From positions 96,361 through 160,360 of the forward strand of contig JAZDNV010000001.1 in NCBI GenBank assembly GCA_043799385.1: a stretch of DNA of 64,000 nt. The letters run 5' to 3'. Positions within the stretch are counted from its first letter, which is position 1, and each line of letters opens with the position of its first letter. The translations under genes were made by a program, and so were the position numbers. This stretch comes from Candidatus Aenigmatarchaeota archaeon. Its GTDB lineage: Archaea; Aenigmatarchaeota; Aenigmatarchaeia; GW2011-AR5. Shown here in pieces: positions 1 to 64,000 of the stretch. Under the pieces are notes generated by a model. It worked only from the letters and a program-made list of their open reading frames with translations. It did no database searches and was not told the origin of the DNA.

Positions 1-78
1 AATTCATCGACCTTCAGTTTTATTTCATTCGTGTCATCGGGTTTGTCAATTTTCATATTATCACATGAATGTTTCAAT

Positions 79-438
79 TTAAATTATTTCCCTCAATCGC
101 TTGCGTTCCATCATGGCTTCCATAATCTCGTAATCGACCTTCCTTTCCCACTGGTCGAAATATTCCTCGATTCGCTTCAGGTTTTCCATCGCTGTCATGA
201 ACACTGAATCTGCAATTTTTACATGCGGTACTTCATCAAGAAGACCGTTTCTGCGATAGAGGTATTTCTTCTTTTCCTTAGATATCGTCTGCTTCCAGCC
301 ATAGAGCCCCTTGAAAAATTTGCTCCTGTCGTAATCAGATTCAAAATTCTCTGTTTTTGTATGAAAACTAATTATAACTACCTGAGCAAAATTCCGCCTC
401 ACTATCATGACAATCACTTTTAGTGTTCTATGTGACAC
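79..438 (-). CDS. hypothetical protein (119 aa), Lys/Arg-rich, no recognisable motif
   Basis: ORF in track; no conserved motif recognised; located at the window edge upstream of the dehydrogenase gene. Confidence 0.3.
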   Translation of the reverse strand: MSHRTLKVIVMIVRRNFAQVVIISFHTKTENFESDYDRSKFFKGLYGWKQTISKEKKKYLYRRNGLLDEVPHVKIADSVFMTAMENLKRIEEYFDQWERKVDYEIMEAMMERKRLREII

Positions 439-496
439 TAAAATATTTAAAGGTATTGGTTTGATTGACGTTTTGTCTAACGAAAGGTTGGAAAAA

Positions 497-1453
497 TCAA
501 TTCACTTCGTTTGTTGGTGTGCCTTTGAGAAAGTTCTCTAGGTTTGAAAGAAATATATCCTGCTTTGCTATTCTGGCTTCCGCTGTTATGTATGCTATTG
601 GCGGATAAATTATGCAGTTTTTGTATTTTGAGAGCTTCTTTAATTGCTCTGGTGGCGTTTCGTCAGAGTGATCAAGTATGAATGTTATATCCCCCTTTTC
701 AAGCCTGTCAGCTAAAGCGTCTATGTCCACCAATTCCATTGGTGCAGTGTTTATCACAATGGCGCCACTCTTGACTTTCTTGATGAGTTCTTCATTCAAG
801 AATTTTTCAGTTTCATTTGTCTGTGCAAGATTCAACGACAGGAAATCACATTTAGGAATAAGAGAATCCGCATCTTCGTATTTTATACCTTTATTTTCAA
901 ATACACCCTTTCTGTTTCTAGACCAGTATCTGACGTCAGCGCCAAACCCAAGAGCAAGCTCTGCGACCCTGCCTCCGATTCTTCCCAAGCCAACAATACC
1001 AAATATCTTATCTTTGATTTCGCTTGCAGAAATTCCGGTTTCAGAATAATTGCCGATTATTCCGCGTTGTTTGCCTTCTTCCAGACACCTGATATTTTCT
1101 AGAATCGCGGCCAAGACGAATTCAGCGACCGCTTCGGTGCTGTAGCCGGGAATGTTGCAGACAGTTACTCCTTTACTTCTTGCATAGTCAATATCAACTT
1201 TTCCGTAAGCTGTGGCTAATACTCCGATATATTTCAGGTTAGGGGCGTTATCAATGTCTTCTCTATTAATGTTTATTCCAAAACCTAAAAGCAGGCAGTC
1301 AGTATCAGTTAATTCTTTCCTTATTTCATGGCTATCCTTAGGGAGTATTTTCCCTTCACTTGATAACAAACTAATTTTATTCCAATATTCCGGATCAAAC
1401 TTAGACTCATCAATTCCTATCATCAGCATTTTCCTGAACTTCATAAATTCCAT
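497..1453 (-). CDS. D-isomer specific 2-hydroxyacid dehydrogenase (glycerate/glyoxylate reductase or phosphoglycerate dehydrogenase family)
   Basis: Rossmann NAD motif GIVGLGRIGGRVAELA, catalytic-domain layout and length (318 aa) typical of the D-2-hydroxyacid dehydrogenase family. Confidence 0.8.
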   Translation of the reverse strand: MEFMKFRKMLMIGIDESKFDPEYWNKISLLSSEGKILPKDSHEIRKELTDTDCLLLGFGININREDIDNAPNLKYIGVLATAYGKVDIDYARSKGVTVCNIPGYSTEAVAEFVLAAILENIRCLEEGKQRGIIGNYSETGISASEIKDKIFGIVGLGRIGGRVAELALGFGADVRYWSRNRKGVFENKGIKYEDADSLIPKCDFLSLNLAQTNETEKFLNEELIKKVKSGAIVINTAPMELVDIDALADRLEKGDITFILDHSDETPPEQLKKLSKYKNCIIYPPIAYITAEARIAKQDIFLSNLENFLKGTPTNEVN

Positions 1454-1518
1454 TATTGTTGGAATCCTTAAATATCGAAGGAAATTAATCTCTTAAATTT
1501 TTCTGAGATAGTTAATTC

Positions 1519-2202
1519 ATGAAGCTTGTTACGAATTCTCCGCTGGATAAGCTGATTGGCGGCATAGAGTGCGATGCAATAACAAACGTCTACGGTCCGG
1601 CTGGCTCTGGAAAAACCAACATCGTGATTTGTGCGTTGATTGGCGTTGCCAACGACAAGAAAGTAATATACATAGACACAGAAGGCTCGTTCTCTTTAGA
1701 GCGATTCGAGCAACTTGGCGGCAGCGAGAAGCAACTGAAGAACATAATATTCATCGAGCCGCACGAGTGGAAGGAGCAGCATAGCTCTGTGCAGGATATA
1801 GAGAAGATAACGCAGAAAGAGGATGTAGGTCTGATAGTGATAGACTCATTCGTGGCATTGTATCGGCTGGAACTTGACGAAAAGAATTTCCAGCTGATAA
1901 ATCGTCAGCTGGCTACACAGTATTCGATACTATCAAAGATAACAAGGAAATATAAGATACCTGTTCTGATAACTAATCAGGTTTATGGTTACCGCAGCGG
2001 CGAAGAAGATAAAACCGAATTGACATCGCGAACAATCGCAAAGTATTGGTCAAAGGCATTGATTGAACTGAAGAAACTGGACAAATCAAACCATCGCATC
2101 GCAATCGTTCGCAAGCACCGTTCAATGCCCGAAGGAAAAAGCATTGAGTTCGAGATTACTGAAAATAAACTAAAAGAAGTTGGAAAATTCAGTTTTATAT
2201 GA
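1519..2202 (+). CDS. radB: DNA repair and recombination protein RadB (RecA/RadA-family ATPase paralog)
   Basis: Walker A GPAGSGKT, about 227 aa single-domain RecA-like protein, IDTEG and VVIDS motifs typical of archaeal RadB. Confidence 0.8.
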   Translation: MKLVTNSPLDKLIGGIECDAITNVYGPAGSGKTNIVICALIGVANDKKVIYIDTEGSFSLERFEQLGGSEKQLKNIIFIEPHEWKEQHSSVQDIEKITQKEDVGLIVIDSFVALYRLELDEKNFQLINRQLATQYSILSKITRKYKIPVLITNQVYGYRSGEEDKTELTSRTIAKYWSKALIELKKLDKSNHRIAIVRKHRSMPEGKSIEFEITENKLKEVGKFSFI

Positions 2203-2223
2203 GATTTTGAATGAGGTTTTGGA

Positions 2224-2787
2224 ATGATTCTGGAAAAAATGATAGACAACCGTGCATGTTATACAAGAGTCCATGTAGTCAAGGCTATGCTGCTGATGGA
2301 AAATCGATGCAGCCGCGAAAAGTTGATGAGCGACCTCAAACTCAATGAAGCACCTACCAAGACGCTTCTAAACCGGCTGCGCAAAAATAAATTTGTTGAA
2401 TCGACAACAAAGGGTCATAAATTAGCAAAAAAAGGCCATGATTTTCTGAATTTTGTGAGAAAAAATATTTACGGTCCAAAGGACGTTGGCATCTCGAGAA
2501 TAACCATGTCGAAGTACAACATTGCATATCTTGTCAAGGGAAGGGCAGATAAAATAAAGCTTGGCATTGAGCAGCGCGATCAGGCAATAGTTTTTGGCGC
2601 CGATGGTATGACGTCTCTGGTTTACAAGGATAAATTGCTTATACCTGGAATGAGGTGGACGGTCCCGAAATGGATGGAAAATATTTTCACGCTGGAGGAG
2701 AATGACGTAATTCTTATAGGCTCCGCCGGCGACAAGGTAACCGCTGATCTGGCGGCGTTAAACTCTGCAATTGCATTAATTATTTAA
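2224..2787 (+). CDS. hypothetical protein with probable N-terminal winged-helix DNA-binding region
   Basis: N-terminal about 70 aa basic helix-rich segment (KLNEAPTKTLLNRLRKNKFVES) resembles wHTH regulators; C-terminal domain unassigned; overlaps radB stop region suggesting co-transcription. Confidence 0.4.
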   Translation: MILEKMIDNRACYTRVHVVKAMLLMENRCSREKLMSDLKLNEAPTKTLLNRLRKNKFVESTTKGHKLAKKGHDFLNFVRKNIYGPKDVGISRITMSKYNIAYLVKGRADKIKLGIEQRDQAIVFGADGMTSLVYKDKLLIPGMRWTVPKWMENIFTLEENDVILIGSAGDKVTADLAALNSAIALII

Positions 2788-2809
2788 GCCTTGTTGGATA
2801 AGTCATCCA

Positions 2810-3082
2810 ATGATTCGCCAGATATACGGATTCATAGACCTTTCAGCAGCGGTCATCATATTTTTCGGGTTGCAACTTCCTACGATAATAAAATTAATCA
2901 TAGCGTTGGTTATGGTAATCAAAGGAGCACCAAGCCTGATAGGCGATTTGATATGCAAGGTTTATGGTGTTGTAGACTTGCTTGTCGCCTTTGTAATTTT
3001 CTTCGCTTTTCCAATACCGAATGTTATAAAAGGAATAACTGTGTTTATTCTGATAATAAAAGGAATTTCGAGTCTGATATGA
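2810..3082 (+). CDS. small membrane protein with an internally duplicated two-TM unit
   Basis: Two about 40-aa repeats (DLSAAVIIFFGLQLPTIIKLIIALVMVIKGAPSLIGDL / DLLVAFVIFFAFPIPNVIKGITVFILIIKGISSLI); hydrophobic; preferred over the overlapping alternative-frame ORF 2791..3177. Confidence 0.45.
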   Translation: MIRQIYGFIDLSAAVIIFFGLQLPTIIKLIIALVMVIKGAPSLIGDLICKVYGVVDLLVAFVIFFAFPIPNVIKGITVFILIIKGISSLI

Positions 3083-3182
3083 ATACCGATACCATGTTCA
3101 TTTTCGGCATCATCTTGATGATATACTTAGGCGCGCTGTTTTTCGGCCTCTTGTTTAAATCCTTGATAAGCATATAATTCTT

Positions 3183-3488
3183 ATGAGGAATATAGAAACC
3201 CTTCCTCATGTAACGATAATAGCTTTCATACTGATATTTCTAATAATCGCTGCATATTTCGCTTCGCTGATTCCTGTTAACTTCATGATAACGGCAGCAA
3301 TAGCGATAATAATTATAGTATTCGTGGTGTCATTCATGTTTTTCGGAGAGATAACTGGAATCCTGCTTGTGACGCTGGCGTTGCTCGTGTTCATCTTCAA
3401 TATAGCCCTGAGAGATATAACAGCTTCGCTATTCTATTCGTCAATAGTTTTGGTTGTCATAATAATGGTTAACGTTTTGAAGCACTGA
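3183..3488 (+). CDS. small integral membrane protein (101 aa, 3 predicted TM segments)
   Basis: Highly hydrophobic ORF; no motif. Confidence 0.4.
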   Translation: MRNIETLPHVTIIAFILIFLIIAAYFASLIPVNFMITAAIAIIIIVFVVSFMFFGEITGILLVTLALLVFIFNIALRDITASLFYSSIVLVVIIMVNVLKH

Positions 3489-4386
3489 GTTTCAAAATCC
3501 CATTTTCATGCCCCAAAAGAATAGCGAGTATAGCCATCCTCACATGAACGCCGTGTCGTGCCTGCTTGAATGGTATGAACCTAGGATCGTCATCTATCTC
3601 AGGGTTCAGTTCACCAACTCTAGGCAGAGGATGCATTATCCTGGTCTTTGCAGGTAGCAGATCAAGGAATTTCTTATTTATCTCGTACTTGAAATCTGAC
3701 CCAGCAGGCATCCGCTCCTTCTGGATTCTTGTTGCATAGATCACGTCCGGGTCTAGGTCACCGACAATATCGATTTCAGTATAATCACCGTTTTTCAGAT
3801 ATTCTGGCATCTCCAGTCCCTTGGGTGAAATGCCGAAGAACCTGTTGTTGTTAAATTTCCTTAACGCCTTTATCAAGGAATGAACGGTTCTTCCAAACTT
3901 CAGGTCGCCCGTAAAAACTATTACGAGGTCGTCAAGTCGTCCAAACTCTTTCTTTATTGTGTAAAGGTCCAGCATAGCCTGCGTCGGGTGCTGGTCTGAG
4001 CCGTCGCCTGCGTTTATCACAGGAACATTTACAAGGTCAGCGTATTTTTTTACCGAACCTGCGCCAGGGTCTCTTATTGCAAGTATATCGCAATACTGTT
4101 CGAGTATTCTTACTGTATCTTCTTTGCTCTCGCCCTTTTCCAAAGACGAACCAATAGGCTTAAAGTTCTGGACATCACCACCGAGCGTATGCATCGCAGT
4201 TGTAAAGCTCATCTCCGTTCGTGTCGAAGGCTCAAAGAATGCTGTTATCAATATTTCACCCCTGCACAAATCAAGTTTATTGCCCCTGCCAGAAAAAGGC
4301 TCCAGTATTTTCGCGCAGTCAAGAATGAACTCTATATCCTTCCTCGACAACTCATCGACGGACAATATATCCTTCCTGTTCCACAT
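3469..4386 (-). CDS. pyrB: aspartate carbamoyltransferase catalytic subunit
   Basis: Carbamoyl-phosphate binding motif STRTR (FFEPSTRTEMSF), HPLP motif (IMHPLPRV), length 305 aa. Confidence 0.85.
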   Translation of the reverse strand: MWNRKDILSVDELSRKDIEFILDCAKILEPFSGRGNKLDLCRGEILITAFFEPSTRTEMSFTTAMHTLGGDVQNFKPIGSSLEKGESKEDTVRILEQYCDILAIRDPGAGSVKKYADLVNVPVINAGDGSDQHPTQAMLDLYTIKKEFGRLDDLVIVFTGDLKFGRTVHSLIKALRKFNNNRFFGISPKGLEMPEYLKNGDYTEIDIVGDLDPDVIYATRIQKERMPAGSDFKYEINKKFLDLLPAKTRIMHPLPRVGELNPEIDDDPRFIPFKQARHGVHVRMAILAILLGHENGILKLSASKR

Positions 4387-4428
4387 AATTTATCGATACT
4401 CAATAAAAATATTTAAACCAACCGAATT

Positions 4429-4929
4429 CTAGAGACTTTCGACTATTATCTCTGCAAAATCGTTTGCAGCCTTTGGTCCGTTTGCGGTTATTATATTACC
4501 GTCTTTTTCAACAGGGGTTGCTGTGTATTTTGCACCTTTGGCGCCCAGTTTTTCGCCAAGGCTTGGCCAAACAGTTGCTTTTTTGCTTTTCAGTATTTCT
4601 GCGTTTGCCAGTATCATCGGCGCGATGCATATGGCCGCGGTTATCTTATTTTTCTCATAGAACCGCTTTGCCAGTGATAATATTTTCTGGTTGTTGAAAT
4701 AAACTTCTGCGCCAGGACCGCCGACAAGCACTAATGCATCGTAAGCATCGACGACGATATCATCAATTAGTTTTGTCTTTACACTATGACCGAACATGCC
4801 TATAGCTTCGTTTGCTGTCGATGCGACATCTACTCTTGCTCCAGAACGTTCAAAGACAAGCTTCGTGTCCAGCAATTCCTCGTCCCTGAAATCCTTTGGC
4901 GCGACTACCATCAGTATGCTTTTCATCAC
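4429..4929 (-). CDS. DJ-1/PfpI family protein (class I glutamine amidotransferase-like)
   Basis: 166 aa; nucleophile-elbow-like AAICIAP (compare AAICHGP), LVLVGGPG region typical of DJ-1/PfpI. Confidence 0.75.
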   Translation of the reverse strand: MMKSILMVVAPKDFRDEELLDTKLVFERSGARVDVASTANEAIGMFGHSVKTKLIDDIVVDAYDALVLVGGPGAEVYFNNQKILSLAKRFYEKNKITAAICIAPMILANAEILKSKKATVWPSLGEKLGAKGAKYTATPVEKDGNIITANGPKAANDFAEIIVESL

Positions 4930-4934
4930 GACAC

Positions 4935-5267
4935 CTAATACTTGTTGATAAGCTCGCAGTTTACATTTAACTCAACGAAATGTTTGGCCACGCTACCGAA
5001 CGATGAGCACTGGTTTTCCGGTAAATTATCCACGTCTTGCCGTGGAGCATGCGCAACATCACAGACCCATTTTTCGTCACCAGTGCTGCCAATGTCGTTG
5101 CTCAGGCAAGGGCCGTTTGCCAAACCGTCGATGCTTTTCTGTTTGCATAATTGTATGCATGAGGCGATGATTTGTTCTTCGTTTGACGCAACTTCGCTAT
5201 TCTGGACGCATGCGCTTATCAAAACTAGGGCTAGGATTAGAATCGGTGCCATGTTTAGCTTTGTCAT
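4935..5267 (-). CDS. small secreted cysteine-containing protein (signal peptide plus lipobox-like ISAC)
   Basis: N-terminal hydrophobic signal MAPILILALVLISAC followed by an 8-Cys mature domain; no family recognised. Confidence 0.4.
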   Translation of the reverse strand: MTKLNMAPILILALVLISACVQNSEVASNEEQIIASCIQLCKQKSIDGLANGPCLSNDIGSTGDEKWVCDVAHAPRQDVDNLPENQCSSFGSVAKHFVELNVNCELINKY

Positions 5268-5297
5268 AAATAAATGGCTTAGTTAAAGGATTAAAAA

Positions 5298-7427
5298 TTA
5301 CTTGATTACCTTTTTCTCGGTTTTTGGCTTGTCGCTCTTCTCAGCTGGCTCGCGTTTCTTCAGCTTGCTTTTATCCAACCAATCCTTCTTTGTCGGGCAG
5401 GTCAGATCAACGCACATGCGGAACGGTCGGCGACCTGGATTACGGACTTCTATTATCGGCGATTTGCACTGATCGCACGTTTTCTCCGTAGACGTTATGA
5501 TTCCTTCACGCGGCGCCGGAGCGCTGAATTTGCATATCCCCTTCTTGAAGTTGCTGCAGCCGATAAAGCGGCAACCCGTGCGCCAGTTCTTATGGACTTT
5601 TAACATTCCGCCGCATTTAGGGCATTTTCCAATCAGGCTCTGCTTGTCCTGTGTTGCAATCACTGCTTCGGTCAATTCCTTGCCTATCTTCGCCTCTTTT
5701 AACTTGAAGCTCTTGCATATCTTTATTATCCTGGTTTTTGCCTCGTCGAGAACTTTCTCCCTCTTTATCTTGCCGTTTTCAACAAGGTCGCATTCTTCCT
5801 CGAAATGCCTTGTCAATTTTTCTGATACAACGTCAGGAACGTTCTTTTCAAGTATGTCTGATAACTGAGAGCCGAGTTCGGTTACTTCGATGCTCTTTCC
5901 TATGAGATAACCACGATTGTACAAAATCTGCAGGATTTGCGCTCGCGTGGCTTTTGTGCCCAATTCCTTAGCCTCCATTTCCTTAAGAACCGAGCCCTGC
6001 GAGAATCTTGGCGGCGGCTGGGTTTCTTTTGCCGTTTGCGAGACGTTCTTTACCTTCAATTTATCGCCGATTTTGATTTCAGGAAGAATGACTTCTTCGC
6101 GTGCTGCATATTTGCCGTATAGCGATAGCCAACCGGGCTCTATCGTCTTCGTACCGTGCAGGAAGAATACAAAACCGTTGACGTCTAAGATTACTTTCTG
6201 GCTCTCTCTCTTCGCAGGGTCGCCGAAGCATGCCAGAAAGCGATGCACTACTAAATCATAAACCTTTCTCTGACGGTCGTCTAACTTTTTCGGCGCGTCG
6301 CCCGTAGGATAGATAGCCGGATGAGCTGGATCGGTTCTGCTGCCTTCTTCTGGTTTTTTATCAACGAGCGTCGATGCTATCTTGAATCGATCTTGTTTTG
6401 CCAGATTGCTCAATATCTTTTTGTAATTTATGTCAGGCGGTAATTTTTCCGATGATGTTCTCGGATAAGATATCAATCCCGCTTGGTAAAGCGATTCAGC
6501 AATGGACATGCCGAACTGCGGCGAGAAACCGAAGAATCGATAGACGTCAGCAAGGAATGAAGTTGTATTATACGGTTTAGGCGGTCTCTGTGACATCACT
6601 TTCTTTTTTATATCCTTGACCAGAGCTTCTTTTGATTTTGCCTTGCTCGTTATCTCGTCAGCCCTGCTCTTGTCCCAGAGCTTTTCTTTTTCATAGAGAG
6701 CCTTGAACGCCTGCTTGCCTATAAGGACTTCAAGCTCTATTTGCCAGAACGGCTCGGGCTTGAATGCAGAAATCTTTTTTTCATGCTTTGTCAGCATGTG
6801 CAGTATTGGGCCCTGGACGCGGCCTGTTGACAATACCCTAAAACGTTTTGCGTGGTTCTTTATCGCATTCGTCAATGCGCGCGTCAGCGAAACGCCCCAC
6901 ATATAATCCAAGTAATGCCGCGTCAATCCCGCCTCGATCTGGCCGAAGTCAAGGCTCTTCGTCATTTTATCATAACTTTCTATGAGCTCTTCTTTTGTCA
7001 TTGTTGAGAACTTCATCCGTTTTGCGTCATTCTTTTTACAGAGAAAACGCAGTATATTATAGCCGATGACCGAGCCCTCTTCGTCGTAGTCGCAGCATAC
7101 TATATAATCCTTGCCGCCTGGAACGATCTTTTCGACAACGTCAAAATATTTCTTTGTAAAGCTCGCAGGACCCGATGCTTTGTAAGAAGGAACCCAATCA
7201 ACGTCGAATATCGGATAGTCCCAGCCCTTTGTAGTTTGTTTTAGCGTGAATAGGTGACCAACTGCTGCGACGATTACGTGCTTTTTGCCCTTCTTCTTGA
7301 ATTCGTAATAGTCGACGCCTTCGTCGCTCTTAGTCGCTTTCAAGCTACCCTTGTCGGCCAATGCTATTGCAATCGTTTTAGCGGCCATTGGTTTTTCTGC
7401 TATCATCACAACGGTCATAACTATCAC
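5298..7427 (-). CDS. topA: DNA topoisomerase I (type IA) with C-terminal zinc-ribbon repeats
   Basis: N-terminal TOPRIM region (MIAEKPMAAKTIAIAL, EGS acidic cluster), active-site region LISYPRTSS with Tyr, three C-terminal CxxC...CxxC Zn ribbons; 709 aa. Confidence 0.9.
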   Translation of the reverse strand: MIVMTVVMIAEKPMAAKTIAIALADKGSLKATKSDEGVDYYEFKKKGKKHVIVAAVGHLFTLKQTTKGWDYPIFDVDWVPSYKASGPASFTKKYFDVVEKIVPGGKDYIVCCDYDEEGSVIGYNILRFLCKKNDAKRMKFSTMTKEELIESYDKMTKSLDFGQIEAGLTRHYLDYMWGVSLTRALTNAIKNHAKRFRVLSTGRVQGPILHMLTKHEKKISAFKPEPFWQIELEVLIGKQAFKALYEKEKLWDKSRADEITSKAKSKEALVKDIKKKVMSQRPPKPYNTTSFLADVYRFFGFSPQFGMSIAESLYQAGLISYPRTSSEKLPPDINYKKILSNLAKQDRFKIASTLVDKKPEEGSRTDPAHPAIYPTGDAPKKLDDRQRKVYDLVVHRFLACFGDPAKRESQKVILDVNGFVFFLHGTKTIEPGWLSLYGKYAAREEVILPEIKIGDKLKVKNVSQTAKETQPPPRFSQGSVLKEMEAKELGTKATRAQILQILYNRGYLIGKSIEVTELGSQLSDILEKNVPDVVSEKLTRHFEEECDLVENGKIKREKVLDEAKTRIIKICKSFKLKEAKIGKELTEAVIATQDKQSLIGKCPKCGGMLKVHKNWRTGCRFIGCSNFKKGICKFSAPAPREGIITSTEKTCDQCKSPIIEVRNPGRRPFRMCVDLTCPTKKDWLDKSKLKKREPAEKSDKPKTEKKVIK

Positions 7428-7439
7428 AGAACTTCTCTT

Positions 7440-7460
7440 ATAATATAGTGGGAATATTTA
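7440..7460 (-). promoter_or_regulatory. candidate archaeal BRE/TATA promoter for topA
   Basis: On the minus strand a TTTAAATATT box sits about 22-30 nt upstream of the topA ATG (7427), consistent with a leaderless or short-leader archaeal transcript. Confidence 0.35.
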
Positions 7461-7471
7461 AAGCTTGACAG

Positions 7472-7562
7472 ATGCCATAAGCTTAAGGGCTATTAACTGT
7501 GGTTAATAGCCCATCGTTGAGGATTAGACTTGCGATTCTAATCCTAGTTAAGCTTATGGCAT
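7472..7562. repeat. 91-nt nested inverted-repeat element: 15-bp outer stem enclosing two perfect hairpins
   Basis: ATGCCATAAGCTTAA (7472-7486) pairs with TTAAGCTTATGGCAT (7548-7562); inside are GGGCTATTAAC-TGTG-GTTAATAGCCC (11-bp stem, 7487-7512) and GGATTAGA-CTTGCGAT-TCTAATCC (8-bp stem, 7521-7544). Intergenic between topA and a secreted-protein gene. Confidence 0.5.
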
Positions 7563-7608
7563 TGCTTGGGCTGATAGAAAAGAATAAAAATAAGACAAAG
7601 AGAAAAAA

Positions 7609-8163
7609 CTAATAAATTCTAGGATTTCTTAGCGTTCTTGGTTGCGGTGTCGATGCTCTCATATTGCTTACGAAACCTCTAGTAAAGTCGTAAACTCCCG
7701 TTTCAACATTACTTGGATTTCTATAGTCTCTTGCAATCATCTGGAGTTCTCTAGGGCCTTTTGGCGTTAGGACCGGTTCGTTGTCTGTTACAATGTTGTA
7801 ATAGAGTGTTGTTATATGCCTTCCGTTTCTGTCGTATAATCTCAAAGAGAAATCCGGAACATCTGGGCAATCCGCGTCGCGAGGTTTTAGTTCATAACGG
7901 CCGTTGAAACCTCTCATTGCGTTCTGAACACCAGTTTCAATTGCACGTCTGCCCTGTGCTTCAGAAAATGCGTTACTATACCTCTCATCTCTACGTACTG
8001 TTGCGTCATCTTTTTTCTGTGTTTTACTATCTTCTGCTGATGGCTGCTGTATCGCTGCAGGTGTTGTGTTATTACTGTTTACTGTAATACAACCGATGCT
8101 ACTGAAAAGGCTAGTTAAAAGAAGTCCTGTAACACCAATCATTGCCTTTGTTTTGTTTTGCAT
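7609..8163 (-). CDS. secreted/lipoprotein-like hypothetical protein (184 aa)
   Basis: Signal peptide MIGVTGLLLTSLFSSIGC with Cys lipobox-like site; hydrophilic mature part; no family recognised. Confidence 0.45.
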   Translation of the reverse strand: MQNKTKAMIGVTGLLLTSLFSSIGCITVNSNNTTPAAIQQPSAEDSKTQKKDDATVRRDERYSNAFSEAQGRRAIETGVQNAMRGFNGRYELKPRDADCPDVPDFSLRLYDRNGRHITTLYYNIVTDNEPVLTPKGPRELQMIARDYRNPSNVETGVYDFTRGFVSNMRASTPQPRTLRNPRIY

Positions 8164-8209
8164 TTTTATCTAACCTCATAATTCAACAGGGGTTAACCTG
8201 AGATAATTA

Positions 8210-10195
8210 TCAGTAATAATCATCTGAGTAATAATCACCATAACCACCATCATAACCGCTGTCATAGCAGTTATCGCAATAATAATCATTGCCATCATAC
8301 TGGTAACCGCCATAGTATTGGTAATAATTGTCGTTGTAGTAATCACCGCCAGTGTACTGGTAACCGTCATCATAGCAGTTATCGCAATAGTAGTCGCCGC
8401 CATAGTAAGGATAATTGTAGTCGTAGCAATTGCTGCCATAACATCCACCACCGCAGTTGTAGCAATTCGGGTACGTTCCGCACTGACCCCAAGATGAACA
8501 GCTATAACCGCCGCAGTTGTATCCCTGGCATCCACCGCACGAATAGCAGTTAGGATAAGTTCCGCACTGACCCCAGTCCGAACATCTGTAATTATTGCAT
8601 GGCGGGGTGCATGTATTGCAATAACCGTTGCTACAACCGTAGCTGCAAGTCTCTATCAATCTTTTTTCATCACGTTCTATGCATGTCGTTCCAGAGCATG
8701 AATAATCCCTGTACGTTTGATAGACATTGTTATTGAAGCAGTATTTCGAGTCTATGAAACCATCCTTTGCGTTGCAGTCTACGCAGTTAGGAGAAACCCC
8801 GCACGAAGTATCAGTTCCGCTGCATGTCTGGCAGGTTTGGCACTGGCCGTTGCTGCAGGTGCTGCTGCACGTCTCGACTAATTTATCGGTTTCACTATAT
8901 GTGCATCCGTTGCCTGAACAGTAATAATCCCGATACTTCTGATAGACGTTGTTACCAGAGCAGAATCGCGAGCCTGTATATCCGTCATTGTTATTACAGT
9001 TGTTGCAGTTCGGATAAACGCCGCACGAATTGTCCGTTCCGCTGCACGACTGACACGTTGTGCACTGGCTATTACAGTAACCGTTGCTACAACCATTGCT
9101 GCAGTATTCTATGGATTTTTCGCTTTCGCTATAAGTGCAGCTGTTGCCTGAGCAATAGTAGTCCCGGTATTTCTGATAAACATTATTTCCGCTGCAATAT
9201 CGCGAACCTACGTATCCGTCACTTCTATCGCAATCAGATGATGAGCATGTCTGGCACTGGCTGCCCGAGCAAGAGCCGCAGCCGCTTCCACAACCGCCCG
9301 TGCACGATGTGCCTTGGCATCCGCAATTGCTGCCTGTGCATGGATACTGGTAAGGGTAATAGTTGTATAAGCATGAGCCACTGGAGCAACTGTATAGACA
9401 ATCCTCAACTAATTCTTCCTGCGAGGTCCAGCTTGAATAGCATTTGCCATTACTGCATCCGCGGTCGAAATAATTCCTTGAGTGATAAACATCATTGTTC
9501 TTGCAGTAGTTGCTGCCCCACAGGTCATAGCTGCTTGAGCTGCAGCTCTGCTTGAATTTGTTTATGTCAGTATACGTGCAATACGATGCAATTGTTCCAG
9601 GATTCACACACTTGTATGTCCTGTATTTCTGGTACACGTCGTTGCCGGAGCACTGCGTTTCATCAATCCAGTCACTCTTGCCGCAATCAGAGTCAGTACT
9701 GCAACCAATACATTCGCCGTTGCTGCATCTTGCGCAACTTTTGCAATTATCCTTTAACGTTCTCGTCTGCGTTGTTTTTTCAAAGCAACGGCCGTATTCA
9801 CAAGAATAATCGATAAATTCCTGGTCCCTGCATATGCACCTGTTATTGCCGTCACAGCAAGGATAGCTCTTGACGTCTACCCATTTATCCTTTGCGTTGC
9901 AATCCTCGACAATTTTGTTTGATTCGCTGAAAACGCAGCTTCCGTCTCTGCGTTGGTAATCCCTGTAAAACTGGTAAACATTTTCACCTGAGCAGAATTT
10001 TTCTCCGACAAAACTATCCAATTTGTTGCAATCATCGCATGTGATGGCATTGCAGACGTTGAATATACCTGAAACGCAACTTGCATTTTCGCACGTCTTC
10101 AATACGAATGCAGTTGGCGCCTGCGTATAAATCACATAGGCTATGCCAACGAACAACAGAATAAACACTATTGCGACCTTTGCTGCGTATTCCAT
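8210..10195 (-). CDS. membrane-anchored secreted cysteine-rich modular repeat protein with Tyr/Asp/Gly-rich C-terminal tail
   Basis: N-terminal TM/signal (VAIVFILLFVGIAYVIY). At least 5-6 tandem about 55-aa modules with consensus DGY.GSRYCSGNNVYQKYRDYYCSGN.CTYSE..K..E.CS..CSNG.C, the first two more divergent. Duplicated SDWGQCGTYPNCY.CGG motif; terminal about 60 aa composed almost only of Y, D, G, N, C. Confidence 0.6.
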   Translation of the reverse strand: MEYAAKVAIVFILLFVGIAYVIYTQAPTAFVLKTCENASCVSGIFNVCNAITCDDCNKLDSFVGEKFCSGENVYQFYRDYQRRDGSCVFSESNKIVEDCNAKDKWVDVKSYPCCDGNNRCICRDQEFIDYSCEYGRCFEKTTQTRTLKDNCKSCARCSNGECIGCSTDSDCGKSDWIDETQCSGNDVYQKYRTYKCVNPGTIASYCTYTDINKFKQSCSSSSYDLWGSNYCKNNDVYHSRNYFDRGCSNGKCYSSWTSQEELVEDCLYSCSSGSCLYNYYPYQYPCTGSNCGCQGTSCTGGCGSGCGSCSGSQCQTCSSSDCDRSDGYVGSRYCSGNNVYQKYRDYYCSGNSCTYSESEKSIEYCSNGCSNGYCNSQCTTCQSCSGTDNSCGVYPNCNNCNNNDGYTGSRFCSGNNVYQKYRDYYCSGNGCTYSETDKLVETCSSTCSNGQCQTCQTCSGTDTSCGVSPNCVDCNAKDGFIDSKYCFNNNVYQTYRDYSCSGTTCIERDEKRLIETCSYGCSNGYCNTCTPPCNNYRCSDWGQCGTYPNCYSCGGCQGYNCGGYSCSSWGQCGTYPNCYNCGGGCYGSNCYDYNYPYYGGDYYCDNCYDDGYQYTGGDYYNDNYYQYYGGYQYDGNDYYCDNCYDSGYDGGYGDYYSDDYY

Positions 10196-10285
10196 AAAGG
10201 AATTAAAACGGAAAACTTTTTATAACTATTTAGAGACAATTTTGTAATGTTCTCGTAATTGAAAAGCATCACGCTGGAAGCACAA

Positions 10286-11566
10286 CTATTTTTTCCCTAT
10301 CTTTTCGAAGCCGCAGTAAGGCTGCAACGCTTTAGGAATAAGAATCGAGCCATCGCTTTGCTGGTGTTGCTCTATTATGGCTATCATCGTGCGACTTGTG
10401 GCCATGGCCGTGTTGTTTAGCGTATGGACAAAACCGATTGGTGCTGTTCCTGCTTTTTCACGATAGCGAATTCCTAGGCGTCTTGCCTGATAATCCGTGC
10501 AGTTTGAGTTAGAACCGATTTCGCGGTATTTGCCGTCAGCCATCCATACGTCTGTATCGTACTTCTTTGCAGCTATGGTGCCTATGTCGCCTGTGCAGAC
10601 GTTTACGACACGATAATGCAAACCAAGAGCCTGATACAAGTCTTCGCAGTTTTTCTGCAACTCCTCGTGCAATTTCCATGACTGCTCTGGTAGGCAGAAT
10701 ATGAACTGCTCTATCTTGTTGAACTGGTGCATGCGGAAAAGGCCTTTCGTGTATTTTCCATGAGAACCGATTTCCTTTCTGAAGCACGGAGAAACGCCAA
10801 TGAGCTTTAATGGCAGACGATCTTTTTCCAAAACATCATTCATGAGCATCGATCCAAGCGGATGCTCGGCCGTTGCAATGAGATACATCGGCTCCTTCTC
10901 TATCTTGTAGGTGACCATCTCGAAGTCACTTGGGTCTATCATGCCCTCATATGCTTTTCGATTTATCATGAAAGGCGGTTCTATTAGTACGTAACCGCGT
11001 TTTCTAAGCATGTCTATTGCAAACCTTTGTATGGCAAAATCCAGAATCACCAATTCTTCTTTCAGGTAGAAGAAGCCTGTACCAGAAACTTTAGCCGCTC
11101 GTTCCGAGTCAATTAATCCGAGTTTCTCGAGAATTTCCATATGGTTTTTTGGCTCGAACGAAAACCTAGGAGGGTTGCCCCATTTTCTTATTTCGACGTT
11201 GTCGTTCTCATCTTTGCCTATAGGCACCGAATCGTGCAGCATGTTCGGCAGGCGCATAAGGATAGAGTTGCATTTTTCATTCATCGATGCTAGTTCATCG
11301 TCCAGTTTTTTTATCTTATCCGGAATCTCCTTTACATCCTTCATCTTTGCAGAAACGGACTTTCCTTTTGCCTTGAGGTCTGCAATCTCCTTTGTTACCG
11401 TATTCCGCAATTGCTTCAGCTTTTCTACCTTCTGAATCACATCTCTTTTCTCTTCATCGTGCTTTATCAGCTCGTTAAGAAGTTTCAATTTTTCCGTATC
11501 ATGCCTTTTCTTCAGGTTCTCTTCCACCAATTTCGGGTTTTCTCTAATCAGCTTTATGTCTAACAT
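10286..11566 (-). CDS. serS: seryl-tRNA synthetase
   Basis: N-terminal coiled-coil arm (MLDIKLIRENPKLVEENLKKR), class II core motifs, 426 aa. Confidence 0.9.
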   Translation of the reverse strand: MLDIKLIRENPKLVEENLKKRHDTEKLKLLNELIKHDEEKRDVIQKVEKLKQLRNTVTKEIADLKAKGKSVSAKMKDVKEIPDKIKKLDDELASMNEKCNSILMRLPNMLHDSVPIGKDENDNVEIRKWGNPPRFSFEPKNHMEILEKLGLIDSERAAKVSGTGFFYLKEELVILDFAIQRFAIDMLRKRGYVLIEPPFMINRKAYEGMIDPSDFEMVTYKIEKEPMYLIATAEHPLGSMLMNDVLEKDRLPLKLIGVSPCFRKEIGSHGKYTKGLFRMHQFNKIEQFIFCLPEQSWKLHEELQKNCEDLYQALGLHYRVVNVCTGDIGTIAAKKYDTDVWMADGKYREIGSNSNCTDYQARRLGIRYREKAGTAPIGFVHTLNNTAMATSRTMIAIIEQHQQSDGSILIPKALQPYCGFEKIGKK

Positions 11567-11570
11567 AAAA

Positions 11571-12650
11571 TCATCTCGTTATCTCCTGCTTTCTTACGAA
11601 ATCATATAGATCTTTTGCTTTTCCCATCTCAAAATGCTCCCTCACCGGTTTTATCATCATATCCAAATAGTTTGCAGTCGCTGATTTCAGGTCAGAAGGG
11701 TGTAATTGGCCGTTGGCGAAGGCGTTTTCTAATTCCTTGTAATCGTAAAATTCTATATCACCTCCGAATTTCTCTGCCCGCTCGACTTTCATGCTTTTGA
11801 ATTTTCTGAATACAAGCTCTTTGCAATACTCCAGTACAGGATTATCAATATGCTTTGCCGGGCAGAATGCTGACTGTATCTTTTTTGCTATTTCATCCTT
11901 TGAGTCATGAACAAATATGGCTGTCTGCGGCTTGCTTTTACTCATCTTTGATGAAATTTCTGTATCTATCTTTTTGCTATCTTCAAACCCTTCAGGCTTT
12001 TTTACGCCTTCCAGACCCATGAGCATATGATGTGAGACTACAACAGGCTTCCACAAACCAAGCTTAGGACCGACCTCTCGTGCCAGTATATTTGCTCGTC
12101 TCTGGTCGACTCCGAGTTGGCATATATCCGCGCCTAATGCAAAAATATCTGCGGTTTGCATCATTGGATAGAAATATTGTGCAACCTCTTGCATCTCTCC
12201 CTGTGTGCGGCCCATTATAGTGAGCATCCTGTTAGCGCGATTAACCGTAGTGTTCTTGGAGATTAGGATTACTTTTTCCCAGTATGCCCTATCTGCCATT
12301 ACATCAGAAGCCCAGACAAATTCAACTCCCTTGCCGACGCCTGCGGCCTTCCAAACCTCAATGAAATATTCACCAACCTTTCTTATCTTCTCCAGGTCTC
12401 CGCCCATCTTGTTGTTCAACCAACCAAACCAGTCTGCTATGTAAAGCTTGAAATGCACGCCTGCTTTCACCAAATCCTGTAGGAGCAACGGCCTGTAAAC
12501 GCCGAACGGTAGGTGCGCCAGTCCTGATGGTTCAAAGCCGTCATAGGCAATCGGATGATTCTTTGTCTGCAACAATTCGCGAAGTTCCTGCTCTGTTATG
12601 ACTTCTTCGGCTACGCCTTTCACTAGCCGTAACCTTTCTTCTACGTCCAT
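11571..12650 (-). CDS. tyrS: tyrosyl-tRNA synthetase (archaeal type)
   Basis: Class I KMSKS motif; GFEPSG region; C-terminal half aligns closely with archaeal TyrRS (AEKFGGDIEFYDYKELENAFANGQLHPSDLK versus the M. jannaschii TyrRS pattern PEKFGGDL...ELHPMDLK, recalled from memory). Confidence 0.8.
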   Translation of the reverse strand: MDVEERLRLVKGVAEEVITEQELRELLQTKNHPIAYDGFEPSGLAHLPFGVYRPLLLQDLVKAGVHFKLYIADWFGWLNNKMGGDLEKIRKVGEYFIEVWKAAGVGKGVEFVWASDVMADRAYWEKVILISKNTTVNRANRMLTIMGRTQGEMQEVAQYFYPMMQTADIFALGADICQLGVDQRRANILAREVGPKLGLWKPVVVSHHMLMGLEGVKKPEGFEDSKKIDTEISSKMSKSKPQTAIFVHDSKDEIAKKIQSAFCPAKHIDNPVLEYCKELVFRKFKSMKVERAEKFGGDIEFYDYKELENAFANGQLHPSDLKSATANYLDMMIKPVREHFEMGKAKDLYDFVRKQEITR

Positions 12651-12683
12651 CGAACCACTATTATTTATTTTGCAACACGAAGT

Positions 12684-13091
12684 TTATAAAAACCCCGCAC
12701 TGACTTTCTTATGCGGTTCGCGAGAGTAGATGTGCGGCGCCTTTTCTATAAGCTTGTCTGATTCCTCTTGCGTAACTAGCATTGCCGTTTCCAATTTTTC
12801 CACGTCACGTATGCCTTCATACGGTCTTGCTGCCCTGCTAGGAACCAGACAGTATACTATAACCTTATGGGTTTTATCAGGCAATTCATTGCCATTGCAG
12901 TCGAACGACATTGTATGTTGGCTACCGTCGTTTCTGTAAACAGCCATAACAGTGTTGCCTGTTGGGTATACGTCAATTGGGCATACTGCTCCAGGATGCC
13001 TTTCAAGCACCTTTCTTACAACCTTTTCGCGCACATCAAGTGCCATATTCATGATATCACCTCGTTTTTTATTGGATGAAATAAAAATCAA
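12684..13091 (-). CDS. hypothetical protein (about 120-135 aa)
   Basis: ORF with several Cys/His; real start may be the internal MNMALD; no family recognised. Confidence 0.35.
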   Translation of the reverse strand: MIFISSNKKRGDIMNMALDVREKVVRKVLERHPGAVCPIDVYPTGNTVMAVYRNDGSQHTMSFDCNGNELPDKTHKVIVYCLVPSRAARPYEGIRDVEKLETAMLVTQEESDKLIEKAPHIYSREPHKKVSAGFL

Positions 13092-13347
13092 TTTCGGAAT
13101 TAAAGGCAGTTTTTAATGCTTTCGGAGGGAGCAGGTGACTGAAACCGAAGAAAGCGTTTATTTCTGCCTCAACTATCAGGCATAGAAATAACTATAGGAA
13201 AAGCTAAACCAGGATTTGTTATTTACGTTAGCTTTCATTCAAATCTCCTTTCATACCCTTTAACACAAAAATTTAAATATCAATACTTAAGCGCATCATG
13301 AAATAGCAAGCTTTTTTACCTGACAGTTCAATTAATTCAAGATAGTT

Positions 13348-14589
13348 ATGGAGATCAAAATACTCGGTTCTGGCCGCGAAGTAGGCAAGAGCGCGATACT
13401 GGTAAGCGACAAGAAAACTGACATAGTGATGGATTACGGCGTCAAGCTGCAGCCAGAGCCGCCGACCTATCCGATAAGGCCTAATAAAATCGATGCAGCA
13501 ATACTCACTCATGCGCATCTGGACCACTCAGGCGGATTGCCTATTCTTCACAAAAAATGGAGGAAGCCTTTATTCATGAACACGGTTACGCTAGAATTGA
13601 TAGAAATGCTCGTTTCAGATTCGATTAAGATTGCAAGGAAAGAAGGCTATTCAATACCATTTTCAAAGAACGACCTGAGGAGGATGATAAAGAACACAAA
13701 GATCGTGAACTACAATGAACAATTTCGCGTGGGCGATTTTAATTGCTCGCTCTATGACTCAGGCCATATACCAGGTTCATCGTCCATTCTTCTCGAAAAC
13801 AAGAAAAGAATTTTCTATACAGGTGATATACAGACGGTTGACTCTAATCTTCTCAGGGCGTGCAGATTACCGGATAAAGCCGATGTATTGATAACAGAAT
13901 CAACGTACAGCTACAAGGACCATCCGAAAAAAGAAGGGGAAGAAGAACGATTCTTAGCATCAATAGAAGAGTCGATGGCAAACGAGGAGTTTGCGCTCGT
14001 GCCGGTATTTGCTGTCGGCAGAGCGCAGGAAGTTCTGCTGATTCTTGAAAAATATGCAAACAAAATTGCATTGGACGGAATGGCAAAAGGCGCGAGCGAA
14101 TTGATCGCGAGTTACGGCAGCTATCTGAGGGATGCAAAACGTTTCAAAAAAATACTTGGAAAGGTTCATTGGGTAAAAACCAGAGAAGAACGTGAAAGGG
14201 CGTTGAAGAGATATCCGATAATACTCTCGTCTGCTGGTTTGTTGGGTGGAGGGCCAATCGTGCATTATCTTCGCGAGATAAAACATAAACCAGAGAGCAA
14301 GGTGATATTCACAGGTTTTCTTATAGAAGACACGCCAGGCGCTAACTTGATACAGACAAAGATATTCGAGAACTCGGAAGAAAAGTTCAAGGTGCATTGC
14401 AAGCTGGAGCAATACGACATGAGCGCGCACACCGACCGCACGGGTTTGTTTGGAATAATAGAAAAACTAAAGCCATCTCAGGTTGTGTGCGTCCACGGCG
14501 AAAAATGTGAAGAGTTCGCATTCGATATTGAGCAGAAATTCGGAATAAGCGCAGTCGCACCGAAGAACGGTGAAACGATTAGAGTATAA
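13348..14589 (+). CDS. beta-CASP metallo-beta-lactamase ribonuclease (aCPSF2-like, no KH domains)
   Basis: MBL motif HAHLDHSG near N-terminus, beta-CASP-length insert, 413 aa typical of archaeal aCPSF2. Confidence 0.75.
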   Translation: MEIKILGSGREVGKSAILVSDKKTDIVMDYGVKLQPEPPTYPIRPNKIDAAILTHAHLDHSGGLPILHKKWRKPLFMNTVTLELIEMLVSDSIKIARKEGYSIPFSKNDLRRMIKNTKIVNYNEQFRVGDFNCSLYDSGHIPGSSSILLENKKRIFYTGDIQTVDSNLLRACRLPDKADVLITESTYSYKDHPKKEGEEERFLASIEESMANEEFALVPVFAVGRAQEVLLILEKYANKIALDGMAKGASELIASYGSYLRDAKRFKKILGKVHWVKTREERERALKRYPIILSSAGLLGGGPIVHYLREIKHKPESKVIFTGFLIEDTPGANLIQTKIFENSEEKFKVHCKLEQYDMSAHTDRTGLFGIIEKLKPSQVVCVHGEKCEEFAFDIEQKFGISAVAPKNGETIRV

Positions 14590-14592
14590 CTC

Positions 14593-15438
14593 CTACATTC
14601 TCCAGAAATCCATATAAGGTTTTGCCGTATTATTGTCTATTTCTGCAATGATAAAATGTCTAGAAAAATCCAATTCCTTGCGAACTATTCTTAATTTCGG
14701 AAGTATCACTCCTACACCACCATCCGAGCCTTTAATAAAAACCGGTATCGCGCCATTATAGAATACGTATCCAACAACATCTCTATATTTATCATAACTA
14801 GTGCCATGCTCATTTTGTTTGCCGTGATTGACAACGAGAATATTCTCTATCGTATCGTTTCTGACCGTAGTAAATATATGTCTTCCGTTATTTGTAAGAC
14901 AGTCATACTCTCTTATGAAAACCACAGGTTCTAAAATTATACCGCTTTCGCGATCTACACCTAAATGCCTTACGACTATAATATCGTCCTTTCTGACATT
15001 TTCTATAATCTCCCTCTTTTGCCCGGCTAGCCCTCCTGAATAAAACGATGTCAAGTTGCCCGATCTAGTAGTGCCGTCTGAAGATAGAAAGTCAACCGAT
15101 TTTTTGTAACCACTGATACCTTTTACAACGCCCCTGAAGATAGAAGGATGACGGTCAAACTCTTCGTATGCAATCTTAGATAGCCATTCTTCATAAGGAT
15201 TCAATTTTGTTGCAGCTGTTATATGAACATCATCCGAAATTTCTTCAGTCTTGAGTGAAAAATAATTGCCGGAAGTTTTATGCTCAACCATTCCAGGTCC
15301 AGTATATGACGAAAGAAATTTTTGCAAGACTTGCTTTGTAGCGGTTTTTAGTTCGGGTATTTTCTGCCTTAGGTTGTCGTATGTTATCTGTTCGCCACGT
15401 TTATAACATTTGGATAAATCAATCACAGGTAATGACAT
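14593..15438 (-). CDS. hypothetical protein, possibly degenerate metallophosphoesterase-like
   Basis: 281 aa; weak VVNHG and VVRHLG motifs reminiscent of calcineurin-like phosphoesterases; divergent from rtcA. Confidence 0.35.
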   Translation of the reverse strand: MSLPVIDLSKCYKRGEQITYDNLRQKIPELKTATKQVLQKFLSSYTGPGMVEHKTSGNYFSLKTEEISDDVHITAATKLNPYEEWLSKIAYEEFDRHPSIFRGVVKGISGYKKSVDFLSSDGTTRSGNLTSFYSGGLAGQKREIIENVRKDDIIVVRHLGVDRESGIILEPVVFIREYDCLTNNGRHIFTTVRNDTIENILVVNHGKQNEHGTSYDKYRDVVGYVFYNGAIPVFIKGSDGGVGVILPKLRIVRKELDFSRHFIIAEIDNNTAKPYMDFWRM

Positions 15439-15490
15439 ACAAAATCGATATCTAAAATCTTTTTAAATATACTAATTCCGATATCAAAAT

Positions 15491-16522
15491 ATGATAGAGA
15501 TAGACGGCAGCCATGGCGAGGGCGGCGGACAGATTTTGCGGACAGCAATAGCGCTGTCTGCGATTACTGGGAAGCCTTGTAAAGTATACGAGATAAGAGC
15601 CAATCGTTCTAGACCAGGATTACAGGCGCAGCATCTGGCTGCGCTGAACGCTGTTGGGAAATTATGCAACGCCGAGATTATCGGCAATGAGCTTGGCTCA
15701 ACGGAAATCGAATTTATTCCGCATGAGATAAAAGGCGGGTCGCTGTCGATAAACGTTGGCACGGCTGGTTCGACTGCGCTCGTTCTTCAGGCGTTACTGA
15801 TTCCGGCTTTTCATTGCAAAAAGCCTTTGGACATAAGCATAACTGGTGGAACGCTGAACAAATGGGCTCCATCTATATATTACCTACAGAACATCACATT
15901 AACACTGTTCAGAAAGCTCGGTTGCAATGCAGAGATAATATTACACAAACACGGTTTCTATCCAAAAGGCGGCGGCATTGTCGAAGCAAAAATAACGCCT
16001 AGTACAGTTCGTGCTATTGAACTTATCAAGAGTGGCAAAGTTCTGGAAATAAGCGGTCTATGCTTGGCTAGTGAAGATTTGCAGAACGATAAAGTCGCTG
16101 AGCGAATGCAGAAGGTAGCGCGACAGGGCGTATTTCGCGAGTTCCAGCTTAGCCCGAAGATCAAGACAGAGTATGCGCAGAGCGAGAGCACAGGATGTGG
16201 AATAGATATCATCGCTGTCTGCGAAAACACAATAATTGGTGCTAACGCGATTGGTGAACCGGGCAAACGCGCTGAAAAAGTCGCGACCGAGGCGTTAGCT
16301 GAATTGATTGAATTCCACAGCAGTGATGCGACGTTAGACAAGCACATGGCTGACCAGATAATCCCTTACATGGCATTAGGCACGGCTAATGACAAAAAAG
16401 AGAGTATGGTAAAAGTCGTTGAGATTACCGAGCACACGAGAACGAACGTCTGGGTTGTTGAGAAATTCCTGTCAGTGAAGTTCGAGATAAATGAAAAGGA
16501 AAAAACAATTAGTTGCAAATGA
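15491..16522 (+). CDS. rtcA: RNA 3'-terminal phosphate cyclase
   Basis: N-terminus MIEIDGSHGEGGGQILRTAIALSAITGKP matches the RtcA signature; 343 aa. Confidence 0.85.
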   Translation: MIEIDGSHGEGGGQILRTAIALSAITGKPCKVYEIRANRSRPGLQAQHLAALNAVGKLCNAEIIGNELGSTEIEFIPHEIKGGSLSINVGTAGSTALVLQALLIPAFHCKKPLDISITGGTLNKWAPSIYYLQNITLTLFRKLGCNAEIILHKHGFYPKGGGIVEAKITPSTVRAIELIKSGKVLEISGLCLASEDLQNDKVAERMQKVARQGVFREFQLSPKIKTEYAQSESTGCGIDIIAVCENTIIGANAIGEPGKRAEKVATEALAELIEFHSSDATLDKHMADQIIPYMALGTANDKKESMVKVVEITEHTRTNVWVVEKFLSVKFEINEKEKTISCK

Positions 16523-16984
16523 TTACTTTATCGGTACCTTCTTTTTCTTCTTCTCTTCCGGATGTAGTTTTGGCAGAGTAACTGTGAGCAGGCCGTCCTC
16601 CAGTTTCGCGTCTGCATTTTCAGGGTCAACGTTTTTCGGCAATGAGAACGCTCGCCTTATCGCTCCGGATGACCGCTCGTGCATGTAGGATTTCTCCGTC
16701 CTTTCTATTTTTTCCTCCTTCTTTGCCGCAGCTATCTCTATAAAATTTTCTGTGACATTAAGGCTTATCTCATCCTTTTTGAAGCCCGGCAGCTCTGCCC
16801 TTATTACTACCTTCTTGTCAGTTTCACCCATGCTTATCGGTATCGTCTTCTCGAAACTGGCCTCAGGAAATTTTATTCCCGGGAAAGTGAATCTGAGTTC
16901 AAATGGGTCGTTGAAATCCTTTTTTATATTTTCAATTGGCTCCTCCCAGAAGAAACGGAATTCCTTTTCTTTCTTCTTTTTCAT
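16523..16984 (-). CDS. small heat shock protein, Hsp20/alpha-crystallin family
   Basis: Alpha-crystallin domain (VIRAELPGFKKDEISLNVTENFIEI...LEDGLLTVTLPK); 153 aa. Confidence 0.8.
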   Translation of the reverse strand: MKKKKEKEFRFFWEEPIENIKKDFNDPFELRFTFPGIKFPEASFEKTIPISMGETDKKVVIRAELPGFKKDEISLNVTENFIEIAAAKKEEKIERTEKSYMHERSSGAIRRAFSLPKNVDPENADAKLEDGLLTVTLPKLHPEEKKKKKVPIK

Positions 16985-17034
16985 GCGTTCACCAATAAAT
17001 CTAGGACAAGCAAAAATTCTTAAGGCTTGTGTAA

Positions 17035-17688
17035 TCAGAAGAATTCTTTTTCATCGTTTGCGACAATCATCTGCTTTATCAGGAAGTCCACACCGCCTAC
17101 CTTAGGCATACCATGGCCTGGCAGAAGATAGGACACAGGGTATTTTGCCAATTTCTTTAGCGAGTTGCAAAGCTTGTACTTGCTACCGCCTGGAAAATCG
17201 GTTCTGCCGATGCCGTCTTCAAATAACGTGTCTCCGGATATTAATATCTTCTTTTCTTTTTCATAAAGGCATATCGATCCAGGCGTATGACCAGGAGTCG
17301 ATATCACTTCAAACGTGAAGTTTGCCGTCCTTATCATACTGCCGTTCTTCAATACACGGTCAACGGTAGTGACTCTGGCCACTTCGCCGAACATCTCGGA
17401 TAAAGTATCTATGCCACTTTCCAGCGATTCTTTGTCGTTTTCATGTATTGCAATTTCCGTCTTGAGCCAATCGCGAAATTTTCTGTTCGCGCCAGAATGG
17501 TCGTAGTGGCAATGTGTATTCACAATATATTTGATATTGCTGACATCGCACAATCTTGATATTTCTTCCTTTATTTCCGAAAAGAACAAACCGCTGCCAG
17601 AGTCGACGATGAGTTCGCCATCAATCAGATAAATATTAGAATCATACCCTACTCCGCCCATCATTATGATTCCCTTCAAAATCTGCAT
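17035..17688 (-). CDS. MBL-fold metallo-hydrolase (glyoxalase II-like)
   Basis: HCHYDHSG, TPGHTPGS, ISGDTLF and LLPGHG motifs of the metallo-beta-lactamase superfamily; 217 aa. Confidence 0.75.
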   Translation of the reverse strand: MQILKGIIMMGGVGYDSNIYLIDGELIVDSGSGLFFSEIKEEISRLCDVSNIKYIVNTHCHYDHSGANRKFRDWLKTEIAIHENDKESLESGIDTLSEMFGEVARVTTVDRVLKNGSMIRTANFTFEVISTPGHTPGSICLYEKEKKILISGDTLFEDGIGRTDFPGGSKYKLCNSLKKLAKYPVSYLLPGHGMPKVGGVDFLIKQMIVANDEKEFF

Positions 17689-17710
17689 GATAATACTATT
17701 CCACTAATTT

Positions 17711-18502
17711 TTAAATGCTTTGAATTTCTCTGCCTATTATGTCATGCGCATTGACGGAAAAGAACGAGCCGTTGTTTCTCAAAACCAGCAAATTCCCTTT
17801 TGCTGCCACAACACGGCCAGAAATGCTTATACCATCGCAGACCGAGATGTTTTCCGGGTCAGACAAAACATTTTGCAGTCGATAGAACCGTCTCATGTCG
17901 TAAATCTCAGGTTTTATGAGGTCAAATTTTTTTTCCTTCAGGCTAACCAGTGCCTTTGTTATATTTTCGGTAGCTACGTTCGGGTTGCCAAATAATGTTT
18001 TGTGTTTTTCGCTGCCAAGTATCCTATCAGCGATTGTCAGGTTATTCTTTATCTTTTGCTCTACGCTCCTCGCTTCTCTACCATCACGGATGAACGCTAT
18101 CTTTGCACCGAAATCCGCGCCCTGTTCGACCAGACGCTCTAATATCCTGTGTTCATAGGATATACCAACCTTCAGCAACGAGTCAAAAGCCGCCAGATAG
18201 ATATAGTAATTGTTTTTTTCGCACTCGCTACGTTTTTTTGGGTTTATGCACTCGCCACTGCATCTTATGCACTGGAAGAAGTCGTCATTCACTCGGCAGT
18301 CATCGCAATTCCACCCATGCCTTATCTCCCTGTTGTCCGGGCACGGATGATGCTTGCCATCTTTAAAAAAACCAACGCAGAATTTTTTTCCAAGATTGAT
18401 TGAGACATTTTCGTCGAATAATCGCATCCTACCAAAGTCCTTGCCGTCCTTTAAATTAAAGAAAGGTTCCCAGTTTACCCATTTGTAGCCGGTTATTTGC
18501 AT
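17711..18502 (-). CDS. hypothetical protein with Cys cluster (putative zinc-binding)
   Basis: 263 aa; CPDNREIRHGWNCDDC...CIRCSGEC cluster; no family recognised. Confidence 0.4.
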   Translation of the reverse strand: MQITGYKWVNWEPFFNLKDGKDFGRMRLFDENVSINLGKKFCVGFFKDGKHHPCPDNREIRHGWNCDDCRVNDDFFQCIRCSGECINPKKRSECEKNNYYIYLAAFDSLLKVGISYEHRILERLVEQGADFGAKIAFIRDGREARSVEQKIKNNLTIADRILGSEKHKTLFGNPNVATENITKALVSLKEKKFDLIKPEIYDMRRFYRLQNVLSDPENISVCDGISISGRVVAAKGNLLVLRNNGSFFSVNAHDIIGREIQSI

Positions 18503-19092
18503 ATTCGGTCAAAAGCCATCGTCACGTTTGCTAAAGTTTTTTCATCCATCAAGTCGTTTTTTAGCATTGAAAAAAGGTTTTTTGTCATCATCTCGAATTC
18601 CTTTCTGTACCTGAATTTATATAAGGTTTCCCTGAAAAAATCAGAGGAATAGTTATCAATTCCGTGAAAGCTCAACCAAGGAAGACTCATACCAATGAAA
18701 TCATTGAGTTTTTCTATTCCCTTCCCGTGTTCTGAAAAGATTATGTAGTAATAATAGAACAGCTCGTCTGAGAATTTTTTTGCAATCTTACGGTTCACGA
18801 TTATATCTTCAATGAATTCAGGAACATCCATGAATTTTTTCAAGTTTGCTTTGAGCAGCATTCTCAGAATAATTATTTTTATCGCCTTTTCGTCACAGCT
18901 CTGCACGAACGGGTCTTTATAATCTATCGTGATGGCGGCGTCAAAATCCAAGATTTCTATTTTATTCGTATCTCCCACGGAAAAAACAAGATTTTCATAC
19001 GGGACATCGATGAATTGTATGATTCTGTCAAATAGTTTGAATACGGTTCTTGTCCTGTCATCGGTCTTTTCGTATTTTTTTACAACGTGCAT
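18493..19092 (-). CDS. hypothetical protein (199 aa)
   Basis: ORF overlapping start of previous gene (operon); no recognised motif. Confidence 0.35.
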   Translation of the reverse strand: MHVVKKYEKTDDRTRTVFKLFDRIIQFIDVPYENLVFSVGDTNKIEILDFDAAITIDYKDPFVQSCDEKAIKIIILRMLLKANLKKFMDVPEFIEDIIVNRKIAKKFSDELFYYYYIIFSEHGKGIEKLNDFIGMSLPWLSFHGIDNYSSDFFRETLYKFRYRKEFEMMTKNLFSMLKNDLMDEKTLANVTMAFDRICK

Positions 19093-19114
19093 ATTCTATA
19101 TTAATTACCATAAT

Positions 19115-19960
19115 TTAAATTACACCTTTCCACTCCTTTATCGCTTTTTCATAGCGTTCGATATTGCCTATATCGAACCATTGGCCGCTGAACGGGTAAC
19201 CAAAAAGCTTATTCCTCTTGGCGATCTTCGGAAAAACGTCTTTTTCCAGAGACGAGAAGCCGTCCGGGATCATTTTTATGACATCCGGCTCAAGTATGTA
19301 AAATCCCGCGTTGATGAGGTTTGATTCGATTTTCTTCGGTTTTTCCATGAATTCCAGTATGTTAGTTCCGTCTAATTTCACGACGCCGTAATTTCCAGGC
19401 TCTTCAACCGTTGTCAGCGCAAGCGTCGCTAAAGCATCATTATTTTTATGTAGGCGGAACATCTCTTCAATGTTTATATTCTTTAATTCATCGCCATTCG
19501 AAACTATAAACGGTCCATTCAGGTGGTTTTTCGCAAGCTTTATCGGCCCGGCCGTGCCCAATGGTTCGTCTTCTTCAACGTAAGTTATTTTAACGCCGAA
19601 CTTCAAGCCATCGCCGAAATGGTTCCTTATCTTTTCTTTCATGTGGCCTACAGAAAGAATAATGTCGGTTATGCCATACTTCTTCAGCAGGTCGAAGAGA
19701 TGCTCAAGCATGGCCTTACCCTTTATCGGCATCAACGCCTTTGGTATTTCATATGTTATCGGCCTCAACCTTGTTCCTTTACCACCGCAGAGTATTAGCG
19801 CCTTTCTCGGGCAGTTGTCGCCAAAAGCCCGCAATAGAAGCAGCTCAAGCGCATGACTCCTGTTCTTTATTGTGTGGCCATCGACAATTCTGTCGATCTT
19901 CTCAACAAATTCCTTGTCAACCGTTACGCTTATCCGCTCTTTCATAAAATTATCATACAT
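19115..19960 (-). CDS. sugar-1-phosphate nucleotidyltransferase with N-terminal ribbon-helix-helix-like domain
   Basis: N-terminal about 45 aa (RISVTVDKEFVEKIDRIVDGHTIKNRSHALELLLLRAF) with CopG/RHH-like beta-alpha-alpha pattern. Followed by nucleotidyltransferase G-loop ALILCGGKGTRLRPIT and RmlA/ManC-like body. Confidence 0.65.
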   Translation of the reverse strand: MYDNFMKERISVTVDKEFVEKIDRIVDGHTIKNRSHALELLLLRAFGDNCPRKALILCGGKGTRLRPITYEIPKALMPIKGKAMLEHLFDLLKKYGITDIILSVGHMKEKIRNHFGDGLKFGVKITYVEEDEPLGTAGPIKLAKNHLNGPFIVSNGDELKNINIEEMFRLHKNNDALATLALTTVEEPGNYGVVKLDGTNILEFMEKPKKIESNLINAGFYILEPDVIKMIPDGFSSLEKDVFPKIAKRNKLFGYPFSGQWFDIGNIERYEKAIKEWKGVI

Positions 19961-19970
19961 CGTAATACTT

Positions 19971-20795
19971 TTAAATACTCCCCCACTCTTTTATCGCCTT
20001 TTCGTAGCCTTCATTGCTTCCGACGTCGAATATCTTTCCGTCGTGAACGAATCCGGACAACTGGTTTTCTCGTGCCAGCTTCGGGAATAACGTTTCTTCT
20101 ATCAAACCTTTACCGTTGTGGACAAGATTTAAAACATCAGGTTCAAGTATATAGAAGCCCGCGTTTATCAGGCTTGGTCCACTGGTCCTCGGATTTTCTA
20201 TGAATTTTGTTATATGATTGCCCTTCATCGCAGCAACGCCACCCCTAGGATTTTCCGTGAGAACAAGCAGAATCGTAGCAAGCGTTGATTGTTTTTTATG
20301 AAAATTTAGTATTTCGTAAATATCGGGATTCATCAGCGTATCAACGTTCATTGCAATGAAAGTGTCTTTTATATAATCCCTCGCCAGGTAAAGCGGATAG
20401 GCGGTGCCCATTGGTTTTTCCTCAGTGAGATAAGTTATGTTAACGCCAAATTTGCTACCATTACCGAAGTACTCCTTCACCTTTTCGTGCATGCTTCCCA
20501 CTGATAGGAGAATATTCCTTATATCATACCTTCTGAGCATGCTTATCTGGTATTCAAGTATCGGCCGACCGTGAATAGTTATCATCGGCTTCGGTATCTC
20601 ATAGGTCATAGGTCTTAGCCTTGCACCCGTTCCACCGGCAAGAATAAGTGCAGTGTTGATATCGGTTTTGCTCATCGCCCTCAACAAAAGGCTTTCGACT
20701 GCATGGCTCCTGCTCTTTATGTTCCTCTTGTCTATCATCCTGTCTAGCTTCTTCAGTATATCGTTCTTTATCGTTATCGTCACTCTTTCGACCAT
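19971..20795 (-). CDS. sugar-1-phosphate nucleotidyltransferase paralog with N-terminal ribbon-helix-helix-like domain
   Basis: Paralog of the downstream gene: VTITIKNDILKKLDRMIDKRNIKSRSHAVESLLLRAM then ALILAGGTGARLRPMT G-loop; only 10 nt separate the two genes. Confidence 0.65.
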   Translation of the reverse strand: MVERVTITIKNDILKKLDRMIDKRNIKSRSHAVESLLLRAMSKTDINTALILAGGTGARLRPMTYEIPKPMITIHGRPILEYQISMLRRYDIRNILLSVGSMHEKVKEYFGNGSKFGVNITYLTEEKPMGTAYPLYLARDYIKDTFIAMNVDTLMNPDIYEILNFHKKQSTLATILLVLTENPRGGVAAMKGNHITKFIENPRTSGPSLINAGFYILEPDVLNLVHNGKGLIEETLFPKLARENQLSGFVHDGKIFDVGSNEGYEKAIKEWGSI

Positions 20796-20823
20796 TCATA
20801 CACCAAACACACTTTATTATACA

Positions 20824-20885
20824 AAAGTATGAACGAAAAATATTTAAAAAGTATGAATAAGTATGAACATTAATATAAATAGGGT
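20824..20885. promoter_or_regulatory. divergent promoter region with three AAGTATGAA(C/T) direct repeats and TATA box for the heptose operon
   Basis: Repeats at 20825, 20849, 20859 (spacing 24 and 10 nt); TTAATATAAATA about 25 nt upstream of hddA ATG (20895); lies between the divergently transcribed RHH-NTase genes and the heptose/PPP operon. Confidence 0.4.
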
Positions 20886-20894
20886 GTATCAAAA

Positions 20895-21968
20895 ATGATA
20901 ATAAGAAGCCGGGCACCGGTGAGGATATCTTTCGGAGGCGGCGGGACAGACGTGCCGCCGTACTGCGATGAGCATGGCGGCTGCGTTCTATCAGCAACTA
21001 TAAACAAATACTCCTATGCGTCGCTGGAATCCAGGAACGACCAGGAAATCCACATAGAATCAGGCGATTTCCTGAAAAAACTGAGGTTCGGAAGCATAGA
21101 CGAGATGGCATACGACAATGAGTTGGATTTATTGAAGGCTGCGATAAAAAACCTAAACACCACACGAATGGGATTGAACATATTTCTGAGGAGCAGCATC
21201 CCGCCGAAGTCCGGCCTAGGCGGCTCTGCATCATGCTTCGTTGCGCTAATCGGGTTGTTCAACCATATAAGGGCTGATAAGATGACAAATTACGAAATAG
21301 CGGAATTAGCGCACAGGCTGGAGCGCGAGGAATTAAAGATAGCAGGCGGCAAGCAGGACCAGTATGCTGCTGTGTTCGGAGGGATAAACTTTATTGAATT
21401 CGGTGGCAATTGGGTCAGGGTTAATCCTATAACAATGAAGAAGGACCACCTGCTGGAACTGGAGAAGCATCTGGTTCTTGTTTATGTCGGCGACCGGCCA
21501 AAAGAGGACGTTACCAGAGAATACATAACAGGAAAAACGAAGACAGATGACATAATCGGAGACCAGGTCAAATCGGTTCTAGAAAAGAAAGAATCGGTTA
21601 TAGAGGCGCTTGACAGGACCAAAGAAATTGCGTTGGATATGAGGCGTGCGTTCATGATAGGAGATTTGATTGGCTTTGGTGAATTATTGCACAAGGCCTG
21701 GGAGGAGAAGAAGAAGTTTTCAAACATGATATCGAATAGATACATAGATGATCTGTATGCGTTGGCTAGAAAACACGGTGCAATAGGCGGGAAGATTACC
21801 GGTGCAGGTGGCGGCGGTTTCATGTTGTTCTTCTGCGAGCCGAACAAGGAGCAGATCGTTGCAGAGCAGCTTGAAAAGGCCGGCGCAAGGCCGACAAGTT
21901 TCGCGTTTGATTTTGATGGCTTGCAGACATGGGAAGTGGGTTATCTCACCGGTAGGGTGTACAGATGA
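20895..21968 (+). CDS. hddA: GHMP sugar kinase, probable D-glycero-alpha-D-manno-heptose 7-phosphate kinase
   Basis: GHMP motif PPKSGLGGSASCFVAL; N-terminus APVRISFGGGGTD typical of HddA/HldE-kinase-like GHMP kinases; directly upstream of gmhA/gmhB/hddC. Confidence 0.65.
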   Translation: MIIRSRAPVRISFGGGGTDVPPYCDEHGGCVLSATINKYSYASLESRNDQEIHIESGDFLKKLRFGSIDEMAYDNELDLLKAAIKNLNTTRMGLNIFLRSSIPPKSGLGGSASCFVALIGLFNHIRADKMTNYEIAELAHRLEREELKIAGGKQDQYAAVFGGINFIEFGGNWVRVNPITMKKDHLLELEKHLVLVYVGDRPKEDVTREYITGKTKTDDIIGDQVKSVLEKKESVIEALDRTKEIALDMRRAFMIGDLIGFGELLHKAWEEKKKFSNMISNRYIDDLYALARKHGAIGGKITGAGGGGFMLFFCEPNKEQIVAEQLEKAGARPTSFAFDFDGLQTWEVGYLTGRVYR

Positions 21969-22001
21969 GATGAATGGCGATACAATTCAAAACAGCGGTG
22001 T

Positions 22002-22595
22002 TTGAAAATGAAAGACAAAATAAAAGAAGCAATCGATGAGCACAGCAAATTAATAGATGAGATTGTAAGCGATTCTGAACTAATGAAAAAGATAGAAATC
22101 ATAACAAAAAGAATAATTGAATCTTACAAGATGGGCGGCAAGCTCGTTATTTTCGGCAACGGCGGCTCAGCAAGCGACGCGCAGCATATCGTCGCGGAGT
22201 TGATAAACAAGTTCAAGCTGGACAGACCGATGCTCAACGCACTGGCGCTGAACGTCAATACGTCTGTCATAACCGCTATTGCAAACGACTCTTCATACGA
22301 TGATGTTTTTTCAAAACAGATAGAATATCTGGTTGATTATAAGGACGTTGTTATCGGTATAAGCACCAGCGGAAAGTCAAGGAGCGTAATAAAGGCAATG
22401 CAGACGGCGAGAAATAAGGGCGCGCTTACAGTCGGCTTTACAGGAAGGACAGGCGGACCAATGAAGGATTATGTTGACATATTATTGAACATGCCATCCG
22501 ATTCCACGCCGAGAATACAGGAGGCGCACATACTGGCTGGGCACATAATCTGTGAGCTGATAGAGCAGGAATTATTCGGTAAGAAATATGAATAG
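22002..22595 (+). CDS. gmhA: sedoheptulose-7-phosphate isomerase (SIS domain)
   Basis: GKLVIFGNGGSASDAQHIVAEL phosphosugar-binding SIS signature, 197 aa. Confidence 0.8.
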   Translation: MKMKDKIKEAIDEHSKLIDEIVSDSELMKKIEIITKRIIESYKMGGKLVIFGNGGSASDAQHIVAELINKFKLDRPMLNALALNVNTSVITAIANDSSYDDVFSKQIEYLVDYKDVVIGISTSGKSRSVIKAMQTARNKGALTVGFTGRTGGPMKDYVDILLNMPSDSTPRIQEAHILAGHIICELIEQELFGKKYE

Positions 22596-23163
22596 AGCTG
22601 TATTCCTAGACAGGGACGGCGTAATTATCCGTCAGATGGAGGTAGTTTGCAAGCCAGAGCAGCTAAAAATACTGAAGGATTCAGGCAAGGCCATAAAGTT
22701 ACTGAACAATCTTGGGTTTCGTGTTGTGGTTGTCACGAATCAGCCGCAGGTTGCCAAGAACCAATGCACGGAAAGAGATGTCAGAAAAGTCAACGAATCG
22801 CTAAGGGCGAAGCTAATGAAGAGCGGTGCAAAGGTGGATGCTATATATTTCTGCCCTCATCATCCCGAAAGGCAGCATAGAGACATAATAGAAAAATGCA
22901 GAAAGTATAGGATAGCGTGTGAGTGCAGGAAACCCGATATCGGGATGCTTTTAAAGGCAAAGAAGAAATTTAACATTGATATACATTCATCTTTTATTGT
23001 TGGCGACCGCACAGTCGATGTACAGACAGGAAAGAATGCTGGTTGCAAGACAATATTAGTGAAAACAGGCTATGCCGGCAGCGACAAGAAATATGATGCG
23101 AAACCGGATTTCATATGCAGAGATTTGTATCGTGCAGCAAAGCTTATTGAGGGATTCGTATGA
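22588..23163 (+). CDS. gmhB: D,D-heptose 1,7-bisphosphate phosphatase (HAD-IIIA)
   Basis: HAD motif I FLDRDGVI, motif VVVTNQ, GDR motif (IVGDRTVD), Cys pattern CxHxxxxxC typical of GmhB zinc site; 191 aa. Confidence 0.75.
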   Translation: MNRAVFLDRDGVIIRQMEVVCKPEQLKILKDSGKAIKLLNNLGFRVVVVTNQPQVAKNQCTERDVRKVNESLRAKLMKSGAKVDAIYFCPHHPERQHRDIIEKCRKYRIACECRKPDIGMLLKAKKKFNIDIHSSFIVGDRTVDVQTGKNAGCKTILVKTGYAGSDKKYDAKPDFICRDLYRAAKLIEGFV

Positions 23164-24644
23164 AGGCAGTTATCATGGCCGGCGGGGTTGGAGAACGTCT
23201 GAGGCCGTTAACAGACGAAATGCCGAAGCCTATGCTGAAAATTGCAGGAAAACCCATACTTCAACACCAGATAGAGCTGCTGAAACGTTATGGAATAGAT
23301 GAAATAGTCATATGTGGTTCGCATCTTTTTGAAAAGATTAAGGAGTACTTTGGCGACGGCTCAGCTTTCGATGTAAGGATAGAATACTTGAGGGATGAAC
23401 AACTGGGAACAGGCGGCGCGCTGAAGAATGCCGAGAAATTTTTAGACGAAACATTTATTCTTCTCTATGGCGATACGATGATGAGGATGAATCTAAAACG
23501 ATTGATAGATTTCCACAAAAAAAGCAACGCAACGGTAACAATAACGCTGCATGAAACTGACCATCCGCATGACAGCGATTTGGTAAAAATAGATGAAAAT
23601 GGCATGGTCGTCCGCATATTCAACAAGCCGAATACGGGTATGCCTTCAAGACTAGGTAAATCATCGGTCTTTATCGTCGAACCTTCTGTGCTCAGTGATA
23701 TACCTGAAACAAGAAACGATTTTGAAAAGGATGTAATATCAAAATTAGTACCGTCAGGAAAGGTTTACGGATACTGCACAAGTGAATTCATAAAAGACAT
23801 CGGAACAACCGATAGGTACAAAAAGGTCAATGAGATATTCAGTAAGGAAAAAGAATTGAAAGTTATTGCTAAGGAGATAAGAAAACACATAATTAAAATG
23901 ACAACTTGTGCCAAATCTGGTCATCCGGGCGGCTCGCTATCAGCAGCTGATATAATAACGGCATTATATTTCTATAAAATGAGATATCGTCCGGATGAGC
24001 CCAACTGGAACGAGCGCGATAGATTCATTCTATCAAAAGGACACGCATGCCCAGTTCTGTATGCGGCTCTTGCAATTGCCGGATTTTTTCTGGCTGATGA
24101 ATTGATGACATCAAGAAAAATTAATTCAAGGATACAGGGTCACCCGTCAATGATTCTTCCGGGAATAGATGCATGTTCGGGTTCTCTCGGCCAGGGATTA
24201 TCTGTTGCGAACGGCATCGCTTTATCAGCTAGGATTGATAAAAAAGACTACAACGTGTATATTTTACTTGGCGACGGTGAGTTGCAGGAAGGCCAGATAT
24301 GGGAGGCTGCGATGACATCGTCCCAATACAAAATTAATAACCTTACCGCTATAGTTGATCGTAATGGATTACAGATTGATGGCAATACTGAAGACGTAAA
24401 GGGGTTGAATCCGTTGGCAGAAAAGTGGAGATCATTTGGTTGGCACGTTATTGAGATAGACGGTCATGACTTTCCACAGCTGTTGTACGCATTGGATATG
24501 AAGAGCGATAGACCAAAGGTAATAATTGCAAACACAATTAAGGGCAAGGGTGTCTGCTCAATGGAAAATAATATAGAATTCCATGGAAAGGTTTTGTGTG
24601 ATGAAGAATGCCAAAGAGCGATGAAAGAATTAGAATCGCAATAG
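23160..24644 (+). CDS. fusion protein: N-terminal heptose-1-phosphate nucleotidyltransferase (HddC-like) + C-terminal transketolase N-terminal (TPP-binding) half
   Basis: Residues about 1-230: G-loop IMAGGVGERLRPLT, NTP-transferase body. Residues about 240-494: transketolase motifs SGHPGGSLSAADIITALYF and GSLGQGLSVANG...LLGDGELQEGQIWEA. Single uninterrupted 494-aa ORF. Confidence 0.75.
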   Translation: MKAVIMAGGVGERLRPLTDEMPKPMLKIAGKPILQHQIELLKRYGIDEIVICGSHLFEKIKEYFGDGSAFDVRIEYLRDEQLGTGGALKNAEKFLDETFILLYGDTMMRMNLKRLIDFHKKSNATVTITLHETDHPHDSDLVKIDENGMVVRIFNKPNTGMPSRLGKSSVFIVEPSVLSDIPETRNDFEKDVISKLVPSGKVYGYCTSEFIKDIGTTDRYKKVNEIFSKEKELKVIAKEIRKHIIKMTTCAKSGHPGGSLSAADIITALYFYKMRYRPDEPNWNERDRFILSKGHACPVLYAALAIAGFFLADELMTSRKINSRIQGHPSMILPGIDACSGSLGQGLSVANGIALSARIDKKDYNVYILLGDGELQEGQIWEAAMTSSQYKINNLTAIVDRNGLQIDGNTEDVKGLNPLAEKWRSFGWHVIEIDGHDFPQLLYALDMKSDRPKVIIANTIKGKGVCSMENNIEFHGKVLCDEECQRAMKELESQ

Positions 24645-25069
24645 GATGCGACCATAGGGGATACGACTTGAAGGAGTCGTTAAAGGGTTATCTAGCTGGT
24701 AATGGCCATGAGGTAAAGGATTTCGGTACACACAGCAAAGATAGCGTTGATTACCCAGTTTTTGCAAAAGAGGTTGCAATGGCCATTGCAACCGGTGAAT
24801 ACAATCGCGGCATTCTCATATGCGGCAGCGGCATAGGCATGCAAATAGCTGCCGACAAGATAAAGAAGATACGGGCTGCGAACTGCCGTGATGAAGATGA
24901 TGCGTACAGGAGCAGGGCGCACAATGATGCGAACGTGCTGACACTAGGCGCAGATAAAATTACTGGTGATTTGGCAAAGAGGATTGTTGATAAGTGGCTG
25001 ACAACTGATTTCGAGGCAGGAAGGCACCAGAGAAGAGTAGACATGATAGAGGAGATGGAAAATGGTTAA
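24608..25069 (+). CDS. rpiB: ribose-5-phosphate isomerase B
   Basis: IAIGCDHRGYDLKESL, ILICGSGIGM motifs of RpiB/LacAB; 153 aa. Confidence 0.8.
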   Translation: MPKSDERIRIAIGCDHRGYDLKESLKGYLAGNGHEVKDFGTHSKDSVDYPVFAKEVAMAIATGEYNRGILICGSGIGMQIAADKIKKIRAANCRDEDDAYRSRAHNDANVLTLGADKITGDLAKRIVDKWLTTDFEAGRHQRRVDMIEEMENG

Positions 25070-25718
25070 GGTTGGAGCATCGTTGTTGGCAAAACAAGAG
25101 GAGATGGAAAAAGAATCATTAGCCAAGAAAATAACCAAACTGGAAAAGGCAGGAATAGATATGATACACTGGGACGTCATGGACGGTGTGTATAACCCTA
25201 TTAATACCATGGCTTTCCAGGGTCCTGATGTGATAAAGGAACTGAGGAAAATAACAGGGTTGCCGTTTGTCGCCCACTTGATGATAGCCAACCCGATAGA
25301 AAAAATACAGGCGTTCCATGAAGCAGGATGCGATATTATCGTTTTTCATTACGAAGCGTGCAAGAAAGACGATGTAAGCAAGACGATAGACGAGATAAGG
25401 TCATACAAAAGAATACCAGGCATTGCCATAGAGCCTGATACTCCAGTTGGGGTAATCTATCCGTATCTTGATCTATTAGATTACGTGCTCATAATGACCG
25501 TAAAAACGGGTTATGCTGGTCAGAAATTTATTGATGAGACCAATAAGATACGCAATCTTGCGTTAAAAAAAGGCAGTTTCGAGATAGATGTAGACGGTGG
25601 AATTAACGACATTACAGGGAAATTATGCATAGGGGCAGGCGCAACTGCCCTGTCAGCTGCCAGCTACATATCAGGCAGCGATGATTACAGCGTTGCAATA
25701 AAAAAATTGCGTGGTTAA
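25062..25718 (+). CDS. rpe: ribulose-phosphate 3-epimerase
   Basis: Rpe signature around HWDVMDG, TIM-barrel length 218 aa, DVDGGIN metal/phosphate-binding region. Confidence 0.8.
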   Translation: MVKVGASLLAKQEEMEKESLAKKITKLEKAGIDMIHWDVMDGVYNPINTMAFQGPDVIKELRKITGLPFVAHLMIANPIEKIQAFHEAGCDIIVFHYEACKKDDVSKTIDEIRSYKRIPGIAIEPDTPVGVIYPYLDLLDYVLIMTVKTGYAGQKFIDETNKIRNLALKKGSFEIDVDGGINDITGKLCIGAGATALSAASYISGSDDYSVAIKKLRG

Positions 25719-26634
25719 AATGAAATCAACACGTGATGCGTTCGGTGAGGCACTTGCAGAATTTGGCAGCGATGAGCGAATAGTCGTTCTTGACGCTGAC
25801 CTATCCAAATCAACTAAGACATGCATGTTTGCAGAAAAATTCCCAGACAGATTTTTTAACGTCGGTGTAGCTGAGCAGGATCTATTCGGAACTGCAGCAG
25901 GATTTGCTCTAACAGGAAAAATACCGTTTGCAAGCACTTTCGCCATCTTTGTTTGCAGGGCATGGGAGCAGATTAGAAACGCAATTGCATATCCAAACCT
26001 TAACGTGAGAATTGCTGCAACACATAGCGGCATAAGCTGCGGTGAGGACGGGGTTTCACATCATGCTACAGAGGATATTGCATTGATGCGTGCAATACCG
26101 AACATGGCAGTAATCGTTCCAGCGGATGCAATAGAAACAAAAAAAGCAATAAAGGCAACGCTAGATTGGCGTGGCCCTGTCTACATAAGGATGAACAGGC
26201 CGAAGAGCCCGTTAATATTCAATGATGATTATGACTATGAAATCGGCAACGCCAGCGTAATCAAAGACGGCAGCGATGTTTCAATAATAGCATGTGGCAT
26301 CATGGTCAGCGAGGCGGTGAAGGCATCAGAGATACTCAATAAAAACGGCATATCAGCAGAGGTTGTAAACATGCACACGATAAAACCGCTTGACGCAGAA
26401 ACAATTTTAAAGACAGGAAAAAAGACAGGGAGAATAGTTACGTGCGAAGACCACGGTATCATTGGCGGCCTTGGCTCTGCGGTCGCAGAAGTCATCGCAG
26501 GAAGCAATATCAAACTGGAGAGAATCGGCGTTAAAGGCTTTTGCGAATCCGGGAGCCACGAAGAACTTTTTATGAAATACGGATTGAATGCAGAAAGTAT
26601 TGCAAACGCTATTAAAAATCAGGTGATTAAATGA
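25711..26634 (+). CDS. transketolase C-terminal half (pyrimidine-binding and C-terminal domains)
   Basis: Split archaeal-type transketolase subunit B: FNVGVAEQDLFGTAAGFALTGKIPF, IRMNRP motifs; 307 aa. Confidence 0.8.
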   Translation: MVKMKSTRDAFGEALAEFGSDERIVVLDADLSKSTKTCMFAEKFPDRFFNVGVAEQDLFGTAAGFALTGKIPFASTFAIFVCRAWEQIRNAIAYPNLNVRIAATHSGISCGEDGVSHHATEDIALMRAIPNMAVIVPADAIETKKAIKATLDWRGPVYIRMNRPKSPLIFNDDYDYEIGNASVIKDGSDVSIIACGIMVSEAVKASEILNKNGISAEVVNMHTIKPLDAETILKTGKKTGRIVTCEDHGIIGGLGSAVAEVIAGSNIKLERIGVKGFCESGSHEELFMKYGLNAESIANAIKNQVIK

Positions 26635-27401
26635 AGATTTTTATTGACACATCAAAGCTAAACGAGATAAAAAAGATAAACGAACTTGGGGTATTGGACG
26701 GAGTTACGACCAACCCGTCTTTGATAAAACAAGCGGTCGACGATTTGAAGAGCAAAGGAGAAAATATTGATTTAGAGGATTACATAAAGGAAATCTGCAA
26801 AGCCTCAGGAAAGAATAAACCTGTCAGCTTAGAGGTAATAAGCACTGATGTAGCGTCGATGGTAAGCGAGGCAAAACTATTGCACAAGAAGTTCAATTTT
26901 GCAAACAACGTTGTAATAAAAATACCGCTAACTGCAGATGGATTAAAGGCGATTAATGAATTGAATAAATCCGGTATAAAAACGAATGCAACACTGATAA
27001 TGACAGTCGAGCAGGCATTGCTCGCAGCAAAGGCCGGAGCAACTTACGTATCACCATTCGCCGGAAGAATAGACGATTATCTACGGAGCGGTACGGAATA
27101 CAAAAAATCCGACTACTTTCCAGCGCATGGAACAGGAAAAGATGATAACGGAATAGTCAGCGGTGTTGACCTTGTGAGAAAGATCACAGATATATTCGAA
27201 ATTTTCAAAATAGATACAGAGATAATAGCGGCAAGCATTCGGAATGCAAGACAAGTTCGTGAAGTCGCATTAGCAGGCGCGCATATAGCGACTATACCGT
27301 TTTCTGTAATCAACGAGATGCTAAAACATTCAAAGACAGATGAAGGAATAATAAAATTCTCAGAGGATACGATACCAGAATACAGGAAAATATTCGATTA
27401 G
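26631..27401 (+). CDS. tal: transaldolase (short, fructose-6-phosphate aldolase-like type)
   Basis: MKIFIDTS...GVLDGVTTNPSLI signature, Schiff-base Lys region VVIKIP; 256 aa. Confidence 0.8.
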   Translation: MKIFIDTSKLNEIKKINELGVLDGVTTNPSLIKQAVDDLKSKGENIDLEDYIKEICKASGKNKPVSLEVISTDVASMVSEAKLLHKKFNFANNVVIKIPLTADGLKAINELNKSGIKTNATLIMTVEQALLAAKAGATYVSPFAGRIDDYLRSGTEYKKSDYFPAHGTGKDDNGIVSGVDLVRKITDIFEIFKIDTEIIAASIRNARQVREVALAGAHIATIPFSVINEMLKHSKTDEGIIKFSEDTIPEYRKIFD

Positions 27402-28459
27402 CTTTGCACATCGCTTATTATTTTTTTCATTTTTGTTACAAAGGCACCTATGTCAAACCTTTCTGCATTTTTCTGGATTAACTTATTATTCCATTTCATT
27501 TTTTCAAATTTTCCTATAGAATTGATTAGGGATTCTACGCTCGGCTCGAAGAAGACACCGGTATTCTTATTTACAGTTTCGAGAAGACCACCTTCTCTGA
27601 CAGCAATCACAGGCTTTCCGGCACATTGCGATTCGATTGCTGACAAGCCTAGGTCTTCATCCATCGCAGCGACGACGGTTGCTTTGCATCTTGCATACAA
27701 ATCGATAAGTTCCTCTTCACTGACATTACCAACGAACTCAATGTTATCATGACCTTCTGCTAATTTATTTAGTTTGCTTTCTTCCGGGCCGGTTGATGCT
27801 ACGACCAATCTTTTTCCATTTTTCTTGAAAGCTTCTACTACAAGGCCAACGCGCTTTAACGGATCTAGGCGAGACGTGGATAAGTAAAAATCTTCTGACG
27901 GCTTGCAATAAAATTTTTTCGTTTCTATTCCCGTATATACAACGTCGCATTTTTTGTAGGCGTCTTCGCCGTAAAATTTCCTAACCCTATTTTTGACGTT
28001 TTCAGAATTCGGGCAGATTCTGTCAAACTGCCTCATATATATCTGGTCCTTTTTCTTCCAGTAATTCATGAACATTTTGAATAGCGGACGCTGGATTATG
28101 TTAGTTCTTTTTATGAAGTATTCGTTGAGGTCGTATAGGTATCTTGGCGGTGTATGTAGGTAGAGAATGTTCGGATGATTTTTCGCAGCCGTTATGCACC
28201 AGGTTCCTGAAAAGACGAATGCATCATAATTTGGAAATTTGTATTTTTCGAATTTTTTTGCTATCATCAGGTTTCGCAGTATGTGAGGCAATCTCCTACT
28301 GATGCCGAGGCTTGTTATTTTTACACCGTCTGTGTCAAAGGTCTTATTGTAATCAACGAACCCCGTGTAGATATCCGCGCCCAAAGCCCTGGCTAAATTC
28401 AATACCAGACGCTCACCGCCGCCACGTTTGTCAAAATAATCATGCAGTATTGCTATCAT
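27398..28459 (-). CDS. glycosyltransferase family 4 (GT-B, retaining)
   Basis: GT4 C-terminal EX7E-like region (ESQCAGKPVIAVREGGLLETV); likely start at internal MIAILHD (28459), giving an ATGA overlap with the upstream GT4. Confidence 0.65.
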   Translation of the reverse strand: MIAILHDYFDKRGGGERLVLNLARALGADIYTGFVDYNKTFDTDGVKITSLGISRRLPHILRNLMIAKKFEKYKFPNYDAFVFSGTWCITAAKNHPNILYLHTPPRYLYDLNEYFIKRTNIIQRPLFKMFMNYWKKKDQIYMRQFDRICPNSENVKNRVRKFYGEDAYKKCDVVYTGIETKKFYCKPSEDFYLSTSRLDPLKRVGLVVEAFKKNGKRLVVASTGPEESKLNKLAEGHDNIEFVGNVSEEELIDLYARCKATVVAAMDEDLGLSAIESQCAGKPVIAVREGGLLETVNKNTGVFFEPSVESLINSIGKFEKMKWNNKLIQKNAERFDIGAFVTKMKKIISDVQS

Positions 28460-29523
28460 AACAATTCCTTGTATACCCTTTCTACATTCTCCGCTGTCCT
28501 GTCCCATGAAAACATTTTTGCTGTATCCAACCCATTCTTTCTCAATTTGTTTCTAAAGCCATCGTCCTGCAGGAGTTTGGTTATATTTTCTGCAAGTTTT
28601 TCGCCTAATAACGAATTGTTTTTATTGCAAAAGAAATAGGTTGATAAATCCTTTGCCACAACAGGCGTGCCGCATGCCATTGATTCAGCGAGAATCAACC
28701 CCAGGCCTTCAACAGAAGACGGGTTGATCAGGAACTGAGACGATTTGATTAGCCTTATCTTCTCCCTCTCAGGAACAAACCCGCGAAATTCAACGTTTAT
28801 TTTCAGTTTTTTTGTCATCCTTTTCAGATTCTCCTCTTCCGGGCCAGTTCCAACTATTATTAACTTTGTGTCTGTTTTTACCTTTCCGAACGCCTTAAGA
28901 AGCATATCAACATTCTTGTATTTTATCAGGCGCCCAACGTATATTATCTGGTCCACCTTTCTCGCCTTCACGCTGTTTATGAAATCCAAATCAATGCCTG
29001 ATACTATGGTTGTTATGTCTGATTTGAAACCCAACTGTCTCAGTTTTTTTTCTGTCGGCGGTGAGTTCGCAATTATCCTATCATATCGTAATCTAGACCA
29101 GAAGAATTCCATCGATTTTCCGAACCACGAATAAGGCTTGGAAAAATAACTGCTCCACTGATCCCAGTATATGTCATGAAAAGTAGCAACAATCGGTCTT
29201 CTAGTTAAGGGTGCAAAGAACCCCATGAAGGATGCCATTCCCTGATTAGCGTCTATGACATCATATTCGCTTTTCAGAGCCTTCAGGAAAGGCTTATAAC
29301 TCAACAACGGAAATAAAGACCTTTTACCCATACCGTGCCTGATGCCGAGCCTTATAATCTCTATGTCTTTATAGATTTCGTGGTCATCGCATCCGTTTAG
29401 CTTCAAAGAATATACGGTTATCTCATGTTTTTTTGACAATCTTTTTGCTATCTCTAGGTATCGTCTTTCTGCTCCGCCAAAAAGATACGGGTAGAACAAC
29501 TCACTGAGCATGCATATGTGCAT
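28456..29523 (-). CDS. glycosyltransferase family 4
   Basis: GT4 motifs (PSSVEGLGLILAESMACGTPVV), 355 aa. Confidence 0.7.
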   Translation of the reverse strand: MHICMLSELFYPYLFGGAERRYLEIAKRLSKKHEITVYSLKLNGCDDHEIYKDIEIIRLGIRHGMGKRSLFPLLSYKPFLKALKSEYDVIDANQGMASFMGFFAPLTRRPIVATFHDIYWDQWSSYFSKPYSWFGKSMEFFWSRLRYDRIIANSPPTEKKLRQLGFKSDITTIVSGIDLDFINSVKARKVDQIIYVGRLIKYKNVDMLLKAFGKVKTDTKLIIVGTGPEEENLKRMTKKLKINVEFRGFVPEREKIRLIKSSQFLINPSSVEGLGLILAESMACGTPVVAKDLSTYFFCNKNNSLLGEKLAENITKLLQDDGFRNKLRKNGLDTAKMFSWDRTAENVERVYKELL

Positions 29524-29574
29524 GCTTTCATTTAAAAAGAAAAGTTTTAATTTATGCCATAATAAGGTAGGGAT

Positions 29575-30846
29575 ATGAAGATATCTATAATAGGCTCTGG
29601 TTATGTCGGCCTGTCCACAGGACTAGGACTTGCGTCACTCGGTTATGAAATCATATGCGTTGATGTAGACAGAGGCAAAGTCGATTCGATAAATAACGGA
29701 AAACTGCCGATTTATGAGGACGGGATGCAGGAAATACTCAACAAAGCTCTTAAGAAAAAGACATTCAAAGCTACAACAGACTTTGCGTATGCTATAGAAA
29801 ATTCAGAAGTAAGCTTTGTAGCAGTTGGCACGCCATTCAAGGACGGTCTTTATTTGAAATATGTTATGGACGCTGTAACCGATATATCAAAAGCATTGAA
29901 AAGCAAGAAAGGATACCATCTAGTTGTCATGAAGTCAACGGTTCTGCCAGGAACGACAGAGAGCATCATACCAATACTTGAAAAATCCTCGAAAAAGCGC
30001 GTTGGAAAAGATATTGGTCTGTGCATGAATCCTGAATTCCTGAGAGAAGGCAAAGCCCTTGATGATTTCCTGAAGCCAGACAGGATTGTAATAGGCGAAT
30101 TTGACAAGAAATCAGGAGATGCTCTGGAAAAACTTTACAAGGGCGTCAATGCGCCTGTTTTCAGAACCAACCTTAAGACGGCGGAGATGATAAAATATGC
30201 GGCGAATACATTCCTTGCATCTAAAATCTCTCTTATAAATGAAATAGGCAATATCTGCAAAAAGCTAGGTATAGATACGTATGATGTTGCAAAAGGAATC
30301 GGTTATGACAAGAGAATCTCGCCGCAATTTCTGGAATCAGGTATAGGTTTTGGCGGTTCATGCTTCAAAAAGGATTTGTCTGCACTGGCAAAAAAAGCAA
30401 AGAGTCTCGGAGTCGATACGAGAATAATAGATGCCACGCTCTGCGTAAATGAGAACCAGCCGCTAAAAATAACTGAGTTTTTGAAGGACGTCAAGAACAA
30501 GAAAGTGACGATACTCGGCCTTGCCTTCAAGCCGGGAACAGACGATATACGCGAATCGCCTGCGATAAGGATAATAAGTGAGCTTTTGAGGAAAGGAGCG
30601 TGCGTTTCTGCGTATGACCCGAAGGCAATGGACAACGTTAAGAGGGTATTCCCGAACATAACCTATTGTCGCAGCGCAAAAGAGGCGCTGGAAAACGCTG
30701 ATGCCTGCGTAATTTTGACTGAATGGGAGGAGTTTAAAAAACTTTCCGAGAAGGAATTTTCAGTGATGAAAAATAAAGTGATAGTAGAAGGCAGGAAAAC
30801 GTTGAATCCTAAAATAGTTAAAAAATTTGATGGTGTCTGCTGGTGA
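29575..30846 (+). CDS. nucleotide-sugar 6-dehydrogenase (UDP-glucose/GDP-mannose/UDP-ManNAc dehydrogenase family)
   Basis: N-terminal NAD fold MKISIIGSGYVGLSTGL, catalytic Cys region GFGGSCFKKD; 423 aa. Confidence 0.8.
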   Translation: MKISIIGSGYVGLSTGLGLASLGYEIICVDVDRGKVDSINNGKLPIYEDGMQEILNKALKKKTFKATTDFAYAIENSEVSFVAVGTPFKDGLYLKYVMDAVTDISKALKSKKGYHLVVMKSTVLPGTTESIIPILEKSSKKRVGKDIGLCMNPEFLREGKALDDFLKPDRIVIGEFDKKSGDALEKLYKGVNAPVFRTNLKTAEMIKYAANTFLASKISLINEIGNICKKLGIDTYDVAKGIGYDKRISPQFLESGIGFGGSCFKKDLSALAKKAKSLGVDTRIIDATLCVNENQPLKITEFLKDVKNKKVTILGLAFKPGTDDIRESPAIRIISELLRKGACVSAYDPKAMDNVKRVFPNITYCRSAKEALENADACVILTEWEEFKKLSEKEFSVMKNKVIVEGRKTLNPKIVKKFDGVCW

Positions 30847-30850
30847 TGAT

Positions 30851-31669
30851 ATGAAAGCGATAATACTTGCTGCCGGACGCGGAACAAGGCTGCGCCCATT
30901 AACATACGGCATACCTAAACCGCTTCTTCCGGTAAAAGGAACGCCGATGATAGACTGGGTCATACGAAGCATTTCCAGTGAAAAGATAGAAGAGATAATT
31001 GTTGGCACGTCAGGAACAATTGGAGAAAACATGGAAGAGCGGGTGCTATCGCATATTCACGGCATCTGCATCGATTCCTATCTTAAGAACCAGACTTATG
31101 ATTGCAAAATAAGAACGGTCCCTACTTTACAGCGCGAGACAGGCGGTGATTTGAGGTATATTCTTGAAGAAATCAACATGAAGAAAGGAAAGATAATAGT
31201 TGTTTATGGCGACAATCTCACGTCATTCAACATTGACAAACTTCTCGATTATCATGAAAAATGCAAAAACGAGCTTGGCATCGCAGGCACAGTAGTCTTG
31301 TTCGAATCACCTGAGAGCGATGTGAACCGCTTCGGGATAGCGAAATTAAAAAACGTGAAAGGCTTTGATTTGGTAACATCTTTCATAGAAAAGCCGTCGT
31401 TGCAAGAAGCACCGTCACGATACGCGAGTGCCGGTTATTACATTCTTGAAGTGGACGAGGTATTCGATATGCTTCCGCATGAAAAGGTAAAGGTTGAGCA
31501 TTCAGTATTCCCAGTCTTGGCAAGCCAGAACAAACTTGCTGGTTATATAACAAAGCTTCCTTACTGGATTGATATAAGCACCTTGGAGGCATACATTACG
31601 GCGAACAAGATGGCTCATGACGGTCTTATAATCCCACCATCGCTTCCGAATAAAGGAAACAACATATGA
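30851..31669 (+). CDS. sugar-1-phosphate nucleotidyltransferase
   Basis: G-loop AIILAAGRGTRLRPLT; probable start at MKAIIL (30851) rather than 30827. Confidence 0.7.
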   Translation: MKAIILAAGRGTRLRPLTYGIPKPLLPVKGTPMIDWVIRSISSEKIEEIIVGTSGTIGENMEERVLSHIHGICIDSYLKNQTYDCKIRTVPTLQRETGGDLRYILEEINMKKGKIIVVYGDNLTSFNIDKLLDYHEKCKNELGIAGTVVLFESPESDVNRFGIAKLKNVKGFDLVTSFIEKPSLQEAPSRYASAGYYILEVDEVFDMLPHEKVKVEHSVFPVLASQNKLAGYITKLPYWIDISTLEAYITANKMAHDGLIIPPSLPNKGNNI

Positions 31670-33141
31670 TGATTATGAATATCAAGAAAATAGTTTTACT
31701 TTTATTGGCTATTAATGCAGTTCTAGTCCTCATCCCTGCAATTGTTTTTAATCTGCCGATTGTTCAGACAGACGGTGCGTCTCATTACGTTTATGCCAAG
31801 GTTTATTCAGAAACATTTTCACTGGATTCTGAAAATCCCGAATACAACCGCATGGGTTCTGTCGAAAAAAAGCTTTCTGACTACCCGCCATTTGTTACGA
31901 TAGTTTTTGGCTCGATTATAAAAATGTTCGGCAATGACATATTCCTTATAAACGGTGGTTTCGGTCTTGCATTCTTTCTGCTTGCATCAATATTCATGTA
32001 TATCTTCATAAAAGATATCACAAAAAACAACACTGTTGCGATTATAGGCCTTGCTTTCTTCATTCTGAATATAAGAGCTTATTACACGCTCTTCACAGGA
32101 ATATACCCAGCGTTCGTCTCCTTCTGCCTTTCCATACCGGCGCTGTATTTTTCATATAAATTCTTTTTGTCAGGTAATAATAGGAATCTTGTGTTGTCGC
32201 TGCTTTTCACCTGTATGACTGTCTTTGCTTATACTATACAGGGTCTTTATCTAATATTCCTAGAAATCATGTTATGGTTCGGGATAAAGCTTGAGGAAAA
32301 ACTTTCTGTGCACTTCCCGAAAATAAATGCTAGGATAAAAAGAATTTCATTGAGCGACTTCAAGAATGCGATTTATCTGCTAATACCCACTGCGTTATTC
32401 TTATTTTTTGTTATAATCTCATTCACACTGAAGGGCACCACAAGAGAGACGTGGTTAAGCGGATGGTTTTCAGGACTGATGAGCACCTGCACCGGTTACC
32501 AATGTGTCTGGAAGCACTTCTTTATAGTTGAAGGGTTGATTGCACTATTTGCGATATTCGGTTCAATCTACCTGTTCTACAAAAAAGACTGGAAGATAAT
32601 CACGCTTCTTTTAGGTGGTTTTTTGATAGTGATATCAGGAAGCATTTTTATCGAGGGTGAACCGACAATACTGGTTTACATCTATCGTTTCTATACAACA
32701 TTTTCAGCGCTGCTGGTGATACCGGCAAGCGTTTTCATATATAAAATCATTTCAATGAAAGAGGTCAGAAATATAGGAATAGTGTTTCTGGCTCTATGCA
32801 TTTTTATTCAGTTGGCGATATTAGGATACTTCTATTTGAATATCGGACCTGCGATAACGCAGGGTGAGTACGATGCGGCTTCATTTCTTTCTGGTCATAC
32901 GAAATCGAATATACTTTACGTAAACAATGAGGTTGATGAAGGGACGTTCAGGTCGTTCAAGTGGGTTGTTGTCTTTGCCAAATCAGAAAAATACAGCGTA
33001 AGCGAGAGCGTAGGCAATTTGACCGGATTTGACTACGTCTTCGTTCAGGATAAGGATAAACTGAGTGCTGATGAAAAAAACAAGCTAGGCAATAACATAG
33101 CATTCAATAGCGGCAACGCACAGGTTTACAAAATAGCCTGA
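31666..33141 (+). CDS. polytopic membrane protein, possible GT-C-type glycosyltransferase or glycan polymerase
   Basis: 491 aa, more than 10 predicted TM helices, large C-terminal extracytoplasmic domain; embedded in glycan cluster; no specific family motif recognised. Confidence 0.4.
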   Translation: MMIMNIKKIVLLLLAINAVLVLIPAIVFNLPIVQTDGASHYVYAKVYSETFSLDSENPEYNRMGSVEKKLSDYPPFVTIVFGSIIKMFGNDIFLINGGFGLAFFLLASIFMYIFIKDITKNNTVAIIGLAFFILNIRAYYTLFTGIYPAFVSFCLSIPALYFSYKFFLSGNNRNLVLSLLFTCMTVFAYTIQGLYLIFLEIMLWFGIKLEEKLSVHFPKINARIKRISLSDFKNAIYLLIPTALFLFFVIISFTLKGTTRETWLSGWFSGLMSTCTGYQCVWKHFFIVEGLIALFAIFGSIYLFYKKDWKIITLLLGGFLIVISGSIFIEGEPTILVYIYRFYTTFSALLVIPASVFIYKIISMKEVRNIGIVFLALCIFIQLAILGYFYLNIGPAITQGEYDAASFLSGHTKSNILYVNNEVDEGTFRSFKWVVVFAKSEKYSVSESVGNLTGFDYVFVQDKDKLSADEKNKLGNNIAFNSGNAQVYKIA

Positions 33142-33839
33142 GTTCTCCACCAGGCGATTTTCATCAGGAATTTTATGTTGTTGAATATCTCCCTCTGTAT
33201 GTTTATCTTTGTTTTGCCGTATATTCGCGTGGACAACGTAACAGGCACTTCTATTATGCTCTTCTTCCTTTGCAAAAGCCTAAACAGGATTTCTGCATTT
33301 ATCATGAAACCTTTGTCAGTTAGCGTTAGATCTTTTAGGTCTTTTGTTCTGTAAAGCCTGAAGACAGATGTGACAGAACTTATCTTTTTCCCAAGGACAA
33401 GAGAATAAAGGAAGGTCACGACTTTGCTTAGTATGATTCGGAAGAACGGGACATTTTCAGTTTTGCCGCCTTTTGCGAAATGCGATCCAATAACGCAGTC
33501 GTAATAATCCCTTTGAGCAAGCAATTTAGGTATCTCCCGCGGATGAAAAGTAAAATCAGAATCAAGCGTTATTGTAAAATCGCCTTTCACGTTTTCTATA
33601 CCAGTCATTATTGCGTAGCCAAGGCCCTTGTTTACCCCGTGCATTACCAGCCTGATGTTCTTGTACTTTTTCTGGAGTTTTCTGACTTCTTTTACCGTGT
33701 CGTCCTTGCTGCCGTCATCTATTACGACGATTTCGTATTTACCAAGATTTTTCAGTACCGGTATTAACTCAGGCCCAATCCTCTTTATATTATCCTCTTC
33801 ATTATAGGCAGGTATTATTATCGATAGCATTTTCGACAC
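33126..33839 (-). CDS. GT2 glycosyltransferase, dolichyl-phosphate mannose/glucose synthase-like
   Basis: SIIIPAYNEEDNI, VIDDGSKDDT (DXD region) characteristic of DPM1-like GT2; 237 aa. Confidence 0.75.
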   Translation of the reverse strand: MSKMLSIIIPAYNEEDNIKRIGPELIPVLKNLGKYEIVVIDDGSKDDTVKEVRKLQKKYKNIRLVMHGVNKGLGYAIMTGIENVKGDFTITLDSDFTFHPREIPKLLAQRDYYDCVIGSHFAKGGKTENVPFFRIILSKVVTFLYSLVLGKKISSVTSVFRLYRTKDLKDLTLTDKGFMINAEILFRLLQRKKSIIEVPVTLSTRIYGKTKINIQREIFNNIKFLMKIAWWRTQAIL

Positions 33840-33906
33840 CAGTAATTAATAGTATAAGTTATTTTTAAGAACATTGTTCTTAAAAGAGACGTCATTTATG
33901 GCCATC

Positions 33907-34998
33907 TCATTTTAAGATGTATAATATCTTTGTCGCGGCATGACCGTTCCCAAATGGATTGCTCCATCTTATCCTTTTTTTCAGCATAATTTTTGCAGCC
34001 TTTAGAATATTGTCAGGTTTCGTCCCAGCAAGTACGTTGCCTATCTTTAGCGTTTCCGGTCGTTCTGTGTTCTCCCTTAGCGTAACGCAAGGCACGTGCA
34101 GAATACAGCTTTCCTCCTGCAGTCCGCCAGCATCCGTTAGTACCAACTTTGCGTTTGCCTCTAGTTTCAGCATTTCAAAGAAACCTACCGGTTCGATAAC
34201 CCGTATGTTTTTTGATACGCGTATCTTGAACTTATCCAGCATCTTCTTTGTTCTCGGGTGCATCGGGTATATTATATCAATTTTGAATTCGTTATACAGT
34301 TTTTCTAGGCCATCCATTATTCCTTTCAATTTTTTATTGTCATCGACGTTTTCCTGGCGATGGGCGGTAACCAGGAAGTATTCACCTTTCCTTAAATTGA
34401 GCTTATCCAATATATCTGATTTTTCGAACATTTTCCTGACATCATATACTGCGTCAACTATCGTATTCCCGGTTATGTATATCTTCTTTTCTTCTATACC
34501 TTCTTTCAACGCATTGTCTTTTGACTGCTTTGTCGCAGCGAAGAGGTAATCAGACATATGGTCGCTGAGCACGCGGTTTATCTCCTCGGTCATGGTCCTG
34601 TCATAGCTTCTCAGACCTGCCTCTATGTGACCTAATTTTATGTTCATGTTTATCGGGCTGGTCTTCAACTTGCTTACGCAAACAGAGCCGGCTAGTACGG
34701 TATTCGTATCGCCCTGCACCAAGACAACATCAGGTTTTTCCTTCAGCAGAATCTGTTCTATCCTTATAAGCATCCTTCCCGTGTGCTCGCTCTGCAGCAT
34801 CGGTGATTTCGACCTTATGCCTAACGTATAATCAGGCAACGGAAGCGACAGCTGTTTATAGAACAGCTTGTCCATGTTGTAGGAATAGTGCTGGCCTGTG
34901 TGCAGTATGAAGTATTCCAAGCCGCGTTTTTCGCACTCCTTTATAACAGGGCTCATCTTTATTATTTCAGGCCTTGTGCCCATTATTATGGCTATCAT
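33907..34998 (-). CDS. UDP-N-acetylglucosamine 2-epimerase (non-hydrolysing), WecB/MnaA-like
   Basis: MIAIIMGTRPEIIKMSPV...HTGQHY signature; probable start at internal MIAIIMG (34998). Confidence 0.8.
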   Translation of the reverse strand: MIAIIMGTRPEIIKMSPVIKECEKRGLEYFILHTGQHYSYNMDKLFYKQLSLPLPDYTLGIRSKSPMLQSEHTGRMLIRIEQILLKEKPDVVLVQGDTNTVLAGSVCVSKLKTSPINMNIKLGHIEAGLRSYDRTMTEEINRVLSDHMSDYLFAATKQSKDNALKEGIEEKKIYITGNTIVDAVYDVRKMFEKSDILDKLNLRKGEYFLVTAHRQENVDDNKKLKGIMDGLEKLYNEFKIDIIYPMHPRTKKMLDKFKIRVSKNIRVIEPVGFFEMLKLEANAKLVLTDAGGLQEESCILHVPCVTLRENTERPETLKIGNVLAGTKPDNILKAAKIMLKKRIRWSNPFGNGHAATKILYILK

Positions 34999-35002
34999 AC
35001 TA

Positions 35003-36097
35003 TCACACAAACAAATCCAATTCAACGCCTTCCTTTTTCAAGTATTTATCGTAAAATATTAATGCCTGTAACGCAAACATAGATACCCATGAGTTTATAT
35101 GATTAAGTTTCTTTCCATTTTCGAAACCATAAAAGAACCCGCCTTTGTGTTCGGTGGAAAGGTTCTGCGATTCCAGCAAACGTTTTCTAAGTTTTTCTAT
35201 CCGCTCCTTTTCGTTGATATCCTTCTGTTGCAGGAATATCGTTCCCAGGCGAAGCGTTTGCGCCAAGACGTCATTGCGTTCGTTCTTGTCGCTTGGATAA
35301 GAAGACGGCATACCGCCATCCTCCTGCTGGTTATTCAATGACCACACGACTGCATTCAGAGCACTTTCAACAAACCTGTTTTTATCAAGCTTCAATCCGG
35401 CGTATAGAAGACCCTCAGCCGAATATGAATGCGGGTGCAGATGAGTTTCGTTGCCCAACGTCAAGAACCTACCGTTCTTCTGAAATTTTATCGATTCCTC
35501 GCAGACCTTTATTGCAGCTTTCCGATATTTTGCTTCATTTAGAATATCATGAACAGCCAACAGGCCAAGAGATAATTTTGCATGGTAGCTGCCTGAAACA
35601 GTTGACCATTTATCACCGATGTTTAGATTCTTTTTCTCGCCTGTGTCATAAATTGAGTAAAAGAGACCATCGGATTTCTGCATCCCAAGCAAAAAGTCAG
35701 CTATCTTTACAGAAAAATCAAGATACTTTTCCATCTGTGTGAGTCGATACAAGTTCGCTAGTCCGAAAAGAACCATGCCATTATCAAACGAATATACGGT
35801 ATTATCGAACCCATTTTCATAATACCGTGCCCTCGTATAGTTGTTTTCCATAGCGATATTTATCAACCAGTTGGCAGCAAGCATTGCCCTGTCAAGAAAA
35901 ATTCCCCTGCCGGTGAGTTTATGCAGTTGCAGAAGCGTTGTGATGCCATACCCTGTTATCTCAGAATAGACATAAGCGTATTCTTTTTTATCTAGGTTGT
36001 ACCAGGCATTGAAGCCGCCATTCCATTCGTTGTCGCTGATATTCTGAATTCCAGAATTCAACAACCAATCTGCAAGCAAAGTTATGCTAGAATTCAT
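35003..36097 (-). CDS. hypothetical (alpha/alpha)6-toroid protein, possibly N-acylglucosamine 2-epimerase (AGE) superfamily
   Basis: 364 aa with repeated aromatic/Gly-rich helical hairpin pattern; weak family assignment by composition only. Confidence 0.35.
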   Translation of the reverse strand: MNSSITLLADWLLNSGIQNISDNEWNGGFNAWYNLDKKEYAYVYSEITGYGITTLLQLHKLTGRGIFLDRAMLAANWLINIAMENNYTRARYYENGFDNTVYSFDNGMVLFGLANLYRLTQMEKYLDFSVKIADFLLGMQKSDGLFYSIYDTGEKKNLNIGDKWSTVSGSYHAKLSLGLLAVHDILNEAKYRKAAIKVCEESIKFQKNGRFLTLGNETHLHPHSYSAEGLLYAGLKLDKNRFVESALNAVVWSLNNQQEDGGMPSSYPSDKNERNDVLAQTLRLGTIFLQQKDINEKERIEKLRKRLLESQNLSTEHKGGFFYGFENGKKLNHINSWVSMFALQALIFYDKYLKKEGVELDLFV

Positions 36098-36678
36098 TTG
36101 ATTTCACTATAAATCTTTTTGGGAATATCAAATTTCTTTTTACACTGCCGGCAAGCCATAACAACTGCAACGCCTTCTTTTATTTTTTCAAGCTTTTTTC
36201 CGCAATTGCATACAAATCCCCTTAGCGTTGCCGGGTTGCCATAGACTAGTGCGTGTGCAGGAATGTCTTTTGTTATGACAGAGCCGGCGCCTATCAATGC
36301 GAAATCACCTATTTTTACATTTGGCAACAGCACAGAATTTGCGCCAATCGACGCGCCTTTGCCGACAATAGTAGAATCCTTTAAATCGATTATCAGCTTG
36401 CTTCTCGGGTTTTTATCATTTACAAAACAGACATGAGGTCCTATGAAGACATCGTCCCCAATTATCGCGTTTCTGTAGATTGATGCCTTATTTTGTATGG
36501 CGACGTTATTGCCGATTTTGACGTTTTTGTCAACGTAGACACCATACGCAAGAATACAATTTTTTCCTATAGTTGCGTTCTCTCGCACATGAACGAAATT
36601 CCATACCTCAGTGCCTTCACCAATCTTTGCTTTTTTGTCTATTATCGCCGTAGGAGCTATCACAGCTTCTTCACCCAT
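36094..36678 (-). CDS. hexapeptide-repeat (left-handed beta-helix) sugar N-acetyltransferase with C-terminal zinc ribbon
   Basis: Multiple [LIV]GxxxxIG hexapeptide repeats (WbpD/PglD-like); C-terminus CNCGKK...CRQCKKK (CxC...CxxC). Confidence 0.7.
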   Translation of the reverse strand: MGEEAVIAPTAIIDKKAKIGEGTEVWNFVHVRENATIGKNCILAYGVYVDKNVKIGNNVAIQNKASIYRNAIIGDDVFIGPHVCFVNDKNPRSKLIIDLKDSTIVGKGASIGANSVLLPNVKIGDFALIGAGSVITKDIPAHALVYGNPATLRGFVCNCGKKLEKIKEGVAVVMACRQCKKKFDIPKKIYSEIK

Positions 36679-37610
36679 TCTATGTTTAGCTTTATACCTT
36701 CGCTGAGCATGACCTTGGGTTCCCAGCCGAAAAGCTTATTGGCTTTTGAGTAATCACAACATAATCTTTGCACTTCAGCGGTCCTGTCTGGTATGTGTAT
36801 AATTTTTGATGAACTCCCTGTCATCTCAACAACCTTTTGTGCCAGTTCGTTTATGCTGGTTTCCTTTCCAGTACCAAAATTAACCGCCTCACCTATGGCT
36901 TTTTTATTTGTTCCCATCGTGATGAATGCGTTGACCATGTCGCTGACATACGTGAAATCGCGTGTCTGTTCGCCGTTGCCATGTATTGTCAAATCCTTCC
37001 CCTGCAACGCGAGGCTTATGAATTTTGGTATAACATCATACGTGTGCCTGGGCCCGTAAGTGTTGAAAGGTCTTATTATTGATATAGGCAGATGATAGGT
37101 GTTGCAATAGGAATATGCGTAGCGGTCTGCGGCAACTTTTGACGCTCCGTACGGATGAGCAGGGTTCATCGGATGATCCTCGTCTATTGGCACATACTTG
37201 GGCGTGCCGTATACTTCGCTGGACGATGTGCAGACTATCTGATCTGCGTTCAAATCCATTGCTGCGTGCAGGACGTTCAGCGTACCGACAAGATTCGTTT
37301 CCATCACATCCATCGGATGCTCGAACGAGTTCGGCACATATGCGTCTGCAGCCAGATGGAATATGATTTCAGGCTCAACCTTTTTTATTATACCGATTGA
37401 ATCGCGATTTGCTATGTTGCCAATTAAAACCTTTATCTTGCCAGCCAGGTGAGGTATGTTTCTCAGCTTGAACTGCGTTGGGTCAGACGGGCTATATACG
37501 AATATCGATACGTCACAACCGAGATCGACTAGCTTTTCTGTCAGATGCGAACCTATGAATCCGTCCGCTCCTGTCACTAGTACTCTTTTGTTTTGCATAT
37601 CGCCGACCAT
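36660..37610 (-). CDS. NAD-dependent nucleotide-sugar epimerase/dehydratase (SDR family)
   Basis: VLVTGADGFIGSHL glycine motif, YxxxK (YGASK) catalytic motif; 316 aa. Confidence 0.8.
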   Translation of the reverse strand: MVGDMQNKRVLVTGADGFIGSHLTEKLVDLGCDVSIFVYSPSDPTQFKLRNIPHLAGKIKVLIGNIANRDSIGIIKKVEPEIIFHLAADAYVPNSFEHPMDVMETNLVGTLNVLHAAMDLNADQIVCTSSSEVYGTPKYVPIDEDHPMNPAHPYGASKVAADRYAYSYCNTYHLPISIIRPFNTYGPRHTYDVIPKFISLALQGKDLTIHGNGEQTRDFTYVSDMVNAFITMGTNKKAIGEAVNFGTGKETSINELAQKVVEMTGSSSKIIHIPDRTAEVQRLCCDYSKANKLFGWEPKVMLSEGIKLNIEWVKKL

Positions 37611-37640
37611 ATCATCACTATTAGCAGTAGTTCAAAAAAC

Positions 37641-38219
37641 TTAAGAATCTTTAATGGCGTAAGCCCAGACAACGGTTTTGTAAAGTCCAACTGCATTCAG
37701 AATCTTTCTAGGAATCAAAAATTTTCTGTCAAACTCCTTAAGATAGAAATATACAGGCGTGTCGAAACATATTTTTTGAACTTTAAACCGCGACAGCAGC
37801 GATTTCAGCGATTTTTTCGAGAACGGTTTCTTATGAGTCTTGTCTGAGTAGAACTTGTACCCAACAGGTGTAATCGCTGAAACCCAGTGGGGCGTTTCTA
37901 CCACTAGTTTTCCATTCTTCTTCAAGACTCTATGAAACTCGTCTACCGCTTTTTTCGGTAAGTCCAAATGCTCGATGACGTGAAAGCAGAATACAGCATC
38001 GAAATAGCTGTTTTTGAAAGTTAGCTTCTCAACGTCGCATTTTTTGAATTTTACGAACGACGGCAATTTTGCAGATTTCTTGTCAATGCCATAAATATTC
38101 ACGTCATTCCTGATTTTTTTGATGAATTTCGAGATTATGCCTGAGCCACAACCAGCATCCAAAACCTTCGAATTTCTTGGCAATTCCGAAACGATTTTCT
38201 CAAGGTATCCTATGTTCAT
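37641..38219 (-). CDS. class I SAM-dependent methyltransferase
   Basis: Motif I VLDAGCGSGIIS; 192 aa. Confidence 0.65.
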   Translation of the reverse strand: MNIGYLEKIVSELPRNSKVLDAGCGSGIISKFIKKIRNDVNIYGIDKKSAKLPSFVKFKKCDVEKLTFKNSYFDAVFCFHVIEHLDLPKKAVDEFHRVLKKNGKLVVETPHWVSAITPVGYKFYSDKTHKKPFSKKSLKSLLSRFKVQKICFDTPVYFYLKEFDRKFLIPRKILNAVGLYKTVVWAYAIKDS

Positions 38220-38268
38220 AATTCTATTTTGAAATAAAGCTTTAATTTATTCCCAACTTACTATTTCC

Positions 38269-39189
38269 ATGATAGACGTGTTGGTTTTCACCTACAACAA
38301 CGAGGACATAATTGAACGCTGCCTAAAAAGCATAAAGAATCAAAGCTATAAAAAATTCTCCTGCATGGTCATAGACGATGCATCAACGGACGGCACGGTA
38401 GAATTAGTGAAAAAAAAGTATCCGTGGGTCAATGTATACAAAAAAGAAAAAAACACAGGCCCGACTGAAGGAAGGAATATCGGAATAGAAAAGACTAAAA
38501 ATAAGTATATAGCAATGCTCGATAGCGACGTTGAATTGAGCAAAGATTGGTTAAAGAATCAAGTCGCGCTCATAAAATCAGACAAAGACATAGGGATAGT
38601 TGGGTCAAAGCTGCTACTTCCAAACGGAAATATAAATTCAGCAGGCGGTTCTATAACGAGGCTTGGTTTTGGGTTTGACAAGACAACGGATTCAAAAAAA
38701 CAGGAGCAGGTCATTTACGTCTGCAGCGCCGCATGGATGATGAGGCGGTCGATAATAGAAAAGATAGGTTTTTTCGACGAGCGATTCTTTTATCCGCACG
38801 AGGATACCGACTACTGCTGGCGAGCATGCATCGCAGGGTTCAAGGTTGTATACAATCCTTTTACAGTTGCTTACCATCTCAGCGGAGGCACGATAAAAAA
38901 GATGAGCAAACGGGTTGCTTACAATGCTTCAAAGAACAGGATAAGGTCACTGTTAAAAAATTATGAACCAAAAAACATACTGAAATACATGCCGTTGCAT
39001 ATCGCATTAGTAATCTTGGACATACCATTGAAGAACAATCGAATTGCCAAAATTAAAGGGTTGCTATGGAATCTAACAAATATCATGGATACGATAAAAA
39101 GAAGAAAGGACGTGCAGAAAACAAGAAAGGTTAGCGATAAAGAATTGATGGTTTTGTTTTCCAAAAAATGGATAAATGAGAAGGTGTGA
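38269..39189 (+). CDS. GT2 glycosyltransferase
   Basis: VLVFTYNNEDII, VIDDASTDGT; DxD at MLDSDVE; 306 aa. Confidence 0.7.
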   Translation: MIDVLVFTYNNEDIIERCLKSIKNQSYKKFSCMVIDDASTDGTVELVKKKYPWVNVYKKEKNTGPTEGRNIGIEKTKNKYIAMLDSDVELSKDWLKNQVALIKSDKDIGIVGSKLLLPNGNINSAGGSITRLGFGFDKTTDSKKQEQVIYVCSAAWMMRRSIIEKIGFFDERFFYPHEDTDYCWRACIAGFKVVYNPFTVAYHLSGGTIKKMSKRVAYNASKNRIRSLLKNYEPKNILKYMPLHIALVILDIPLKNNRIAKIKGLLWNLTNIMDTIKRRKDVQKTRKVSDKELMVLFSKKWINEKV

Positions 39190-40610
39190 AGATGAGAGTT
39201 CTGGTAACGGATTTGCCGTGGAAGGGAAAGAAATACGCTGGCCGCGCCGGCATGCGATGGGCGCATACGTCTGACAAACAACCGGTAATAAGTTTCAGGC
39301 CATTCCCGTTTTATCTGGCGTGCACTTCCGCAGTGCTGGAAAGAGCTGGTCATGATGTATTGGTCGTAGATGCGCTGGCTGAAAATTTATCAGAGGATGA
39401 ATATTTCAAGCGCATCGCAGGGTTTTCTCCTGATTTCATAGTCGCAGAAATACATACGCCGTCATACAATAACGACCGAACTTACATGAAAAAATTAAAA
39501 GAACTCACCGGCGCGAAGATGATATTCGCAGGCCCGCAGCCGACGGCATTGCCAGAGCAGGTCCTGAAAGAGAATAAAGGAGTAGCAGACTTTGCCCTTG
39601 TTTCTGAGTATGAATTTCTGGCGTTGATGGCAGTAGAAGGCAAAGCAAAAAAAGGCATAGTCAAGTCAAAAAAGCTTGTTGATATCAATGACATACCGTG
39701 GCCAGCCAGGCACATGTTTAAGATGAATCTTTACAACGAGGTCTTCTGCAGGAACTATCCGAATATACAGATGATGGCTTCACGGGGCTGCCCGTTGCGT
39801 TGCAGCTACTGCAACATATTCACGATGAACAACTTCCAGAGGATTCATAGAAAACGAGACGTTGGTAACGTTGCGGATGAGATGCAGTTTTGTATTGATG
39901 AATACAAGCCGAAGGAGCTCTATCTGGATGACGATAATATTGATATATCGCCGCAATGGCTAAGCGACCTTCTCGATGAGAAAATAAAAAGAATCGGCGA
40001 CTTTCCATTCACCTGCATGGGTCATGTGAATGTAAAAGAAGAGCTCTTGGAGAAGATGAAAAAAGCCGGTTGTGTTGGCATAAAGCTTGGAATAGAATCT
40101 TCGAATAATTATGTATTGAAAAGGCTTGGCAAAGGCATGACAAACGAGATGGCTGTGCGTACAATAAAGAAGTGCAAGGAACTTGGCATAAAGACGCATC
40201 TCACGTTCTGCATAGGCCTGCCGGGTGACACAGAGCAGACGGTAAGTGATACGATAGATTTTGCAATGAAATATGGCGACAGCTTTCAGATAAGCACAGC
40301 CGCGCCGTTTCCAGCAACACCACTATGGGACGAGGCGGTGAAAAACAATTGGATAAAATTCAAATCCTGGGACAGTTTTGATGGCATGAAGGACGCGATA
40401 ATAAACTATCCGAACCTTTCAAATAAATGCCTGCAGAACATCGCAATGAATGCTCAGGCGATGAGTTACAGGAAGGCGGTGAAGAGCGGTGAATGGAAAA
40501 AATACGTTAAAATGATATTCCAGGAAAGAGGGATAACCGGAGTAACAAAGATGGCTTTCATCCGCGGGCCGGGTATGATCTACAATCTTTTGAAATCTAA
40601 ACGCCGATGA
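39186..40610 (+). CDS. cobalamin (B12)-binding radical SAM enzyme (class B rSAM) - paralog A
   Basis: N-terminal B12-binding Rossmann-like domain; radical SAM Cys triad CPLRCSYC; TIM-barrel rSAM core; ATGA overlap with the upstream GT2. Confidence 0.75.
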   Translation: MKMRVLVTDLPWKGKKYAGRAGMRWAHTSDKQPVISFRPFPFYLACTSAVLERAGHDVLVVDALAENLSEDEYFKRIAGFSPDFIVAEIHTPSYNNDRTYMKKLKELTGAKMIFAGPQPTALPEQVLKENKGVADFALVSEYEFLALMAVEGKAKKGIVKSKKLVDINDIPWPARHMFKMNLYNEVFCRNYPNIQMMASRGCPLRCSYCNIFTMNNFQRIHRKRDVGNVADEMQFCIDEYKPKELYLDDDNIDISPQWLSDLLDEKIKRIGDFPFTCMGHVNVKEELLEKMKKAGCVGIKLGIESSNNYVLKRLGKGMTNEMAVRTIKKCKELGIKTHLTFCIGLPGDTEQTVSDTIDFAMKYGDSFQISTAAPFPATPLWDEAVKNNWIKFKSWDSFDGMKDAIINYPNLSNKCLQNIAMNAQAMSYRKAVKSGEWKKYVKMIFQERGITGVTKMAFIRGPGMIYNLLKSKRR

Positions 40611-41730
40611 GCTTCTTCAGGAGCTTTAACTGATTATTTTTTGTGAACCGGTTTGCATGTTTTTTTGCGTTCAAAGATAACCTTGAATACGACTTTTTTT
40701 CATCAAGCTTTAGGATATTTTTAATCCACTCTTCTATGTCGAATATATCTCTTACTACAAGTCCACCATTGCCTATTGCTTCTGGTATGCCCCCGCGATT
40801 GCTGCCAACGCATGGTATGCCGCTCACTCCAGCTTCCAGCGCGACACGACCGAATGGTTCTGGCCATATTGATGGTACTAAAAGCATTTTTGTTTTGCCA
40901 TATACATCGCGCATATCACTAACATAAGAAATATAATCTACATTCTGATGTTTCTTGAATTTCGCTGCCCATTTCTTGTTTCCACCGACAACCAAGAATC
41001 TTTTATCTGGAAGCGAATCTACTATATCCAAGGCGATTGACGCGCCTTTGATTGTAGTCGGGTTTATGAATGTCGTATAACTGCCGGATTTTGTTTTGAA
41101 CATGTCAATATTTAAAATAGGGTAAAAAACCTTCGAGTCAAGTCCATAGAATCTCCTAAGCATCCCTGCCATGTACGTGCTGTTTGATAATATCATGTCA
41201 GCGTTCCCCAGAGATTTTTCCTGCCATGATATGTATTTTTTGATGAACGGATGCTGTAATTTATACTGTAACGGAGAGCAACTCAGGCATTTTCTGTCAC
41301 ATGAATCAGGGCTCACTGTCCTGAAAGAGAACGGGCAGAAATGGTCATAGTTGTGCAGGAATACAACTGATTTTATGCCAGATTTTTTCGCAACTTCTAT
41401 TGTTGATGGCGTGTATTCCAATTGGGTAAAAACTAAATCAGGTTTTATTTCTTTTACCTTTTTTTCAAGATGCCTCTTCCAGATGAGGTTTGCAGAGTAT
41501 TGCCTAATTATGCTACGGTTGAATATCGGGATATTCTTGAAGACAAAGCTTCTTGGCTTAGGTAGCAGGTTTAGCGATGATTTCTTCATCTGCCCTACGT
41601 ACAATACATATATTTCATGCTCATTGGATAACTCATTCATCAATTCCTCTAAAAAAACCTCAGCGCCGCCTATATGCGGGTAAAAGTTCTCTGCTGAAAA
41701 TAGTATCTTCATTTCACTCAGCCCTTTCAA
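40597..41730 (-). CDS. glycosyltransferase family 4
   Basis: GT4 C-terminal motif (PSIWPEPFGRVALEAGVSGIPCV); start may be the internal MKILFSAENF (41712). Confidence 0.7.
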   Translation of the reverse strand: MKGLSEMKILFSAENFYPHIGGAEVFLEELMNELSNEHEIYVLYVGQMKKSSLNLLPKPRSFVFKNIPIFNRSIIRQYSANLIWKRHLEKKVKEIKPDLVFTQLEYTPSTIEVAKKSGIKSVVFLHNYDHFCPFSFRTVSPDSCDRKCLSCSPLQYKLQHPFIKKYISWQEKSLGNADMILSNSTYMAGMLRRFYGLDSKVFYPILNIDMFKTKSGSYTTFINPTTIKGASIALDIVDSLPDKRFLVVGGNKKWAAKFKKHQNVDYISYVSDMRDVYGKTKMLLVPSIWPEPFGRVALEAGVSGIPCVGSNRGGIPEAIGNGGLVVRDIFDIEEWIKNILKLDEKKSYSRLSLNAKKHANRFTKNNQLKLLKKLIGV

Positions 41731-43123
41731 GTGTAAAAAATTTCAGGAATCTTAAACCACTTAAAGCTATTTTAGTCACCATAAGTGGATTGTTAAAGAA
41801 ACGCCTTAACCATAACTTCATCTCAAAATACCGAATTTTACTCCTCGCTTCGCTGAAAACCATTTTGAATTCTTCATAATCCACATCATCATCAAGAAGA
41901 ATCGGTTTTCCCAGATGATATTCGGATAGCGTACGCCAGTCCATATGGTTCGATACACGACCCCTCTTCAATGCTATGTCCCACATCTCCGTGCCAGGCA
42001 ACGGCGACATTATTGAAAGCCAGGCAATTTCAGCGTCCTGCTTTCTGAGGAAGTTTATGAATTCCACGGTTTTCCTCATGTCATCTATCGTTTCTGTCGG
42101 ACTTCCGATTATCAATGCCGCGCCTACGCGTATGCCATATTTTTTACAAAGAATCACAGACTTTTTGTTGTTGTCTAATGTTACCGATTCTCTTTTTAGA
42201 TACTTAATCATACGGTCGCTGCCTGACTCAAAGCCGAAGTTGAAGAATATCACACCCAATTCATTCGCGATTCTGCACAGTTCATCGTCAACTAAATTGG
42301 CACGAGCCATTGCATTGAATTTTATCTTTCCTAAAATCCCCCGTTTCTTCAGGTCATTTGCTAATTCCTTCAGTCTTTCCTTATTGACAAGAAACAGGTC
42401 ATCCCATATGGAGATGAACTCAACCTTATAATTCCTGTAAAGGTACTCGATTTCGTCTGCTACTCTCCTGACAGAATGCATTCGGTATTTTTTCCAGAAC
42501 AGGCTCGTGGAGCAGAATCGGCAGTGGTAAGGGCAGCCGCGACTTGTCATGATATTCGCCATTCTCACAGCTTTTCTTGTTTCCAGTATGCATTTGTTTT
42601 TGAATCTTTTGCTGAAAAAGCTGCGGTCTATTATCGGTATCCTGTCCAATGACATTATCATTTCCCTCGGCTTTGTTATGACGAGCTTGTTTTTATCGGA
42701 GAATACCAATCCATTTATTTTCTTCAGGTCACTTTTTTTGGTTTTATTGCTTCTGAATGCCTTCATCAGATCAAACATGGTTTCTTCACCTTCGCCTATG
42801 ACCCCGATATCAAAGACAGGATCGAATGATTCAGGCAGGGTAGATATGTGAACGCCACCGATAAGAATCACGACATCCTTGAATTCCTTTTTTATGTTCT
42901 TTGCAAGTTCGCATGCCTTTCCATAATACATGGTCATCGCTGATAAACCGATTATGTTAGGTTTCTCTTTTCTGAGTTCATCTATGATATTCTCATATTT
43001 TGCATCTATTATTACAGTATTGTCGAAGTTTCCATACTCTTTAAGATACGTTGCTATTGAGCCTAGACCTATAGGCGGGTCTGCACCGCTGCTTCTGTAC
43101 ATAGGAACAAGTGCTAACTTCAT
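41714..43123 (-). CDS. cobalamin-binding radical SAM enzyme - paralog B
   Basis: B12-binding N-domain (IIGLSAMT...VILIGGVHIS), CPYHCRFCS radical SAM motif; 469 aa. Confidence 0.75.
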   Translation of the reverse strand: MKLALVPMYRSSGADPPIGLGSIATYLKEYGNFDNTVIIDAKYENIIDELRKEKPNIIGLSAMTMYYGKACELAKNIKKEFKDVVILIGGVHISTLPESFDPVFDIGVIGEGEETMFDLMKAFRSNKTKKSDLKKINGLVFSDKNKLVITKPREMIMSLDRIPIIDRSFFSKRFKNKCILETRKAVRMANIMTSRGCPYHCRFCSTSLFWKKYRMHSVRRVADEIEYLYRNYKVEFISIWDDLFLVNKERLKELANDLKKRGILGKIKFNAMARANLVDDELCRIANELGVIFFNFGFESGSDRMIKYLKRESVTLDNNKKSVILCKKYGIRVGAALIIGSPTETIDDMRKTVEFINFLRKQDAEIAWLSIMSPLPGTEMWDIALKRGRVSNHMDWRTLSEYHLGKPILLDDDVDYEEFKMVFSEARSKIRYFEMKLWLRRFFNNPLMVTKIALSGLRFLKFFTLERAE

Positions 43124-43755
43124 TTTCTCGCCCTCACAATCAGGCCAGCTGCTATTGTAGGAAACCTTGTTGCCACTCCGGAAACAAATTTATAAAATAC
43201 TGATTTATCGTCCTCGCCCAACCATGGCAGTATGTAAAGATAGCTGCCTGCGATGACATCTACCTTGAACTTATTTTTCTTTAGTAAAAATCTCAAATCA
43301 CCAGATGAAAATATATGGACGTGGCCTAGATTCTCCAAAGATGATATATATGTTGGCGTCTGGCCGAAAAACAATAACCTTAATCTCGTGTTTATTGACG
43401 CAACGTTTGGTGTCGTGAACACAAAATAACCGCCTTTCTTCAATATGCGGTGGCACTCACTCAGGAAAAAATTCACGTCAGCTATATGCTCAATTACGTC
43501 ACGTGCAAACAGTATATCAAAGTAATTACTTTTGTATGGAAAACCTTTTGTTATATCATGCTGCCTGACTTTCAATCCATTTTTCTTCGCGATTTTTACA
43601 GAATCTGAGATATCGACTCCGTAATAGTCTGCCTCTGGAAAAAACTTGGCCCAGCGGCCGACATGGCATCCGATATCAAGAACCTTCTTTCCTTTACTCA
43701 CCGGCAAGAACTCTTTGATTTTCTTGGCATGCGTCGGAACGAATGTTATTTTCAT
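43120..43755 (-). CDS. class I SAM-dependent methyltransferase
   Basis: VLDIGCHVGRW motif I, 211 aa; 4-nt overlap with downstream rSAM B. Confidence 0.65.
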   Translation of the reverse strand: MKITFVPTHAKKIKEFLPVSKGKKVLDIGCHVGRWAKFFPEADYYGVDISDSVKIAKKNGLKVRQHDITKGFPYKSNYFDILFARDVIEHIADVNFFLSECHRILKKGGYFVFTTPNVASINTRLRLLFFGQTPTYISSLENLGHVHIFSSGDLRFLLKKNKFKVDVIAGSYLYILPWLGEDDKSVFYKFVSGVATRFPTIAAGLIVRARK

Positions 43756-45602
43756 TTCAACACCTGTTCTACAAGTTTTGCAAACCTTTCGGCTGATTTT
43801 CCATCAGTTTTGTATATACTCTTAGTTATTAAGCGCCTTCTCGCCGATTCCAGCCTTTTTCGCAATGCTTTATTGTTTATAATATTTTTAATCGATGGCG
43901 CTATGTCTTTTTCCATGTAAGCGCCGACGGCTGCTCCGCTTGAAACGAACGGAAATTTATCAGGCTGACCAGATAGATTCACTATCAGAACTGGCTTATC
44001 GAATAGCATGGCTTCAAGCGCAGTCGTCGAATAATAAGTAATCGCTAAACCGCACGAATTGAACAATTCATATAAGTCAACGCACTTGACAATTATAGGC
44101 TTGATGTCATATTCGTTTGCGATTTTTTTATGCAACTCGTCATTTTCATCCGGATGCAATTTTACAATAAGCTGTAGATCTGGAAATTCTTCAATCGCTT
44201 TGAAAACCCCATGCAACAACGCCTCGTTCTCCTCCTTTGATACAGGTTGAGTTGTCAGGACGACTATAGTCTTGTCTTTCGGAATGCCGAACTTTTCATA
44301 CACGCTGTTCTTGTTGTAATACATTTTCTTTAGGAATAGTTCATCGTATCTCGGGTCGCCGGTAATCTCTATTCTTTTTCTTTCAACACCGCGTCTTGCC
44401 CAGAAATCCTTTGTCATCTGCCCAAAGGCAGCTATTTTGCTAGCATAAACATTTCCGTCTTTCGGATAACCAACATCTATTACACCGTGGTCTGAAAGAA
44501 GTACAGGAATATGCCTGCTTGATACCATATCATACAGTTTTGCCCACCTGCCGATCTCATCATAATTTATCAGAAGATCTGGTTTTCCCTCTTCGATGAA
44601 ATTCTTTAGCGCTTCGATATGCTTTACCAGTTCTGGAAAATCATGCTTTAGATAGAATTCGAACAGCAATATAGATGAGTCATACAAGTCTGTATTTTTG
44701 TACGATAACATATTTCTGAATTTTTCATCCTTTTTTAATTCAGACAGCGACTCCTTGAATGCGCTCTCCATGATTTTTGTTTTTGCAGCGACATCTTTTG
44801 TAATATAACTTGATACATGCTCTGTACGGCCTATGGACGATTTTGATTCGTCTATGCTGAGAAATACAACATCATTCTTTATCTTGTTTATCCACGGCGT
44901 TATCACAGCGAACCTGAAGTTTGAGCTTATTGGAATTACAATCAGCTTTCCGACTTTATCGAAATGCAACCTCTTACACGGCTTTAGTCGTTTTGTTCCC
45001 CAAGGTTGGACAAATCGCATTGCAAATGGAATCAGCATACGTCTGATTTTGTTAAACCAAGAGGCCTTTCCCGTTACCATGGCACCTCTAGACTTTGCTA
45101 TACTATAGGTTATGCTTCCCATCTGGCTGCCTGTGTCGAATATGTGAATATGTTCAGGCTTTTCTCTGTTTATTATCTTTTCAGCAAGCGATATGTCTGA
45201 AAATATCCTTGAGAAGTAGTTCCAGGAATCAGCTCGAACGATTTCCCATAGCGAACAACCGTCGTGTGTCACAGCATTCTTGAATTTATCATATTTTTCA
45301 ATGTTGATGATGAATTTCATCGCATCTTCTTCAGCGATCTTGTAGAAATCAGCGGATATGTAGTCATTATGATTTCTGCACGCTATCCCAGCTCTGTCCA
45401 ATTTTTCATTTGTTTCATGATCTAACGCGACTATCACAAGTTCTTTTTTCTTGGACAGTTTTTTGATGGTCGGTATTACTTTTAGGTTGAATGTCAAGTA
45501 AGAGTGCAAACCCGCAATGGAGTTGTAAATGCTTGAAACAAATTTTATTGTTGTCGGGATTCTTCCCCTTCTGGAATCTAAGATTATAAGCGTCTTTTCC
45601 AT
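43752..45602 (-). CDS. large GT-B-like transferase, CDP-glycerol glycerophosphotransferase (TagB/TagF) or capsule-synthesis family-like
   Basis: 616 aa; C-terminal region LQLIVKLHPDEND...ITYYSTTALEAM resembles the KxHP region of TagF/Glyphos_transf-type enzymes; family assignment tentative. Confidence 0.4.
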   Translation of the reverse strand: MEKTLIILDSRRGRIPTTIKFVSSIYNSIAGLHSYLTFNLKVIPTIKKLSKKKELVIVALDHETNEKLDRAGIACRNHNDYISADFYKIAEEDAMKFIINIEKYDKFKNAVTHDGCSLWEIVRADSWNYFSRIFSDISLAEKIINREKPEHIHIFDTGSQMGSITYSIAKSRGAMVTGKASWFNKIRRMLIPFAMRFVQPWGTKRLKPCKRLHFDKVGKLIVIPISSNFRFAVITPWINKIKNDVVFLSIDESKSSIGRTEHVSSYITKDVAAKTKIMESAFKESLSELKKDEKFRNMLSYKNTDLYDSSILLFEFYLKHDFPELVKHIEALKNFIEEGKPDLLINYDEIGRWAKLYDMVSSRHIPVLLSDHGVIDVGYPKDGNVYASKIAAFGQMTKDFWARRGVERKRIEITGDPRYDELFLKKMYYNKNSVYEKFGIPKDKTIVVLTTQPVSKEENEALLHGVFKAIEEFPDLQLIVKLHPDENDELHKKIANEYDIKPIIVKCVDLYELFNSCGLAITYYSTTALEAMLFDKPVLIVNLSGQPDKFPFVSSGAAVGAYMEKDIAPSIKNIINNKALRKRLESARRRLITKSIYKTDGKSAERFAKLVEQVLK

Positions 45603-45624
45603 CGAATCACTTTATTTAAAAGAA

Positions 45625-46659
45625 TTAAATTATTTTCTCTTTATATAAGAACTCTCTTATCTCGTTCTTTGTCATCGGTTTTGCATCCCTGGAGCAGTAT
45701 CCGCCTTTTACAGGTTTGCCGCTGTACTTCACATCCTTTTTGAAATGTTCAAGGTGCGGCGTATATATGTGCGGCAATATTATGAACATATCATCGGTTT
45801 CCAATGCATTACTGGCTTCTTCAGCAGTCATCAACTCTTCATGGATCTTCTCGCCGTTTCTCATTCCAACGGTTTCGACCTTTATTTTTTCGGGTTTGAA
45901 GCCGTATTTTGGCGCAAGCTCCTCTATCATCACTTCGGCTAAGTCAACGACCCTGAGAACAGGCATCTTAAGTATGAATATCTCACCCTCCTTCATCTCT
46001 GCACATGCTTTTAGTATCAGCTTAACAGCCTGATTGATAGACATAACAAATCGTGTCATCCCAGAATCTGTTATTGTCACGGGACCGCCCTTTGCAATCT
46101 GCTCCCTGAACAGCGGTATAACAGAACCGCTGGAGCCTAAGACGTTGCCGAAACGGACGCATGCGAACTTCGTTTCCCTCCACTTGTAATAATAAGTAGC
46201 CAGAACAAGCCTTTCAGACAGGAGCTTTGTTGCTCCCAAGGTGCTGACAGGATTAACAGCTTTGTCAGTGCTTATCGCCAAGAAGCGGTCAACGTCTTCT
46301 TCCAACGCCGCTTCGATGAGATTCTGCGTTCCTGCAACGTTTGTTTTGAACGCTTCGAATGGGTTGTATTCGCATAAAGGTATATGCTTCAGCGCTGCTG
46401 CATGAAATATTATGTCAATTCCCTTGACAGCCATTTTTAATCTGCTAATGTCGCGAACATCGCCCAGAAGGAACCGTAGGTTATGGTTATTCTTCAATTC
46501 CCTATAGACTTCAACCTGCTTGGCTTCGTTTCGGCTAAAAATCCTTATCTGTGCTGGCTTGTATTTCAAAAGTTCTTTGACTATTTCCAGGCCTATCGAG
46601 CCAGTACCGCCTGTCACGAGAATCTTTTTACCTTCAAAGAAATTTTTCATAGATATCAT
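45625..46659 (-). CDS. UDP-N-acetylglucosamine 4,6-dehydratase (PseB/FlaA1/CapD-like polysaccharide biosynthesis protein)
   Basis: KKILVTGGTGSIG, IRIFSRNEAKQ, HAAALKHIPLCEYNPFEAFKTNVAGT - canonical CapD/PseB/PglF signatures; 344 aa. Confidence 0.8.
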   Translation of the reverse strand: MISMKNFFEGKKILVTGGTGSIGLEIVKELLKYKPAQIRIFSRNEAKQVEVYRELKNNHNLRFLLGDVRDISRLKMAVKGIDIIFHAAALKHIPLCEYNPFEAFKTNVAGTQNLIEAALEEDVDRFLAISTDKAVNPVSTLGATKLLSERLVLATYYYKWRETKFACVRFGNVLGSSGSVIPLFREQIAKGGPVTITDSGMTRFVMSINQAVKLILKACAEMKEGEIFILKMPVLRVVDLAEVMIEELAPKYGFKPEKIKVETVGMRNGEKIHEELMTAEEASNALETDDMFIILPHIYTPHLEHFKKDVKYSGKPVKGGYCSRDAKPMTKNEIREFLYKEKII

Positions 46660-46674
46660 CTTTATGAAATCCTT

Positions 46675-47379
46675 TTAAACATTATTTTGTTTATTTTTCA
46701 AAACCGATTCTATGAATTCAAAATCCAATGCCGTATCTATATCCAGCGAGCTCGTGTGGTCCATTATGATAGCGCTGCAGTCTTTGGTTATAAGAACCCT
46801 CCTTTTCAGCAAAGCACTGGTCTTCGTTATATAAACTGCGCCGTTTGGCTGGTAAACTTTTGGCAGTTGCTGGCGCTCAAGGCAGAAATAATCTGTTTTC
46901 GATTTAACGAATGGATACAATCGTTTATTCTTGTATTCGACCAGCCAGAAAGGCGGGAATTCCGCTTCCTTAACGCTCATCAGCGACTCGGATTTAGTCT
47001 TTAGTATCGTTTTTATTCCAAGCGAGATGTGTTCTGCCTTTCTCAAAGGCGAGGTAGGCTGCAGCGTAACTACGTAATCTGGATAATACCCGTTTTTTTC
47101 CAGCTGTTTTACTGCATGTATTATCACAGGCGGCGTGTGCGTCGTATCTTTTGCCAGATGAGACGGTCGCATGAACGGAACTTCTGCGCCATAGCTTTTT
47201 GATACTTCTGCAATCTCCCTGCTGTCTGTAGTGACTATAACGCGGTCAAGCTCTTTGCACTTCAAAGCGCCTTCTATCGAATAGGCTATCAACGGTTTGC
47301 CGTTTAATGGTCTGATATTCTTGCCCGGTAGCCCTTTCGACCCGCCGCGTGCAAGAATCACGCCGAGAAATTTCTTCAT
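46675..47379 (-). CDS. CMP-sugar synthetase (acylneuraminate/pseudaminate cytidylyltransferase family)
   Basis: ILARGGSKGLPGKNIRPLNGKPLIAY matches the NeuA/PseF/LegF P-loop-like signature; 234 aa. Confidence 0.7.
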   Translation of the reverse strand: MKKFLGVILARGGSKGLPGKNIRPLNGKPLIAYSIEGALKCKELDRVIVTTDSREIAEVSKSYGAEVPFMRPSHLAKDTTHTPPVIIHAVKQLEKNGYYPDYVVTLQPTSPLRKAEHISLGIKTILKTKSESLMSVKEAEFPPFWLVEYKNKRLYPFVKSKTDYFCLERQQLPKVYQPNGAVYITKTSALLKRRVLITKDCSAIIMDHTSSLDIDTALDFEFIESVLKNKQNNV

Positions 47380-47417
47380 AATTATCGATTACGGGCTAAG
47401 CTTAAAAATCTATAGAA

Positions 47418-48431
47418 CTATAACCCTGGGAAAAGACTTGCTTGGTCTATTCTCACCATTGCATGCGGATTGGTATTAGAATAATTCTTCCCGGTTTTAG
47501 TGTCAAGGTCAGGTCTGTAGTCGAATGAAGCCAGATAACCTGCTGATTCTAAAAATCCCATTATATCAGTCATCTTTCTTTTATATCTTTTGCTCCTATG
47601 TTCAGTTTCGGTGAAGTAGCCGTGTGGATAAGCGTACATGGATACATCCTTACCAGTTATTGACTCTAGCTTTATTTTCGGGGCTGTTATTTCAGATTCA
47701 TACCACTTTTTATTAAGGGTTGTGAGCACGAAGTGGCTTGCCGAATGGCATCCTATTCTTACGCCATTTTCTGATAAATTCCTTACTTCACCCTCATTTG
47801 AAAACAACTGCCTTGCCATTATCTCTTCATCACTATTGGAAAACATGCTGTAAAATATAGAGTCTATTACGCCCTTCTTCAGTTCAGAAGGCAGGATAAA
47901 ATGAATGGCGTACTTGAGTGTCCTGGCATCGGGTCTTTCAAGCTGATAGTAGAATTCCGCTTCCTTTGCATGTTTTTCAAAGATGCCATTAAGATTGGGA
48001 TTCAAATCCAGCATTTTTTTCAGAGATGATTTTGCTTCCATCATTATTTTATCAGAACCGAACATGCCTATCAGTGCCTGTAGCTTGTATGTTGGCGGTA
48101 GTTTTCCCTCCATCATGTCGGTATTTATGAAAAATGTTGCTGGTATGCCATATTTTTGAAGTAGAGGGAGAAGCATATCATGTTCATATCCCTCATCAAA
48201 TGTTATCGACAAAGAATTATCATCTAGTTTTTCATTATCTCTAAGTTTTTTTGAGGCATGTTCCAAATCAATAATGTTATATTTTCTCTTTCTTGCAATC
48301 ATCATTTGCGCTTCAAATCTTCTGATATCGCAATGCAATCCCGCAAGCTCGAAACTATCATCACCTATTACGGCTCTTGGTGGTTCTCTACCTACATGGT
48401 GATATGTGATGACTAAAAGGTTCCCGGTCAT
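47418..48431 (-). CDS. polysaccharide deacetylase (CE4 family)
   Basis: TFDEGY (TFDDG-type) motif and HVG region; 337 aa. Confidence 0.6.
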   Translation of the reverse strand: MTGNLLVITYHHVGREPPRAVIGDDSFELAGLHCDIRRFEAQMMIARKRKYNIIDLEHASKKLRDNEKLDDNSLSITFDEGYEHDMLLPLLQKYGIPATFFINTDMMEGKLPPTYKLQALIGMFGSDKIMMEAKSSLKKMLDLNPNLNGIFEKHAKEAEFYYQLERPDARTLKYAIHFILPSELKKGVIDSIFYSMFSNSDEEIMARQLFSNEGEVRNLSENGVRIGCHSASHFVLTTLNKKWYESEITAPKIKLESITGKDVSMYAYPHGYFTETEHRSKRYKRKMTDIMGFLESAGYLASFDYRPDLDTKTGKNYSNTNPHAMVRIDQASLFPGL

Positions 48432-48464
48432 TTTCCGATATAAGAAGCAAAAATTTAAATATGG

Positions 48465-49487
48465 CTATTTCTTCATCGATGTTAGCCTGGGTATTACCCT
48501 TCTCTTCCTGTTTTTCAAAGGCAATCTTACCCCTTTTCCGGATTTGCTCGATTCGTGTATCGCCATCGCGATTTCGACTGCCTTCATTCCGTCCACTCCT
48601 GTGCAAGAGGGCTTCTCGCCTTTTTCAATGCAATCTATTATCTCTTCTACCGCAAGAACCAGCGGCGACCCTGCAATTACTTTTGGAAACTTTGCCGGGT
48701 ACAGCTTTTTTATTCCCACATCTTTTGGCAGCATAAGTCTGATGTCTTCAATCATCTCATTGCATTTTATCGCTCCGGCAGAGCCGAATACGCTGAAATA
48801 CCACAAAACATATTCGTTCCAGTCGCTATCGATGATGGCCACTGCGCCGTTTTTAAATTTTAATAAGGCATTACCGCCCGGGTCGTTCTCATTTACATTT
48901 ATAGTGCCATAAACAGAAACAAGGTCGCCTGCAAAAAACCGCAACAAATCAAAAAGGTGCGTTCCTGCGTTCATCAGGCCGATTGGGCAGAACCCCTGCA
49001 TCATCTTTAGTTCGCCGATGCTATTCTTTTCTATCATTTCCTTGATTTTTCTGTAGTGCGGATACCACCTTCGTGTATGGTCGACAGAAAGAACAACACC
49101 GTTCTTTTTGCAGGATTTTATCATTTTCTCGCATTCATCTATGCTGACTGCCATCGGTTTTTCGCAGAATATCGCTTTTACACCGGATTCGGCTGCTCTT
49201 TCTACAATGCTGCAATGCAGCGGTGCATGTGTACATACGCTGACAATATCTATTTTTTCGTTTTTCAGCATTTTTTCATAATCAGTATACGTGTTTCGTA
49301 TGTTCCATTTCTTTGAGAAGTAATCAAGTCGTGTTTTATCAACATCGCATGCTGCAACTAGCTTCACGTTTTTTACCGCTTTGTAGGCGCCTGCATGGCC
49401 GAACGGTTTTTTTGCCAACGGCTGTGAACCAAGCTCGTCCGCGATTCTACCACAACCGATTATTGCAGCGTTGTATGTCATTTTCAA
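48465..49487 (-). CDS. Gfo/Idh/MocA family NAD(P)-dependent sugar oxidoreductase
   Basis: N-terminal AAIIGCGRIADE Rossmann motif, EKP motif (FCEKPMA); 340 aa. Confidence 0.75.
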   Translation of the reverse strand: MKMTYNAAIIGCGRIADELGSQPLAKKPFGHAGAYKAVKNVKLVAACDVDKTRLDYFSKKWNIRNTYTDYEKMLKNEKIDIVSVCTHAPLHCSIVERAAESGVKAIFCEKPMAVSIDECEKMIKSCKKNGVVLSVDHTRRWYPHYRKIKEMIEKNSIGELKMMQGFCPIGLMNAGTHLFDLLRFFAGDLVSVYGTINVNENDPGGNALLKFKNGAVAIIDSDWNEYVLWYFSVFGSAGAIKCNEMIEDIRLMLPKDVGIKKLYPAKFPKVIAGSPLVLAVEEIIDCIEKGEKPSCTGVDGMKAVEIAMAIHESSKSGKGVRLPLKNRKRRVIPRLTSMKK

Positions 49488-49600
49488 AACCTCAGCTAAA
49501 TTTCATTATCTTGAGTTTTGAAAAGTCATTTACAGATGACATTTTCAAAACACCTCAACTCCATTGTTTTGAATTGGGATGCTCGTGATTGCAGAGAATC

Positions 49601-50806
49601 TCATCTGAATTCGCTCTTGTTTTCGATTATTTTCTTGATTGCGTTTACAACATCCTTCATGTCATCTATCGTCGCTGGCGGTCTTGCAACAGAGAACCAT
49701 ATAGCTTTCTTGCATAATTCTTCTGCAACCTTGCAATTGCATTTCTTGTAATCCAAGCTGCCTTTATAGAAGCTGCAGTTGAACGGACAACCCTGATTGC
49801 CGTAGACGATTTTTTCCCGGAACAATGGATTCTTGTATAGCGGATGTGGATAGCCAAAGGCGTTTGGTATGCCTTCGGCCTTCAGCGCTTCGGAAAAGTC
49901 TTTTATTGGTATACCAACCTTATTCTCATCGTATTCTATTGCATACAAATGGTAAACATGCTTTATGTCCTTTGAATCGTGCGGCGTCTTTACACCATTC
50001 ATGCGCAGATTTTTGGACAGAAATTTAGCAAGCTTTATCTTACCGTCATTAAGTTTGTTCAATTTCTTTAACTGGACAATGCCTATTGCTGCTTCCATCT
50101 CGGTCATACGGTAGTTCCAGCCAAGAATATTTGAAAGATACTCGCGCTTTTTCCCCTCGACAATGACTTCGCCGTGGTTTCGAATCATTCTACAACGTTC
50201 TGCTAACTGCAGGTCGTTGGTTATTATCATTCCACCCTCGCCTGTCGCCACGTCTTTTTTCTCCTGGAAGCTGAAGCAACCGATATCGCCAATAGTTCCT
50301 ACTAATCTGCCCTTATATTTCGCGCCTATCGCCTGGGCAGCGTCTTCGATGATATTTAGCTTGTGCCTTTTTGCAATTTCCATTATACCATCCATATCTG
50401 CCGGGTGGCCAAGAAGATGGACTGGTATTATCGCCTTTGTTCTAGGTGTTATCGCTTTGCGGATTTCGTTTGGGTCCAGGCAGTACGAATCCTTATCAAT
50501 ATCAGCAAAAATCGGTATGGCGTTGTGCATCAAAACGCTCGTTGCAGTAGACGTGAACGTATAAGGAGGAACAATGACCTCGTCTCCCGGGCCGATGCCA
50601 CACGCGGCTATTGCGGCGTGCAACGCTGCTGTTCCGGAATTGACAGCTATGGCGTATTTTGAATTGTGATACTCAGCGAATCGCTTTTCGAATTCCTTTA
50701 TCGTTTTGCCACCGAGAAAATTGGGTTTTAGCGTTGAGAACGTTGATAGTTCGCCGCTCTTCAATACATTCATAACTGCGTTTATCTCTTCCCTACTGAT
50801 TACCAA
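49601..50806 (-). CDS. DegT/DnrJ/EryC1/StrS family PLP-dependent sugar aminotransferase
   Basis: N-terminus EINAVMNVLKSGELS; full-length (401 aa) DegT-family aminotransferase architecture. Confidence 0.8.
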   Translation of the reverse strand: MVISREEINAVMNVLKSGELSTFSTLKPNFLGGKTIKEFEKRFAEYHNSKYAIAVNSGTAALHAAIAACGIGPGDEVIVPPYTFTSTATSVLMHNAIPIFADIDKDSYCLDPNEIRKAITPRTKAIIPVHLLGHPADMDGIMEIAKRHKLNIIEDAAQAIGAKYKGRLVGTIGDIGCFSFQEKKDVATGEGGMIITNDLQLAERCRMIRNHGEVIVEGKKREYLSNILGWNYRMTEMEAAIGIVQLKKLNKLNDGKIKLAKFLSKNLRMNGVKTPHDSKDIKHVYHLYAIEYDENKVGIPIKDFSEALKAEGIPNAFGYPHPLYKNPLFREKIVYGNQGCPFNCSFYKGSLDYKKCNCKVAEELCKKAIWFSVARPPATIDDMKDVVNAIKKIIENKSEFR

Positions 50807-50865
50807 CCATTTTGGCCATTGACTTTTTCTTATCGGTTTTCCGCCATGAATCGCTAAGTTCGTAA

Positions 50866-52308
50866 CTACACACCCTTTGATAATTTATTTTGCTGCTTTA
50901 TATTTAATAGTGTTTTTATCACATGCATGCTCAAATAACCGAACCGCGGTAATCCAACGTCCTTGCATTTCTTCAATGCCATAAAAGGCAGGAATAGCGC
51001 GTTATTTTTCATATAGTTGATAAACATCCTTCTCTGGGCTTCTTCCTTTAACCGTTTCAGTTCATCGTCCGAGAAATCAGTCATGTTCAGGTATATCCTC
51101 TCGCCGAAGCCTGTGCCATCGCCAAATCTTGATAAATATTCATCATCATCTTTAACCAATCCTTTTCTCTTGACCTCCGCCCAGACAGGCGTTCCTGGGT
51201 AAGGGGTGAAATAAAAGAAGTATTCAAGTTCATTAACCTTTTTCATATATCTTACCGTATCCTCTATCGATTCCTTTGTTTCACCTGGTATGCCTATCAT
51301 TATCGAGACGCGTGGATGAACGCCGGCCTTCTTTGCATTCATCACACCTTCATACTGCTGCTCCAGAGTGACGCCTTTTCTTATTGTATTGAGATTCTTT
51401 TGATTAGCGCTCTCTATGCCGTATAGCAATGCAACGCAGCCGGATTTCTTCATGAGTTTCAAAAGCTCGAGGTCAGAGACATTCACGCGGCCAGCTGCAT
51501 CCCATGTTATGTTCATCTTTTTCTCTATCAGCAGGTTGCAGAATTTAACGACACGGTCGCGGTTGACTACGAATGTTTCATCACTGAAACTGAATCTTGA
51601 AACTTTGTATTTCTCTTTCAGGACTTCCATCTCCTCGATTATATTCTCCGGGCTTCGCAATCGCGATTGATTGTGAAAAGCGTCGTTGCAGTATATGCAT
51701 TTGTACGGGCATCCACGACCAGTCAATAGGTTCATGCTGTTGAAATCCCCGTAGCCGTATATATGGTATTTCAGGTATATCTCTATCGGAAATATGTCCC
51801 AGGCAGGGAACGGCACATCATCCAGGTTTTGTATCAGTGGTCGCGGCGCAGTTTTTACTATTTTTCTACCAGTTCTGAAGTAGATGCCTCTTACTTTATT
51901 GAGGTTGCCATTCTTTTCCAGGGTCTTTGCCAGATCGACTGCAGTAAGCTCGCCTTCTCCAACGACGACTACGTCAACCACTGTTTTTTGAAGAAGCAGC
52001 TCAGGAACAATAGTCGCCAACGGCCCGCCAATCACGATTTTCTTTTTTGGGTGCAACTCTTTTATCTTCCCGACAAGCTTCTTTATGTAGTTGTACTGGG
52101 TAACGATCCCAGTCAAGCCGATGACGTCAAAATCATAATCTTTGAGTCTTTTTATCGCATCTTCTATTGTGTATTTGTTCGCATGCATATCTAACGCTTG
52201 CACGTTATGGCCGGCATCTATCAGGTATCTGGCTACATAACCGAGACCCAACGGAAATGACGTTGGCTCGCGGCCAATCACTCTGGGATGAATTAATAGT
52301 ATCTTCAT
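50866..52308 (-). CDS. cobalamin-binding radical SAM enzyme - paralog C
   Basis: B12-binding domain (VIGLTGIV...IVIGGPLATI), radical SAM CPYKCIYCN; 480 aa. Confidence 0.75.
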   Translation of the reverse strand: MKILLIHPRVIGREPTSFPLGLGYVARYLIDAGHNVQALDMHANKYTIEDAIKRLKDYDFDVIGLTGIVTQYNYIKKLVGKIKELHPKKKIVIGGPLATIVPELLLQKTVVDVVVVGEGELTAVDLAKTLEKNGNLNKVRGIYFRTGRKIVKTAPRPLIQNLDDVPFPAWDIFPIEIYLKYHIYGYGDFNSMNLLTGRGCPYKCIYCNDAFHNQSRLRSPENIIEEMEVLKEKYKVSRFSFSDETFVVNRDRVVKFCNLLIEKKMNITWDAAGRVNVSDLELLKLMKKSGCVALLYGIESANQKNLNTIRKGVTLEQQYEGVMNAKKAGVHPRVSIMIGIPGETKESIEDTVRYMKKVNELEYFFYFTPYPGTPVWAEVKRKGLVKDDDEYLSRFGDGTGFGERIYLNMTDFSDDELKRLKEEAQRRMFINYMKNNALFLPFMALKKCKDVGLPRFGYLSMHVIKTLLNIKQQNKLSKGV

Positions 52309-52338
52309 GCTCTCACTAATAAGACAGAAAATTTAAAT

Positions 52339-53805
52339 TCATTTCTTGCCGCGCAATCGGTTTATTATTTTTATTTCCCTCTTATCGAAGACTTTGAAAA
52401 CGAACAGCAGCGCTGCGTAAACCAGAAATCCTAACGCGAAGACGGCTATTTTTTCAACCAGTACCTGTGGATTCAACAGCCACATGACCAGGCCAGAGAC
52501 TACGGCCGCGGTCAGCACTTTATGCACGGCAAGGTAACGATAATCGATTGATACATGCTTTTTGCAGTAAAAATACATCATGAGGAACATGATGAAATAG
52601 CTAACGGTTGTTGCGATAGCTGCGCCGTACATCCCAAACCTTGATATCAATAGTATATTCAATGCTATGTTTATTGCAGCGCTGGTTATGTATATGGCCG
52701 GTATAATCTTTGTTCTGCCCCTGAGCAGGATGTTCTGGTAAAACAAGAATACCATCGCTGCGAATAGAGGAAATGGTATTAGAAACGGCATTATCGCAGC
52801 CGCATCAGCGTACGCAGGACCGGATATCATGCCGACAACCTGATAACCAAGGCTCAGCATGAACGCCATGAACGGCAGTATTGTGACGATGTTGTATTTC
52901 AATGCAATATTAAAAAGCAGGTTATGGTCGCCTTTTCTGTTCCACGCCTCAGCTATGTACGGCTGGAGAACATTCGATACGGTTGCACCGAGAACGTATA
53001 TGAGGTTGATGAGCGAATAGCCAAGCGAGAAGATGCCGACTGTTGCCGGATTTGTAAAATAGTTCAATACGTATCTGTTTCCCATCTCTATGATTAAGCT
53101 GCCGAGAAAAATAAATATTACAGGCATGCTGAAAATCAACGCAGGGACTACTACACTCATTTCAATTCTCCATGATTTTAGCACAGAGAACACATCCCTT
53201 GATTTAAGCGAGTAGAGGACGATCGCAACAACGCTAGAGAATAGCCATATCACAACCACACGCAGGATTGTCAATTCGCCAAATCCCACGACAGCTGATA
53301 AAATCGCCACAAGTATTATCTGCTGGATAAAAAGTATTATGCTGTTTAATTCTATCTTCTTGTTTGCCACAAAGTACGCTGAATACAATCGTGTGAGCGT
53401 CGAGATAAAAATTATAACGAACAAAAACTGCAACCCGAGGCTGAAGTTTTCTATTTTCATTATAGCCGACAGGAAACTCTGCGCAGGCGGTGTGATAAAT
53501 ATCACAGCAACTGCCAATAGGAATATCAGTTCAAAAAACATTAACGAAAAGAACGTGCTCATTTTCTTTTGATGCGGCAATCCTGGCAGCTTCGTTATTA
53601 TGAACTGCGATAAACCCAACTCAAGCAATACTACAAGCGAGCTTACGGTGACCGCGAAGAGCGAGTATACACCATAGTCGTTGACCGTAAGGTTTCTAGT
53701 CAGCAGGAATATCAGCAGCGGGTTGATTATTATTGTAAGTATCAGACTAGCATAAGAAAAACTAATCTGCCTTATCATCCTGATGTATTCGCTCATATCA
53801 ATCAA
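52339..53805 (-). CDS. Wzx-type polysaccharide/oligosaccharide flippase (MOP superfamily)
   Basis: 488 aa, about 12-14 TM helices with typical MOP/PST layout. Confidence 0.65.
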   Translation of the reverse strand: MIDMSEYIRMIRQISFSYASLILTIIINPLLIFLLTRNLTVNDYGVYSLFAVTVSSLVVLLELGLSQFIITKLPGLPHQKKMSTFFSLMFFELIFLLAVAVIFITPPAQSFLSAIMKIENFSLGLQFLFVIIFISTLTRLYSAYFVANKKIELNSIILFIQQIILVAILSAVVGFGELTILRVVVIWLFSSVVAIVLYSLKSRDVFSVLKSWRIEMSVVVPALIFSMPVIFIFLGSLIIEMGNRYVLNYFTNPATVGIFSLGYSLINLIYVLGATVSNVLQPYIAEAWNRKGDHNLLFNIALKYNIVTILPFMAFMLSLGYQVVGMISGPAYADAAAIMPFLIPFPLFAAMVFLFYQNILLRGRTKIIPAIYITSAAINIALNILLISRFGMYGAAIATTVSYFIMFLMMYFYCKKHVSIDYRYLAVHKVLTAAVVSGLVMWLLNPQVLVEKIAVFALGFLVYAALLFVFKVFDKREIKIINRLRGKK

Positions 53806-55292
53806 GCTATCCTATAGATTTTAATTTTTGTATTTTTATTCTCGTAAACTAGGGTACCGTCTAACGGTACGTCCTTGTCAAACTTGCTGATTACCATGTC
53901 GCTGTTTTCCGGATAAAAGACATATGATATGTTATAGTCAATAAAGTCCTCTGCAGTCGTTTTGTTAATGAACTCGAAAAAGACTATGCTATACGCATAT
54001 CTATCGAATTTATACGAGTTGCACTGGCTGTTCGGTGTTAGGAATACTGCGTCTTTTTCCGTATTGCTCTTTATCCAGTTGAAATCATCCTCGTATTTAT
54101 TCCACATGTCATTGGCGACAAAGGCTTTACCGAACTCGCCGGAAACGAAGATTATCGCAGATATCGCTATGAGTGCAACTACAGTCCTTTTATTTACGAA
54201 TCTTTCAATTCCGAGTGCCCAGTATACAGCAAAAAATGTCATGGCAGGCAGTATGTACCTGATTATGAAGAGGTTGATTGTGAATGAAATAAGGAGATTG
54301 AATATGAGAAATGAAATGAGGAGTATGTTTATCACATCAAAACCGAAGCTTCTCTTAACATTTCTCAACCCGACAAGGAAAAAGAAGAAAAATACCGCTG
54401 TCGCTGCTAGCCAGATTAAAGCCATGTATGGATTCAGGATTGTCAGATTATCAATATTTCCGTTTGGAACCCCGAATAAAGATAGGTAGAACGATGTCGA
54501 AAGGCTGGAAATATCAGCATTCAATTGGCCGAAGCCTAACTCAGATGTGGAGAAATCTTGGTAACCGCCAAATAGATTGTTGAAGTACGGCCAGATGGGA
54601 TTGCCAAGATACATCCAGTCTCTCAAATACCAGGGCGATGCTATTGCAAATGCGACGATAATGAATATTGCCGATTTCTTTAGGAAATCTTTCCTTGTTT
54701 TTGTGAATATGATATAGAGGATGACCGGCAGCATGAAGAATGCGCTGACCTTTGCCAGAAGCGCCAATCCGGCTAATGCAGATGATAAAATCAGGCGATC
54801 TTCAAGCATGTAATAGATGCTTGCCAAAACAAAAAACGCAAGCGTTGTATCGACATATCCAATAGAGCTTTCATACATATGCCCTGGTATGAACGCCAGG
54901 AATACGGTGCTGTAGAATGCAGTTTTTGAGTTGAACAATTTTTTAACCAGCAGGAATGAATACAACAAAAACAAGCTGCCGAAAATAGGAGAGATGAGTT
55001 TTAGCGATATATCGCTAATCAGCCAATTGAAAGACAGGTAGCTTGCTGCTGTGAACAAGTGAAACAACGGCGGTGCCCAGAAGACGCTTCTTCCCAAAGG
55101 CTCGAACAATGGTATTGATAAATCTCTTCCAATGAATCGCGATGCAGAAAGGTGCCAGCACGCATCGCCGCTCACAGCAGAGATAACAGCCAAGGCGAAT
55201 CTTATCACTATTGCCGCAAGTATTATCATCAGGGCGTATCTCGTATATTTATCTTTCACAGATTTTCTAATATCAAATCTCATTGAAATCAC
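53802..55292 (-). CDS. GT-C membrane glycosyltransferase (PMT/ArnT-like, GT39/GT83-like)
   Basis: 496 aa polytopic; first extracytoplasmic loop with acidic/His motif (SGDACWHLSASRF) reminiscent of PMT/ArnT DE-loop. Confidence 0.5.
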   Translation of the reverse strand: MISMRFDIRKSVKDKYTRYALMIILAAIVIRFALAVISAVSGDACWHLSASRFIGRDLSIPLFEPLGRSVFWAPPLFHLFTAASYLSFNWLISDISLKLISPIFGSLFLLYSFLLVKKLFNSKTAFYSTVFLAFIPGHMYESSIGYVDTTLAFFVLASIYYMLEDRLILSSALAGLALLAKVSAFFMLPVILYIIFTKTRKDFLKKSAIFIIVAFAIASPWYLRDWMYLGNPIWPYFNNLFGGYQDFSTSELGFGQLNADISSLSTSFYLSLFGVPNGNIDNLTILNPYMALIWLAATAVFFFFFLVGLRNVKRSFGFDVINILLISFLIFNLLISFTINLFIIRYILPAMTFFAVYWALGIERFVNKRTVVALIAISAIIFVSGEFGKAFVANDMWNKYEDDFNWIKSNTEKDAVFLTPNSQCNSYKFDRYAYSIVFFEFINKTTAEDFIDYNISYVFYPENSDMVISKFDKDVPLDGTLVYENKNTKIKIYRIA

Positions 55293-55831
55293 TTGTCCGC
55301 ATATATTATACAGTTCATGAAAAGTTCAAAATATTTTGCACGTATTTTATTTCTGTCAAATCCAGCCTCTGCGAGAATATCCATTATTTCAGAGCGGTAG
55401 TACGTTTTTTTATGCTCTTCTGCACCTTTTTTTGAGACAAGTTGCAAACTACCTAGAAATTGTATGATGAAATTTGCGATAGGCGTTGGCGTCGTGATTA
55501 TCAATCGGCCGCCGCTTCTCAAGACCCTGCGGCATTCCTTCATTACATCCACTATGGTGTCTTCTTCTATATGCTCAAAGACTGCAAGCATTGTTATGCA
55601 GTCAAAATAGTCTTGTTTGAACGGCAACCCCTTTCTTATGTCCCCTTTCATACACCTTGAATCTCTTGGCAGGTCAATGTCGATGCCATACTTGTCTTTG
55701 AAATCGACATGCTTCAGCAAATAACCGGAGCCGCAGCCCAAATCTAATATCCTTCCCCTGGATTCTGGCAGATATTTGTTCGTCTGACTTATTCTCATTG
55801 ATCTAAGAAACGGTTCTAACAACTCGCTCAT
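55289..55831 (-). CDS. class I SAM-dependent methyltransferase
   Basis: ILDLGCGSGYLL motif I; 180 aa. Confidence 0.65.
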   Translation of the reverse strand: MSELLEPFLRSMRISQTNKYLPESRGRILDLGCGSGYLLKHVDFKDKYGIDIDLPRDSRCMKGDIRKGLPFKQDYFDCITMLAVFEHIEEDTIVDVMKECRRVLRSGGRLIITTPTPIANFIIQFLGSLQLVSKKGAEEHKKTYYRSEIMDILAEAGFDRNKIRAKYFELFMNCIIYADK

Positions 55832-55833
55832 AG

Positions 55834-56955
55834 TTATTCAAATTTTACTCTAAATAACTTCACTTCCCCTCCCCAGTTATTTACGAACTCAAAGTTTTCG
55901 AGCCCCTGGCCGTTAAAGAAGTACATTTTAGTGAACAACGAATTCTCGAGTTCAGGCGGTATGTAAATCAGCAGTTGCCTGTCAGGCGTCAGCCATAACA
56001 GGCCCTTGATTTCAGAGTCAGGGTAAGTCTTTACAGCTCCCATGCCATCCTTTGTGACATAGAATATTTTTTCAACTGACAGGAATTGGCTGCCCTGCTG
56101 AAGATAAGGCTTTATTGTCCCATTTATTTCATATAAGACGAATGACTGCTGTTCTGCCATCGGATACGTGTAAGCTATCGCGTTCTGTGCAACTATAGGC
56201 TTTGCTTGGCTCAGGCCAAGCATGAGATAATAGTATTTCTTACCCTTTTCGGCAGGTTCCCATGTTGTGAAGTACGACCACCATACGCTCTTGCTTATTA
56301 GGTCAGATGAAGCTATGTAGTAAAGCTCATCACAACCCAGTTTCTTATACTCTTTCAAAATATCCAGCGCCAACGTCTCGTTTCCCGTGAGCAATGTTGC
56401 GGCTATGTCCTGTATTCGTGCTGTCGTGACAGTGCCGTTCGAAAACATCATAATACGGTTTATGCCGTTGTCGTATTTCTTTATCACCATACCCGATTCG
56501 TCGCTGCTGGTGTTTCTTATCAGCAGAGCGTTCTGCGAAGCGCCATCGAAAACGACCGCTCGCTGCGCGATTCCTGTTATGAAATGCCCTGGGTCCCAGT
56601 ACGTCGCAATAACTGCGCAATCCTTTGTGTTATTTCTGATCCAGTTCAATGCGTTGAACCAGTTGTCGGATAAAACGGTGCCCTGTGATTTTGCTACGTA
56701 CAACCCCGGTGAAAAGTAAAATGAGTATGTAATGGAAAATATCATGAACATCAATAAAGTAAGGTATATCTCCCTCTTTTCGATGAATTTTGTCGCGTAC
56801 AATGCCCATGAAATAATTGCAATCACGAACATTACTGCAAACCACTCAAGAATTAAGACGGATGCGTTAAGCACAAAGATGAGTATCAATGACAGCAGCG
56901 ACAACCCGACCAATGAAAGTATTCTTTTATCCATATCAATCCTCAAGTTTTTCAT
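55834..56955 (-). CDS. aglB: AglB/STT3 oligosaccharyltransferase C-terminal portion (last TM helices + WWDYG-like motif + periplasmic domain)
   Basis: ATYWDPGHFITGIAQRAVVFDGASQN aligns with the archaeal STT3 signature WWDYG[YH][WF]I...GQRA..DGG; three N-terminal TM helices then soluble domain; 373 aa. Confidence 0.55.
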   Translation of the reverse strand: MKNLRIDMDKRILSLVGLSLLSLILIFVLNASVLILEWFAVMFVIAIISWALYATKFIEKREIYLTLLMFMIFSITYSFYFSPGLYVAKSQGTVLSDNWFNALNWIRNNTKDCAVIATYWDPGHFITGIAQRAVVFDGASQNALLIRNTSSDESGMVIKKYDNGINRIMMFSNGTVTTARIQDIAATLLTGNETLALDILKEYKKLGCDELYYIASSDLISKSVWWSYFTTWEPAEKGKKYYYLMLGLSQAKPIVAQNAIAYTYPMAEQQSFVLYEINGTIKPYLQQGSQFLSVEKIFYVTKDGMGAVKTYPDSEIKGLLWLTPDRQLLIYIPPELENSLFTKMYFFNGQGLENFEFVNNWGGEVKLFRVKFE

Positions 56956-58132
56956 TTTCAGTAATAACCCTCAGCAGTTTTGATAGCAATATTGCTGAAC
57001 CAATCGCCATTGGCGCTGAGAACAGAATCGAAAATCTTACCGCGATTATGGTCGCCAGCAACGGGCCTATGAACCATATCGAAAGTAGAATAATCGTGTC
57101 CAAGTGCTGTTTTTTCCTGTAGTAAGAGTAGAACAAATATATCAGACAATAGAGCATGAGGAAGAATGGTGATATAATAATCGCTATCCCGCCGATGGCG
57201 CTCGTTCTTTGTATTATATTTCTTATGTCGCCGGATTCCTGCATCTCTGCGACCGAAACGTAAACGTTAGGGAATTCGCCGGCTTCGCTTTTGATGTCAC
57301 CGAACGTGAACGGTCCCTGCACGGTTGAAACGATGTGACTCACCCCCAATATAGGTACGGTCATGCAGAAATACGTGATAGCCATTATGACGAACATCAA
57401 TAAAATACATTTTGAATTGTGAATGAATTCTTTCCTTGACTGCAAATAATTCGTTATTAACTTCAGAACTAAGAAGCCTGTTATCAGCCATACTACGTAC
57501 CACCAACCTGCCCATGAATATGCCCAGATCCCCAGGAATATTCCGGTAAGAACAGAATACATAACTGCTTTTTTATCAAGAACTTTTTTCAGGTCTATGT
57601 ATTTGTATGTAATCAGGAATAACGCGATTACGATTAATGGCAGTAAAAGTGTGAAAGCATCCGAGTCTGGATCGCCGCCCAGCGTTCGGCTCATTACGGC
57701 AACGTCAAAGACGATGAAGAAAGCGGCTATGATGCCTGCTCGCTTGTCGTAGAGAATCTTTCCGATAAAATACATTGGTATTGCCATCAGCGAAGCCAGC
57801 AATGCCGGAAGATATATCAGGTACTGCCACAGCTCAAGGTTAGGCATGAAAGATTTGAACAACATGTAGCCCCATGCGCCAAGGTATTGGTAGAAGAACG
57901 GATAATTGGTTGGAACTGGATGGCCGTATGGTGCCTGGTCAAGATAGTCGTAATTTGGCATCAAGCCGTTGTTGTCGATTATCATGTTCATCTGCTTCAT
58001 AAACGCGTATGAATCTATGTTGCGCAGGTACGGCCATCGGTAATCTATCGTCCTCACGTACATGCCCAGGAATATTATGAGCACTACAATGATTATTGCC
58101 CAATACCTTACCAAGAAATTTTTCAAATCCAC
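56936..58132 (-). CDS. aglB: AglB/STT3 oligosaccharyltransferase N-terminal transmembrane portion
   Basis: 398 aa, about 10 TM helices; first external loop YVRTIDYRWPYLRNIDSYAFMKQ resembles the STT3 EL1 acidic DxD/DSYYH region; ends in a different frame 20 nt inside the start of 55834..56955. Confidence 0.5.
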   Translation of the reverse strand: MDLKNFLVRYWAIIIVVLIIFLGMYVRTIDYRWPYLRNIDSYAFMKQMNMIIDNNGLMPNYDYLDQAPYGHPVPTNYPFFYQYLGAWGYMLFKSFMPNLELWQYLIYLPALLASLMAIPMYFIGKILYDKRAGIIAAFFIVFDVAVMSRTLGGDPDSDAFTLLLPLIVIALFLITYKYIDLKKVLDKKAVMYSVLTGIFLGIWAYSWAGWWYVVWLITGFLVLKLITNYLQSRKEFIHNSKCILLMFVIMAITYFCMTVPILGVSHIVSTVQGPFTFGDIKSEAGEFPNVYVSVAEMQESGDIRNIIQRTSAIGGIAIIISPFFLMLYCLIYLFYSYYRKKQHLDTIILLSIWFIGPLLATIIAVRFSILFSAPMAIGSAILLSKLLRVITENEKLED

Positions 58133-58136
58133 AGCA

Positions 58137-59288
58137 TCACTTCGGATTCAGATTGAATGTATTTATGTAAAGGTCTTCATTGCCATGCCTTACTGTAAAT
58201 AGAATGAACAAAACTATAAAAACTGTATAAATCAGATTTATGTGCATTTTGTACTTACCTTCACTAAGCTTTGCTACCATCATGAATGCAGGAAACAGGA
58301 CTAAAACGAATCTTGGTATGCCGAACAGCAGAGACGTAGATATGGGAAGAATAAGACTCAGCACAGAATAAATACCGTACTCTTTTTTGATGTGCCTTAA
58401 TGACAGCAAGGACAGTGCGATGAATGCTGCAGCTACGGCTATGTCAAAAAAGTAATAGATTGTCCCGCCAAAAGTCTTTGATGTTATTCCCATGTAGAAC
58501 GTGTTTATGAATGCTACCCATGGCAATGCAAGCTCCCGTGCAAACCCCTGCTGGGCCTTGAACATCATGAACGCATCGCCTATGGAAAAATAATGGTATG
58601 CCATTATCGTAAGTATGCCTAAAGGTATCAGTAATATGAAAAGAACGTTCGGACTTATCCTGAATTTCTTCTCGCGAAGGTAGATGTACAATATCGGTAA
58701 AAGCAGGATTACGCCTTGCGATCTCGTCAGTGATGCAAAAAACCCGGCGATTCCCGAATGCATGTATTTCCCCTCTTGTGCAAACCAGAAGCAGGCCAAT
58801 GACAAGAACAGAAACAACGACTCTGTGTACGCTGCCGTGAAGAAATAGGCAGTCGGGAATAGCAAAAGATAGAAAACGGTCTTATACGCCATTTTACCAT
58901 TCATCTCCTTCTTGACTAGCAGATAAAGCATTGTCACCGCAAGGAATGAGAATATGTTTGATATGAGAAAGGCGGCAATATCATAACCAAGAAAACCGAT
59001 TGCCTTTATCATCAGCGGATAGAGAGGATACCAAGCGTAGTTGCCCATACCTTCATTGAAGTTGGGATTATAGCCGTTTTTTGCTATATCCAGGTACGCT
59101 CCTGCGTCTGACTGCATCCACGGATTAAGGAACAGACTATCACTGCGGATCTGACGGTGCGTGAGTTCGATTGGTATAAGCTGGCTGAAAATACCGACAA
59201 CAAGCAAAACAATCTTGATGAGCAGAAAGATTGCCACCACTCTTTTATAGAACCCATCTTTCCACAATGTTCTGAATTTATTCATCAT
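58137..59288 (-). CDS. PIG-V/Gpi18-like (GT76-like, DUF2029-type) membrane mannosyltransferase
   Basis: Polytopic 383 aa; motif MQSDAGAYLDIAKNGY resembles the conserved WDAEHYLxIAxxGY loop of GPI mannosyltransferase 2-type GT-C enzymes. Confidence 0.45.
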   Translation of the reverse strand: MMNKFRTLWKDGFYKRVVAIFLLIKIVLLVVGIFSQLIPIELTHRQIRSDSLFLNPWMQSDAGAYLDIAKNGYNPNFNEGMGNYAWYPLYPLMIKAIGFLGYDIAAFLISNIFSFLAVTMLYLLVKKEMNGKMAYKTVFYLLLFPTAYFFTAAYTESLFLFLSLACFWFAQEGKYMHSGIAGFFASLTRSQGVILLLPILYIYLREKKFRISPNVLFILLIPLGILTIMAYHYFSIGDAFMMFKAQQGFARELALPWVAFINTFYMGITSKTFGGTIYYFFDIAVAAAFIALSLLSLRHIKKEYGIYSVLSLILPISTSLLFGIPRFVLVLFPAFMMVAKLSEGKYKMHINLIYTVFIVLFILFTVRHGNEDLYINTFNLNPK

Positions 59289-59341
59289 AACTAAATCTAT
59301 TTTTTTGTTAAGCTTTTATTCATTGTGTTTAAAATGATTCT

Positions 59342-59995
59342 ATGAAGTACAGGGAGCAATGGGATGACCATTGGAAAAAGCTTGACAAGTCATTCTTTGG
59401 AAGACTAACGGAATTCCATAGAAAGATTATAATATCCAAGGCAGTCAGCTACTACATGGACAGGTATTTTCCAGACAAAGGCACATTCGTTGAGTGCGGT
59501 TCTGGAACTTCGCAGACATCCATAAAAATAAACAAAAGAAAAAGAAGACTAATTGCATTGGACATATCGTCTCAGGCGCTCAACGAAGCCAGAAACGTCA
59601 AAAAGATAGACCACTTCATCAAGGCTGATATATTTCGCCTGCCGTTCAAAGACGATTGCATAGACGGCATATGGAACCTTGGCGTTATGGAACACTTTAG
59701 CAAATCTGAAATAAGCCATGTACTCAGCGAGTTCTACCGAGTAATGAAAGACGGTTCGCATATAATCCTTTTCTGGCCGCCCATGCACGGCTCGTCGCAG
59801 ATAGCGCTGAGGCCGGTTGAAAAATTCTTCAACATGCTCAAAAAGGAAAAGTTTCAGTTCTTTCCAGGCGAGATAAGCAAACCGAAATCAAGGAGCCATG
59901 CAAAGAGCTTGTTGGGTTCAAAGTTCAAGGTGGTTGACATACACTTTGACCGCAGAGACATGTTCACTCATTATGTTGTTGTTTGCAGAAAATAG
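59342..59995 (+). CDS. class I SAM-dependent methyltransferase
   Basis: FVECGSGTSQTS motif I, LGVMEHF motif; 217 aa. Confidence 0.6.
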   Translation: MKYREQWDDHWKKLDKSFFGRLTEFHRKIIISKAVSYYMDRYFPDKGTFVECGSGTSQTSIKINKRKRRLIALDISSQALNEARNVKKIDHFIKADIFRLPFKDDCIDGIWNLGVMEHFSKSEISHVLSEFYRVMKDGSHIILFWPPMHGSSQIALRPVEKFFNMLKKEKFQFFPGEISKPKSRSHAKSLLGSKFKVVDIHFDRRDMFTHYVVVCRK

Positions 59996-60691
59996 CTAGA
60001 ATTTCTTTCTTATGCTGTGAACGTACAGGTTCATGACATGCCTTATATATCTTGAAATTTCTTTTGGTGTCATTATCTTGCTTTTGCCTGCTTTTCTGTT
60101 TATGAAGATGAAAGGGACTTCTATGAAATTTTTGTACTTGCCCTTGACCATTATTTCCAGGCATATCTTGCAACTATCAGGATTGATGCTCACGCCATCT
60201 ATAACGCTTTTTTTAACAAGGAAGAAACCTGACATCGGATCTTTTATTTTTGCTATAGGCTTTACCAGAAGTATCGCTGATTTTGATATCAATCTCCTGA
60301 GCTTTGTCCACTTCTCATCCGCTCCTCCGCCTGGTATATACCTGCTGGCTACAACAACATCATAATCCTTTATCTTTTCAATCATTCTTCTCAACGTTTC
60401 CGGTGGGTGGCTCAGGTCCGCGTCCATCACGCCGACTATATCGGTTTCTGCTGCCTTGAAGCCATCGAGAATCGCCGAGCCAAGACCGGATTTGTTCTTG
60501 CGGTGAAGCACGTTTACACGTCTGCATGTCTTCTTTAATTTTTCTGCAATTTCACCAGTTCCGTCCGGAGAATTGTCATCTACTACCAATATTCTGATGG
60601 CTTTTATCTTCAGCAAATCTTTGACAAGTATTGGAAGGTTCTTGCTCTCATTGTACGTTGGCACGATTATCGTTATCATTTCAATCAACAA
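59996..60691 (-). CDS. GT2 glycosyltransferase, dolichyl-phosphate hexose synthase-like
   Basis: [33 protein letters not shown] (DxD/SH motif) typical of DPM1/AglD-like synthases; 231 aa. Confidence 0.75.
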
Positions 60692-61376
60692 ACCTGTATT
60701 TTATTATTGCATACAACGCCTTCACGCCGTCCTTCCAGTTTATCTTTTTTCCCTCGCTGAAATTTCTAGGATTAAAGGATATCGGAACCTCGTATATCCT
60801 GTACCCGCGTTTAAGAATCTTTGCTGTAATCTCAGGCTCTATTTCAAATCTGTTGGATTTGAGCGTTATATTCTTTACAACGTCTTTTTTGAAGACCTTG
60901 TAGCACGTCTCCATGTCTGTTATGTTTTTTCCGTACACAAGATTCATCGCCAAGTTCAAAAGCTTATTTCCCATGTAGTGCGAAGGGATACTTGTTTTAC
61001 CCTTTCCAAAGAGTTTCAGCTTCTTGCCAACCAGCCTTGAGCCATAGACCACGTCTTTGCCGTTCATTATAGGATCGAGCAATTTCTTGTAGTCTTGCGG
61101 GTCGTATTCAAGGTCGGCATCCTGTATCAATATTACATCGCCCGTGGCTTTTGCCAGGCCCGTGCGCACGGCACGGCCCTTGCCCATGTTTTTTTCATGG
61201 TAGAACACCTTACACCCTTTCAGCTTTTTCAGGACGTTCCTAGTTCCGTCCGTGGAGAAATCATCGACGATTATAATCTCTTTACCAATCTTCAGCTCGA
61301 CCCTTTTTATCCTATCCACTATTTCCGCTATGGTTCTGTATTCGTTGTAGACCGGTATGATAATTGATAATTTCAT
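60681..61376 (-). CDS. GT2 glycosyltransferase, dolichyl-phosphate hexose synthase-like (paralog)
   Basis: [36 protein letters not shown]; 231 aa. Confidence 0.75.
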
Positions 61377-61379
61377 AAC

Positions 61380-62762
61380 TTATGCCAACCATCTGTATAT
61401 CCTTAAGAGCACGAATTTTAAATTCTCAAGGTTCTTTATCTCGGAGAGCATTTTCAGCATTATGTGCGGCCGCAGATAGAAGCGCAGGAACGCCTTTCTC
61501 CTCAGGTTCTTTAATTGCCTTTCACTTATTCCGTCAGGCGTCCACACTATCTTGTCAAGCGAGAATTTATCCCAGTCAAGTTTTTTTATCTTGCCCTGCC
61601 TGACAAGGTCGTTGTACGCTTCTGTCCCTGGGAACGGCTTATACGCAGAAAAGCCCGCTCTTTTTAGCGGAAGTTTGCAGGCAAAATCTATTGTTGCATT
61701 GATGTCAGCGATTGTCTCTCCGGGGTAGCCGAGAATGAAGAATCCAATTATCTCCAATCCTTGGTCGTGAATCATGTTGGCCTTTTTTTCTATGGTTTCG
61801 GACATAAGATTTTTTTTCATAAGTTTCCTTATCCTGTCGACTCCGGACTCGACGCCAACTGAAATGGAATAAAGGCCTGATTTCTTCATCAGTTTCAGCA
61901 GTTTCGGGTCCAGCGTGTCTATTCTCACCCCGTTCGGGCAGGCCCAGCTTACGCCAAGATTTTTCTTGATTAACTTTTTGCAGAACTCTTCGACGAATCT
62001 TCTGTTCATGGTGAAATTGTCGTCTTCTATATGAATCTCGCGAATGCCGTAATTCTTGACAAGGAACTCTATCTGGCTTATCGCGTAATCGACGCTGTGG
62101 CTGCGTATCTTCCTGCCGCTTATCACAGAGCCGCCGCAGTAGGTGCACTGAAACGGACAGCCGCGCGTTATGATTAGCGGCGCGGTAGGGTATTGCTTGC
62201 AGAACGCGCCGTGCGGAGCGAGCGGGTAGCTCTTGAGGTCATATAAATCCCAACTAGGATCGAAGTCGTCGAGATTTTCTGGAAAGACCCTATCTGTCTT
62301 ATGTATCTTATTTCCAGCGCGATATGCAATTCCAGGCACGCTCTTTATACGCTTCTCCATCGAATTTGCAATCATGCTGACGAATTTAGGAAAACTAATT
62401 TCAGCTTCTCCGATAAAAACATAATCAACATCTTTCAAGTAGTTCAGCGTTCCAGTTGGATCCAACGTTGCCTGAGGACCGCCAACGACAACGATTGCAT
62501 TCGGCATCAATTCTTTTACGATTCTGGAGAATTCTTTTACAGTGTTCAGGTCAACTGTGTAACACTGCAGACCGATTATATCGAATCTCTTGCCAACAAG
62601 ATAATCCTTGAACTTATCCGCCTTCCATCCATTCTTTATGCAGTCCAGTATTGTAACGTTATGCTCCCTCACCGTGCTTGAGATATAACCAAGGCCCAGT
62701 GGTGGCTGGACCTCATTCGTTATCTGGAAAGGCTTTACAAGCAGTATGTTTAGCTTTTTCAT
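61380..62762 (-). CDS. cobalamin-binding radical SAM enzyme - paralog D
   Basis: B12-binding domain (IIGLQCYT...VVVGGPQATL), radical SAM CPFQCTYCGG; 460 aa. Confidence 0.75.
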   Translation of the reverse strand: MKKLNILLVKPFQITNEVQPPLGLGYISSTVREHNVTILDCIKNGWKADKFKDYLVGKRFDIIGLQCYTVDLNTVKEFSRIVKELMPNAIVVVGGPQATLDPTGTLNYLKDVDYVFIGEAEISFPKFVSMIANSMEKRIKSVPGIAYRAGNKIHKTDRVFPENLDDFDPSWDLYDLKSYPLAPHGAFCKQYPTAPLIITRGCPFQCTYCGGSVISGRKIRSHSVDYAISQIEFLVKNYGIREIHIEDDNFTMNRRFVEEFCKKLIKKNLGVSWACPNGVRIDTLDPKLLKLMKKSGLYSISVGVESGVDRIRKLMKKNLMSETIEKKANMIHDQGLEIIGFFILGYPGETIADINATIDFACKLPLKRAGFSAYKPFPGTEAYNDLVRQGKIKKLDWDKFSLDKIVWTPDGISERQLKNLRRKAFLRFYLRPHIMLKMLSEIKNLENLKFVLLRIYRWLA

Positions 62763-62815
62763 ATTTTTAAAATATGAACGAATTATTTATATAAATAGCA
62801 TCGATTATTGATATT

Positions 62816-63763
62816 ATGCTGAAAAGATACAGGTTTCTGTTGCTGGGTATAAGCATTGCAATCCTTGCAGCGATAGTATGGTATTCGAACCCCGCTGCTT
62901 TGGTATCGCTGCTCTACACGGCTGATATGAAATGGATAGTAATTGCTTTTATCATCTCGAACATATCGATATGCCTGAGGGTATTGAAATGGAAGGTCTT
63001 ACTGAAAAATGTCGGCTTCCGTGAACTTTACCCCGTTCAGATTCTAGGCATGACCATAAGCAACTTCACGCCCGGTAAGCTCGGCGAGCCGATAAAAGCC
63101 ATTATACTAAAGATGCGAAAAGGCTTGGCAGTATCCGAGACGTTGCCATCGATCATGTGGGAGAGGATAATGGATATAGCAATACTTATAATTTTTTCAA
63201 TAGTAGCGTTACAGTTTATCAGTCTTGATTCAAGGTTCTTTCTGATAAGCTTAATAAGCGTTGGAATTTTTTCATCTGTAATATTAACGCTTTCAATAAT
63301 TATATACAGCAGAAAAATTGGCGTCAGGTTTTTCGCATTTTTCAAGAAATTTCCATTTTTGAATAAAGTATCTGATAATTTCATAGAAACTTTCTATAGT
63401 AGCAAGATAAAAAAAAGAGGAATATTCAAGTGCCTGATTCTGACGATATTTCCATGGCTTTTTGAGGGCGTTATACTCTATCTTTCTTTTCTTGCTTTTG
63501 GCATAACAACTAATCCGCTGGTGCTGGCCGGCATAGTTGCCCTGTCGGTATTGATAGGCGTAGCGAGCTTCCTGCCCGGCGGAATGGGCTCTGCCGACGT
63601 GGCGATGATATTTATTCTCGGCATGACCGGACTAGGAAATACCGTTACAGTTGCCGCCGTGCTGCTTTATCGATTTCTCTCGCTTTGGTACGGAATCTTA
63701 ATAGGCGGTCTATCGTTCGTCTATCTCAGCAGAAAGATGGACTTGAAAAAAATTCTAGATTAG
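62816..63763 (+). CDS. UPF0104/lysylphosphatidylglycerol-synthase-TM-like 'flippase-like' membrane protein
   Basis: 315 aa, 8 TM; N-terminal conserved region NISICLRVLKWKVLLK...FTPGKLGEPIKA typical of the TIGR00374 flippase-like family often paired with DPM-synthase-type GT2s. Confidence 0.55.
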   Translation: MLKRYRFLLLGISIAILAAIVWYSNPAALVSLLYTADMKWIVIAFIISNISICLRVLKWKVLLKNVGFRELYPVQILGMTISNFTPGKLGEPIKAIILKMRKGLAVSETLPSIMWERIMDIAILIIFSIVALQFISLDSRFFLISLISVGIFSSVILTLSIIIYSRKIGVRFFAFFKKFPFLNKVSDNFIETFYSSKIKKRGIFKCLILTIFPWLFEGVILYLSFLAFGITTNPLVLAGIVALSVLIGVASFLPGGMGSADVAMIFILGMTGLGNTVTVAAVLLYRFLSLWYGILIGGLSFVYLSRKMDLKKILD

Positions 63764-63984
63764 AAAGCCAGCGGGAATTTTGTTATTGCAAACTTCAGTA
63801 ATTTAAGCCGCGGCAGTTTTGTCCAGATTTTTGTGAATTTATCATAATCGAACTCTTCTATTCTTTCTATATGCGGGCCAAAATCCCTGAATATACTGTC
63901 AACGTCCTTGTTGGTGAGATTTCTGTATATCTTCCTCAAAAATAACTGCAAACGTATTTCGTGGCCGAAGTCTTTCTTCCACAT
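63760..63984 (-). CDS. hypothetical protein, probably C-terminal fragment of a gene that continues beyond the window
   Basis: ORF runs to within 16 nt of window end; no motif recognised. Confidence 0.25.
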   Translation of the reverse strand: MWKKDFGHEIRLQLFLRKIYRNLTNKDVDSIFRDFGPHIERIEEFDYDKFTKIWTKLPRLKLLKFAITKFPLAF

Positions 63985-64000
63985 GCCCTCATACTGCTTC

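Follow-up and report, generated by a model that had tools for sequence, protein, structure and literature searches.

Introduction

PutA carries a ribbon-helix-helix (RHH) domain at the N-terminus of a proline dehydrogenase/P5C dehydrogenase and represses its own divergent operon. It is a flavoenzyme and a “trigger enzyme,” and its switch is redox-driven association with the membrane. PutA is found in Proteobacteria, and we know of no example in DPANN archaea or CPR bacteria. In NadR and BirA, a DNA-binding head is joined to an enzyme whose activity is nucleotidyl transfer or adenylation, and the state of the ligand sets repression. In NikR, an N-terminal RHH is followed by an ACT-like, nickel-binding tetramerisation domain, and the operator is an inverted repeat, GTATGA-N16-TCATAC. 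Among the sugar nucleotidyltransferases (NTases), GMPPA is a damaged paralog that senses the product GDP-mannose.

Here, we describe two neighboring genes, A and B, in a 64,000-nucleotide stretch of DNA that was analyzed as a whole (hereafter, the window). Each encodes an RHH fused to a sugar NTase. Our literature search found no report of such a fusion, nor of RHH regulators of this type in CPR or DPANN organisms; by analogy, its nearest published kin in plan appear to be NikR and PutA. A big share of microbial diversity belongs to CPR bacteria and DPANN archaea; almost none of them are cultured, and they have few recognizable regulators. Our preferred reading, which we hold with a probability of roughly 0.7, is that A and B are self-regulating one-component enzyme-repressors built on a sugar-1-phosphate NTase scaffold with a NikR-type RHH head.

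NikR (1q5v, 2hza, and 2bj1) is the best match to the N-terminal domain of the fusion in both sequence and structure. The two have in common an R-x-T-x-T strand, the GTATGA half-site, and the general plan of an N-terminal RHH with a C-terminal ligand-binding, oligomerizing domain, the ligand role of which is predicted for the fusion. However, the C-terminus of the fusion is an NTP_transferase domain rather than an ACT-like one, the boxes upstream of it form direct repeats with a period of 10 bp, and its ligand would be a nucleotide or sugar instead of a metal. As in PutA, the RHH lies N-terminal to an enzyme and is encoded beside a promoter with a predicted operator, but the enzyme class is unrelated and the operator sequence is different. 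The heads of NadR and BirA are helix-turn-helix domains, and neither their enzyme folds nor their pathways are related to those of the fusion.

Two tandem fusion genes

Genes A and B (Table 1) both lie on the minus strand, and their products are tandem paralogs with 47% identity over 275 aa. Each protein begins with an RHH of ~45 aa, followed by a 5-aa linker and a GDP-mannose-pyrophosphorylase-like NTase. B matches the NCBI entry MFH0832234.1, which comes from a Ca. Aenigmatarchaeota MAG, at 100% identity. The open reading frame (ORF) of A stays open to 19960, but judging from the alignment, its start is almost certainly the ATG of M6 at 19945, because M6 lines up with B and with all homologs and the NCBI record (276 aa) starts there.

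Table 1. Features of the fusion locus and the divergent operon, in window coordinates
Feature	Position	Strand	Details and basis
Gene A, RHH-NTase fusion	19115-19945	minus	276 aa from M6; ORF, Pfam, NCBI record
Gene B, RHH-NTase fusion	19971-20795	minus	274 aa; ORF, AF2 pLDDT 93
RHH domain of A (predicted), residues 1-43 from M6	19817-19945	minus	family RHH HMM E = 3e-21; alignment
RHH domain of B (predicted), residues 1-43	20667-20795	minus	family profile, AF2, Foldseek
NTase domain of A	19118-19804	minus	GGKGTRLRP, PK, GTAG, NGD, EKP, FDIG
NTase domain of B	19974-20654	minus	GGTGARLRP, PK, NVD, FDVG; ENP for EKP, GTAY for GTAG
Predicted main operator, GTATGAATAAGTATGA	20851-20866	plus	two GTATGA boxes, direct repeat, 10-bp period, 0 mismatches
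Third box, GTATGA(A), B/hddA intergenic	20827-20832	plus	motif match
Fourth box, GTATGA, abutting start codon of B	20796-20801	minus	motif match
Possible second operator, GTATTACGATGTATGA	19953-19968	minus	1 mismatch; 25-bp spacer, B stop to A M6
Divergent candidate target operon	20895-24644	plus	Pfam, NCBIfam
HddA-like GHMP kinase	20895-21968	plus	first gene of divergent operon
GmhA-like SIS	22002-22595	plus	divergent operon
GmhB-like HAD	22588-23163	plus	divergent operon
NTase fused to transketolase-N	23160-24644	plus	divergent operon

A fusion of this kind could be an artefact of gene calling, in which a small RHH gene has been run through into a separate NTase gene. Nothing in favor of this was found. 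When the RHH motif was searched for as a DNA pattern, at least 119 species genomes were picked out, and the fusion was encoded in every one (119/119), with the ORF that carries the motif running on into the NTase domain. The fusion ORFs at these loci are mostly 260–290 aa long, the shorter ones being in short or truncated loci. Moreover, AlphaFold2 (AF2) confidence is high over the RHH/NTase junction, and the NCBI, JGI, and ENA gene calls concur. On the sequence alone, we regard a gene-calling artefact as already excluded. The tandem arrangement of A and B was rejected as a general trait of the fusion, since RHH-NTase genes stand side by side only in locus L030.

The N-terminal domain

In single sequences, the RHH signal was marginal because Pfam RHH_1 (PF01402) fell under its 20.5-bit cut-off in both A (residues 9–42, E = 0.029, 14.8 bits) and B (residues 4–37, E = 4.9e-4, 20.4 bits). 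A family profile, built on the first 45 aa of 49 aligned sequences, matched E. coli NikR (1q5v) with E = 2.8e-7 across the entire NikR RHH domain, as well as P. horikoshii NikR (6e-4) and CopG (0.01). AF2 monomer models gave an extended segment at residues 1–10, helices at 11–20 and 29–42/43, and the NTase from residue 48; full-length B had a mean pLDDT of 93, and the N-terminal domain folded alone had one of 90. Foldseek searches with the N-terminal model returned mostly RHH proteins, including NikR (probability 0.98), DNA-bound CopG (0.97), MazE, Arc, CdbA, SvtR, and ParD.

Profile and models concur with the original prediction that these are tandem NTase paralogs, each with an N-terminal RHH-like domain, and on this basis, assignment of both segments to the RHH fold (CopG/Arc/MetJ superfamily) holds. 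The AF2 and Foldseek results rule out the idea that the segment is simply the extended first strand of the Rossmann-like NTase fold. That a G-loop NTase follows the RHH directly was likewise confirmed: the Pfam NTP_transferase match (PF00483) of A starts at residue 53 (E = 4e-47) and that of B at residue 49 (E = 5e-36), leaving the short linker between the domains.

The residue triple of the DNA-reading strand is R-S-T in A and R-T-T in B. The latter equals R3/T5/T7 of NikR, which we take to be the residues through which NikR contacts DNA. Across the family, conservation at the corresponding positions (R4, T6, and T8) is 90% or higher, and the residues are those of NikR.

The NTase domain

The C-terminal 230 aa match GDP-mannose pyrophosphorylases and other short NTases (VTC1, GMPPB, MurU, RmlA, and HddC) in fold and catalytic motifs, with about 32% identity to VTC1 and GMPPB and query-normalized TM-scores of 0.69–0.76. 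GDP-mannose pyrophosphorylases (32% identity), MurU, RmlA, and HddC were also among the structural matches of the AF2 model of B, which superposes on active pyrophosphorylases at 2.2–2.9 Å rmsd. Eukaryotic GMPPs end in a left-handed beta-helix, which A and B are without. None of the NTase matches in the PDB spans the RHH; all begin at profile position 41 or later, nearly all of them at 44–51, and no characterized or crystallized NTase has an RHH. Both A and B score under all NCBIfam equivalog cut-offs, and an HddC identity found no support (NF049965, 126 bits for A and 97 bits for B against a 300-bit cut-off). The heptose operon next to B has its own NTase, and orthologous loci carry GmhB-NTase fusions.

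The G-loop and PK motifs are present in both proteins (Table 1). A retains all five signature residues, including those of EKP, GD, and FD. B retains four of the five and keeps both metal-binding aspartates; its EKP lysine is replaced by Asn, a rare change (2 of 119 close homologs). This lysine binds the sugar phosphate, as do K163 of RmlA and K195 of E. coli ADP-glucose pyrophosphorylase, and its replacement may leave B a poor enzyme. Catalytic completeness varies across the family: just 24 of 106 members have all five residues, and in ~30%, neither the G-loop Arg nor the PK Lys is present. Of the 18 archaeal fusions with a full set, 14 adjoin PMM/PGM, and these include the closest orthologs of A (56–68% identity). 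PMM/PGM beside an NTase is the classic layout of an operon leading from sugar-6-P to sugar-1-P to NDP-sugar. Judging from these sequence features, A is probably also catalytically active, as a hexose-1-phosphate nucleotidyltransferase (GDP-mannose or NDP-glucose type), and B probably acts mainly as a sensor.

The incomplete signatures of most family members, and the loss of the G-loop Arg and PK Lys from many, also suit another reading, in which A and B are pure transcription factors whose pseudo-enzymatic NTase-like domain serves only to sense a nucleotide sugar, with no biosynthetic role. The substitutions in B (ENP for EKP and GTAY for GTAG) point the same way, as do at least two further NTases of the window that have no RHH (23160-24644 and 30827-31669) and the presence among the structural matches of GMPPA (7d72), an inactive paralog that binds GDP-mannose. 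Still, the full signature of A and its identity to PMM/PGM-adjoining orthologs argue against this reading, as does the superposition of B on active enzymes, and we consider it unlikely. The GMPPA/GMPPB pair itself resembles A and B in consisting of an intact paralog (here, A) and one with a damaged site (B). However, GMPPA regulates GMPPB allosterically, as a protein, whereas the proposed output of A and B would be transcription via the RHH.

A putative operator upstream of the fusions

An unbiased k-mer scan of the 150 bp upstream of the fusions returned GTATGA as the top hexamer (107 observed vs. 11 expected), with occurrences at 67 of 114 loci. Adjacent boxes were direct repeats with an exact 10-bp spacing in 29 of 44 pairs. 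In 869 kb, we counted 39 perfect GTATGA-N4-GTATGA sites against an estimated ~0.1 by chance, 28 of which lay within 200 bp upstream of a fusion gene. Allowing up to one mismatch, the tandem occurred in 46 of 116 upstream regions and in 0 of 580 shuffles. Box density was 5.75/kb upstream of the fusions vs. 1.2/kb upstream of other genes at the same loci. About 35% of upstream regions had no perfect box and ~42% no tandem at up to two mismatches, and across the family, the presence of the operator did not track catalytic completeness. GTATGA is also the half-site of E. coli NikR (PMC7055735).

The boxes shift with the strand that is predicted to read them. At nine loci, R4 is replaced by K, Q, or H, and none of these has a GTATGA box. 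Variants with K-T-T have CGTATA-type boxes, which form strict 10-bp repeats only in L003 and are similar, at about that spacing, in L050. Variants with K-S-T have GTAGGATAA tandems of 10 bp, exact in L116 and imperfect in L008. This sample is small, with clear alternative repeats in about four of the nine variant loci. Taken with the upstream enrichment, this is a strong comparative signal for GTATGA-N4-GTATGA, near the fusion's own promoter, as the predicted site of the RHH head.

RHH domains dimerize obligately and NTases often act as dimers or tetramers, which would fit an N-terminal module that serves only oligomerization or stability. Such a module, having no DNA-binding role, would leave the conservation of R4, T6, and T8 and their agreement with NikR without a counterpart, as it would the matching, covarying DNA element conserved upstream. 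We therefore find an oligomerization-only role barely credible. The conserved element, the match to the NikR half-site and strand, and the covariation of box and strand back a DNA-binding role and contradict the earlier alternative of an unrelated oligomerization domain. They likewise uphold the DNA-binding half of the proposal that the enzyme also regulates transcription; the enzymatic half is less secure for B, given its ENP.

The tandems might also be core promoter elements or be bound by some other protein, for instance a NikR homolog. The identity of GTATGA with the NikR half-site would be consistent with this, and the TATGAT within the bacterial box looks like a -10 hexamer, so that the enrichment in CPR bacteria could partly reflect promoter sequence. 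However, the same 10-bp tandem is found in archaea, whose promoters are of the TATA/BRE type, and mostly in the opposite orientation. Placement at promoters also favors the RHH-NTases as regulators. In CPR bacteria, the operator runs in the direction of the gene in 20 of 21 cases, and several loci have a -35-like TTGAC(A) upstream, placed so that the boxes overlap a -10-like hexamer. Among B-type orthologs of archaea whose intergenic regions are short (L010, L065, and L119), the boxes sit downstream of a TATA-like element and ahead of the ATG. In A-type archaeal orthologs, they lie ~11–13 bp upstream of the TATA box, beside the BRE, which in archaea can mean activation instead of repression. 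Moreover, the tandem is specific to the regions upstream of fusions rather than to other promoters of the same loci, its sequence moves with the strand residues of the fusion, NikR operators are inverted repeats 16 bp apart instead of direct repeats, and the window encodes no protein with such an RHH beyond A and B. A target of some other protein, or a mere promoter element, is thus quite improbable, and we continue with the RHH-NTases as the likely readers of the boxes.

Spread and significance of the family

The database search for this architecture that was proposed with the original prediction drew a large response: the RHH profile yielded at least 885 clusters (50% identity), of which 198 had E ≤ 1e-10, and in those inspected, an NTase-like domain came after this RHH or the sequence was a fragment of that arrangement. 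The at least 119 species genomes found with the DNA pattern comprise, judged by record title, 56 archaeal (DPANN) and 63 bacterial (mostly CPR/Patescibacteria) genomes. Existing annotation describes family members only as nucleotidyltransferases (“sugar phosphate nucleotidyltransferase”). The fusion had been called unusual, which is apt insofar as the architecture is uncharacterized, yet DPANN and CPR genomes commonly encode it. The RHH-NTase fusion is a large, undescribed family of ultra-small archaea and bacteria, which CPR and DPANN presumably came to share by horizontal transfer.

It is about an even bet that this is one regulator family in both domains of life, with the same NikR-like head and GTATGA-N4-GTATGA operator, in which the NTase, whether active or a pseudo-enzyme, is the sensor that ties genes for sugar precursors and surface glycans to the nucleotide-sugar pool. 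If so, ultra-small symbionts that otherwise have few regulators would couple their surface-glycan genes to that pool. Surface glycans are likely central to the attachment of episymbionts to their hosts, so a regulator of precursor supply would matter for their biology. A single head and operator on both bacterial sigma-type and archaeal TATA/BRE promoters would be rare and could help to compare repression between them. Because the family ranges from intact enzymes to clearly degenerate ones, it could also provide a natural series for the transition from enzyme to sensor. For a family of at least several hundred clusters annotated as mere NTases, our analysis offers a concrete, testable regulatory role, with a predicted operator, predicted DNA-contact residues, and first predicted targets, namely, the fusion genes themselves, the NDP-heptose operon of Aenigmatarchaeota, and GlpX in one CPR genome.

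Boxes in the window and predicted targets

Within the 64-kb window, GTATGAATAAGTATGA is the sole perfect tandem, and it fits the family-wide consensus. The spacer between B and hddA holds four boxes in 99 bp (Poisson P about 2e-6). The possible second operator, GTATTACGATGTATGA, is one of only three window sites with up to one mismatch, and the other two lie inside genes. Further tandems at 39452, 42198, 44520, 25401, and 30269 were rejected as regulon members because each has one or two mismatches and all are inside genes. Promoter elements could not be assigned unambiguously in the B/hddA intergenic region. A scan of this region for sigma-70 promoters and terminators gave counts at the level of shuffles and, given the archaeal host, was uninformative.

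Sequence analysis establishes the fold and the family, a conserved operator placed at promoters, and the protein-DNA covariation, and the mechanism that we propose builds on these. The RHH head would pair with that of a second subunit, and its R-x-T/S-x-T strand would read the GTATGA boxes, two heads occupying two boxes 10 bp apart on the same face of the DNA. The main boxes would sit in a promoter region common to B and the divergent NDP-heptose operon (hddA-gmhA-gmhB-NTase), with a weaker copy just upstream of A. From these positions, A and B would control their own synthesis as well as the heptose pathway. A would double as an enzyme, and B would mainly sense the ligand. Occupancy of the NTase pocket by substrates or by the NDP-sugar product may set DNA affinity, and the sign of regulation is likely repression.

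The divergent operon extends beyond its candidate core to 27401 with pentose-phosphate genes. The same divergent heptose-operon layout stands beside B-type orthologs in L010, L016, L026, L065, and L119, and the link is confined to the B-type Aenigmatarchaeota clade. As a general partner of the family, the heptose operon was rejected, with a GHMP kinase as a neighbor at seven loci and GmhA/GmhB at three. Elsewhere, a GlpX fructose-bisphosphatase is a candidate target in one CPR genome.

An RHH head on tandem nucleotidyltransferases

Genes A and B are adjacent minus-strand ORFs whose products share 47% identity across 275 residues, in agreement with the original prediction of tandem nucleotidyltransferase (NTase) paralogs. 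NCBI record MFH0832234.1 (Candidatus Aenigmatarchaeota, DPANN, metagenome-assembled genome) is identical to B, while MFH0832233.1, at 276 aa, corresponds to A read from codon six of the listed ORF. Because this start aligns with B and all homologs, we place A at 19115–19945, which leaves a 25-bp spacer between B and A. Neither protein has an annotation beyond “sugar phosphate nucleotidyltransferase.” Pfam NTP_transferase begins at residue 53 in A (E = 4e-47) and residue 49 in B (E = 5e-36), preceded by weak matches to RHH_1 (14.8 bits in A and 20.4 bits in B; gathering score 20.5).

More than 110 homologs span 99–100% of B, including its first 45 residues, for which the consensus is M-x-E-R-V-T-I-T-I-K-x-D-x-L-x-K-I-D-x-M-V-D-G-x-x-I-R-N-R-S-H-A-I-E-x-L-L. 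The N-terminal family profile matched residues 2–43 of E. coli NikR, its ribbon-helix-helix (RHH) domain (E = 2.8e-7), followed by Pyrococcus NikR (6e-4) and CopG (0.01). AlphaFold2 placed an extended segment at residues 1–10 of B, helices at 11–20 and 29–42, and the NTase from residue 48, with a mean pLDDT of 93 across full-length B and of 90 when the N-terminal domain was modeled alone. Foldseek with the N-terminal model returned mostly RHH proteins, led by NikR (probability 0.98, 36% identity) and DNA-bound CopG (0.97) and including MazE, Arc, CdbA, SvtR, and ParD; its E-values were weak because the domain has only 45 residues. The segment had been proposed to be RHH-like, with the alternative that structure prediction would show another fold or simply an extended first strand of the NTase. 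Profile, predicted topology, and structural matches all favor the former, and the N-terminal segment of this family is a ribbon-helix-helix.

A large family across archaea and bacteria

The 45-residue profile, run against 1.84 billion representative proteins, matched 885 clusters with E ≤ 0.001, of which 198 reached E ≤ 1e-10; the members inspected had the RHH in front of an “ILAGG...” NTase-like domain or were fragments of such RHH-NTase fusions. In a genome scan, a degenerate DNA pattern (T-x5-L-x3-D-x3-D-x5-[NS]-R-[ST]-H-A-x-E) matched at least 119 species genomes, and all 119 listed encode the fusion, mostly of 260–290 aa. The architecture, originally flagged for a database search, thus belongs to a large family. 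Among the listed genomes, 56 are labeled archaeal (Aenigmat-, Woese-, Nano-, Micr-, and Altiarchaeota) and 63 bacterial, nearly all Patescibacteria/CPR. We regarded labels such as “uncultured Gammaproteobacteria” and “Methanosarcinales,” carried by some third-party MAGs, as unreliable, since the fusions encoded there fall among those of CPR or DPANN.

Fusions in “TPA_asm” MAGs labeled uncultured Gammaproteobacteria, Pseudomonadales, or Methanosarcinales (loci L004, L011, L014, L031, L035, L038, L048, L049, L064, L067, L077, L078, L094, L107, and others) look the same as CPR/DPANN ones; in L004 and L067, for example, the N-terminus is very similar to that of a Roizmanbacteria protein in L032, and these labels look like placeholders. 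The only other side-by-side pair among the loci listed is in L030 (uncultured archaeon LFW-252_1; 5913–6683 and 7002–7859, plus strand), where the upstream copy is 256 aa with a degenerate NTase.

A conserved GTATGA tandem upstream of the family

TTCATAC repeats in the spacer between B and the divergent hddA-like gene provided the starting clue. An unbiased comparison of k-mers between the 150 bp preceding each fusion gene and its entire locus gave GTATGA/TCATAC as the most enriched hexamer (107 observed vs. 11 expected; 67 of 114 loci), and 29 of 44 neighboring pairs of this box were direct repeats at exactly 10 bp. Perfect GTATGA-N4-GTATGA tandems occurred 39 times in 869 kb, against ~0.1 by chance in our estimate, and 28 of these lay within 200 bp upstream of a fusion gene. 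With ≤1 mismatch, tandems were present in 46 of 116 upstream regions vs. 0 of 580 shuffled; with ≤2, in 67 vs. 16. Box density was 5.75 per kb upstream of fusion genes vs. 1.2 upstream of the remaining genes of these loci, and the family operator consensus is ttGTATGAtAAaGTATGAta.

The half-site of E. coli NikR is also GTATGA, within the operator GTATGA-N16-TCATAC (PMC7055735). Strand residues R4, T6, and T8 are each ≥90% conserved in the family and are the same as NikR R3, T5, and T7. Those NikR residues are said to contact bases, according to work by Schreiter and colleagues from 2006. The 102 loci with the R-T-T triple averaged 1.12 perfect boxes upstream, and all nine loci in which R4 is K, Q, or H had none. 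Two K-T-T loci (L003 and L050) instead carry CGTATA-type boxes, in strict 10-bp repeats only in L003, and two K-S-T loci carry TTATCCTAC twice, equal to GTAGGATAA on the opposite strand (exact in L116, imperfect in L008). If the RHH strand reads DNA directly, the box should change along with the strand residue, as it does here; these few loci look like a natural specificity swap.

In CPR bacteria, the operator has the same orientation as the gene in 20 of 21 cases; several loci have a -35-like TTGAC(A) upstream, so that the boxes occupy the spacer and overlap a -10-like TATGAT or TAGTAT, a classic repressor position. In DPANN archaea, the orientation is opposite in 21 of 24. The tandem ends ~11–13 bp upstream of the TATA box, beside the presumed BRE, in several A orthologs; in B orthologs with short intergenic regions (L010, L065, and L119), it follows a TATA-like element and precedes the start codon. 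Given these placements, autorepression would be the simplest reading for the CPR and B types; the A type may be regulated with either sign.

Boxes and genes in the window

Features of the RHH-NTase region and its divergent operon
Feature	Coordinates	Strand	Remark
ORF A	19115–19945 (listed as 19115–19960)	minus	Starts at sixth codon of listed ORF
ORF B	19971–20795	minus	Adjacent to A
Predicted operator GTATGAATAAGTATGA	20851–20866	plus	Only perfect tandem in 64 kb
Further box, B/hddA spacer	20827–20832	plus	
Further box, B/hddA spacer	20796–20801	minus	
One-mismatch tandem GTATTACGATGTATGA	19953–19968	minus	Fills B–A spacer, just upstream of A start
Gene 1, HddA-like kinase	Start 20895	plus	NCBIfam E = 2e-76
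Genes 2 and 3, GmhA-like isomerase, then GmhB-like phosphatase		plus	
Gene 4, NTP_transferase + N-terminal (thiamine-diphosphate-binding) half of transketolase	23160–24644	plus	
RpiB-like, Rpe-like, transketolase C-half, transaldolase-like	To 27401		Judged from N-terminal sequences in ORF list
Fourth NTase, without RHH	30827–31669		Pfam

The perfect tandem sits in the 99-bp spacer between the divergent starts of B and the hddA-like gene, where four boxes have a Poisson probability of ~2e-6 at the window's own box frequency. We found no other protein with the family RHH encoded in the 64 kb. The remaining near-match tandems, rejected as candidates, lie inside genes. GTATGA as such occurs 52 times in the window vs. 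27.8 in dinucleotide shuffles (~2×); most copies are inside genes, some at overlapping stop/start junctions (e.g., 23158–23163), and the excess persists outside the operator region.

From its gene content, the divergent operon encodes a nucleotide-heptose pathway that appears to have its own sedoheptulose phosphate supply, apparently including a non-oxidative pentose-phosphate module for sedoheptulose-7-P. A B-type fusion divergent from hddA-gmhA-gmhB(-NTase), with tandem boxes between, also occurs in L010, L016, L026, L065, and L119. The NTase-transketolase fusion is odd in its own right. Downstream of the RHH-NTase genes (17035–19092, minus strand) are an MBL-fold protein, a DUF2797 protein, and a 199-aa protein without a Pfam match, homologs of which adjoin the B-type gene in two other Aenigmatarchaeota-like genomes (L016, 2778–4843; L026, 5569–7999, in different order and orientation). 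Glycosyltransferase-, UDP-glucose-dehydrogenase-, and epimerase-like N-termini in the ORF list suggest a ~35-kb glycan-biosynthesis island at 27398–63763.

Probable enzymes and sensors, and a proposed mechanism

Beyond the RHH, B can be overlaid on the structures of two GDP-mannose pyrophosphorylases, VTC1 and GMPPB (32% identity), and on those of MurU, RmlA, and HddC, within the sugar-1-phosphate nucleotidyltransferase superfamily to which the fusion belongs. A and B score below every NCBIfam equivalog cut-off, HddC included, and no solved structure joins RHH and NTase: PDB matches almost all begin at profile position 44–51, and none before 41.

We examined five signature positions (G-loop Arg, P-K Lys, G-D Asp, E-K-P Lys, and F-D Asp). 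A, whose closest orthologs are 63–68% identical, retains all five. B retains four, the EKP lysine being Asn (as in only 2 of 119 close homologs), and the GTAG glycine is Tyr (1 of 119). Sugar-phosphate binding is the role of this lysine in RmlA and ADP-glucose pyrophosphorylase. Only 24 of 106 full-length members keep all five residues, and in ~30% the G-loop Arg and the P-K Lys are both gone; the operator is about equally frequent upstream of members with and without intact sites. Of the 18 archaeal members whose sites are intact, 14 lie beside a phosphomannomutase/phosphoglucomutase gene, an arrangement that points to genuine participation in biosynthesis. The family thus probably ranges from enzyme-regulators, which A resembles, to pure regulators with a pseudo-enzyme sensor, toward which B leans.

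Many members (among L001–L119 and P0121–P0268) have a degenerate G-loop, e.g., ILAGGKPKTKTPPPL, and a shorter subgroup of ~205–220 aa is without most catalytic motifs; both are likely pseudo-enzyme sensors.

Sequence analysis establishes the fold, the operator, and its placement, whereas we infer how the subunits assemble, that a ligand controls binding, and which sign the regulation has. Each protein would dimerize through its RHH, and two dimers, probably joined by their NTase domains, would sit on both GTATGA boxes on one DNA face and control the promoter. Substrate or nucleotide-sugar product in the NTase pocket may then shift the geometry across the 5-residue linker and change DNA affinity, by analogy with nickel in NikR and with GMPPA, an inactive paralog that senses product. 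The fusion has the head and half-site of NikR, and its C-terminal domain would likewise bind a ligand; however, it is not a NikR, because that domain and the operator arrangement both differ. Like PutA, it joins an RHH to an enzyme and would regulate a divergent operon. Full-text searches turned up no account of an RHH-nucleotidyltransferase fusion, and we rate it as a probable RHH one-component regulator or trigger enzyme. One family with one operator across both bacteria and archaea is unusual.

The regulon may reach past autoregulation to hexose-phosphate supply. Perfect tandems also precede a GlpX-type fructose-1,6-bisphosphatase in a bacterium with an unreliable “Pseudomonadales” label (L094, 6555–7547) and a weakly NUDIX-like protein (20.7 bits vs. 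a Pfam cut-off of 21.1) in a genome labeled Moraniibacteriota (L019, 2796–3670).

Follow-up and report, generated by a model that had tools for sequence, protein, structure and literature searches.

A putative supply-and-demand operon joins NDP-heptose and pentose phosphate enzymes in Aenigmatarchaeota

Introduction

[quoted passage not shown] The question is raised by a stretch of 64,000 nucleotides (the window) from a metagenome-assembled genome of Candidatus Aenigmatarchaeota, a tiny, symbiotic DPANN archaeon. Its SerRS matches a protein of an NCBI Ca. Aenigmatarchaeota MAG at 100% identity, which identifies the organism. At positions 20895-27401, eight co-directional and mostly overlapping genes, all on the + strand in the ORF list, unite a heptose set (HddA-type kinase, GmhA, GmhB and a nucleotidyltransferase, NTase, fused to the transketolase half TktN) with a complete non-oxidative PPP set (TktN, RpiB, Rpe, TktC and Tal). 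A preliminary description had read the PPP enzymes as recruited mainly to produce sedoheptulose-7-phosphate (S7P) for glycan synthesis. The reading that appears probable here is broader: in a supply-and-demand operon, S7P made by Tkt and Tal would feed NDP-heptose synthesis for a surface glycan, and the PPP would also serve general metabolism.

Organization of the operon

Pfam and NCBIfam profile searches on the operon proteins bear out all gene calls of the preliminary description, as well as its claim that both pathways are complete (Table 1). Stops and starts had been described as overlapping throughout; they do overlap, by 4-37 nt, with the sole exception of a 33-nt gap between hddA and gmhA. 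The upstream boundary is a 99-bp divergent promoter region; at the downstream end, the last 4 nt of tal coincide with the stop of a convergently transcribed GT4 gene. No second copy of tkt or tal occurs within the 64-kb window.

Table 1. Features of the operon and its flanks (window positions)
Feature	Position	Strand	Characteristics
Second RHH-type NTP-transferase paralogue	19115-19960	-	NTP_transferase 53-275
RHH-NTP-transferase (RHH-NTase), divergent	19971-20795	-	N-terminal RHH_1 (E=5e-4) + NTP_transferase
Divergent promoter/operator region	20796-20894		Between RHH-NTase gene and hddA
hddA-like GHMP kinase (D-glycero-D-manno-heptose-7-P 1-kinase type)	20895-21968	+	357 aa; GHMP_kinases_N/C
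gmhA, sedoheptulose-7-P isomerase	22002-22595	+	197 aa, TTG start; SIS_2
gmhB, HAD-IIIA heptose-1,7-bisphosphate 7-phosphatase	22588-23163	+	191 aa
HddC-like sugar-1-P nucleotidyltransferase::transketolase N-half	23160-24644	+	494 aa, single ORF
rpiB, ribose-5-P isomerase B	24608-25069	+	153 aa; LacAB_rpiB 197 bits; TIGR01120 177 (cut-off 138.65), passed
rpe, ribulose-5-P 3-epimerase	25062-25718	+	218 aa; Ribul_P_3_epim 143 bits; NF004076 174 (cut-off 165), passed
tktC, transketolase C-half	25711-26634	+	307 aa, GTG start; Transket_pyr + Transketolase_C
tal, short-type transaldolase	26631-27401	+	256 aa; TAL_FSA
GT4 glycosyltransferase, convergent with tal	27398-28507	-	Glycos_transf_1 + Glyco_transf_4
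Second GT4 glycosyltransferase	28456-29523	-	Domain search

The heptose enzymes

For the kinase, HddA is the best NCBIfam model and fucokinase the runner-up (101 bits). The PDB heptokinases 3k85, 4usk (WcbL) and 4n3o are matched at 1e-58 to 1e-63, far ahead of fucokinase (1e-21) and of the mevalonate and galactokinases (1e-9 to 1e-14). A galacto- or mevalonate kinase, the possibility against which the HddA reading had been set, is ruled out by these values. The call of GmhA is equally upheld: the protein matches the B. pseudomallei enzyme 2xbl at 2.6e-52, and its alignment retains the GNGGSA.DAQH...E and IQE.H...GH motifs, with the His, Glu, Gln and His ligands that we take to be the Zn/catalytic residues. 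GmhB passes TIGR01656 and TIGR01662, is closer to E. coli GmhB 3l8e (2e-25) than to HisB-N (5e-10), and displays the DRDG and CPHH...CxCRKP motifs.

All four heptose enzymes fall short of their NCBIfam equivalog cut-offs (HddA 258/600, GmhA 186/276, GmhB 158/178 with NF006506, HddC 105/300 bits), so that "GDP-D-glycero-D-manno-heptose" is an assignment by best hit plus context. Mannose-1-P guanylyltransferases (about 5e-29) and Yersinia HddC (6e-25) lie equally near to the NTase domain, whose best NCBIfam model is mannose-1-P guanylyltransferase, at 149 bits against the 105 of HddC. GDP as the nucleotide and heptose as the sugar are thus putative. Such scores would also suit an operon with no heptose pathway at all, where GDP-mannose or some other hexose nucleotide would be the product of the NTase, and different sugar phosphates the substrates of kinase, isomerase and phosphatase. 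That reading is barely credible: for three enzymes, independently of one another, the clear best match is a heptose-specific family; together the four genes make up the canonical heptose set, which is seen again in many metagenomic clusters; and a co-located S7P source fits heptose.

As in the known HddA/GmhA/GmhB/HddC pathway, the four enzyme families are clustered within a surface-glycan locus, and the fold of the NTase is that of HddC. The window differs in its DPANN host, its scores below the cut-offs, the fusion of the NTase to a transketolase half and the presence of the whole non-oxidative PPP in the same operon; nucleotide and anomer are putative. With the HldE-type route it shares S7P entry via GmhA and GmhB, but contains neither a PfkB-type kinase nor an NTase of the cytidylyltransferase fold. 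The GHMP type of the kinase implies the α-anomer route.

The NTase::TktN fusion

The predicted hddC::tktN fusion proved real. A single ORF encodes an NTP_transferase domain (residues 2-226, about 23160-23860) and, after a very short linker, the TPP-binding Transketolase_N (residues 236-489, about 23865-24644). Three further assemblies, each independent (L003, L004 and L005), contain in-frame NTase::TktN junctions, which argues against an assembly artefact. Among the matches listed, only P0001, P0002 and P0004 show this architecture. The fusion connects the end of the heptose set with the start of the PPP set and could reflect mere gene adjacency.

The pentose phosphate enzymes

TktC aligns to positions 317-624 of the 627 of NF004559. 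TktN shares 60-69% identity with its counterparts in Woesearchaeota and Aenigmatarchaeota and about 60% with those of bacteria, which agrees with PMC8407392. Tal matches PDB transaldolases at 1e-48 to 1e-51. An identity as FSA is disfavoured by values of about 1e-25 and by the presence of a Glu (SLEVIS) and a Phe (SPFAGR) of the Tal type. Compared to the PDB transaldolases, Tal carries an insertion at residues about 155-177, of about 22 aa in the window and 27-32 aa in its relatives. Its motif DYFPAxG...DNGIxSGVDLV occurs in all Aenigmatarchaeota operon Tals and is absent from L001, L026 and the PDB Tals.

Among the systems considered, the GDP-octose enzymes of lincomycin and celesticetin biosynthesis (LmbR transaldolase, LmbN isomerase, LmbP kinase, LmbK phosphatase and LmbO guanylyltransferase) are the only characterised case of a transaldolase clustered with GmhA/HddA/GmhB/HddC-type enzymes, where it builds a higher-carbon sugar phosphate for those enzymes to activate. 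This cluster belongs to Streptomyces secondary metabolism, yields a C8 product, and is devoid of transketolase, Rpe, RpiB and fusions. In an analogous NDP-octose route, Tal would move a C3 unit to ribose-5-P made by RpiB, Rpe and Tkt, and the resulting octulose-8-P would be turned into an NDP-octose by the GmhA-, HddA-, GmhB- and HddC-like enzymes. The Lmb pathway employs exactly these families together with a dedicated transaldolase (PMC4351081, PMC5854111). The Tal insertion lies right behind the GR phosphate-binding motif and could alter acceptor preference, and for clusters with Tal and without Tkt (L026 and L043 among the background loci described below), ribose-5-P is a simpler acceptor than erythrose-4-P. 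For the operon, set against the Lmb enzymes by description, the octose route is nevertheless very unlikely. GmhA matches bona fide phosphoheptose isomerases at about 1e-52 with every catalytic residue retained, HddA is closest to characterised heptokinases, and no octose is known outside secondary metabolism. Moreover, a transketolase is present to make S7P directly, and the full PPP indicates this C7 sugar, unlike the C8 lincomycin route.

The enzyme set (split TktN/TktC, Tal, RpiB, Rpe) is identical to the non-oxidative PPP of bacterial origin found in DPANN archaea. The earlier premise that archaea normally make pentoses by the RuMP route does not apply to this host, since DPANN, Altiarchaeota excepted, lack the RuMP enzymes (PMC8407392). 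For this reason the S7P source must be Tkt/Tal, and the PPP set may be the cell's only route of pentose interconversion.

Conservation and recurrence

The order RTC-Hsp20-MBL-DUF2797-hyp-RHH-NTase / operon / GT4 is kept in L005, L008, L009/L010 and L011; the operon is a vertically inherited locus, with phylum-wide synteny in this Aenigmatarchaeota lineage. Across the syntenic loci, identity amounts to 50-69% in the core gmhB-NTase-tktN-rpiB-rpe-tktC-tal, whereas the gmhA/hddA module differs between them (37-42% identity in class B), which points to the link between heptose-activating enzymes and PPP as the most ancient conserved element. Which genes are fused differs from locus to locus: L003/L005 have gmhB::NTase::tktN and rpiB::rpe, L008-L011 have gmhB::NTase, and the window has NTase::tktN. 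At the syntenic locus L006, hddA, a gmhA-like gene and RHH-NTases are retained but PPP genes and gmhB are missing, so the coupling is not obligatory.

Fusions of a heptose NTase to TktN recur in two further lineages. In L001/L002 (30% GC) the order is NTase::tktN-tktC-tal-gmhA-gmhB, with an NTase 29% identical to that of the window. In L096/L097 (28% GC) it is gmhB - rfaE_dom_II::tktN - tktC - tal; here the fusion partner is a non-homologous, HldE-type heptose-1-P adenylyltransferase of a different fold, which passes its trusted cut-off (188.3 vs 181.5 bits). An HldE-domain-II enzyme can thus also be fused to TktN beside gmhB, tktC and tal. Among 80 background metagenomic loci with GmhB homologues (GmhB or GmhB-NTase), tkt is nearby in none and tal in two; complete heptose clusters make up only a part of this set, and many of its contigs are short.

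These data bear on whether a bacteria-derived housekeeping PPP operon merely came to lie beside heptose genes, with accidental fusions. Overlaps are tight in compact DPANN genomes, where a lost stop codon or 1-nt frame change easily fuses neighbours; the variable fusion states would attest to the frequency of such events, and L006 does without the PPP part. Such neutral co-location is improbable, however, as the joint arrangement persists among relatives at 50-65% protein identity, returns in two other lineages, where the gene order differs and, in one of them, the NTase is non-homologous, and is missing from all of the background loci. S7P is also a direct metabolic link between both halves. 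Conserved synteny, varied fusions, recurrence in two lineages and the background count make functional coupling of PPP-made S7P to NDP-heptose synthesis well supported by inference, in line with the link first proposed for the window, which the joint operon across Aenigmatarchaeota and NTase::TktN fusions in three lineages back.

In the literature searched, no mention was found of a heptose-operon context or inter-pathway fusions of the DPANN PPP. The pathways themselves are ordinary; their joining appears to be unreported.

Glycan island and candidate regulation

The operon lies inside a surface-glycan island of about 45 kb with GT4, GT2, flippase and STT3/AglB genes. Orthologues of the convergent GT4, a candidate heptosyltransferase, stand directly 3' of the operon in L006, L008 and L011 (50-63% identity). 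The RHH-NTase adjoins the operon in all syntenic loci, with orthologues at the same position in L005, L006, L008, L009 and L011 (50-59% identity), and is a candidate regulator and/or second sugar-1-P NTase. Its paralogue, with an orthologue in L006, has an N-terminus that is RHH-like by eye without a Pfam RHH match, its "ISVTVDKEFVEKIDRIV...NRSHALELLLLRA" resembling the neighbouring gene's product. In the divergent promoter region, three AAGTATGAAY repeats (20825, 20849 and 20859) flank a TATA-like ATATTTAAA element; the whole window holds five matches against 0.34 expected, three of them here. Copies of AGTATGAA in the same layout occupy the orthologous intergenic regions of L005, L006, L008, L009 and L011, and may act with the RHH-NTase in control of the operon.

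Supply and demand

In the proposed mechanism, TktN+TktC, Tal, RpiB and Rpe would interconvert fructose-6-P (F6P), glyceraldehyde-3-P (GAP) and pentose phosphates to yield S7P. From hexose, all five polypeptides would be needed (4 F6P -> 3 S7P + GAP); from salvaged pentoses, two pentose phosphates would give S7P and GAP. GmhA would then convert S7P to D-glycero-D-manno-heptose-7-P, and the conserved GT4 transferases next to the operon, together with the AglB/flippase island, would use the activated heptose to decorate the cell surface.

Heptose had been described as rarely reported in archaeal glycans. There is precedent, as the N-glycan of Thermoplasma acidophilum contains a heptose (PMC11407970) and functional NDP-heptose enzymes are reported in archaea (PMC11461863). 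Thermoplasma belongs to another phylum, but sets an example of heptose in an archaeal surface glycan. It also has a non-oxidative PPP; we know of no joint heptose/PPP operon or fusion there.

How exclusive the supply is can be argued both ways. A PPP kept mainly or only for glycan S7P, with nucleotide pentoses from the host or salvage, would agree with the lower ribose-5-P need of Aenigmatarchaeota, reported to be without de novo nucleotide synthesis (PMC8407114), with Tkt/Tal inside the heptose operon at every Aenigmatarchaeota locus examined, and with the clade-specific conserved Tal insertion. The repeated fusion of heptose NTases to TktN and the closed conversion that the full enzyme set should allow from F6P point the same way. 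On the other hand, in other DPANN, the Woesearchaeota loci L012-L015 among them, close homologues of TktN (63-65% identity) have no heptose genes in their vicinity. Bacteria-derived Tkt/Tal, present in 21.6-42.4% of DPANN genomes, are taken as central carbon metabolism and a Pfk bypass (PMC8407392), whereas in the window and the Aenigmatarchaeota relatives examined they are part of a heptose nucleotide-sugar operon. All enzymes look catalytically standard, and exclusivity is beyond the reach of sequence. A dedicated S7P supply, as first suggested, is therefore a possible but rather doubtful reading and not the default; the part that stands is the link between PPP and heptose, with a PPP that is probably general and on double duty.

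Under the supply-and-demand reading, the operon most likely encodes the cell's only non-oxidative PPP, serving both pentose/hexose interconversion and S7P supply, and co-transcription and fusion would couple S7P production to the demand for heptose.

Operon structure and gene identities

The eight open reading frames (ORFs) that the preliminary description had placed in the operon were recovered on the plus strand, each at exactly the same coordinates. Their ends overlap by 4-37 nt, the sole exception being a 33-nt gap behind the first gene. RpiB and Rpe pass the curated NCBIfam cut-offs, whereas the four heptose enzymes score below theirs: HddA with 258 of 600 bits, GmhA with 186 of 276 and 177 of 209, GmhB with 158 of 178, and HddC with 105 of 300. 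Because all four fall under the cut-offs, their names follow from best hit and context. No second copy of tkt, tal, rpi or rpe was found within the 64-kb window, and scanning it for tRNAs and Rfam families gave no matches.

Features of the operon, its divergent promoter and the surrounding region. Positions refer to the window unless a related contig (L number) is named.
Feature	Position	Strand	Remarks
hddA-like GHMP kinase	20895-21968	+	HddA best NCBIfam model by far (Pfam, NCBIfam)
gmhA	22002-22595	+	SIS_2 (Pfam, NCBIfam)
gmhB	22588-23163	+	HAD-IIIA phosphatase (Pfam, NCBIfam)
NTase::tktN	23160-24644	+	494 aa; NTP_transferase 2-226, Transketolase_N 236-489
rpiB	24608-25069	+	TIGR01120, 177 vs cut-off 138.65
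rpe	25062-25718	+	NF004076, 174 vs cut-off 165
tktC	25711-26634	+	Transket_pyr and Transketolase_C (Pfam, NCBIfam)
tal	26631-27401	+	TAL_FSA (Pfam)
AGTATGAA direct-repeat array	20796-20894		divergent promoter
AGTATGAA array, L005	7463-7543
AGTATGAA array, L006	9930-10000
AGTATGAA array, L008	4326-4383
AGTATGAA array, L009	4361-4427
AGTATGAA array, L011	4119-4253
RHH-NTase	19971-20795	-	sugar-1-P NTase with N-terminal CopG-like ribbon-helix-helix
Second RHH-type NTase	19115-19960	-	RHH by eye only
AglB/STT3 N-terminal membrane domain	56936-58132	-	398 aa; Pfam STT3
AglB/STT3 C-terminal part	55834-56955	-	373 aa; YWDPGH variant of WWDYG motif
B12-binding radical-SAM gene	39186-40610	+
B12-binding radical-SAM gene	41714-43123	-
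B12-binding radical-SAM gene	50866-52308	-
B12-binding radical-SAM gene	61380-62762	-
ORF without Pfam match	8210-10195	-	661 aa
ORF without Pfam match	31666-33141	+	491 aa
ORF without Pfam match	14593-15438	-	281 aa
ORF without Pfam match	18493-19092	-	199 aa

Heptose enzymes

The GHMP kinase had been read as a heptose kinase that phylogeny might yet reveal to be a galacto- or mevalonate kinase. The structure comparison bears the heptose reading out: the solved heptokinases (3k85, WcbL 4usk and 4n3o from C. jejuni) are matched at 1e-58 to 1e-63. Fucokinase (1e-21) and the mevalonate and galactokinases (1e-9 to 1e-14) are matched far more weakly and can be ruled out. The HddA model is matched over its full length (1-348 vs 1-338 of 338), its 600-bit cut-off being of equivalog type.

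GmhA matches the B. pseudomallei enzyme at 2.6e-52, and the aligned His/Glu and Gln/His motifs (catalytic/Zn) are conserved; the GmhA models are also the top NCBIfam matches, although below equivalog level. GmhB matches the E. coli enzyme best (3l8e, 2e-25, vs 5e-10 for HisB-N), has the GmhB models as its best matches and contains the DxDG and Cys/His Zn-loop motifs. For the NTase domain, fold and full-length match fit HddC, but mannose-1-P guanylyltransferases fit as well or better: the NCBIfam scores (149 bits vs 105 for HddC) and the structure matches (~5e-29 vs 6e-25 for Yersinia HddC) are not diagnostic. The domain is thus a candidate heptose-1-P guanylyltransferase, an assignment that rests on context. 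That there is no heptose pathway here at all is unlikely, since three enzymes each independently indicate heptose.

The set differs from the ADP-heptose (HldE-type) pathway, as it combines a GHMP-type kinase with an NTase of NTP_transferase fold; neither a PfkB nor a CTP_transf_like domain was detected in the operon with Pfam and NCBIfam. Of the two heptose pathways, a GHMP-type kinase belongs to the alpha-anomer branch.

Transketolase and transaldolase

Transketolase is encoded in split form, TktN covering positions 13-281 and TktC positions 317-624 of the 627-position model NF004559. The set is complete, comprising the TPP-binding, pyrimidine-binding and C-terminal domains, and a GDG...N TPP motif can be seen in the translation.

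The last gene matches transaldolase structures at ~1e-50 and fructose-6-P aldolases (FSA) at ~1e-25. In the alignment, the Schiff-base Lys97 and Glu68, Phe143 and Arg146 are invariant. In the Tal/FSA literature, Glu and Phe are the signature of transaldolases, and Gln and Tyr that of FSA. With the Tal-type Glu and Phe present and the structure matches so far apart, an FSA identity can be ruled out. Directly behind the GRIDDY phosphate-binding segment, Tal carries an insertion (residues ~155-177) of ~22 aa in the window and 27-32 aa in its relatives. Its motif DYFPAxG...DNGIxSGVDLV is kept in every Aenigmatarchaeota copy of the operon and absent elsewhere in the alignment. The insertion could affect acceptor specificity or oligomerization. 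Most relatives also have ~8 additional residues past the strand of the catalytic Lys.

The NTase::TktN fusion and the operon in related archaea

Among the matches listed from a collection of 5.8 billion proteins, only three other proteins combine NTP_transferase and Transketolase_N. P0001 and P0002 (688 aa) are gmhB::NTase::tktN triple fusions, and their operons (L003, L004) read gmhA - gmhB::NTase::tktN - rpiB::rpe - tktC - tal. The junction is in frame in four independent assemblies, which excludes an artefact of assembly or frameshift. Searching 1.84 billion representatives with HMMER for the junction alone gave none that covers both domains of the window junction, which marks rarity and is not a count of class-A fusions, as these evidently lie under other representatives. 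The fusion protein of the window has no cluster at 90% identity or above in the 5.8-billion-protein collection (best match 64%), perhaps because the source record leaves its gene unannotated or marks it as a pseudogene. The SerRS of the same contig, unlike the fusion protein, is in the collection at 100%.

A scan of species-representative genomes with HddA retrieved L005, from an uncultured sediment archaeon. Its HddA is 82% identical and the gene order is that of the window, with two further fusions, the triple one and rpiB::rpe. The nearest unfused TktN homologues (P0006, P0008 and P0014, of which P0014 is labelled Aenigmarchaeota) share one neighbourhood: RTC, Hsp20, MBL, DUF2797, a hypothetical gene and RHH-NTase (an NTase with N-terminal ribbon-helix-helix) on one strand, followed by gmhA' - NTase - hddA' - gmhB::NTase - tktN - rpiB::rpe - tktC - tal - epimerase, and then a GT4 glycosyltransferase. 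The flanks of the window match this neighbourhood, so that the operon locus can be regarded as inherited within the lineage.

The block from gmhB to tal (gmhB-NTase-tktN-rpiB-rpe-tktC-tal) displays 50-69% identity throughout the loci. The gmhA/hddA module is far more divergent, with 37-42% identity between the two architectures, and the GmhA of the window is nearer (56%) to its counterpart in L001, which is unrelated. The syntenic locus L006 keeps hddA, a gmhA-like gene, RHH-NTases and GT4s; it contains no pentose phosphate pathway (PPP) genes and no gmhB. Near the 63-65% identical TktN of marine Woesearchaeota no heptose genes were found. In L011, rpiB and rpe are separate and unfused, and a toxin-antitoxin-like pair (UPF0175/RHH_8 and DUF3368, 9017-9823) lies between tktN and rpiB.

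Recurrence in other lineages

In another glycan island, the L001/L002 lineage (30% GC) contains NTase::tktN - tktC - tal - gmhA - gmhB, preceded by a GHMP kinase gene. Compared to the window, its NTase domain is 29% identical and its TktN 57%. In a further lineage, P0325 joins TktN to rfaE_dom_II, a heptose-1-P adenylyltransferase of another fold (188.3 bits vs a trusted cut-off of 181.5). Its contigs, from two samples with 28% GC, read gmhB - hldE-II::tktN - tktC - tal, and P0391 represents one more cluster of this architecture. The junction search also turned up TktN joined to different N-terminal extensions, in several cases to a ribokinase (ribokinase::TktN). A reading of these PfkB::TktN proteins as HldE-kinase fusions was rejected (TIGR02152, ribokinase, 235-265 bits vs 45-48 for rfaE_dom_I). 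P0270, P0316, P0389 and P0260 are such ribokinase fusions, which join another sugar-entry enzyme to TktN and are not relevant to heptose.

As background, 80 metagenomic loci were collected with a GmhB::NTase profile, a scan that gave no further Aenigmatarchaeota-type operons. They are mostly heptose-type clusters, some from human-gut metagenomes; complete hddA/gmhA/gmhB/hddC clusters are frequent among them, as are short contigs. Transketolase was found nearby in none of the 80. A neutral adjacency of PPP and heptose genes is argued against by the conservation of the locus, by the recurrences and by this background set.

Tal occurs in two of the 80, in both without transketolase: L026 (5219-9904, gmhB-hddA-gmhA-tal-GT2-NTase) and L043 (175-2075, gmhB-hddC-tal). 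In these clusters Tal may have been recruited independently, perhaps for an Lmb-type (octose) role. In the lincomycin-type NDP-octose route, a transaldolase with ribose-5-P as acceptor yields octulose-8-P, and an isomerase then acts on this C8 compound; LmbR, the transaldolase, and LmbN, LmbP, LmbK and LmbO belong to the same enzyme families as the products of the operon (PMC4351081, PMC5854111). Such a route would be formally compatible with the window. It has a low prior, because transketolase is a direct source of sedoheptulose-7-P (S7P) and both GmhA and HddA have a canonical appearance.

Proposed role of the pentose phosphate enzymes

Transketolase would convert F6P and GAP to E4P and Xu5P, and Tal would convert F6P and E4P to S7P and GAP. 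Rpe and RpiB would interconvert Xu5P, Ru5P and R5P, and transketolase would then form S7P and GAP from Xu5P and R5P. The inferred stoichiometry, 4 F6P to 3 S7P and GAP, would explain the use of an epimerase and an isomerase in the operon. Salvaged pentoses would be an alternative source of S7P. GmhA, HddA, GmhB and the NTase would convert S7P to NDP-heptose, by the alpha-anomer route given the GHMP-type kinase, with GDP as the likely nucleotide. The NDP-heptose is probably used by the AglB island and by the conserved GT4 next to the operon.

The PPP enzymes had been proposed to be recruited mainly as an S7P factory. A functional tie between PPP and heptose is well supported by the conserved locus and the recurrent fusions; an exclusive role seems the less likely part. 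Aenigmatarchaeota are reported to be without de novo nucleotide synthesis (PMC8407114), every examined Tkt/Tal of the clade sits in a heptose operon, and the Tal insertion is clade-specific, all of which supports a dedicated factory. Nevertheless, DPANN are reported to lack RuMP enzymes, with Altiarchaeota as the exception, and the DPANN Tkt/Tal to be bacteria-derived; they were read as a Pfk bypass (PMC8407392). The PPP set of the operon is therefore most likely the general non-oxidative PPP of the cell, co-regulated with its main biosynthetic S7P drain.

Divergent promoter and glycan island

The SerRS of the window is 100% identical to a protein from an NCBI "Candidatus Aenigmatarchaeota archaeon" MAG, and the other housekeeping genes are archaeal in character. 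The stretch at ~19-63 kb forms a surface-glycan island. It contains several NTP-transferases, GT4 and GT2 transferases, a UDP-glucose dehydrogenase, epimerases/dehydratases, an aminotransferase, a CMP-sugar synthetase-like gene, four B12-radical-SAM genes, a flippase and STT3/AglB. The B12-radical-SAM proteins may perform C-methylation or other radical sugar tailoring. A similar gene adjoins the unrelated heptose-plus-Tal cluster of L026 (9997-11475). AglB/STT3 is split into two ORFs in different frames with a 20-nt overlap. A sequencing error, a frameshift or pseudogenization could account for the split, or the enzyme could genuinely consist of two pieces. The 199-aa ORF lies syntenic beside DUF2797 in all relatives (31-39% identity).

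One RHH-NTase is kept in every syntenic relative, divergent from and adjoining the operon. Between the two, AGTATGAA repeats, typically a tandem pair spaced by 10 bp plus one or two more copies, flank a TATA-like A[AT]TATTTAAA element. AAGTATGAAY has five matches in the window (0.34 expected window-wide), three of them within the array. The array is a candidate operator, and RHH-NTase could bind it as an enzyme that doubles as a regulator ("trigger enzyme"). A broader picture, in which through the fusion S7P output follows NDP-heptose synthesis or is regulated by it, a heptose-rich surface glycan matters for host contact, and the AGTATGAA operator and RHH-NTase form a sugar-nucleotide-sensing autoregulatory switch, is speculative and improbable.

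Novelty and implications

NDP-heptose enzymes in archaea have been reported, according to PMC11461863 citing Tang et al., and heptose is present in a Thermoplasma N-glycan (PMC11407970). KEGG-style tables list gmhA and hddA for a few Aenigmarchaeota genomes (PMC8407114 supplement), and the supplement table of 20 genomes, which is without tkt/tal rows and seemingly holds HGT calls, is unusable for co-occurrence. Full-text literature searches gave no report of heptose genes and tkt/tal in one operon, nor of these fusions. The operon organization and the fusion are therefore taken as new, the pathways themselves being known; because the enzymes are ordinary, the advance is one of pathway organization and not of new chemistry.

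The heptose NTase::TktN couple is a "Rosetta-stone" pair that involves two unrelated NTase folds and could help to annotate S7P-supply modules elsewhere. The DPANN Tkt/Tal, read so far as a glycolytic bypass, are in one whole DPANN lineage wired to activated-heptose synthesis by operon structure and gene fusion. This provides a metabolic rationale for a genome-reduced organism to keep (or acquire) the full non-oxidative PPP, and it makes the testable prediction of heptose-containing surface glycans in these host-dependent archaea.

Follow-up and report, generated by a model that had tools for sequence, protein, structure and literature searches.

The window analysed here, 64,000 nt from the MAG of an uncultured Candidatus Aenigmatarchaeota (DPANN) archaeon, contains a gene that is probably genuinely bifunctional, encoding a sugar-1-phosphate nucleotidyltransferase (NTase) joined to the alpha subunit of a split transketolase (TK), at the boundary between a heptose module and a pentose-phosphate module. 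Both domains lie in one reading frame with their active-site residues intact, the surrounding operon encodes enzymes of both modules, and the same architecture recurs in other lineages. The features of this region are as follows, in coordinates of the window.

19115–20795, minus strand: two tandem RHH-NTP_transferase paralogues, divergent from the operon, conserved neighbours
20895–21968, plus strand: HddA-like GHMP kinase (heptose-7-P 1-kinase, alpha route; NF049969 HddA)
22002–22595, plus strand: GmhA, sedoheptulose-7-P isomerase (NF010546, E 6e-55; TIGR00441, E 2e-52)
22588–23163, plus strand: GmhB-like HAD-IIIA heptose-1,7-bisphosphate phosphatase (NF006506, TIGR01656)
23160–24644, plus strand: fused sugar-1-phosphate NTase and TK PP-domain (alpha) subunit, 494 aa, one ORF without internal stop
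23160–23843, plus strand: NTase half (aa 1–228), HddC-like by context, G-loop GGVGERLRPLT
23808–23912, plus strand: junction, one predicted continuous alpha-helix (aa 217–251) without flexible linker (DSSP on AF2 model)
23848–23852, plus strand: A5 run at the very point of fusion; one added A restores two overlapping genes (simulated)
23853–24641, plus strand: TK N-terminal (TPP/PP-domain) half (aa 232–494), 6yak alpha chain match
24608–25069, plus strand: RpiB, ribose-5-P isomerase B (TIGR01120, 177 bits, above the cutoff of 138.65)
25062–25718, plus strand: Rpe, ribulose-phosphate 3-epimerase (NF004076, 174.2 bits, above the cutoff of 165)
25711–26634, plus strand: TK Pyr and C-terminal (beta) subunit, predicted partner of the fused alpha half (PF02779 and PF02780)
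26631–27401, plus strand: transaldolase/FSA-family enzyme (Pfam TAL_FSA, E 5e-61; TIGR00875, 224 bits, under the cutoff of 246)

Pfam assigns residues 2–226 of the 494-residue product to NTP_transferase (PF00483, E 4e-40) and residues 236–489, in the same frame, to Transketolase_N (PF00456, E 6e-53). The three motifs quoted in an earlier sequence-only reading of this DNA (IMAGGVGERLRPLT, SGHPGGSLSAADIITALYF and LLGDGELQEGQIWEA) are all found in the protein, and the in-frame fusion of NTase and Transketolase_N (TK_N) which that reading had claimed is borne out. The AlphaFold2 model has a pLDDT of 95.4 and a pTM of 0.92; since the alignment contained just three further fused sequences, this pTM may overstate the confidence in how the two domains are oriented.

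The C-terminal half is predicted to be the TPP-binding alpha subunit of a split alpha2beta2 transketolase. The ORF is not that of a single-chain transketolase: it ends after the PP domain, lacks the Pyr and C domains and the linker of about 70 residues, and is matched by full-length TK models only over positions 13–281 of 627 (345 bits against a cutoff of 488). The alpha chain of 6yak is matched with 54% identity (E 4.5e-93) and superimposes by Foldseek with an rmsd of 1.0 Å (TMt 0.91). Four donor/acceptor histidines, H255, H295, H328 and H475, are invariant in an alignment of four fused proteins (the window protein, P0001, P0002 and P0004); their equivalents in EcTK (E. coli TktA) are H26, H66, H100 and H261. 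The numbering of EcTK H66 and H100 follows PMC7661550, which gives the ligands of the TPP diphosphate and divalent metal in ChTK-N as K68, H70, G117, L119, D148, G149, E150, N178, L180, I182 and K240; mapped through the 6yak alignment, all eleven are identical in the fusion (K293, H295, G341, L343, D372, G373, E374, N402, L404, I406 and K461). A lack of catalytic His or TPP-binding residues, named in the sequence-only reading as grounds for giving up the fusion, is thus not what is found. That reading also placed the TK C-terminal half in a separate gene two genes downstream, correctly so: the product of 25711–26634 has Transket_pyr and Transketolase_C domains by Pfam, its best PDB match is 6yaj, the beta chain of split transketolase (E 6.5e-99), and the cofactor-activating Glu in GVAEQD is kept.

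A different role for the TK-like pair, as a ThDP-dependent modifier of nucleotide sugars that would transfer two carbons onto an NDP-keto-sugar delivered by the NTase, is suggested by P0128, a divergent NTase-TK_N fusion followed by TK-C. Its TK half has GGH... for SGHPG and GDA for GDG, and its gene adjoins an SDR epimerase/dehydratase rather than pentose-phosphate genes. For the window protein such a role is highly improbable, given its identity to the characterised ChTK-N, the retention of cofactor ligands and donor-binding His, and flanking RpiB, Rpe and transaldolase genes that are only sensible with a classical transketolase.

The N-terminal half has the G-loop, catalytic Lys and Mg-binding Asp residues of the NTP_transferase fold, and G8, G9, G11, R13, R15, K23, D105 and D213 are invariant in the four-protein alignment. 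Among PDB entries it matches GDP-mannose pyrophosphorylases (E 1e-28) and HddC (5xhw/6jq8, E 2e-24). With the HddC equivalog of NCBIfam (NF049965) it scores 104.8 bits against a cutoff of 300 and so is not assigned to HddC by score; its best NCBIfam NTase match is mannose-1-P guanylyltransferase (148.8 bits), likewise under that model's cutoff. The neighbours are those of HddC, with GmhA, an HddA-type kinase and GmhB in the same operon and the GmhB stop overlapping the fusion ATG by 4 nt. Because it stands directly after GmhA/GmhB and the HddA-type kinase, the NTase half is best read as an HddC-like heptose-1-P nucleotidyltransferase. The sequence-only reading had named it as a heptose-1-P enzyme, for which this gene context speaks, but we infer specificity for GDP and heptose from context only, since the HddC cutoff is missed and mannose-1-P guanylyltransferase scores higher.

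The same scores would fit a real fusion in which the NTase serves the same glycan island by activating a different sugar-1-phosphate (mannose-1-P or glucose-1-P), or is a nucleotide-sugar-sensing regulatory domain of the transketolase, where the rigid helical connector could pass on a conformational change. Several other NTase paralogues do lie in or near the operon, both in the window (three of them, at 19115–20795 and 30827–31669) and in the related loci L040-42. We regard this as unlikely, however, in view of the 4-nt overlap with GmhB and of the covalent fusion of the NTase to GmhB in P0001, P0002, L040-42 and a number of GmhB-NTase proteins some 400 aa long. The G-loop, Lys and two Asp of the catalytic site are invariant, and in P0145 the corresponding position is taken by a bona fide RfaE-domain-II heptose adenylyltransferase.

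The operon reads in the order HddA-like kinase, GmhA, GmhB, fusion, RpiB, Rpe, TK-C and transaldolase, and is surrounded by a large glycosylation island. NF049969 HddA is the best NCBIfam match of the kinase (E 1.8e-76, 257.8 bits, under the cutoff of 600), while the two GmhA models are the top NCBIfam matches of that gene, both slightly under cutoff; the GmhB-like protein reaches 158.3 bits with NF006506 against a cutoff of 178 and passes the cutoff of TIGR01656. A GmhA-HddA-GmhB-HddC route has been described in PMC10680097, and together the enzymes of the operon could convert hexose phosphate to NDP-heptose. The divergent tandem RHH-NTP_transferase arrangement is also present in L038, L039 and L040-42. 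Rfam and tRNA scans of the window gave no matches. The SerRS encoded in the window shows 100% identity to a protein of an NCBI Aenigmatarchaeota MAG, in line with the taxon given above.

At the junction, helix 217–251 of the AF2 model is formed by the NTase C-terminal helix running into the TK_N N-terminal helix. The tail KKVNEIFSKE resembles those of stand-alone NTases such as P0273 (RYKKIDEIFGKS), and the head ELKVIAKEIRKHIIKM resembles those of stand-alone TK_N proteins such as P0005. The connector has a fixed length of 47 residues in P0001, P0002 and P0003 although their sequences are about 30% diverged. The closest relative of the NTase, in L038 (69% identity, same synteny), is encoded separately from TK_N, as is the NTase of L040-42 (TK_N protein on 7 contigs, three of them read and one from an NCBI MAG). 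At the place homologous to the fusion point, the stop of one gene overlaps the start of the next by 11 nt in L038 and by 8 nt in L041 (ATGAAAAATGA and ATGCTTAA), and because of this overlap one indel toggles between the fused and unfused states. The A-runs of L038, L041 and the window were also considered as sites of programmed frameshifting or transcriptional slippage, an idea set aside because the runs are just 4–5 bases long and ordinary 8–11-nt stop/start overlaps explain the unfused loci. An in-frame TTG at aa 233, with AAGGA just before it, is a candidate internal start.

Because the junction coincides with an A5 run and the closest relative is unfused, an indel error would mimic a fusion. 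In the true genome the two genes might then overlap as they do in L038 and L041, with one base lost from the A-run in assembly or sequencing. In simulation, one extra A splits the ORF into an NTase of 237 aa with the end ...SKEKRIESYC* and a TK_N that begins at an ATG with MRYSVRKKELKV..., L040-42 are likewise unfused at the homologous spot, and no other assembly of this species turned up. We nevertheless give this artefact very little credence. The 61 long ORFs, which account for 94% of the window, include 421 homopolymer runs of at least 5 bases; no gene is visibly broken at any of them, and this sets a rough upper bound of ~0.7% error per run. In-frame fusions occur in five other proteins from independent samples, one of them identical in two SRA assemblies, and the in-frame junction is predicted as an uninterrupted high-confidence helix. 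The sequencing error that the sequence-only reading had foreseen as a possible source of the read-through is on these grounds judged unlikely.

The five other fused proteins are metagenomic and the NTase-TK_N architecture recurs in at least four lineages. P0001 (JGI metagenome) and P0002 (SRA assembly) are GmhB-NTase-TK_N triple fusions that share 61–64% identity with the window protein, and an RpiB-Rpe fusion and then TK-C come next; in P0002 the transaldolase gene (TAL) also comes after TK-C, and the P0001 contig ends within TK-C. P0004, at 42% identity to the window protein, was recovered with the same sequence from two independent SRA assemblies; TK-C, TAL, GmhA and GmhB come after it. The NTase halves of the window clade, P0004 and P0128 are only 25–33% identical to each other, which indicates separate fusion events. 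In P0145 the partner of TK_N is an RfaE-domain-II heptose-1-P adenylyltransferase (TIGR02199, 188 bits, over the cutoff of 181.5), encoded directly downstream of GmhB and upstream of TK-C and TAL; this is convergence, a non-homologous adenylyltransferase of different fold having been joined to TK_N. Fusions of other kinds were also seen, namely ribokinase-like PfkB-TK_N and Rpe-TK_N as well as RpiB-Rpe.

The searches behind these comparisons differ in reach. A search of 1.84 billion representatives returned mostly TK_N-only proteins, because clustering at 50% hides fused members, and is not usable for counting fusions. Exact-sequence queries with the fusion, GmhB and SerRS proteins of the window gave no entry. 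GTDB genome and JGI metagenome scans for exact peptide words from the window protein, a method that can miss other fusions, gave unfused TK_N loci only and no closer relative of the window protein. A search with the NTase alone omitted the homologous P0001, P0002 and P0004 owing to a word-index limit. Relationships were drawn from a tree of the NTase halves and from identities, as the position of the window was not resolved in a rough NJ tree of the TK halves. Heptose genes accompany 12 of the 78 split-TK loci examined; the other 66 lack them and show TK_N, whether TK-C adjoins it or not. In the Aenigmarchaeota MAG locus L039 the eight functions of the operon are present as separate genes, arranged in a different order. 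No description of the NTase-TK_N architecture was found in the searchable literature, and the fusion appears to be rare, recurrent across lineages and undescribed, with two ordinary enzymes as its halves. The suggestion of the sequence-only reading that the architecture is undescribed is supported to this extent. The architecture is not confined to this genome, being shared by the metagenomic lineages, and its nearest relatives are unfused.

In the bifunctional-gene reading, the heptose module would consist of the HddA-like kinase, GmhA, GmhB and the NTase, and would be co-transcribed with a non-oxidative pentose-phosphate module of TK-N, RpiB, Rpe, TK-C and transaldolase. The alpha half of the fusion would pair with the beta subunit from 25711–26634, giving a self-contained route from fructose-6-P and triose-P through sedoheptulose-7-P to NDP-heptose, which would feed the surrounding glycosylation island. 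The fusion probably arose, repeatedly, by loss of the stop in a translationally coupled gene pair with an 8–11-nt overlap, for which a single-base indel is enough. It would impose 1:1 co-production of the NTase and TK alpha and would tether two NTase domains rigidly to the transketolase tetramer via one continuous helix. The physical coupling of precursor supply and heptose activation proposed by the sequence-only reading is therefore supported as far as tethering and co-expression go. Since the two fused activities open and close the route and three enzymes act in between, the fusion by itself has no common intermediate to hand on, and direct channelling is improbable.

A bolder and rather doubtful extension is that the NTase-TK_N, GmhB-NTase-TK_N and RpiB-Rpe fusions mark a physical assembly, or metabolon, from hexose phosphate to NDP-heptose on the alpha2beta2 core of the transketolase, and that the bacterial-type transketolase and transaldolase of these DPANN archaea were acquired and kept as a heptose supply for surface glycans and not as a central pentose-phosphate pathway. 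Two lateral acquisitions, of EPS genes and of TK/TAL, have been reported for DPANN (PMC8407392); if the extension is true, they are one event.

Gene fusions rank among the strongest signs of functional linkage that sequence alone can offer, and here transketolase, an enzyme of central metabolism, has been fused, repeatedly and with two unrelated nucleotidyltransferase folds, to the enzyme that completes a glycan-precursor pathway. This suggests that the non-oxidative pentose-phosphate genes of these small-genome archaea serve heptose production for the cell surface, and that they were perhaps acquired for this use. The host-attached DPANN lifestyle depends centrally on the cell surface. The fusion reveals no new enzyme chemistry. 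It offers a short set of seven or eight operon genes with which NDP-heptose could be made out of common sugar phosphates, and a natural case for asking whether tethering non-consecutive enzymes, with whatever benefit it may bring, alters pathway flux.

Among known systems, the split-gene transketolase ChTK-N/ChTK-C of Carboxydothermus hydrogenoformans (6YAK/6YAJ, PMC7661550) has the same TPP and metal ligands, for which reason an alpha2beta2 assembly is expected of the window pair; the window alpha chain differs in bearing a 230-residue N-terminal nucleotidyltransferase, and the alpha and beta genes are not adjacent but have RpiB and Rpe between them. HddC shares the NTP_transferase fold, the size and the neighbours GmhA, GHMP-type HddA kinase and GmhB, whereas the window NTase is joined to a transketolase subunit, falls well short of the HddC cutoff and has a putative specificity. 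HldE (RfaE; heptose-7-P kinase/heptose-1-P adenylyltransferase of the ADP-heptose route) is a precedent for fusing non-consecutive steps of nucleotide-heptose synthesis. Its domains are PfkB and cytidylyltransferase-like, neither of which was found in the window protein by Pfam or NCBIfam, and its adenylyltransferase domain occurs joined to TK_N in P0145, a protein other than that of the window; HldE unites two heptose-pathway enzymes, while the window fusion unites a heptose enzyme with one of central metabolism. PfkB-TK_N, Rpe-TK_N and RpiB-Rpe follow the same principle of merging neighbours in a sugar-phosphate operon, and the first two show that the TK alpha subunit can accommodate sizeable N-terminal extensions, as in the window fusion. 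These three stay inside pentose metabolism, whereas NTase-TK_N links the pentose-phosphate pathway to nucleotide-sugar synthesis.

The fusion gene (23160–24644, + strand) is one uninterrupted frame of 494 residues carrying the Pfam domains NTP_transferase at residues 2–226 (E 4e-40) and Transketolase_N at residues 236–489 (E 6e-53). The Transket_pyr and Transketolase_C domains are encoded by a gene of their own at 25711–26634, so that both the joined frame and the separate downstream C-terminal half described in the sequence-only reading are borne out. The fusion is the fourth of eight close-packed genes running in one direction:

start 20895, + strand, HddA-like GHMP kinase (gene 1)
start 22002, + strand, GmhA (gene 2)
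start 22588, + strand, GmhB (gene 3)
start 23160, + strand, nucleotidyltransferase (NTase)–TK_N fusion (gene 4)
start 24608, + strand, RpiB (gene 5)
start 25062, + strand, Rpe (gene 6)
start 25711, + strand, TK-C, the transketolase beta subunit (gene 7)
start 26631, + strand, transaldolase (gene 8)

RpiB, Rpe, TK-C, transaldolase and the transketolase half of the fusion form a complete non-oxidative pentose-phosphate set, which could yield sedoheptulose-7-phosphate from fructose-6-phosphate and triose phosphate. Read from its only ATG, the RpiB ORF shares 37 nt with the 3' end of the fusion gene (24608–24644); because the Pfam RpiB match begins only at residue 10, the true start may be non-canonical.

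The fusion matches stand-alone NTase tails up to ...IFSKE, the match to stand-alone TK_N heads begins at ELKVIAKEIRKH, and a run of five A residues (23848–23852) falls exactly between these two stretches of homology. In a simulated edit, one added A at this run gave a 237-residue NTase and an ATG-started TK_N, so a one-base error here could have created the fusion. However, the sequence otherwise looks clean: the 61 long ORFs, covering 94% of the window, include 421 homopolymer runs of at least 5 bases and show no visibly broken gene, and we regard an artefact as very improbable. Just past the fusion point there is an in-frame TTG at 23856 (residue 233) preceded by AAGGA, which may be what is left of the ancestral TK_N start or may serve for internal initiation that yields free TK_N.

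The exact 494-residue protein had no match in the public collection searched, and the database search for the same domain fusion that the sequence-only reading had called for recovered the homologues P0001, P0002, P0003, P0004 and P0128. P0001 (JGI metagenome) and P0002 (SRA assembly) are GmhB-NTase-TK_N fusions with 64% and 61% identity to the window protein, respectively, each followed by an RpiB-Rpe fusion and then TK-C; transaldolase also lies downstream on the P0002 contig, and the P0001 contig stops inside TK-C. A further protein of this kind, P0003, is a fragment. Two independent SRA assemblies encode an identical P0004 (42% identity), which has a GHMP kinase upstream and is followed by TK-C, transaldolase, GmhA and GmhB. 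TK-C also follows P0128 (contig L005, 1068–2627), a divergent NTase-TK-like fusion that is GC-rich. The window clade, P0004 and P0128 share just 25–33% identity with one another in their NTase halves, which points to separate fusion events. P0128 has altered TPP motifs (GGH... instead of SGHPG, GDA instead of GDG) and a Pro/Ala-rich linker, adjoins an SDR epimerase/dehydratase, and may represent a ThDP-dependent sugar-nucleotide enzyme of a different type.

In P0145 (L006/L007), encoded between GmhB and TK-C/transaldolase, TK_N is joined to a nucleotidyltransferase of another, non-homologous fold that scores above the TIGR02199 cutoff (RfaE domain II, heptose-1-phosphate adenylyltransferase; 188.3 versus 181.5 bits); here the window's pairing has arisen convergently. 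Other fusions are ribokinase-like PfkB-TK_N and Rpe-TK_N (P0121 on L008, P0130, P0127; P0156, P0184, P0244), and RpiB-Rpe fusions occur in L003/L004/L040; the transketolase alpha subunit, like the genes around it in the operon, tends to become fused.

Contig L038, which has the window's gene order, carries the closest NTase relative, P0271 (69% identity); there the NTase ends at TGA and TK_N begins in the +1 frame, with an overlap of 11 nt (ATGAAAAATGA). In a second syntenic lineage (L040-42), whose TK_N protein occurs on seven contigs, three of which were read including one from an NCBI MAG, GmhB-NTase runs 8 nt into TK_N (ATGCTTAA). These out-of-frame overlaps (L038 4704–4744, with the stop context AAA-TGA-C; L041 8001–8056) fall within an A-rich stretch and are most likely ordinary translational-coupling overlaps. 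L039, an Aenigmarchaeota MAG contig, has all functions unfused and in a different order. In the NTase tree the window protein groups with unfused L038, and P0001 and P0002 group with GmhB-NTase proteins; one of these, P0234, stops just past the NTase tail and hence has no TK_N attached, and another, P0287, is a truncated fragment. The unfused relatives and the tree together show that the fused state was gained, or lost, more than once via single-base changes at the stop/start overlap; in pathway-ordered operons this overlap marks the border between the final heptose gene and the first pentose-phosphate gene. TK_N occurs with or without adjacent TK-C and with no heptose genes at 66 of the 78 split-transketolase loci examined, and the pentose-phosphate–heptose cassette is a specialty of the window's group.

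An AlphaFold2 model of the fusion built on a 78-sequence alignment (pLDDT 95.4, pTM 0.92) has residues 217–251 as a single continuous helix spanning the junction, and a flexible linker is therefore predicted to be absent. The connector is a constant 47 residues in P0001, P0002 and P0003 despite ~30% divergence. A structure search found no solved chain spanning both halves. Since split transketolase is an alpha2beta2 tetramer (PMC7661550), the fusion would hold two NTase domains on the transketolase core and enforce 1:1 synthesis. Of the coupling proposed in the sequence-only reading, the sequence supports tethering; direct channelling between the fused domains is not expected, because three enzymes, GmhA, HddA and GmhB, act between the two activities. 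A larger complex, though possible, is unsupported.

Surrounding the operon is a large glycosylation island with GT4 and GT2 transferases, UDP-glucose dehydrogenase, epimerases, dehydratases and several B12-radical-SAM enzymes. The latter, B12-binding radical SAM enzymes, number at least four (39186–40610, 41714–43123, 50866–52308, 61380–62762), unusual company for glycan genes, and may methylate or otherwise modify sugars or lipids. Divergent from the heptose operon are two tandem sugar-1-phosphate NTase paralogues (19115–19960 and 19971–20795, both − strand), each with an N-terminal extension of ~50 residues, an arrangement conserved in L038, L039 and L040-42. The extension of 19971–20795 scores as a ribbon-helix-helix (CopG-type) domain, and an NTase bearing a DNA-binding domain would be a putative enzyme-regulator. 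The window also encodes a SerRS that is 100% identical to an NCBI protein from a Candidatus Aenigmatarchaeota MAG, a RadB-like protein, and ORFs with no Pfam match at 8210–10195 (661 aa), 31666–33141 (491 aa), 14593–15438 (281 aa) and 18493–19092 (199 aa), the last kept beside DUF2797 in L040-42. Two stretches of ~690 bases (2788–3468 and 12651–13347) contain no ORF of at least 150 aa, no tRNA and no Rfam match.

The full-text literature searched held no description of an NTase-TK_N fusion, of split transketolase with heptose, or of transketolase with gmhA clusters, in agreement with the earlier claim of an undescribed architecture, and the sole source name on any fused protein is 'transketolase'. 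We conclude that the fusion is real and rare, that it recurs and that it has apparently not been described; its two enzyme families and the pathway are already well known, and the novelty lies in the architecture and the operon logic. DPANN archaea are reported to have taken transketolase/transaldolase and EPS genes from Bacteria (PMC8407392), and the cassette seen here raises the hypothesis that these acquisitions may be linked.

Both halves have solved relatives. In an alignment of fused homologues the NTase half retains the G-loop, the catalytic Lys and both Mg-binding Asp residues. Its nearest solved structures are GDP-mannose pyrophosphorylases (E 1e-28), and HddC of Yersinia (heptose-1-phosphate guanylyltransferase; 5xhw/6jq8) is among the closest (E 2e-24), yet the score against the NCBIfam HddC equivalog is 104.8 bits, below the cutoff of 300. 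It is thus the gene's context that supports the proposed heptose-1-phosphate specificity. The transketolase half resembles the split-gene transketolase of Carboxydothermus hydrogenoformans in sequence (54% identity to the 6yak alpha chain, E 4.5e-93), in fold (1.0 Å overlay of the AlphaFold2 model) and in all TPP/Ca2+ ligands. TPP and Ca2+ are held in that alpha chain by K68, H70, G117, L119, D148, G149, E150, N178, L180, I182 and K240 (PMC7661550); counted along the alignment with 6yak, the counterparts K293, H295, G341, L343, D372, G373, E374, N402, L404, I406 and K461 are identical at 11 of 11 positions, and the loss of TPP-binding residues considered earlier as a refutation is not seen. 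His 255, 295, 328 and 475 of the PP domain are the same in each of the four aligned fused homologues, and the beta partner (25711–26634) matches 6yaj (E 6.5e-99) and retains the Glu that activates the cofactor.
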